Of a stretch of 20,000 nt of DNA, positions 1 through 20,000 are shown piece by piece. How positions within the stretch are numbered: the first letter of the stretch is position 1; each line of letters opens with the position of its first letter. The stretch covers positions 44,290 through 64,289 of the forward strand of contig JBDROZ010000053.1 in NCBI GenBank assembly GCA_043809585.1. The letters run 5' to 3'. The notes under the pieces were generated by a model. That model was not told the DNA's origin. It worked only from the letters and a program-made list of their open reading frames with translations, and made no database searches. The position numbers were made by a program, and so were the translations under genes. Source of the stretch: Candidatus Eiseniibacteriota bacterium (GTDB taxonomy: Bacteria; Orphanbacterota; Orphanbacteria; Orphanbacterales; Orphanbacteraceae).

Positions 1-86
1 CCCGCCTCGCGCCCCGACTCCTCGCGACGCCCCCACCTCCGAACCACGAAAAAAGGACCACGGAAAACCCGGGAACTGAAGTGAGC

Positions 87-214
87 GGGGGACTGGCTCC
101 GCCCGAGCCCTTCGATACGGACCTTCGGTCCTACTCAGGACAGGCCTCCGGCGGAATACGGGGGACATGAACTCGTTTCGTGTCCCCCGTATTCCTCAGC
201 GGACCCTGTCCCCC
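87..214. repeat. Composite REP/BIME-like palindromic cluster, possibly also terminating the minus-strand operon
   Basis: Outer arms GGGGGACTGGCTCCGC (87-102) and GCGGACCCTGTCCCCC (199-214) enclose a GGACC-TTC-GGTCC hairpin (119-131) and a 19-bp-arm hairpin GGAATACGGGGGACATGAA-ctcgt-TTCGTGTCCCCCGTATTCC (153-195, one G-U pair). Confidence 0.65.
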
Positions 215-557
215 TCCGGGCGGGCATTGCACACGAGCACAACCATTCCAGAGTGCAAAAGAGGAGTCCAAGGAAGATGGAGCTGCGGGCTCGATGGAAT
301 CTCCCGGCACGATCATCGGTGGGGCGGGGGAGCGGCTTCGGGAGGGATAGAGGGGCAGGCTTGAACGCTCGTCGCACGGCGGGAGTCAACCCTCCCATTC
401 TCCGGGCTCGTAGAGAAGGCGTTGCGAAAGACGTCAACAACTCCCCGGTTATGCCCCCATCCCTCCCGAAGCCGGACCCCCGAACCGCCGCCTTCCGGAC
501 GGGCATTGCAGACGAGCGCAACCATTCCAGGGTGCAGAAGAGGAGTCCGAGGAGGAT
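215..557. repeat. Pair of 64-bp direct repeats (215-278 and 494-557) flanking a long inverted repeat (317-357 / 452-490)
   Basis: The copies align without gaps at offset 279 with 7 mismatches. The inverted-repeat core CGGCTTCGGGAGGGAT (333-348) pairs perfectly with ATCCCTCCCGAAGCCG (459-474). Confidence 0.8.
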
Positions 558-590
558 AGGCTCTGGAATGAGCACTATTCCCTATCTGTT

Positions 591-1064
591 TCAGTCGCCC
601 GCCGCCAGGTCGTCCCAGTACGCCTGCTGGATGATCTCGTTCTCCTCCGATTCGTGCCGCTTCAGCGTGAAGATCAGCATCTTCGTGCGGAGGGTGAGCT
701 CCCGGATCTGGGCGTGCACCGGATCGGTGGTCGACCTCGCCACGTCGAGCAATCCCCGGAGCTCCTGAACGATATCCTTATGCTCGCCGAAGAGCCGCTC
801 CAAGGGCCGGGAGAACCGAGGAAACTCGATCGGTACGTCCCGGTAGAGAGGGCTTTTCTCCTCCCCCTCGAAGTGGGGGGGGAGAATCGCTACGAGCGGT
901 TCGAGCCGCTCCCGGAGACATTCGGTCCACGAGTGATGGCAGTCGGCCGGCTCGTCGAGCCACTGTTCGAGGTCGCCGACCATCTTCGAGATCTCCTTGT
1001 GTTCTTCGAACGCCGCCTCCGCTTCGGCCTTGGCGCTCTTCCGGGGGGCGCGATCCGTGTTCAT
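591..1064 (-). CDS. Hemerythrin (HHE cation-binding) domain protein
   Basis: Helical protein with EEH...HFEGEE...GEH...HESEEN di-iron ligand spacing. AGGAGG lies 10 nt before ATG 1064 (alternative start GTG 1073). Confidence 0.85.
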   Translation of the reverse strand: MNTDRAPRKSAKAEAEAAFEEHKEISKMVGDLEQWLDEPADCHHSWTECLRERLEPLVAILPPHFEGEEKSPLYRDVPIEFPRFSRPLERLFGEHKDIVQELRGLLDVARSTTDPVHAQIRELTLRTKMLIFTLKRHESEENEIIQQAYWDDLAAGD

Positions 1065-1104
1065 GTCGGTCACCCCTCCTTCCTTGGCCCGGTCTTTCCC
1101 GGGA

Positions 1105-1284
1105 TCACCGGTTCGACCGGATGCGCATCGCTCCGTCCCTCACCTCGGCGGCGGCGGGCGTCTCCTTGCGGACGCTGTTGCTGCCGCATTCCAGGCAGGT
1201 ACGCTCCTTCACTTCTTTCGCCTCCACCATCAAGGGAAACCGGCTCTGGCACCGGAGACAGTAGAAGGTCACCTCTTCGGCCAT
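1105..1284 (-). CDS. Small zinc-ribbon protein (59 aa, CxxC-x17-CxxC)
   Basis: MAEEVTFYCLRCQSRF...RTCLECGSNSVRK. Its ATG overlaps the hdrA stop (TGATG) and is preceded by GGGGAG. It is the real C-terminal end of track ORF 1105..2868. Confidence 0.75.
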   Translation of the reverse strand: MAEEVTFYCLRCQSRFPLMVEAKEVKERTCLECGSNSVRKETPAAAEVRDGAMRIRSNR

Positions 1285-3785
1285 CACGATTTCTCCCCGG
1301 CCGCCACGGCCTCGGCGCCGGCCGACTTCTCGGCCGCCTTCGCCTTCCGCTTCTCCGCCTTCTCCCGCCTCGCCTTCATGAACTCGCCGACGATTTCCTT
1401 CGTTTTCTCCACCTCTTCGGCGTTGACCTGCTTCAGGAGTTCGTCCATCTGGTTCATGACCCGGGCGAACTTGGAGCCCTCGGCGGCGCTGATCCACTCG
1501 AGCTGGAGACGCTCCGGCCGGATGCCGAGCTTCTCCATCTGGTTCCAGATCCGTTCGATCCGCTGCTGGGTCCACGTCACGGCGTCGATGTAATGGCAGT
1601 CCGTGAAGTGGCAGCCCGAGACGAGCACCATGGGGGCGCCCTTCTCGAAGGCGTGCCATATGAAATCCTCGTCCACCCGGCCCGAGCACATGGTTCGGAT
1701 CAGGCGGACCGACGGCGGGTACTGGAAGCGGCTCGTGCCGCACGTGTCTCCGCCCGCGTAGGAACACCAGTTGCACGCGAAGGCGACCACCTTCTCCATC
1801 GCCCTGTCCTCCAGGATCGCGTCGACCTGGCCGAGGATCTGGGGGTCCGTGAAGTGGCGCATGGTGATCGTGTCGTTCGGGCACTCGGCGGAGCAAGTCC
1901 CGCACCCGGAGCACGCCGCCTGGACCACCATGGGGAACAGGTTCAGTTTCTTGTCGGGCGCGGTAATCGCGTGGTACGGGCAGACCCGCGCGCACCGGCC
2001 GCACAGGTTGCAGTCGTCCCGAACGATCTCGGCGGTGATCGCCTCGATCTTCACATGGCCCGCCGCGAGGAGCGCCCCGGCGCGGGAGGCCGCGGCGGAG
2101 GCCTGGGTGACCGAGTCCTTCACGTCTTTCGGCGCCTCCACGCATCCGGCGAAGTAGACCCCCCGAGTGGGGGCGTCCACCGGCTTCAGCTTCGGGTGCG
2201 CCTCGAGCATGAAGCCGTCCGACGTGGACGAGAGGGCGAGCAGCTCCTTGACCTTGTTGCGTCCGTTCTTCCTCGGAACCATCCCGGTGGAGAGGACGAG
2301 CATGTCGAGCTCGTACTTCTCGAGTTCGCCGGTCAGGGTGTTCTCGACGGTGACCACGACGTTTCCCGTTTCCGTCTTCTGGACGACGTGGCCGGGAAGG
2401 CCGCGGACATATCTCGTCCCCGCCTCCCGGCTCCTCCGGTAGAGGTCCTCGAACCCCTTGCCGAAGGCCCGGATGTCCGTATAGAAGACGTGGCAGACGG
2501 CGTCCCGGTAGTGCTCGGAGATGAGCAGGGTCTGCTTCACCGTGTTCATGCAGCAGATGTTCGAGCAGTACGGTTGGGCCCTGGCGGGAGAGCGGGAGCC
2601 GACGCACTGCACGAAGCCGATCCGCTTCGGCGTCTTCCGGTCCGAGGGCCGGATCATGTGGCCGCCCGTCGGACCGCCGGCGCAGATCAGCCGCTCGAAC
2701 TCCATCGCCGTGATCACGTTCTCGAAACGGGTGTAGCCGTACTCGTCCTGGTCCCGCGGGTCGTACACCTCCATTCCCGTGGCGACGACGATGGTCCCCA
2801 CCTCGACGTCCAGGAACTTGTCCGTGTCGTCGAGGTCGATGCACTTCTTGTCGCATGCCTCGACGCACTTCCCGCAGGCGATCGGATCGTTACCCAGGCA
2901 GTTCACCATGTCCAGGGCGTAGGCCGACGGTACGGCCTGGGGGAAGGGGAGGTAGATCGCCTTGCGGGACGACAACCCCTGCTGGTACTCGTCGGGCACC
3001 ACTTGGGGGCACACCTTGGCGCATTCGCCGCAGTTGGTGCACTCGCTCTCGTTCACGTACCGGGCTTTCTTCCGGATCCGCGCCCGGAAGTTGCCGACGA
3101 AACCGGAAACCTCTTCGACCTCGGCGTTCGCGATCAGTTCAATCTTCGGATGTCGACCGACATCCATCATCTTGGGGCCGAGAATTCATATGGAGCAGTC
3201 CATCGTGGGGTACGTCTTGTCCAGTGCGGCCATGAGTCCCCCGATGGACGGATCCTTCTCGACCAGGTAGACCTGGTTTCCCAGGTCGGCGAGATCGAGA
3301 GCGGTTTGAATTCCGGCGACGCCGCCGCTGATGACGAGGGCCGCCCCGGTGACGGGGAAGGTGGCCTCCTCCTGGGCCTGGAGTTTCGTCGCCCGGGCGA
3401 CGGCGCTCCGGACCAGGTCCTTCGCCTTGTCCGTCGCCCCCCGGCGGTCGTTCTGGTGGACCCACGAGCAGTGTTCCCGGATGTTCGCCATCTCCATGAG
3501 GTACGGGTTGAGGCCCGCATCGGCGACGCACGCCCGGAACGTGGGCTCGTGGATCTTCGGCGTGCAGGAGGCGATGACCACGCGATCGAGGTCGTGCTCC
3601 CGGATGGCCGACTTGATTTCGTTCTGTCCCGGATCGGCGCATGTGTATCGATTGCGGACCACCGCGACGACGCCGGGGAGGGTCTCGGCGAACTTCGAGA
3701 CCTCGTCGGTGTTGACCGTGCCGGCGATGTTCAAACCGCAATCGCACACGAAGACCCCGATCCTGGGTAGCTTCTGCACCATCAT
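1284..3785 (-). CDS. hdrA: Heterodisulfide reductase subunit A-like flavoprotein fused to C-terminal MvhD; selenoprotein (Sec200, TGA 3186-3188), 833 aa
   Basis: The N-terminal part (RIGVFVCDCGLNIAG, SCTPKIHE, ANIREHCSWVH) reads in frame through LDKTYPTMDCSI-TGA-ILGPKMMDVGRHP into ORF 1284..3170. That ORF has inserted and C-terminal ferredoxin motifs, QCVGSR...YCSNICCM, and an MvhD domain (CNWCSY, MCSGRV, GCHFTDCHY, WISAAEG). The start overlaps the upstream stop (ATGA). Confidence 0.93.
3148..3165 (-). promoter_or_regulatory. Putative bacterial SECIS element
   Basis: mRNA GGAUGUC-GGUC-GACAUCC is a perfect 7-bp stem with a GGUC apical loop, beginning 20 nt 3' of the in-frame UGA. Confidence 0.8.
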
Positions 3786-4984
3786 TCGCCTCCTTCGGCC
3801 GGGGCGGCCGCCATGGATCGCATCAGGGCCCCGTCGATCAGGACGGTGAGGTCCTCGGTTTGCATCCGTTTCCGCATCGGAGCGGTGCCTCCCAGGCTCG
3901 CGCGGCGCTCGTCTTCCGCCTGGGCGCATTGAAAGTGGATCATGCACTTCGGGCATGCCGTCACGAGCGTGCCGGCGCCCGTCGCCCGGGCGTCGGCGAG
4001 CCGCATCGCCTGAAGAAGCCTCGACTCGGCGTCGCAGTGCTGGAACCCGGCGGTGCCGCAGCATCGGGAGCGGAGGCCCGACAGCTCCATCTCCCGGAGT
4101 TGCACGCCCGGCAGGGAGCGAAGGACCTCCCGGGGCTCGTCGAGCACCTCCAGGTGCCGGGCGAGACGGCACGGGTCCTGGTAGGTGACGGTCTTCGCCC
4201 CGCCGTTCCACTCCCCGGCCTCCAGGCCGAGTTCCTTCCCCCGCTCCGCGACGAAGGCGGCCATGTGGACCACCTTCGGCTTGAACCCGGGAATCACTTC
4301 CTTGTAAGACAGCGAGAGGGTTCTCGCGCACTCGGCGCAGGTCGTGACGATCGTCATCGCCCCGGTGCTCTCGATGAGCGTGACGTTCCTCTCCGCCAGC
4401 TTCCGGAAGCTCGCCGGGTCCCCCGCCCAGAGGAGATCGTGGCCGCAGCAGACCTCCTCCTCCCGGACCACCGGCTCGATGCCGAGCCGGTTCAGGATCC
4501 GCACAGCGGAGCGGGCGATCTCGACCATCTTTACGTCGAGGTCCGCGTACACCTTGTCGAAGAGGGGCAGGCAGCCCACGAAGAGCATCACCTCCCCCTC
4601 CTTCTTGACTTTCAGGTCGGGCGTCAGCCACGCGAGCCGGTCCGGCCGGGACCCGCCCTCCGCCTGCAGGCGGGTGGCCTGGGCGAGGATTTGGTGATGG
4701 GGGCACGAGGCCCTCTCCTCCGGAGGAAGGGCGGCCCGGGCGTGCCGGACGAAGTCGACGAACGCCACCCCTTCCGGACACCTCTGCTCGCACGCGCCGC
4801 AAGTGAGACACTGCCGGATCAGGATCCGGCCGTCCTCTTCGAGGTCCGCGAGCGCCCGCGCGACGAGGCGACGGGGCGAATGCCCGTGGCTCAGTTCGGC
4901 GAGGGGGCACATGCCCGTGCACTTCCCGCATCCGAGACAGAGCGTCGCCTTCGTGCGGCGTGCCAGTTGGTCCAGGGTCATCAT
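3782..4984 (-). CDS. HdrD/GlpC-like (Fe-S)-binding oxidoreductase (HdrC-like 2x[4Fe-4S] plus two CCG domains)
   Basis: CLGCGKCTGMCP, CLTCGACEQRCP; FVGC...VCCGHD...TTCAEC; YQDPCRLAR...RCCGTAG...TACPKC. ATGA overlaps at both ends. Confidence 0.9.
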   Translation of the reverse strand: MMTLDQLARRTKATLCLGCGKCTGMCPLAELSHGHSPRRLVARALADLEEDGRILIRQCLTCGACEQRCPEGVAFVDFVRHARAALPPEERASCPHHQILAQATRLQAEGGSRPDRLAWLTPDLKVKKEGEVMLFVGCLPLFDKVYADLDVKMVEIARSAVRILNRLGIEPVVREEEVCCGHDLLWAGDPASFRKLAERNVTLIESTGAMTIVTTCAECARTLSLSYKEVIPGFKPKVVHMAAFVAERGKELGLEAGEWNGGAKTVTYQDPCRLARHLEVLDEPREVLRSLPGVQLREMELSGLRSRCCGTAGFQHCDAESRLLQAMRLADARATGAGTLVTACPKCMIHFQCAQAEDERRASLGGTAPMRKRMQTEDLTVLIDGALMRSMAAAPAEGGE

Positions 4985-7287
4985 GATCCTTCTCCCACGG
5001 TGACCTTCACCATTTCATCGATCGGCAGGGGATCCCCCTCCCGTCCTTCGGACCAGTGGCTCCGAATCCGATCGGGATCGAGGCCGCAGAGACCCAGCAT
5101 CGACCGCGCCAGCTCCACCTGGTCGACGGCGAGGCCCGCCCCCGACTCGAAGCGGCACCGGTCCTCCGCGCATCCGGCGACCATGACCCGCCGGGCCCCG
5201 TTCAGAATCAGTTTGAGAATGGTCCCCGCCTCGAGCTGGCCGACGCAGGAAAGGCGGAGAACCTCCACGCCGTCGCCGACGCTCTCGGAGGTCGGGCTGA
5301 GGCAGCCGCCCCGCCGCTGGCAGGTGATGATCACGTTCTCCGCCACCTTCCGGCCGGGGGCCGCCCGGTCGAGAATCCAGTTCTTCGAAAACGGCTCGAT
5401 CTCCGCCGCGCCGGTTTGGCAGACCGACACGCAGAGTCCGCAGCCCCGGCACTCCGTCGCGTCGACGAGGCTCACGGGTTCGCCTTCGGGTCCCATGACG
5501 AGCCGGGGGGCGCCGAAGGCGCAAATCTCGACGCACCGCCCGCAACCGCGGCAGAGGGCCTGGTCGATCCGGGACTTCACGAGTCCCACGCTGACCGGCG
5601 AGGGGAACGTGCGCCCCTCCGACTTCGCCTCGAATATCGCCTTCGCTTCCTGAAGCCTCGCCTCGGCGGGCATCCCTTCCCGGGGCGTGCGGAGAAGAAG
5701 ATCCACCGCCGCCTCGCGGCCGTTGGCGCCCACGGCGCTCCGGATCAGCACGTGCCGGCGGGCGCAGGTGGGAACGCAGGTCTGGCACTCCGAGCACGGC
5801 CCGCACCGGAGACAGCGGGAGGCCTCTTCGATCGCTTCCAAGTCGGAAAGGGCGAACTCGACCTCTTCGAAATTGTTCCTGTCCGTGACGGGCCGCTCCG
5901 GGTGAGGGACCCGGGGACGCCGCTCCGGCGGCGTGTCGGCGAGACCGAGTTCCCACTGCCCGCCCCGCTTCGGGAAGATCCGGTCGAGCGACGCGGGCCC
6001 CTCTTCGACGAGGCGGCGGATGGCCTTCGCGGCCCGGTGCCCCGCGGCGATCGCCTCGATCACCGTAGCGGGTCCGGTGACGACGTCCCCGCCGGCGAAG
6101 ACCGCCGCAATCCTGGTCAGCCCCGTGTCGTCGGAGGCGACCAGGTTGCCGCTCCGGTCTGTGGAGGTGTCGTATTGCTGGCCGAGGAAGGGCAGGTACG
6201 GCTCCTGGCCGATGGAGGAGATGATGGCGTCCGCCCGGAGAACGAACTCGGAGCCCGAGACCGGGATCGGCCTCCGCCGCCCGCTCGCGTCCGGCTCGCC
6301 GAGCCGGACCTCGAGACACTCGAGGCCGGTCACCCGTCCGTTCTCCACCTTGAGCGCGTTCGGGGCGGTGAGGAACCGGATGCCGATCCCTTCCGCCTCC
6401 GCCGCCCGGATCTCCTCCTCCGCGGCGGGCATCTCTTCCTTCGACCGGCGGTAGACGATATCCGCGCTCTTGGAGCCGAGGCGGAGGGCCGTCCGCGCCG
6501 CGTCGATGGCCGAGCTGCCGCCGCCGATCACGAGGACCCGTTCGCCCACCGGCGTCCGGTCCCCTTCGTTGGCGCGCTTCAGGAACGCCAGGGCGTCCTC
6601 GACACCCTGGATCTCGTGCTCGCCGGGAAGGCCGAGGCGCCGGCTCTTCATGGCCCCCACGCCGACGAATATCGCCTTGTGTTCCGCCAGGAGGTCTTGG
6701 AGCCCCATGTCCCGGCCGAGGGCGACGCCGGTCTTCACCTCGATCGGCGCGCCGAGCATCTGTTCGATCTCCCGGTCCAGGATGTCGGGAGGCAGGCGGT
6801 AGTCGGGGATGCCGTAGCGGAGCATCCCGCCGAGCTGGCTTTCCGACTCGAGCAGCGTCACTCGGAATCCCTGCCGGGCGAGGTCGTAGGCGACCGTGAG
6901 TCCCGCCGGCCCCGAACCGACCACCGCGACCCTCTCGCTCCGCCAGGGGCGGGGGAGGGGAGGGGGCGCCGGCAGGCCGAGCCCGTAGTCGGCGACGAAC
7001 CGTTTGAGCGCGCGAATCGAAACGGCGCCGTCCACGTTGTTCCGGCGGCAGACCGACTCGCACGGGTGGTTGCACACGCGGCCGCAGACGCCGGGAAGGG
7101 GGCAACGCTCGCGCACCACGCCGAGGGCTTCGGCGAAGCGCCCCTCCGCGATGAGCGACACGTACGCCTTCACGTTGACGCCGGCCGGACAGGCGCCGGT
7201 GCAGGGGGACGGGCTGATCCTCTCGATGAGGAGCTCCGACCCCTTCTCGAAGGTCAGTTTCGCTTCCTCGATAATCGACAATTCCAT
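4981..7287 (-). CDS. GltD/NfnB/SudA-like FAD/NAD(P)H oxidoreductase fused to ferredoxin and MvhD-like domains
   Basis: PCTGACPAG...CGRVCNHPCESVC (GltD-type Fe-S); VAVVGSGPAG (FAD); VIGGGSSAIDAA...VYRRS (NADP-type site); FAGGDVVTGP; CLRCGPCSECQTCVPTC; CRGCGRCVEIC and CRGCGLCVSVC; then ITC...LSCVGQL...VAGCAEDRCRF (MvhD-like). Confidence 0.88.
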   Translation of the reverse strand: MELSIIEEAKLTFEKGSELLIERISPSPCTGACPAGVNVKAYVSLIAEGRFAEALGVVRERCPLPGVCGRVCNHPCESVCRRNNVDGAVSIRALKRFVADYGLGLPAPPPLPRPWRSERVAVVGSGPAGLTVAYDLARQGFRVTLLESESQLGGMLRYGIPDYRLPPDILDREIEQMLGAPIEVKTGVALGRDMGLQDLLAEHKAIFVGVGAMKSRRLGLPGEHEIQGVEDALAFLKRANEGDRTPVGERVLVIGGGSSAIDAARTALRLGSKSADIVYRRSKEEMPAAEEEIRAAEAEGIGIRFLTAPNALKVENGRVTGLECLEVRLGEPDASGRRRPIPVSGSEFVLRADAIISSIGQEPYLPFLGQQYDTSTDRSGNLVASDDTGLTRIAAVFAGGDVVTGPATVIEAIAAGHRAAKAIRRLVEEGPASLDRIFPKRGGQWELGLADTPPERRPRVPHPERPVTDRNNFEEVEFALSDLEAIEEASRCLRCGPCSECQTCVPTCARRHVLIRSAVGANGREAAVDLLLRTPREGMPAEARLQEAKAIFEAKSEGRTFPSPVSVGLVKSRIDQALCRGCGRCVEICAFGAPRLVMGPEGEPVSLVDATECRGCGLCVSVCQTGAAEIEPFSKNWILDRAAPGRKVAENVIITCQRRGGCLSPTSESVGDGVEVLRLSCVGQLEAGTILKLILNGARRVMVAGCAEDRCRFESGAGLAVDQVELARSMLGLCGLDPDRIRSHWSEGREGDPLPIDEMVKVTVGEGS

Positions 7288-7308
7288 ATTCCCGTGACTC
7301 CCCCGCGC

Positions 7309-7875
7309 TTAGGTGGCGGCCTCGGCGACGCCGCCGGCGACCTTCTCGCCATGGGCGAAGCCGCTGTCGAACGCCTCCAGGTTCAGTCCTTCGCTGCCCG
7401 GAGGCACCGACTCCTTGATCGCTTCCCGGGCCGCTTCCCGGTCGACGACTCCGGTGACGGCGGCGAGGAAGCCGCACATCACCATGTTCGCGGCGATGCG
7501 CCTCCCGAGCTTCTCCGCGATGCGCGTGGCCGGGACGGCGAAGACCCCCCCTTTCTCCTCCCCCTCGAGGTGCACCAGGTCTTCGTCGACGAGGAGCTTT
7601 CCGCCCGGCGCGAGTTCGCCGTGGAACTTGGAGTACGCCTCTTGGGACATGCAGATCACGACGTCCGGCCTCCGGATATACGGGTAGTCCACCGGATCGT
7701 CGGACAAGATGAGCTGGGCGCTGCAGGCGCTCCCCCGCGCCTCGGGCCCGAAGCTCTGGTTCAGCGTCGCGTGGCGGCCTTCCTTGATCGACACCGCCTT
7801 TCCCGTCACGTAGGCGAGGAAGATGATGCCCTGGCCGCCGAAGCCGGATACCCGGAGTTCCGTCCTCTTACTCAT
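7309..7875 (-). CDS. korC: 2-oxoacid:ferredoxin oxidoreductase gamma subunit
   Basis: MSKRTELRVSGFGGQGII...QSFGPEARGSACSAQL...ANMVMCG. The ATG overlaps the beta-subunit stop (ATGA). It is the C-terminal 188 aa of track ORF 7309..8712. Confidence 0.92.
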   Translation of the reverse strand: MSKRTELRVSGFGGQGIIFLAYVTGKAVSIKEGRHATLNQSFGPEARGSACSAQLILSDDPVDYPYIRRPDVVICMSQEAYSKFHGELAPGGKLLVDEDLVHLEGEEKGGVFAVPATRIAEKLGRRIAANMVMCGFLAAVTGVVDREAAREAIKESVPPGSEGLNLEAFDSGFAHGEKVAGGVAEAAT

Positions 7876-8828
7876 GCCTCGCCCCCCCGGTCGATCAAGG
7901 CCCGGCGGTCCGCCGGCCTCATGTAGTACTCCTTGTTCAGGCCGTATTCCTTCCCGAGGGCCCTCTGCATGCTCGCGTCGAGGTTGTCGAGGAAGGTCGG
8001 CTTCTCGATGTCCACGAACTTGCCGAGGGTGATCTTTCCGCCGAAATCGATGTCCACCGACGAGGGATCGGCGCCGTGCCTGATCTCGCTCTTCGTCCGG
8101 TAGTACTCGAGCACGTCGATCGACGTGCCGAGCTTGTTCCGCCTGGTGTAGAGCGTGGGGCAGGGCGCGATCACCTCGACGAAGGAGAATCCCGGCTTCT
8201 CCATCGCCTCGTGGATCGAGTTGGTCAGCCGGCGGACGTGGAGGGAGGTCCACCGGGCGACATAGACGGCGCCGCTCGACGCCGCGAGGCCGGGAAGGTT
8301 GAAGGGGTGCTCGAAATTGCCGTAGGGCGTGGTGGTCGACAGGGCGCCGACCGGCGTGCCCGGGCCGAGCTGGCCGCCCGTCATGGCGTAGTTGAAGTTG
8401 TTGATGCAGACGATGGTCAGGTCGATGTTCCGCCGGGCGGCGTGGATGAAGTGGTTGCCGCCGATGGCGATCAGGTCGCCGTCGCCGGAGATCACCACAA
8501 CCTTGAGCCTCCGGTTGGACAGATGGAGCCCGGTGGCGAAGGGGATCGCCCGGCCGTGGGTCGTGTGGAACGAGTCGAGTTTGACGTATCCCGCCACCCG
8601 TCCCGAACAGCCGATGCCGGAGACGACCGCCACCTTGTCCAGATCGTACGCCCCCTTCTTGAGGGCGTCGACGAAGCAGGTGACCACCGTCCCGATGCCG
8701 CATCCGGGGCACCAGATGTGGGGAATCCGGTCCATGCGGAGGAACGGCTCCATCGGGTGGTCGAGGGGGGCGGCCGCGCTCTCGCCCGCGCTCGGGGGCG
8801 CTTTCGTGGTCGATCGATCCTCACTCAC
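7872..8828 (-). CDS. korB: 2-oxoacid:ferredoxin oxidoreductase beta subunit (TPP-binding)
   Basis: WCPGCG, VSGIGCSGR, HTTHGRA, GDGD-x-NNFNYAMTGGQ, APCPT. The GTG start overlaps the korA stop and follows GAAGGAG. Confidence 0.93.
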   Translation of the reverse strand: MSEDRSTTKAPPSAGESAAAPLDHPMEPFLRMDRIPHIWCPGCGIGTVVTCFVDALKKGAYDLDKVAVVSGIGCSGRVAGYVKLDSFHTTHGRAIPFATGLHLSNRRLKVVVISGDGDLIAIGGNHFIHAARRNIDLTIVCINNFNYAMTGGQLGPGTPVGALSTTTPYGNFEHPFNLPGLAASSGAVYVARWTSLHVRRLTNSIHEAMEKPGFSFVEVIAPCPTLYTRRNKLGTSIDVLEYYRTKSEIRHGADPSSVDIDFGGKITLGKFVDIEKPTFLDNLDASMQRALGKEYGLNKEYYMRPADRRALIDRGGEA

Positions 8829-10045
8829 GATGCCTTCTCCTTCCGCGGCCGCTTCTTGCCCGTCGCCGTCGCGGCTTTCTTCGCCTTTCCCTTCGCTCCC
8901 CCCTTGATGGCGTCGTAGATTCGTTCCGGGTCGTGCACCCATCCGCCGGCATGGCTGACCGGAATCACCGCCGCCCGTCCCCCCGCGTTCCTCTCCACCT
9001 CGAGGACGATCTGGCCGAGGTTGATCTCGGGCACCACGAATGCGTTCACTTTCGGGGCCAGGTCGCGGATCAGCCTCTCGGGGAACGGCCAGACCGTGAC
9101 GAGCCGGATCTCGCCCACCTTGTATCCGTCGGCGAGGGCGGCGTCGATGGCGGCCCGGGCGACCCGGGAAGTGATTCCGTAGCTAATCACGACGACGTCG
9201 GCGCCGTCCAGACGGGCCGTTTCGACGTCGATGATCTTGTCCGCGTTGTCGTCGATCTTCGACCGGAGACGGCGCACGAGCTTGTCCTGGACCTCCGCCG
9301 TCATGACCGGGTAACCCCGCTCGTCGTGGGTGAGGCCGGTGGTGTGGATCTTGTACCCCTCGCCGGCCATGATCATGTCCGGGACCTGATCCCCGTTGGT
9401 GGCGTAGGGCAGGTACTCGCCCGGCGGGAGGGAGGTGATCCGCCGCGGGACGATCTCGATTTCGTCCGCGCTCGGGATGACCACCTTCTCCGTCATGTGG
9501 CCGACGCACTCGTCCATCATCACGAGGACCGGGACGCGCCATGTCTCGGACAGGTTGAACGCCTGGATCGTGCGGTCGAAGCACTCCTGGGGGGAGTTCG
9601 GGGCGAGGGCGATGATGCTGTAGTCTCCGTGGGATCCCCAGCGGGCCTGCATCATGTCCTGCTGGCCCACCATGGTCGGAAGGCCGGTGGACGGACCGCC
9701 CCGCTGAACGTTCACCAGGACGCAGGGGACCTCCATCATGATGCCGAGCCCGAGGTTCTCCATCATCAGGGAGAAGCCGGGTCCGGACGTGCACGTCATG
9801 GCCTTGACCCCTCCCCAGGCGGCGCCGAGGATCGCGGCCATGGAGGCCATCTCGTCTTCCATCTGGATGAACACGCCCCCCACCTTGGGGAAGCGCCGCG
9901 CGATCCGCTCGGCGATCTCCGTGGACGGAGTGATGGGATAGCCCGCGAAGAACCGGCAGCCCGCGGCGAGTCCGCCTTCGGAGGCGGCATGGTCGCCGTC
10001 GAGGTAGTGGGCGCCGGTGAGGACTCCTTCCGGGGCGGCGGTCAT
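8825..10045 (-). CDS. korA: 2-oxoacid:ferredoxin oxidoreductase alpha subunit
   Basis: AGYPITPSTEI, QMEDEMAS, TSGPGFSLMME, QRGGPSTGLPT, RWGSHGD, VPEINLGQ. Confidence 0.95.
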   Translation of the reverse strand: MTAAPEGVLTGAHYLDGDHAASEGGLAAGCRFFAGYPITPSTEIAERIARRFPKVGGVFIQMEDEMASMAAILGAAWGGVKAMTCTSGPGFSLMMENLGLGIMMEVPCVLVNVQRGGPSTGLPTMVGQQDMMQARWGSHGDYSIIALAPNSPQECFDRTIQAFNLSETWRVPVLVMMDECVGHMTEKVVIPSADEIEIVPRRITSLPPGEYLPYATNGDQVPDMIMAGEGYKIHTTGLTHDERGYPVMTAEVQDKLVRRLRSKIDDNADKIIDVETARLDGADVVVISYGITSRVARAAIDAALADGYKVGEIRLVTVWPFPERLIRDLAPKVNAFVVPEINLGQIVLEVERNAGGRAAVIPVSHAGGWVHDPERIYDAIKGGAKGKAKKAATATGKKRPRKEKAS

Positions 10046-10374
10046 GTGAGTATCTCCTCTCCCGCCGCGCCGGGAATCGCGGAGGTCGCCCCGACCGGGG
10101 CCTTCTCGGTGATGAATATGGCGAACTCGGGGCAGATCACTTCACATAGGTGGCAGGCGACGCAGGTGCCGGGCTTCGTCGTCTCGGGGGGATGATATCC
10201 TTTGAGGTTGAACTGGGCGGACAATCGAAGCACGCCCAGGGGGCAGTACTCGACGCAGTAGGCACAGCCCTTACATCGCTCGGTGAGGATGTGAATGTCG
10301 CCTTGGGATCGCGTAACGTGTTGATCGTCGAGAGGTGTACGCCAATAACGTTTCGTCTCCAAGTCGCCCGTCAT
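10042..10374 (-). CDS. korD: 2-oxoacid:ferredoxin oxidoreductase delta subunit (2x[4Fe-4S] ferredoxin)
   Basis: CKGCAYCVEYCP and CVACHLCEVICPEFAI; GGAGG RBS; stop overlaps the korA ATG. Confidence 0.9.
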   Translation of the reverse strand: MTGDLETKRYWRTPLDDQHVTRSQGDIHILTERCKGCAYCVEYCPLGVLRLSAQFNLKGYHPPETTKPGTCVACHLCEVICPEFAIFITEKAPVGATSAIPGAAGEEILT

Positions 10375-10412
10375 AGCTGTGGCCTCCGAGTCTTGAGCGG
10401 GCGTGGTGGACT

Positions 10413-11006
10413 TTACGGCTTAGTCGTCCTCCGCGCCTGCTCATAGGGACAACGCCCGGTCACCCCGTGGACGGGGCAACCGTCTTCATAGAAGGCCCCG
10501 CAGCGCAGACAGCCGCGGCCACCTTGCTCCTCTATGTCGATCAATGTTGTGACGAACTTGGTGAGGAGCCGGGCGAACTCCTCTCGTTCTTCTTCGCTGA
10601 ACGTCTCGAGCACCGGGCGGAGGCCGGTCGCCCGCCGCTCTTCGTAGCGGCGGACGAGGTCGCGCCCTTTCGCGGTGATCTTCAGGCAGGTGTTCCTCCT
10701 GTCCTTTTCGGGCGTCACCCGCCTGAGAAGATCGAGACGGGCGAGTTTGTCGACGTTCTTAGAGGCGGCAGGCGCGCTCACCCCGAGAAAATCGGCCACC
10801 TCGCCGACGAAGTGATCCCCGTTCATGTCGATCAACTTGAGAAGATGGATCTGCGAGAGGGAGAGAGGAGCGGGAGCGGTCTCGCGGAGATACCGGGACT
10901 CGAGAATGTCCCGGACGGCGTTGGCGAAGACGTGGCTGATCTTCAGGATACGCTGGGCTACGGGGCCGCCGTCGCCGTTGGTCGGGCCGTGGGTAGGTTG
11001 GATCAT
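10413..11006 (-). CDS. MarR-family transcriptional regulator with C-terminal four-Cys extension
   Basis: Winged helix LSLSQIHLL...VGEVADFLGVSAPAASKNVDKL...DRRNTCLKITAKG; tail CLRCGAFYEDGCPVHGVTGRCPY. GGAGAG precedes ATG 11006, while the track's ATG 11045 lies inside the predicted -10. Confidence 0.88.
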   Translation of the reverse strand: MIQPTHGPTNGDGGPVAQRILKISHVFANAVRDILESRYLRETAPAPLSLSQIHLLKLIDMNGDHFVGEVADFLGVSAPAASKNVDKLARLDLLRRVTPEKDRRNTCLKITAKGRDLVRRYEERRATGLRPVLETFSEEEREEFARLLTKFVTTLIDIEEQGGRGCLRCGAFYEDGCPVHGVTGRCPYEQARRTTKP

Positions 11007-11044
11007 GGCCACTCTCCGAATTAGAGTTGCTTTCGAACGTCCCA

Positions 11045-11094
11045 TTTATACCATGGAGACATTGGTGAATCCACTTAAAAATTAACCCGATTAA
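11045..11094 (-). promoter_or_regulatory. Putative promoter of the marR-kor-hdr operon with adjacent palindromic operator
   Basis: TGGATT (11068-11073) -17 nt- TATAAA (11045-11050) with an extended TG; TTAA-N5-TTAA at 11082-11094 in a conspicuously AT-rich gap. Confidence 0.45.
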
Positions 11095-11227
11095 GAAGAA
11101 ATGGCAGTGATTGTGCTGCTGATTGTTTCGAATAATATTAGAAGTAGGTTCAAACCTGCCGGAGGCAATCGATTATGCCGGCTCTTCCTATCGCCGGGAT
11201 CACGCAAGTCCCGCCCGGTCTCGGGAG

Positions 11228-11256
11228 TTGACACCCATTCGTTCCGTTTCTATTCT
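11228..11256 (+). promoter_or_regulatory. Sigma70-type promoter
   Basis: TTGACA (11228-11233) -17 nt- TATTCT (11251-11256). Confidence 0.75.
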
Positions 11257-11273
11257 AGTGGGACGGCTCCACC

Positions 11274-11296
11274 GCCGGGGCGGCCCGGCTCTTTTT
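11274..11296 (+). terminator. Intrinsic terminator-like hairpin in the 5' leader
   Basis: GCCGGG-GCGG-CCCGGC followed by TCTTTTT. Confidence 0.45.
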
Positions 11297-11327
11297 CGCC
11301 CCCCTTCCCGGGGGGGAGGAGGATACG

Positions 11328-14300
11328 TTGCCCCGTCTGCTCGATACCTTTGCGATGCTGGGGGTTCTCTTTGTTCTGGCCGCGCCGGATCGGGGATCCG
11401 GGGCGGTTCCCGCTCCGCCCCTTCCGGGGGTCTCCGGGGTGCGGGGGTTCCCGGCGGCGGGCCCCCCCTCGCCGCGGGCGGACAAGAGGTTCGACCCGTC
11501 GGCGGCGGCGGACACGTTCCGGGTCGTCGCGCTTCTCGTCCAGTTCCCCCCCGACGACGATCCGTCGACCACGGGGAACGGCCTTTTCGGCGACGTGCCC
11601 GACGCGAACGAAGTGGTCTTCGGCGATTCTTACCCCGAGCTGCTGGAGATCCCCCGGGATCCGGAGTACTTCCGCGAGCAACTCCGCTATCTCTCCCAGT
11701 ACTGGAGCGTGGTCTCCGGCGGCCGCCTCGAGATCGTCGCCACCGTTCCGGAGACGGTCTTCACCGCCCCCGAACCGATGGCGTATTACGGAGAGAACGA
11801 AGAGGCGAGCCGCCGGCAGTCGGCCCTCTTCCGGGACGCCGTCCGGCTCGCCGACGGGGCGGTCGACTTCGCCGACTTCGACGGTGTCTTCGTCTACCAC
11901 GCCGGCTGCGGCGAGGAGACGGATGTTCTCGGCGATTCACCCGGCGACATCTGGACCGCCTTCCTGACCCGCGCCGACTTCGTTGACGCCTTCGCCGATT
12001 CGGGTTTCGAGGAGGCCTACCGGGGTATCCCGACCGGCGACACCGACGAGGGGGGGGACACGCTCTTCCTGACCGAAGGCGTCGTGTTTCCCGAGAGCGA
12101 GACCCAGGACGAGATCGGCGGGTCGATTCTCGCCCAGTGGATTCTCGGCGTCTCGGCCCACATGACCGGCCGCCTTCTCGGCGCCCCTTCTCTCTTCGAC
12201 ACGGACCTCCGCGACGGCTCCTCATCTCAAGGCATCGGCAACTTCGGCATCATGGGGACCGGGCTCTGGAACTCGGGCGGCATCCTTCCTCCGCACCCCT
12301 GCCCGTGGACCAAGATCTTCTTCGGATGGACCGAGCCTCTGACCGTGACGAGGGACACGACGATCGCGCTTCCCCCCGTGGAGAAGGGGGACTCGTCTCC
12401 GAGGATCGTGAAGGTCCCGATCACCGAGACCGAGTACTGGCTGATCGAGAACCGGGCGAAGGACGAGAACGGCGACGGCGACTTCAATTTCGACGACAAG
12501 AACGGGGACAACGTGCTCTATCCCTTCGAAGACTCGTACGAAGGGGCCGAGTTCGACTGGTCTCTGCCGAGCGAGGGGAGCATCGAGGGGGCGGGCATCC
12601 TCATCTGGCACGTGGACGAGTCGGTGATCGCCGCGTCGGGTGACTTCCGGGAGCGGAACACGGTGAACGCCGACGCCTCGTGGAAGGGGGTCGACCTCGA
12701 GGAGGCGGACGGGATCCAGGACCTCGATCTCCGGGCGACGTCCTTCGACAACTTCGGCTCGCCCCTCGACAGTTGGACCTCCTCGAACGGCGGCGTCTTC
12801 GGGCCCGCCACCACCCCCTCCACGATGTCGAACTTCGGCGCGGCGACGGGCGTCACGATCACGGTCGAGTCGGAGCCGGGAAGTCTCATGACCGTGTCGA
12901 TCGACTTCGATGACGGCCGCCCGGACGGATGGCCGGTGATCGGCCCCCGGGGGAGACGATTGATCGGACCGGTCGCGCCCGCCAAGGCCGGGGATCTCGG
13001 TCTCTTCGGCTTCGCCTTCGCCTCCTTCGATTCGATGGAGGGCTTGAGCCGTCTCGGAGTGATCGGCGCGGACGGCGCGCCGTGGCCCGGCTTCCCCGTG
13101 GATCTCCCCGGCAGGCCTTCGTTCGGGCCGGCCGCCCATCGGGCGGCCCCCGACGGCCCCCTCGCCCTTCTCGTCCCGATGGAGGACGGCGGCGTTCTCC
13201 GGGTCTTCTCCGACGGGGCGATCGACACCACCGGCGCATGGGGCGATCCGGTTCCGGGCGCGTCGGGTTCCTTCCTTTCGGCCTCTCCCGGGGGGGGCGC
13301 GGCCTTCTCCCTCGTGGAGGTGGATGGTACGACTCGGGTCTATCTCTACGACGGCTTCGCGGGGGGCGTGCGGACCCTCCTCGCCGAAACGGAAGGGGCC
13401 GCGGTGGGCCCGGCGGCGATCACGTCCTATGGGAGCGCGGTCTTCGCCACCGGCGCTTCGAGGGTGTTCGAGGTCAGGGGTTCGGAAGTGATCTGGGAGG
13501 GGAGCACCCGTGAAGAACCGGTGGCCCTCGCCATCGGCGACGCCCCCCGCGGCGGGCCCGCGGACGACGAAGTCGATCTTTGGGAGACGGTGGTCTCCAC
13601 GGGGGGCGGTCTGGAGATTTTCGACTCCCGGGGCTCTCCGGTCCCGATCGCCGTCGCCGGCCTCTCGGGGCCCGCCGGTCCCTCCGCCCTGGCCGATCTC
13701 GACCGGGACGGGTTCGCCGAGTACCTCGCCGGGAGCCCGGGCCGGATGAACGCCATCAACCGGACGGGGGCCCCGTCCACGGACTGGCCGATCCGTCTCG
13801 CCGGCGGCCCGCCGTCGCACCCTCTCGACCGGGCCGAGGGTTCGCCCGCCGTCGCCGATTTCGACGGCGACGGGGAATCGGATGTCGCGTTCCTGACCGA
13901 ACACGGAAGCCTCTGGATCGTGGATGCCGGCGGCGTCCCCTGGCCGGGGTTCCCGGCGGCGGCCCCGGGGAGAAACCGGTACGGCCTCCTCGCGGGAACC
14001 ACCCTCTCCGGCGACAGCACGTATCTCCTCCTTCCCGGCGAAGGGGGAAACCTCGATCTCCGGGTCTGGCCGACGCCGGGGGGCGCGCGGGTCGATTGGG
14101 CGGGGTACGGGAACGGGGCGGGATTCGCGGGGCGCTATCTCGGATCCTCCGACACCCCGTCGCCGGGCCCTTCGCTTCTCGCTCCGGACGAGACCTTCTG
14201 CTACCCGAACCCGGTCCGGGGGGAGGGGCTCGTGAAGATCCACTTCCGCCTGACCGAGGCGGCGGAAGTGAGCGTATCGATCTACCACACCGCCGGGGGA

Positions 14301-14459
14301 GTGGTCGAGGAGTTCCCCCGGGCTCTCTTCCCCGCCGAAACGGGCGAGGTCGTCTGGGACACGCGGGAGACGGGAAGCGGGGTCTACTACGCCCGGATCG
14401 AGGCCCGCTCCGCTACCCGGGAAGAGGTCCGGTTCGTCCCGATCGCCGTGCTACGCTGA
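11328..14459 (+). CDS. Secreted M6 (immune inhibitor A)-like protein with degenerate active site, FG-GAP-like repeats and T9SS type A-like C-terminal domain
   Basis: Signal peptide; VVALLVQFP, VYHAGCGEE, GNFGIMGTG...PPHPCPWTK...GW, EYWLIENR, GILIWHVDE, VDLEEADG; ADLDRDG and ADFDGDG repeats; YPNP...WD...SGVYY...AVLR end. TTG start after GGAGGAGG. Confidence 0.85.
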   Translation: MPRLLDTFAMLGVLFVLAAPDRGSGAVPAPPLPGVSGVRGFPAAGPPSPRADKRFDPSAAADTFRVVALLVQFPPDDDPSTTGNGLFGDVPDANEVVFGDSYPELLEIPRDPEYFREQLRYLSQYWSVVSGGRLEIVATVPETVFTAPEPMAYYGENEEASRRQSALFRDAVRLADGAVDFADFDGVFVYHAGCGEETDVLGDSPGDIWTAFLTRADFVDAFADSGFEEAYRGIPTGDTDEGGDTLFLTEGVVFPESETQDEIGGSILAQWILGVSAHMTGRLLGAPSLFDTDLRDGSSSQGIGNFGIMGTGLWNSGGILPPHPCPWTKIFFGWTEPLTVTRDTTIALPPVEKGDSSPRIVKVPITETEYWLIENRAKDENGDGDFNFDDKNGDNVLYPFEDSYEGAEFDWSLPSEGSIEGAGILIWHVDESVIAASGDFRERNTVNADASWKGVDLEEADGIQDLDLRATSFDNFGSPLDSWTSSNGGVFGPATTPSTMSNFGAATGVTITVESEPGSLMTVSIDFDDGRPDGWPVIGPRGRRLIGPVAPAKAGDLGLFGFAFASFDSMEGLSRLGVIGADGAPWPGFPVDLPGRPSFGPAAHRAAPDGPLALLVPMEDGGVLRVFSDGAIDTTGAWGDPVPGASGSFLSASPGGGAAFSLVEVDGTTRVYLYDGFAGGVRTLLAETEGAAVGPAAITSYGSAVFATGASRVFEVRGSEVIWEGSTREEPVALAIGDAPRGGPADDEVDLWETVVSTGGGLEIFDSRGSPVPIAVAGLSGPAGPSALADLDRDGFAEYLAGSPGRMNAINRTGAPSTDWPIRLAGGPPSHPLDRAEGSPAVADFDGDGESDVAFLTEHGSLWIVDAGGVPWPGFPAAAPGRNRYGLLAGTTLSGDSTYLLLPGEGGNLDLRVWPTPGGARVDWAGYGNGAGFAGRYLGSSDTPSPGPSLLAPDETFCYPNPVRGEGLVKIHFRLTEAAEVSVSIYHTAGGVVEEFPRALFPAETGEVVWDTRETGSGVYYARIEARSATREEVRFVPIAVLR

Positions 14460-14484
14460 TCTAATCCAAGCGGCGCGGCGCCCC

Positions 14485-14513
14485 TTGTGGAGAATTGGAA
14501 AGAAATGTACGAT
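14485..14513 (+). promoter_or_regulatory. Putative sigma70-type promoter for the PorV-like gene
   Basis: TTGTGG -17 nt- TACGAT in an A-rich intergenic patch. Confidence 0.4.
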
Positions 14514-14576
14514 ACTTCCCACGAAGGCTACCGTCCGGCGATTCCCCGCCGGGATTCCCCGAGTGAGGTTCATCGA

Positions 14577-15491
14577 ATGAAATCGGTTTTCGCGGCGACT
14601 TGTCTTCTTCTCCTTCTCGCCGGATTCGCCCTCGGGGCGCCCACCGGGCTCCACTCGCTGCTGATCGACCCGGGTGTGGTCGCCTCCGGCATGGGTCACG
14701 CCTATACCGCCGTGGCCGACGATCCGAGCGCCCTCTACTGGAATCCGGCCGGGCTCACTCGGGGGGCCCTCGGGTACGACCTCCTGCTCTCCCATACCGA
14801 GTGGTTCGTGGATCACCGGATGGAGTACGCCGCGGTCACCCGGAACCGGGGGGGCGACGCTTTCGGCGCGAGCATCAGCGGGTTCTACGTCGGCGGGATC
14901 GAACGGCGCGAGGACTTTCCGACCTCCGAGCCGTTCGGCGATTTCGGCTCGTACGATCTGGTCGTCTCCGTCGCCTACGCCCGCGTGTTCGGGCCGGCCC
15001 GGGCTGGACTGACGGCGAAGCCCTTCTACAGCAAGATCGACCGGGAGAGCGCCCACGGCGTGGCGTTCGACCTCGGCGCGCAGCTCGACACTCCTCTCGA
15101 GGGGCTCGTCCTCGGCGGCGCGGTGGCGAACATCGGAAACAAGCCGAGCTACATCGAGGAGGAGTTCTCCCTTCCGGTCGACCTTCGCGGGGGCGCCGCC
15201 TACCGGTTCTCTTTCGACTCGGGCGCCCTGCCCGGCGAGGTCCTCCTCTCCGGGGAGGTCCGGAAGAGCAGGGACGAGGAGACGCGCACCCACGTGGGCG
15301 CGGATCTCCGGGTGAAGGAGACCGCGTCGATCCGCTTCGGCTACAAGTGGGGATACGAACTGGAGGATTACTCGTTCGGGATCGGCGTGACCCGGGGAAA
15401 CTTCTCGGCCCAGTACGCGCTGGTTCCGTTCCAGTCCGACTTCGGCACGGTCCACCGGTTCGGCATCGTCCTGCACCGGGACAAGATCTGA
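14577..15491 (+). CDS. PorV/PorQ-family (UPF0164-like) outer-membrane beta-barrel protein
   Basis: Signal peptide MKSVFAATCLLLLLAGFALG; hallmark ASGMGHAYTAVADDPSALYWNPAGL; amphipathic strands; ends DFGTVHRFGI. Confidence 0.85.
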   Translation: MKSVFAATCLLLLLAGFALGAPTGLHSLLIDPGVVASGMGHAYTAVADDPSALYWNPAGLTRGALGYDLLLSHTEWFVDHRMEYAAVTRNRGGDAFGASISGFYVGGIERREDFPTSEPFGDFGSYDLVVSVAYARVFGPARAGLTAKPFYSKIDRESAHGVAFDLGAQLDTPLEGLVLGGAVANIGNKPSYIEEEFSLPVDLRGGAAYRFSFDSGALPGEVLLSGEVRKSRDEETRTHVGADLRVKETASIRFGYKWGYELEDYSFGIGVTRGNFSAQYALVPFQSDFGTVHRFGIVLHRDKI

Positions 15492-15492
15492 T

Positions 15493-16260
15493 TCAGTCCT
15501 CCCAGCGTTTCAGCTCGAGCTTCCCTTCCCGGAGCACCGCGTAGGTAAAAGTCTCCATCCAGTCGCCGAGAACCAAACACTCCCCTTCCTCGTAGGTGAA
15601 GCGGTCGGCCACGTGGATGTGGCCCATCACGATCCCGTCGAAGCCCTCCCGGAGCTTGTCGAGGATCGCGCTTTCGAGGGTGCGGTTCAGTATGAACTTC
15701 TTCCGGTTGCTGTAGCTCCGGCTCCGGTGGGAGGCCCAGCGGGCGAACGGAATCCCGATGTCGGGATGAATCCAATGGTACGCCCGGATGGCCCAGGAAC
15801 TGCGGACGAGGCGCCGGAGAAAGCGGTACCCCGGGTCGCGGCCGGCCGTCAGGTCGTCGCCGTGGGTGACGTAGAGCCGCCGCCCCTGGGTCTCGAGGAT
15901 CACGGACTCCCGGCGGATTCGGAGGCCGACGGTGCGGCTGAAGAATTCGCCGATCCAGTAGTCATGGTTGCCCGCGAGGTAGACGACCTCGACGCCGCTC
16001 CGGACGAGCCCGGCGAGCCCCGTGAAGATGACCGTGTGTGTCTTCGGGAGCACCTGGGAGTACTCGAACCAGAAGTCGAAGAGATCGCCGACGATGTAGA
16101 GCGTGCCGGCTTCTTTCCGGGCGAGGGCGAGAAAACGGAGAAAACGTTCCACCCGTTCCCGTTCCTTCTCCGATCCCGCCGCGCCGAAGTGGGCGTCGGA
16201 CACGAAGAAGACCACGCCCTCCCGGCCCTCTCCGGCGGCCGATTTCTTCGCTTCCGACAT
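15493..16260 (-). CDS. lpxH: UDP-2,3-diacylglucosamine diphosphatase (LpxH-like metallophosphoesterase)
   Basis: SDAHFG, VGDLFDFWFEY, GNHDYW, THGD, MGHIH, LGDW. It is the C-terminal 255 aa of track ORF 15493..17616. Confidence 0.82.
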   Translation of the reverse strand: MSEAKKSAAGEGREGVVFFVSDAHFGAAGSEKERERVERFLRFLALARKEAGTLYIVGDLFDFWFEYSQVLPKTHTVIFTGLAGLVRSGVEVVYLAGNHDYWIGEFFSRTVGLRIRRESVILETQGRRLYVTHGDDLTAGRDPGYRFLRRLVRSSWAIRAYHWIHPDIGIPFARWASHRSRSYSNRKKFILNRTLESAILDKLREGFDGIVMGHIHVADRFTYEEGECLVLGDWMETFTYAVLREGKLELKRWED

Positions 16261-16267
16261 GGCTGGC

Positions 16268-16296
16268 ATGGTAGCATTCGCCCGGAAGCCGGGCAA
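16268..16296 (-). promoter_or_regulatory. Sigma70-type promoter, probably giving a leaderless lpxH mRNA
   Basis: TTGCCC -17 nt- TACCAT with an extended TG, ending 7 nt before ATG 16260; no SD sequence. Confidence 0.55.
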
Positions 16297-16368
16297 GAGA
16301 ATCGCCCGGCGCCCGCCGGTGCGAGGATGAGCGGATTCTCGAATCCGCGGTGGAGAGGAGAAGAGGCG

Positions 16369-16833
16369 ATGGAAGAGCGCAAGGAGACGGAAGATGCGCG
16401 GGAGACCGCAGGGGAAAGAGGCACCGGCAAGGCCGGGCCGGGCGAAGGAGCGCCAGGGGCCGGCGACCACACGTTTTCGGGTGATCCCTACCGAGAGGAT
16501 CCCGGACTCTGGGACAAGGTGAGGCGCGGGGCGGTGGAGGGGTATCACTTCGCCGCCGACAAGACGGATCTCTATGCCCGCGTGGCGAGCCGGCGGATGA
16601 GCATCCTCGGCTTGAATCGGAAGATCGACCACGCTTACGCGGAGCTGGGCGAGAAGACCTATAACCTCCTCGCCGCGGACGAGAACGCGGCGGTGGCGGC
16701 GGATACGGCGGTGCGGGAACTCGTCGGGCGGATCCGGGCCTCCGAGGAAGAGATGACGCTGAAGGAGGCGGAAATCGAAGAGATCCGCCAGGAGTACCGG
16801 GAACGCGCCGCCGCGGCGAAGGAAGAGGAGTAA
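16369..16833 (+). CDS. Hypothetical coiled-coil protein (154 aa)
   Basis: GAGGAG/AGAGG upstream of ATG; helical LWDKVRRG...AYAELGEKTY...EAEIEEIRQE; stop lies 3 nt before degP. Confidence 0.75.
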   Translation: MEERKETEDARETAGERGTGKAGPGEGAPGAGDHTFSGDPYREDPGLWDKVRRGAVEGYHFAADKTDLYARVASRRMSILGLNRKIDHAYAELGEKTYNLLAADENAAVAADTAVRELVGRIRASEEEMTLKEAEIEEIRQEYRERAAAAKEEE

Positions 16834-16836
16834 GGG

Positions 16837-18354
16837 ATGATCATGGGGCGGATCCGCCGGAACCGGTGGCTCGACCGGGCGTGGGTGGCGGGGCTCGGCG
16901 TGTGTTGCGGTCTTCTGATCTCGGCCAACTGCAAGTGGACCCCCTCGTCGAACGCGGGGGACCGGTCCGGGCCCGCGCCGGCGTCCGCCCCCTCGGATCT
17001 CCGGCTCCCCCCGCCCCCCGCCGGGAAGGGGGGGGTCGCGGTGGGCACATTCGAGTCTCCCTTCGTGGCCGTGGCCGAGCGGGTGCAGGAGGCGGTGGTG
17101 AACGTGAACACCCGGAAGACCTTCGAGCACCCGCCGATTCCCGGGTGGGGGGATGATCCGCTCCGCGATCTTCTTCCGGAGATGGACGGTCCCATGGACG
17201 TCCCGTCGAGCGCGTCGGGCTTCGTCTTCGACGAACGGGGTTACGTGATCACCAACAACCACGTGATCCAGGACGCCGAGGAGGTCATGGTCACTTTCAT
17301 GGACGGCCGGGAATTCGCCGCCGACGTGGTGGGCGTCGATCCGAGCACGGACGTGGCGGTGCTCCGGATCGAGGGGGGAGAGCCCTTCCCGGTCCTCCCC
17401 CTCGGCGATTCGGAGCGGATCCGCGTCGGCGATTGGGCGATCGCCGTCGGTAACCCGTTCGGGTATCTCCAAGGGACCGTCACGGTCGGCGTGATCAGCG
17501 CGAAAGGGCGGGCCGATCTGGACATCGCCGGCGGGACTCCCGTCTACCAGAACTTCATCCAGACCGACGCGTCGATCAACTTCGGCAACTCCGGGGGGCC
17601 CCTCGTCGATATCCACGGCGAGGTGATCGGCGTCAACACGGCCATCAACCCTTCGGGCCAGGGGATCGGCTTCGCGATTCCCATCAATCTCGCGAAGCGG
17701 ATCGCCGGCGAGTTGATCGCGAGCGGCCGGGTGATCCGGGCGTATCTCGGCGTCTATCCCCAGGAGCTGACGCCGGAGATCGTCGAGGCGAAGGGCCTCG
17801 GATCGATCCGGGGGATTCTCGTCGGGCAGGTGGTGCCGGGCGCGCCGGCCGAACGGGGGGGGCTCGAGCGGGGCGACGTCATCCTCTCCTTCGACGGCGT
17901 GGAGACGGGCGACGTCGCCCGGTTCCGGATGGTCGTCGCCGACAGCGAGGTCGGCACGGACGTGGAGATGGTGTACATGCGGGACGGCGAGCGGCGGACG
18001 GCGACGGTCCGTCTCGCCGAGCGCCCCGATGTGGCCGCCGCGGCGGAGCGGCCGGGGCCCGAGGAGTCGTGGCTCGGCCTCAACGTGGTCGAACCCGCGG
18101 AGGAGCCCGACGCGGTTCGCGCCCTCGGTCTCGAAGGGGAAGCGGGAGTGCTCGTCTCCGGCGTCGAACGGGGGAGCCCCGCATGGCGCGCCGGCCTCCG
18201 GGCGGGCGATCTCATCCAGGAGATCGACGACCGGGTCGTGGATGGTCTCGGCGGCTACGGCGACGCGCGCCGGGCGCTCAGGAACCGGGAAGACCCGATC
18301 ATGTTCCTCGTCCTCCGGGGAGGCTTCACCCAGTACCTGGCGGTGCGCCCCTGA
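16837..18354 (+). CDS. degP: HtrA/DegP-DegQ family serine endoprotease with two PDZ domains
   Basis: TNNHV, TDVAVL, QTDASINFGNSGGPL catalytic triad; two PDZ domains; N-terminal hydrophobic segment. Confidence 0.93.
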   Translation: MIMGRIRRNRWLDRAWVAGLGVCCGLLISANCKWTPSSNAGDRSGPAPASAPSDLRLPPPPAGKGGVAVGTFESPFVAVAERVQEAVVNVNTRKTFEHPPIPGWGDDPLRDLLPEMDGPMDVPSSASGFVFDERGYVITNNHVIQDAEEVMVTFMDGREFAADVVGVDPSTDVAVLRIEGGEPFPVLPLGDSERIRVGDWAIAVGNPFGYLQGTVTVGVISAKGRADLDIAGGTPVYQNFIQTDASINFGNSGGPLVDIHGEVIGVNTAINPSGQGIGFAIPINLAKRIAGELIASGRVIRAYLGVYPQELTPEIVEAKGLGSIRGILVGQVVPGAPAERGGLERGDVILSFDGVETGDVARFRMVVADSEVGTDVEMVYMRDGERRTATVRLAERPDVAAAAERPGPEESWLGLNVVEPAEEPDAVRALGLEGEAGVLVSGVERGSPAWRAGLRAGDLIQEIDDRVVDGLGGYGDARRALRNREDPIMFLVLRGGFTQYLAVRP

Positions 18355-18363
18355 CCGGTCCTT

Positions 18364-18552
18364 CCTCTAGCCTGGATTATGCACAAATCTCCTACTGCGA
18401 TCTGGGATCGCCGCCTGCGAAGCCTCCTTTCCGTCGCCGCCTCCTCGACGTAGTGCATGACTACGCCTCCGGTGGCGGCTCGTCCAAGTCGGCTTCTCGT
18501 CAGGCGATCCGAGCCCTCGTGACGGAGATTCGTGCATAATCCAGGCTAGAGG
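18364..18552. mobile_element. MITE-like non-autonomous palindromic element (~190 bp)
   Basis: 29-bp terminal inverted repeats CCTCTAGCCTGGATTATGCAC(A/G)AATCTCC with one mismatch; nested internal stems GGATCGCC/GGCGATCC, GAAGCC/GGCTTC, GCCGCC/GGCGGC, CGTAGT/ACTACG; CTAG at both ends. Confidence 0.75.
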
Positions 18553-18809
18553 CTTCGATAGACGTCCTTCCGATGGCCGACCTTCACGACGACGATCACC
18601 AGGACCTCGTCCTCGATCTCGTAGATGATTCGATAGTCCCCCCGGCGGATCCGGTACCGCTCCTGGCCCGAGATCTTCTCGGCCCCCGGACGATGGGGAT
18701 CTTCCGCGAGGTCGCGGAAGCAGCGCAGGATCCGCTCGACATCCCGGTTCGGCAGGCCTCGCAGATCCTTTGCCACCGATTTCTTGAACACCAGCCTATA
18801 GCTTGCCAT
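18546..18809 (-). CDS. relE: Type II toxin, RelE/ParE family
   Basis: MASYRLVFKKSVAKDL...YRIRRGDYRIIYEI...VVKVGHRKDVY; overlaps the antitoxin 3' end. Confidence 0.92.
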   Translation of the reverse strand: MASYRLVFKKSVAKDLRGLPNRDVERILRCFRDLAEDPHRPGAEKISGQERYRIRRGDYRIIYEIEDEVLVIVVVKVGHRKDVYRSL

Positions 18810-19029
18810 GAGCCCGCAGGTCTCGGAGCAGCTGCTCGTACGAGATCGTGGATTCCCCTTCCCGCGCCTCGAACGCCGCGAGGTCATCGTGGTCCTCCCG
18901 GAGGGACTCCCGGACCGCGTCGTTCACCAGCTCGGAGAGGCTCCGCCGGGTGTGGGCCGCCTTGACCCGCAGCGCCCGGTGCAGATTGGGCTCGAAATAG
19001 ACCGTGGAACGCTTGGTGGGCTCGCTCAT
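18796..19029 (-). CDS. CopG/ribbon-helix-helix antitoxin
   Basis: KRSTVYFEPNLHRALRVKAA...SLSELVNDAVRESL, acidic C-terminal half; GGAGGTGA RBS; lies directly upstream of relE. Confidence 0.88.
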   Translation of the reverse strand: MSEPTKRSTVYFEPNLHRALRVKAAHTRRSLSELVNDAVRESLREDHDDLAAFEAREGESTISYEQLLRDLRAHGKL

Positions 19030-19049
19030 CCGATTCACCTCCCGGAGCC

Positions 19050-19092
19050 AGACTAGCACTAAAACATTAGAATGTCAAGACGTCACAACGTC
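19050..19092 (-). promoter_or_regulatory. TA promoter with overlapping palindromic operators
   Basis: TTGACA (19073-19078) -17 nt- TAGTCT (19050-19055) with an extended TG; palindromes ACATT-AG-AATGT (19064-19075) and GACGT-CACA-ACGTC (19079-19092). Confidence 0.75.
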
Positions 19093-19220
19093 CTGGATCG
19101 AAGGAATCTGATACCTACGGAACCAGGGTCATTTTGGAGCCCGGGCGGCACTCAGGACGAACGGCTTCTTCAGGCCCCGCCCGGACGATGACTTCGCACC
19201 GGCCTCGCCCGCTCCCTCTC

Positions 19221-20000
19221 TCAACAGATCCTCGGCAGCTGCTCCCCGCTCAGCATGTCCAGCACCCGCTTCGCGCCGATGCGGCTCTTGACCGTGACCG
19301 GTGGGGATGCGTCGGCGACGACCGAGCCGATGACCGTCGCGCTTTCGGAAACCGGAAAAGCACGCAGGATGTCGACCGCCCGTTCCACATCGGCGGCATC
19401 CACGAAGGCGACGAAGCGCCCCTCGTTCGCCACGTAGAGAGGATCGAAGCCGAGGATCTCGCACGCGCTCCGGACATCCTCCCGGACCGGCACGAGGGTC
19501 TCGTCGATGCCGATGCCGAGGTCCGCGGTCTCGGCGATCTCGTTCAGGGCGCTCGCGAGCCCCCCCCGTGTCAGGTCTCGGAGGCACCGCACGCGGATCC
19601 CCTCCTCGAAGAGCCGGAGCACAGGTTCCGTCACCGGGGCCGAATCGCTCTCGATGGAGCTCTCGAACTCGAGCCCCTCCCGGACCGCCATGATCGCCAT
19701 CCCGTGACGCCCCACATCCCCCGACAGGATCACGGCGTCGCCGAGGCGCACGCTGCCTGCGCCGATGATCTCCTTCGCCACCGGCACGCCAACCCCCGCC
19801 GTGTTGATGAAGATCCCGTCCCCCTTCCCCCGGTCGACCACCTTGGTGTCGCCGGTGACCAGATCCACCCCGGCTTCCCGGGCCGCTCCCTGCATCGATT
19901 GCACCACCCGCCACAGCGTCTCCATCTCCAGCCCTTCCTCGATGATGAACCCCGCGCTCAGATACCGGGGCCGGGCCCCGCACATGGCCAGGTCGTTCAC
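19221..20000 (-). CDS. hypE: [NiFe]-hydrogenase maturation protein HypE (5' part outside the window)
   Basis: [30 protein letters not shown]-terminal GEQLPRIC. Confidence 0.96.

Follow-up and report, generated by a model that had tools for sequence, protein, structure and literature searches.

A very probable selenocysteine-containing HdrA2-type gene with an in-frame UGA codon and a bacterial SECIS-like hairpin

A gene on the minus strand of the window, the 20,000-nucleotide stretch of DNA analysed in this study, can be read with high confidence as a single intact gene of the HdrA2 type, which encodes a flavin/iron-sulfur protein composed of HdrA fused to MvhD and in which codon 200, a UGA, is predicted to be decoded as selenocysteine (Table 1). 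The best annotation is therefore a single selenoprotein of 833 residues in place of two ORFs or a pseudogene. This kind of selenoprotein is already known, as catalogues have listed Sec-HdrA of bacteria since 2006 (PMC1794560), and the scientific gain is small because bacterial Sec-HdrA, the CxxU site and the bacterial SECIS (bSECIS) rules have all been published. Public protein sets contain close relatives that are cut short at the UGA, and metabolic reconstructions can therefore miss an intact HdrA.

Table 1. Features of the hdrA region, with positions counted from the first nucleotide of the window
Feature	Position	Strand	Basis
UGA codon predicted to be read as selenocysteine (U200), last residue of CxxU in DCSIU	3186..3188	minus	in frame; 5odc_A alignment; homologous loci
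Spacer from UGA to hairpin, 20 nt, coding ILGPKM(M)	3166..3185	minus	sequence
Putative bacterial SECIS hairpin, 7-bp stem GGAUGUC/GACAUCC, apical tetraloop GGUC	3148..3165	minus	inside coding sequence (M-D-V-G-R-H-P)
hdrA-mvhD fusion gene (HdrA2 type), 833 codons plus TGA stop at 1286..1284	1284..3785	minus	read-through translation
HdrD/GlpC-like Fe-S subunit, 400 aa (4Fe-4S dicluster and two CCG domains)	3782..4984	minus	Pfam CCG 3.5e-27, Fer4 families
GltD/NfnB-like NAD(P)H flavoprotein with ferredoxin and MvhD domains, 768 aa	4981..7287	minus	Pfam Pyr_redox_2 3.6e-28, Fer4_20 1.2e-22, FlpD 4e-15
2-oxoacid:ferredoxin oxidoreductase, two genes	7309..8712 and 8825..10045	minus	Pfam POR 4.7e-36; POR_N 1.4e-71 and PFOR_II
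MarR-family regulator (context only), heading the row of genes on this strand	10413..11045	minus	Pfam MarR_2 3.7e-11

Reading frame, protein family and the residue at codon 200

Inspection of the region 3300..3050 identified the minus-strand sequence GAC TGC TCC ATA TGA ATT CTC GGC CCC AAG ATG ATG. When translation table 11 is applied, the hdrA frame breaks into two ORFs (3186..4931 and 1284..3170), and translation of 3785..1287 with TGA as U gives a single open frame of 833 residues, in which residue 200 is the sole U (DCSIUILGPKMM) and no codon shows a further defect. An earlier reading of this DNA, made from the sequence only, had joined the two ORFs into one HdrA-MvhD protein with Sec200 of 833, and the continuous frame bears this out. 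The GC3 value is 0.86 before the TGA and 0.84 after it, as compared with 0.91 over the whole hdrA gene.

The read-through protein scores 1140.7 bits against the NCBIfam model NF040770 (CoB-CoM heterodisulfide reductase HdrA2; cut-off 1100), with residues 8-792 aligned to model positions 1-776 of 777. Matches to the PDB chains 5odc_A (HdrA; E 1.4e-231, residues 6-661) and 5odc_D (MvhD; E 6.9e-38, residues 664-780), together with Pfam matches to FlpD (2.5e-45, residues 666-787), to Fer4 families and, weakly, to Pyr_redox_2, indicate that the fusion of an HdrA core with MvhD that characterizes the NF040770 family is present in this protein. Its relatives in the databases carry the NCBI name HdrA2.

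In the alignment to 5odc_A (query residues 109-211 against 106-208), DCSIU occupies residues 196-200 and, because there are no gaps around the site, U200 falls on residue 197, which is Cys197 in the archaeal structure and Sec197 in HdrA of Methanococcus maripaludis (PMC13518236). The sequence-only reading had likewise placed Cys at this position in HdrA and Sec in HdrA of the Methanococcales. In archaeal HdrA, Cys197 is described as acting in trans within the dimer, as a ligand to the N-terminal [4Fe-4S] cluster that belongs to the other HdrA (PMC9012536). Where M. maripaludis has Sec, this residue has been proposed to be part of a Cys-Sec redox pair that lies between FAD and the N-terminal [4Fe-4S] cluster; the role of Cys197/Sec197 in HdrA is still debated. 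In the predicted protein, U200 would stand in the place, and presumably in the role, of archaeal Cys197.

TGA is the ordinary stop codon of six of the eight minus-strand genes that were called in the window, all eight of which lie in its first 11 kb, and hdrA is one of the six; TGA is therefore not globally reassigned. Among all TGAs of the window with 80 open codons on each side, none apart from codon 200 combined coding-type GC3 on either side with the frame of a real gene; the plus-strand TGA sites at 4695, 5651 and 5903, which have high GC3, are antisense to minus-strand genes and were rejected as Sec candidates.

A search of the host genome (97.47% complete, 123 contigs) for selA, selB, selC and selD, as the sequence-only reading had suggested, identified all four genes above their curated or gathering cut-offs: selB with 358.8 bits (full-length, model positions 2-577 of 581), selA with 535.4 bits, selD with 361.4 bits and itself containing one in-frame TGA, and the tRNA-Sec gene selC with 73 bits, which ARAGORN calls as tRNA-SeC with the anticodon tca. 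What was observed directly is the frame, the position in the alignment, these genes for Sec decoding and, as described below, a hairpin that is conserved and covaries. In the proposed decoding mechanism, the hairpin GGAUGUC-GGUC-GACAUCC would bind SelB together with GTP and Sec-tRNA(Sec) as the ribosome nears the UGA, and SelB, competing with release factor 2, would then deliver selenocysteine at this codon.

The hairpin downstream of the UGA codon and its conservation

The sequence-only reading had also noted a perfect hairpin 20 nt past the UGA and proposed that it be compared with bSECIS models; the hairpin (GGATGTC-GGTC-GACATCC) is located at this distance, and all four published constraints of the bSECIS model are satisfied by it. 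As given in PMC13188914 (Fig. 2 legend), the model allows an upper stem of 4-16 bp closed by an apical loop of 3-9 nt and requires at least one of the first two loop nucleotides to be G (G, then G or U), a distance of 16-37 nt from the UGA to the apical loop and a minimum free energy no higher than -7.5 kcal/mol. Here, a 4-nt loop is carried by a 7-bp Watson-Crick stem, the GGUC loop begins with GG, the 20-nt spacer and the 7-nt 5′ arm place the loop 27 nt from the UGA, and the hairpin alone, as a 20-nt piece, folds with -10.9 kcal/mol, which is equalled in 1 of 200 shuffles.

In the 49-nt and 66-nt contexts the z scores are 0.01 and 0.19, respectively, which corresponds to a stability no greater than that of shuffled sequence; in a window with 67% G+C, stability by itself is not discriminating. 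When the TGA trinucleotides of the window were counted in any frame and on both strands, 5 of 389 proved to be followed by a perfect 7-bp hairpin in keeping with the loop and spacing rules of the bSECIS model, and the hairpin taken alone is therefore an event of about 1 in 80. No match was obtained when the region 2900..3400 was scanned against Rfam with permissive filters and E values up to 10; hence, the element is filed under the generic bSECIS model and not under an Rfam family. The decisive support for the hairpin is comparative, not thermodynamic.

A total of 110 homologous loci were taken for this comparison, and 103 were compared after the exclusion of seven without a motif match; 80 loci were retrieved by patterns of peptide sequence that included KMMDVGRH, which the hairpin itself encodes and which thus enriches for this peptide, though not for particular codons. 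The codon equivalent to codon 200 is TGA in 85 of the 103 loci and TGC or TGT in the other 18. When the hairpin was scored in a fixed register, 67 of the TGA loci showed all seven pairs with a GGTC loop and 13 showed six pairs with GGTC, the remainder being one locus with seven pairs and GGTA, one with six pairs and AGTC and three with five or fewer pairs; the GGUC loop is accordingly kept in the same register in 80/85 loci and at least six of the seven pairs in 82/85. The low-scoring loci L049, L051 and L119, as well as L101 (6/7, AGUC), contain alternative hairpins in the same place with G in the first two loop positions. Among the 18 Cys loci, none has seven pairs, two have six pairs and one has the GGTC loop. 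Changes from Sec to Cys are observed in loci labelled Chloroflexota. Conservation in UGA-bearing homologues, on which the sequence-only reading had made its interpretation of the hairpin depend, is therefore found, together with loss of the hairpin from the Cys-bearing ones.

The use of synonymous codons leads to the same distinction. All 41 TGA loci that encode MMDVGRH use GAT, GTC, GGT and CAT, whereas the seven Cys loci that encode the same peptide have mixed synonymous codons and no hairpin. The Cys orthologues thus keep the peptide and lose the hairpin, which provides a clean natural control and indicates that the hairpin is selected as RNA. In 84 sequences, the stem pair 29-36 is U-A in 44, C-G in 30, G-U in 7 and another combination in 3, and 96.3% of the cells are paired, a share that drops to 20.9-57.3% once the partners are slid. 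For covariation, a score of 0.135 compares with 0.074 ± 0.009, and 0 of 500 shuffles scored as high, with real covariation in one stem pair only and with shuffle statistics that overstate independence because the loci are related to each other. Constraints on the protein and on the RNA are superimposed, as the hairpin is made of Asp-Val-Gly-Arg-His-Pro codons, and part of its sequence conservation is a constraint on the protein because it overlaps a conserved peptide.

Alternative readings of the UGA codon

If the TGA were a true stop, two polypeptides would be produced, an N-terminal one of 199 residues and one of 628 residues from the ATG at 3170, which would be assembled post-translationally. 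ORF calling with table 11 yields exactly these two ORFs, an ATG-ATG pair is located five codons past the TGA, and public sets hold proteins of 627-628 residues that start with MMD[VA]GRHP (P0010, P0090); such short proteins, however, are the expected output of a Sec-unaware caller. The frame is continuous, so that there is no ribosome-binding or intergenic spacer, the break would hit the very residue that is Cys197/Sec197 in HdrA, and 85 loci with a stop at exactly this codon and a synonymous-site hairpin that depends on the TGA are unexpected for a simple split, which makes a true stop highly improbable. A pseudogene, or an assembly or sequencing error in place of TGC or TGT, is the least probable reading of all. 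A single base separates TGA from TGC and TGT and the source assembly is fragmented into 123 contigs, but the identical TGA is present in 84 other loci of many differently labelled phyla, the 833 codons are otherwise free of defects, and the genome has the full Sec machinery. In addition, no alternative letter is listed at the three bases of the codon in contigs of four public runs, in which neighbouring third-codon positions vary, and one 323-nt contig of run X3 spans 3163..3277 with 0 differences; these run data consist of contigs, the best shares of sampled words are 0.32, 0.26 and 0.23, and one run may be the source sample.

Read-through of the UGA that does not, or does not always, insert Sec, such as insertion of Cys via the Sec pathway at low selenium or near-cognate decoding as Trp or Cys, is slightly easier to entertain than either of these readings and is still very unlikely. 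The inserted residue is not readable from the sequence, and insertion of Cys at Sec codons has been reported in other systems. Cys forms of the protein evidently function, as they occur in 18 of the 103 loci and as the full-length relatives at 62-67% identity are mostly Cys forms (118 of the 120 best database matches). [quoted passage not shown]

Gene neighbourhood and comparison with known systems

The HdrD/GlpC-like gene and hdrA overlap by 4 bases, the hdrA ATG at 3785 lying over the upstream stop, and are thereby translationally coupled; the HdrD/GlpC-like gene has a tblastn match in 67 of 80 related loci, mostly upstream of hdrA, some loci having too little upstream flank. The GltD/NfnB-like flavoprotein, which is probably the electron-input subunit, scores 493.6 bits with the NCBIfam model PRK12771 (NAD(P)-binding protein), whose cut-off of 516 it does not reach. 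Its tblastn matches in 71 of the 80 loci were not counted as evidence of a conserved neighbour because the ferredoxin/MvhD part of the query matches the C-terminus of HdrA itself, where many of them (at ~4700-5300 in the coordinates of the individual loci) are located; long upstream matches were found in only about a dozen loci. The two MvhD domains encoded in the window are the only ones in the host genome. The 2-oxoacid:ferredoxin oxidoreductase genes lie directly upstream of the flavoprotein gene on the same strand and are regarded as context only. ORFs in the 11-20 kb part of the window gave weak or no Pfam matches. The closest named relative of the host lineage is labelled Gemmatimonadetes.

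The domain content suggests that the operon encodes a flavin-based disulfide reductase that is soluble, electron-bifurcating and linked to NAD(P)H and ferredoxin. In a broader and distinctly tentative proposal, the Sec-HdrA2 gene might be the core of an uncharacterised soluble electron-bifurcating (or confurcating) complex, HdrA2(Sec)-MvhD with the HdrD/GlpC-like and NfnB/GltD-like-MvhD proteins, which would link NAD(P)H, ferredoxin and a disulfide, and the 18-nt SECIS might be a nearly invariant, family-specific element, not represented in Rfam and common to homologues of more than 10 differently labelled phyla. If this is true, a model of the element could help to recover the many HdrA2 genes that are split in metagenomes, and the close similarity of the element between phyla would suggest that the gene and its recoding signal have spread laterally as a unit.

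Sec-HdrA of the Methanococcales, as described for the Hdr-Vhu-Fwd assembly of M. maripaludis (PMC13518236), shares with the present protein the subunit, the residue, the CxxU motif and the N-terminal Fe-S, thioredoxin-reductase-like FAD and ferredoxin domains. According to PMC13188914, the archaeal SECIS lies outside the coding region, whereas the hairpin found here lies within the ORF, 20 nt past the UGA. Furthermore, MvhD is fused to HdrA in the present gene, the partner is a fused HdrD/GlpC-like protein and not separate HdrB and HdrC, and Pfam detected no hydrogenase genes in the window.

Among bacteria, 16 Sec-HdrA were counted in 2006, including those of Syntrophobacter fumaroxidans, Syntrophus aciditrophicus and Moorella thermoacetica (PMC1794560), and Sec forms of HdrA1, HdrA2 and HdrL are reported for Desulfobacterium autotrophicum (PMC2702500). 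The bacterial systems have the same in-frame UGA, a bacterial-type SECIS, a redox operon of anaerobic type, an MvhD domain and a GlpC/HdrD-like protein. The deltaproteobacterial operons, glpC-hdrA-frhD-frhG-frhA, contain hydrogenase subunits, whereas a GltD/NfnB-like flavoprotein and a 2-oxoacid:ferredoxin oxidoreductase are found here; the GlpC-like neighbour in the window also differs in having no in-frame TGA. NF040770 is listed in Table 1 of a 2026 review as an HdrA selenoprotein family with the motif CxxU and one Sec (PMC13188914), and the present protein has the same HdrA and MvhD fusion, with no difference found apart from its Sec, in place of which most of the full-length database members carry Cys. 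The sequence-only reading had described the selenoprotein as hidden and liable to be split by standard pipelines; Prodigal-type callers do split such genes (P0010, P0090), but "hidden" is too strong given that this curated model exists.

The SECIS of Escherichia coli fdhF is likewise an in-ORF stem-loop 3′ of the UGA, and the GGUC apical loop ascribed to it in the sequence-only reading was located in NC_000913.3, the tetraloop being identical to that of the present hairpin. The fdhF loop starts 18 nt past the UGA, as compared with 27 nt here, and the stem sequences are unrelated.

Reading frame, UGA codon and selenocysteine machinery

The minus strand of the window at 3200..3148 reads GAC TGC TCC ATA TGA ATT CTC GGC CCC AAG ATG ATG followed by GATGTC GGTC GACATCC, and ORF calling with translation table 11 breaks this frame into ORFs at 3186..4931 and 1284..3170. 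Translation of 3785..1287 with TGA read as U gave a single open frame of 833 residues containing one U at position 200 (DCSIUILGPKMM); the start ATG of this frame, at 3785, shares bases with the stop codon of the gene before it. A sequence-only reading had proposed that a UGA-encoded selenocysteine (Sec) and a SECIS element join the two ORFs into one HdrA-MvhD selenoprotein; its coordinates, frame, spacing and placement of Sec at residue 200 of 833 are all correct. TGA is the ordinary stop for six of the eight genes called on the minus strand (all eight within the first 11 kb), hdrA among them; therefore, the codon is not globally reassigned.

The genome holding the window (G000, contig C53; 123 contigs, 97.47% complete) was searched for selA, selB, selC and selD, as that reading had advised, and selA (535.4 bits against a cut-off of 267.9), selB (358.8 against 242.25; model positions 2–577 of 581), selD (361.4 against 125) and a tRNA-Sec (73 bits against a gathering score of 47) were all found; ARAGORN agrees on the last (tRNA-SeC, anticodon tca). 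The selD gene (locus L010, G000:C19:30755-31678, plus strand) has a single in-frame TGA where the N-terminal G-U motif is expected, followed by a longer, different hairpin with a 3-nt CAG apical loop; the organism therefore makes use of two or more selenoproteins, and their SECIS elements differ. The in-frame UGA and hairpin are confirmed, and frame, homologue alignment, Sec machinery and hairpin comparison support the Sec interpretation: the UGA very probably does encode Sec, with the help of a functional bacterial SECIS (bSECIS).

The hairpin in Sec and Cys forms

The 20-nt hairpin has a predicted minimum free energy (MFE) of −10.9 kcal/mol, equalled by 1 of 200 shuffled sequences, and folding of its 49- and 66-nt contexts showed no stability above shuffles (z 0.01 and 0.19). 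The G+C content of the window is 67%, and 5 of its 389 TGA trinucleotides precede a perfect 7-bp hairpin within the published loop and spacing rules; by itself the hairpin, an approximately 1.3% event, is therefore suggestive but not decisive. It falls within all four constraints of the bSECIS model in the legend to Figure 2 of PMC13188914: an apical loop of 4 nt (range 3–9 nt) on an upper stem of 7 bp (4–16 bp), G within the first two nucleotides of the loop (here GGUC), a UGA-to-loop spacing of 27 nt (16–37 nt) and an MFE not above −7.5 kcal/mol. The comparison with Escherichia coli fdhF also holds at the sequence level, a GGTC loop lying 18 nt after the fdhF TGA (NC_000913.3), and an Rfam search matched the element to no family.

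Homologous loci were collected from 61 genomes (G000 and 60 relatives; match at E ≤ 1e-100 in 19) and from a scan of GTDB representative genomes, for which the best 80 of 577 confirmed stretches were kept (depositors' labels Gemmatimonadota, Acidobacteriota, Calditrichota, KSB1, Zixibacteria, Ignavibacteria, Chloroflexota classes, Planctomycetota, Marinimicrobia and others). Seven of the 110 loci (L022–L131) did not match the site motif (L029, L036–L039, L048 and L050, some truncated or distant); the site codon in the other 103 is TGA in 85, window included, and TGC or TGT in 18. Counted in the window's register, all seven pairs with a GGTC loop occur in 67 of the 85 TGA loci, six pairs with GGTC in 13, seven pairs with GGTA in one, six pairs with AGTC in one and five pairs or fewer in three, whereas none of the 18 Cys loci has seven pairs, two have six and one has a GGTC loop with any pairing. 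Conservation in UGA-bearing homologues, on which the proposal depended, was thus observed. For the three poorly paired TGA loci (L049 and L051 of a 41%-identical subfamily, and L119), and likewise for L101 (six pairs, AGUC), folding gave a different hairpin at this location, with G within the first two loop nucleotides. In the L049/L051 subfamily, from genome G040 (ECSIUILSPK), the hairpin is shifted and its loop is AGGU. Some genomes (G011, G040) carry more than one hdrA-like gene with an in-frame TGA, in places side by side, including three matches within ~7 kb at G011:C1:74293-81613 (L025, L046, L050), one with two TGA codons.

The clearest control lay within the set itself: loci encoding the peptide MMDVGRH were compared codon by codon. 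All 41 such TGA loci use GAT, GTC, GGT and CAT, with CGA (35), CGG (5) or AGG (1) for Arg, whereas the seven Cys loci use GAC (5) or GAT (2) for Asp, GTG (4), GTA (2) or GTT (1) for Val, four different Gly codons, and CAT (4) or CAC (3), and lack the hairpin. Synonymous sites are therefore frozen only where UGA needs recoding. These seven Cys orthologues (L073, L077, L081, L090, L094, L113 and L128; site at ~3577–3636 of the locus), all labeled Chloroflexota/Dehalococcoidia by depositors, retain three to six of the seven stem pairs among scrambled synonymous codons and have Val rather than Ile after the Cys, a pattern that looks like Sec-to-Cys conversion followed by SECIS decay.

The stated structure was tested on an alignment of 84 of the 85 TGA stretches, one identical 60-mer being left out. 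Paired cells amounted to 96.3%, compared with 20.9–57.3% for slid partners, and the covariation score was 0.135 against 0.074 ± 0.009, reached by 0 of 500 shuffles, among mutually related loci that were retrieved with six patterns, one being the peptide encoded by the hairpin. True covariation is limited to one pair, 29-36 (U-A 44, C-G 30, G-U 7, unpaired 3), at which U-to-C changes Val to Ala and is offset opposite by a synonymous CGA-to-CGG change. At 3185..3183, an A after the UGA and an Ile codon (AUH) are invariant in 84/84 (columns A4 and T5), whereas GUN (Val) stands here in the Cys forms nearest to them; this may reflect a context requirement for recoding.

Sequencing runs, database proteins and the known family

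Public runs are stored as contigs, and none contained as much as half of the sampled words; X1, X2, X3 and X10 were compared at 85% likeness. Their contigs list no alternative letter at 3186..3188 and vary at third-codon positions 3174, 3177, 3180, 3183, 3189, 3192 and 3195; a 323-nt X3 contig spans 3163..3277 without a difference. The TGA is thus present in assembled contigs of other runs or relatives, one of which may be the source sample. Contigs of four metagenome/metatranscriptome runs pile up at 3131..3214, where the summed depth reaches 823, compared with single digits in many other bins; across organisms, no DNA of the gene is more conserved than the Sec codon with its SECIS.

Among the best 120 database proteins, several of which NCBI names HdrA2, 118 are full-length (804–865 residues, 62–67% identical) with Cys at the site, followed by Val-Leu in 113 and Ile-Leu in 5. 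The closest two, P0010 (85% identity, 628 residues) and P0090 (83%, 627 residues), start at MMD[VA]GRHP, the first ATG past the UGA, so gene callers that ignore Sec do split the gene, as had been forecast for standard pipelines. For curated families, the NCBI pipeline is able to annotate Sec.

The protein scores 1140.7 bits against NCBIfam NF040770, "CoB-CoM heterodisulfide reductase HdrA2" (cut-off 1100). The name HdrA2 derives from the HdrA-MvhD fusion of Methanosarcina acetivorans. Pfam detected an MvhD/FlpD domain (2.5e-45, residues 666–787), several 4Fe-4S families and weak flavoprotein matches. Residues 6–661 match the HdrA structure 5odc_A (E 1.4e-231) and residues 664–780 the MvhD structure 5odc_D (E 6.9e-38). 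Residues 109–211 align without gaps to 106–208 of the 5odc_A chain, so that U200 sits on residue 197. The homologue alignment recommended in the sequence-only reading hence places the UGA on Cys197, described as a ligand given in trans by one HdrA to the N-terminal Fe-S cluster of its dimer partner (PMC9012536), and on Sec197 of Methanococcus maripaludis HdrA, for which a Cys-Sec redox pair between FAD and the N-terminal cluster is only proposed (PMC13518236).

The gene belongs, as an ordinary member, to a selenoprotein family that is already in the literature. A 2006 count gave 16 bacterial HdrA selenoproteins, with members in Syntrophobacter, Syntrophus, Desulfotalea, Syntrophomonas, Carboxydothermus, Desulfotomaculum and Moorella (PMC1794560); Desulfobacterium autotrophicum has Sec-containing HdrA1, HdrA2 and HdrL co-located with mvhD (PMC2702500); and Table 1 of PMC13188914 includes [quoted passage not shown], the same model that the window protein passes. 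The residual value lies in correct annotation of the gene, a natural Sec/Cys control for selection on RNA, and an NAD(P)H-linked Hdr complex that is possibly uncharacterised.

Gene neighborhood

Coordinates of features in the window
Feature	Position	Strand	Basis
In-frame TGA	3188..3186	-	sequence read
Perfect 7-bp inverted repeat GGATGTC/GACATCC around GGTC	3165..3148	-	starts 20 bases after TGA
MarR regulator	10413..11045	-	Pfam
2-oxoacid:ferredoxin oxidoreductase gene	8825..10045	-	Pfam
2-oxoacid:ferredoxin oxidoreductase gene	7309..8712	-	Pfam
GltD/NfnB-like NAD(P)H flavoprotein, ferredoxin and MvhD domains	4981..7287	-	Pfam
HdrD/GlpC-like protein, 4Fe-4S dicluster and two CCG domains	3782..4984	-	Pfam
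Hemerythrin-domain gene, directly downstream of hdrA	591..1073	-	Pfam 5.1e-10
1043-residue ORF	11328..14456	+	weak sub-cut-off matches
Competing ORF	12225..14288	-	no Pfam match
HtrA/DegP-like protease gene	16837..18351	+	Trypsin_2 2.5e-35, PDZ domains
Long ORF overlapping the protease gene	within 15493..18354	-	Metallophos

The hdrA-mvhD gene is the last large gene in a same-strand row, and four-base overlaps link the last three redox genes (GltD/NfnB-like, HdrD/GlpC-like and hdrA-mvhD). Domain content suggests that the row encodes a soluble, flavin-based disulfide reductase of the electron-bifurcating type, NAD(P)H-fed and ferredoxin-coupled. The HdrD-like protein has a tblastn match in 67 of 80 related loci, mostly upstream of hdrA; for the GltD-like gene, only about a dozen of the 80 show a long match upstream. 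The hemerythrin-domain protein may be an O2-/redox-sensing or protective partner. In the closest named locus (L052), hdrA is likewise followed by a copy of it, 72% identical.

Elsewhere in the window, the weak matches of the 1043-residue ORF are to FG-GAP repeats and to a C-terminal sorting domain of type IX secretion. The HtrA/DegP-like gene overlaps the 5′ part of the long minus-strand ORF, which probably starts well downstream of 17616, since its sole domain is confined to the C-terminal third.
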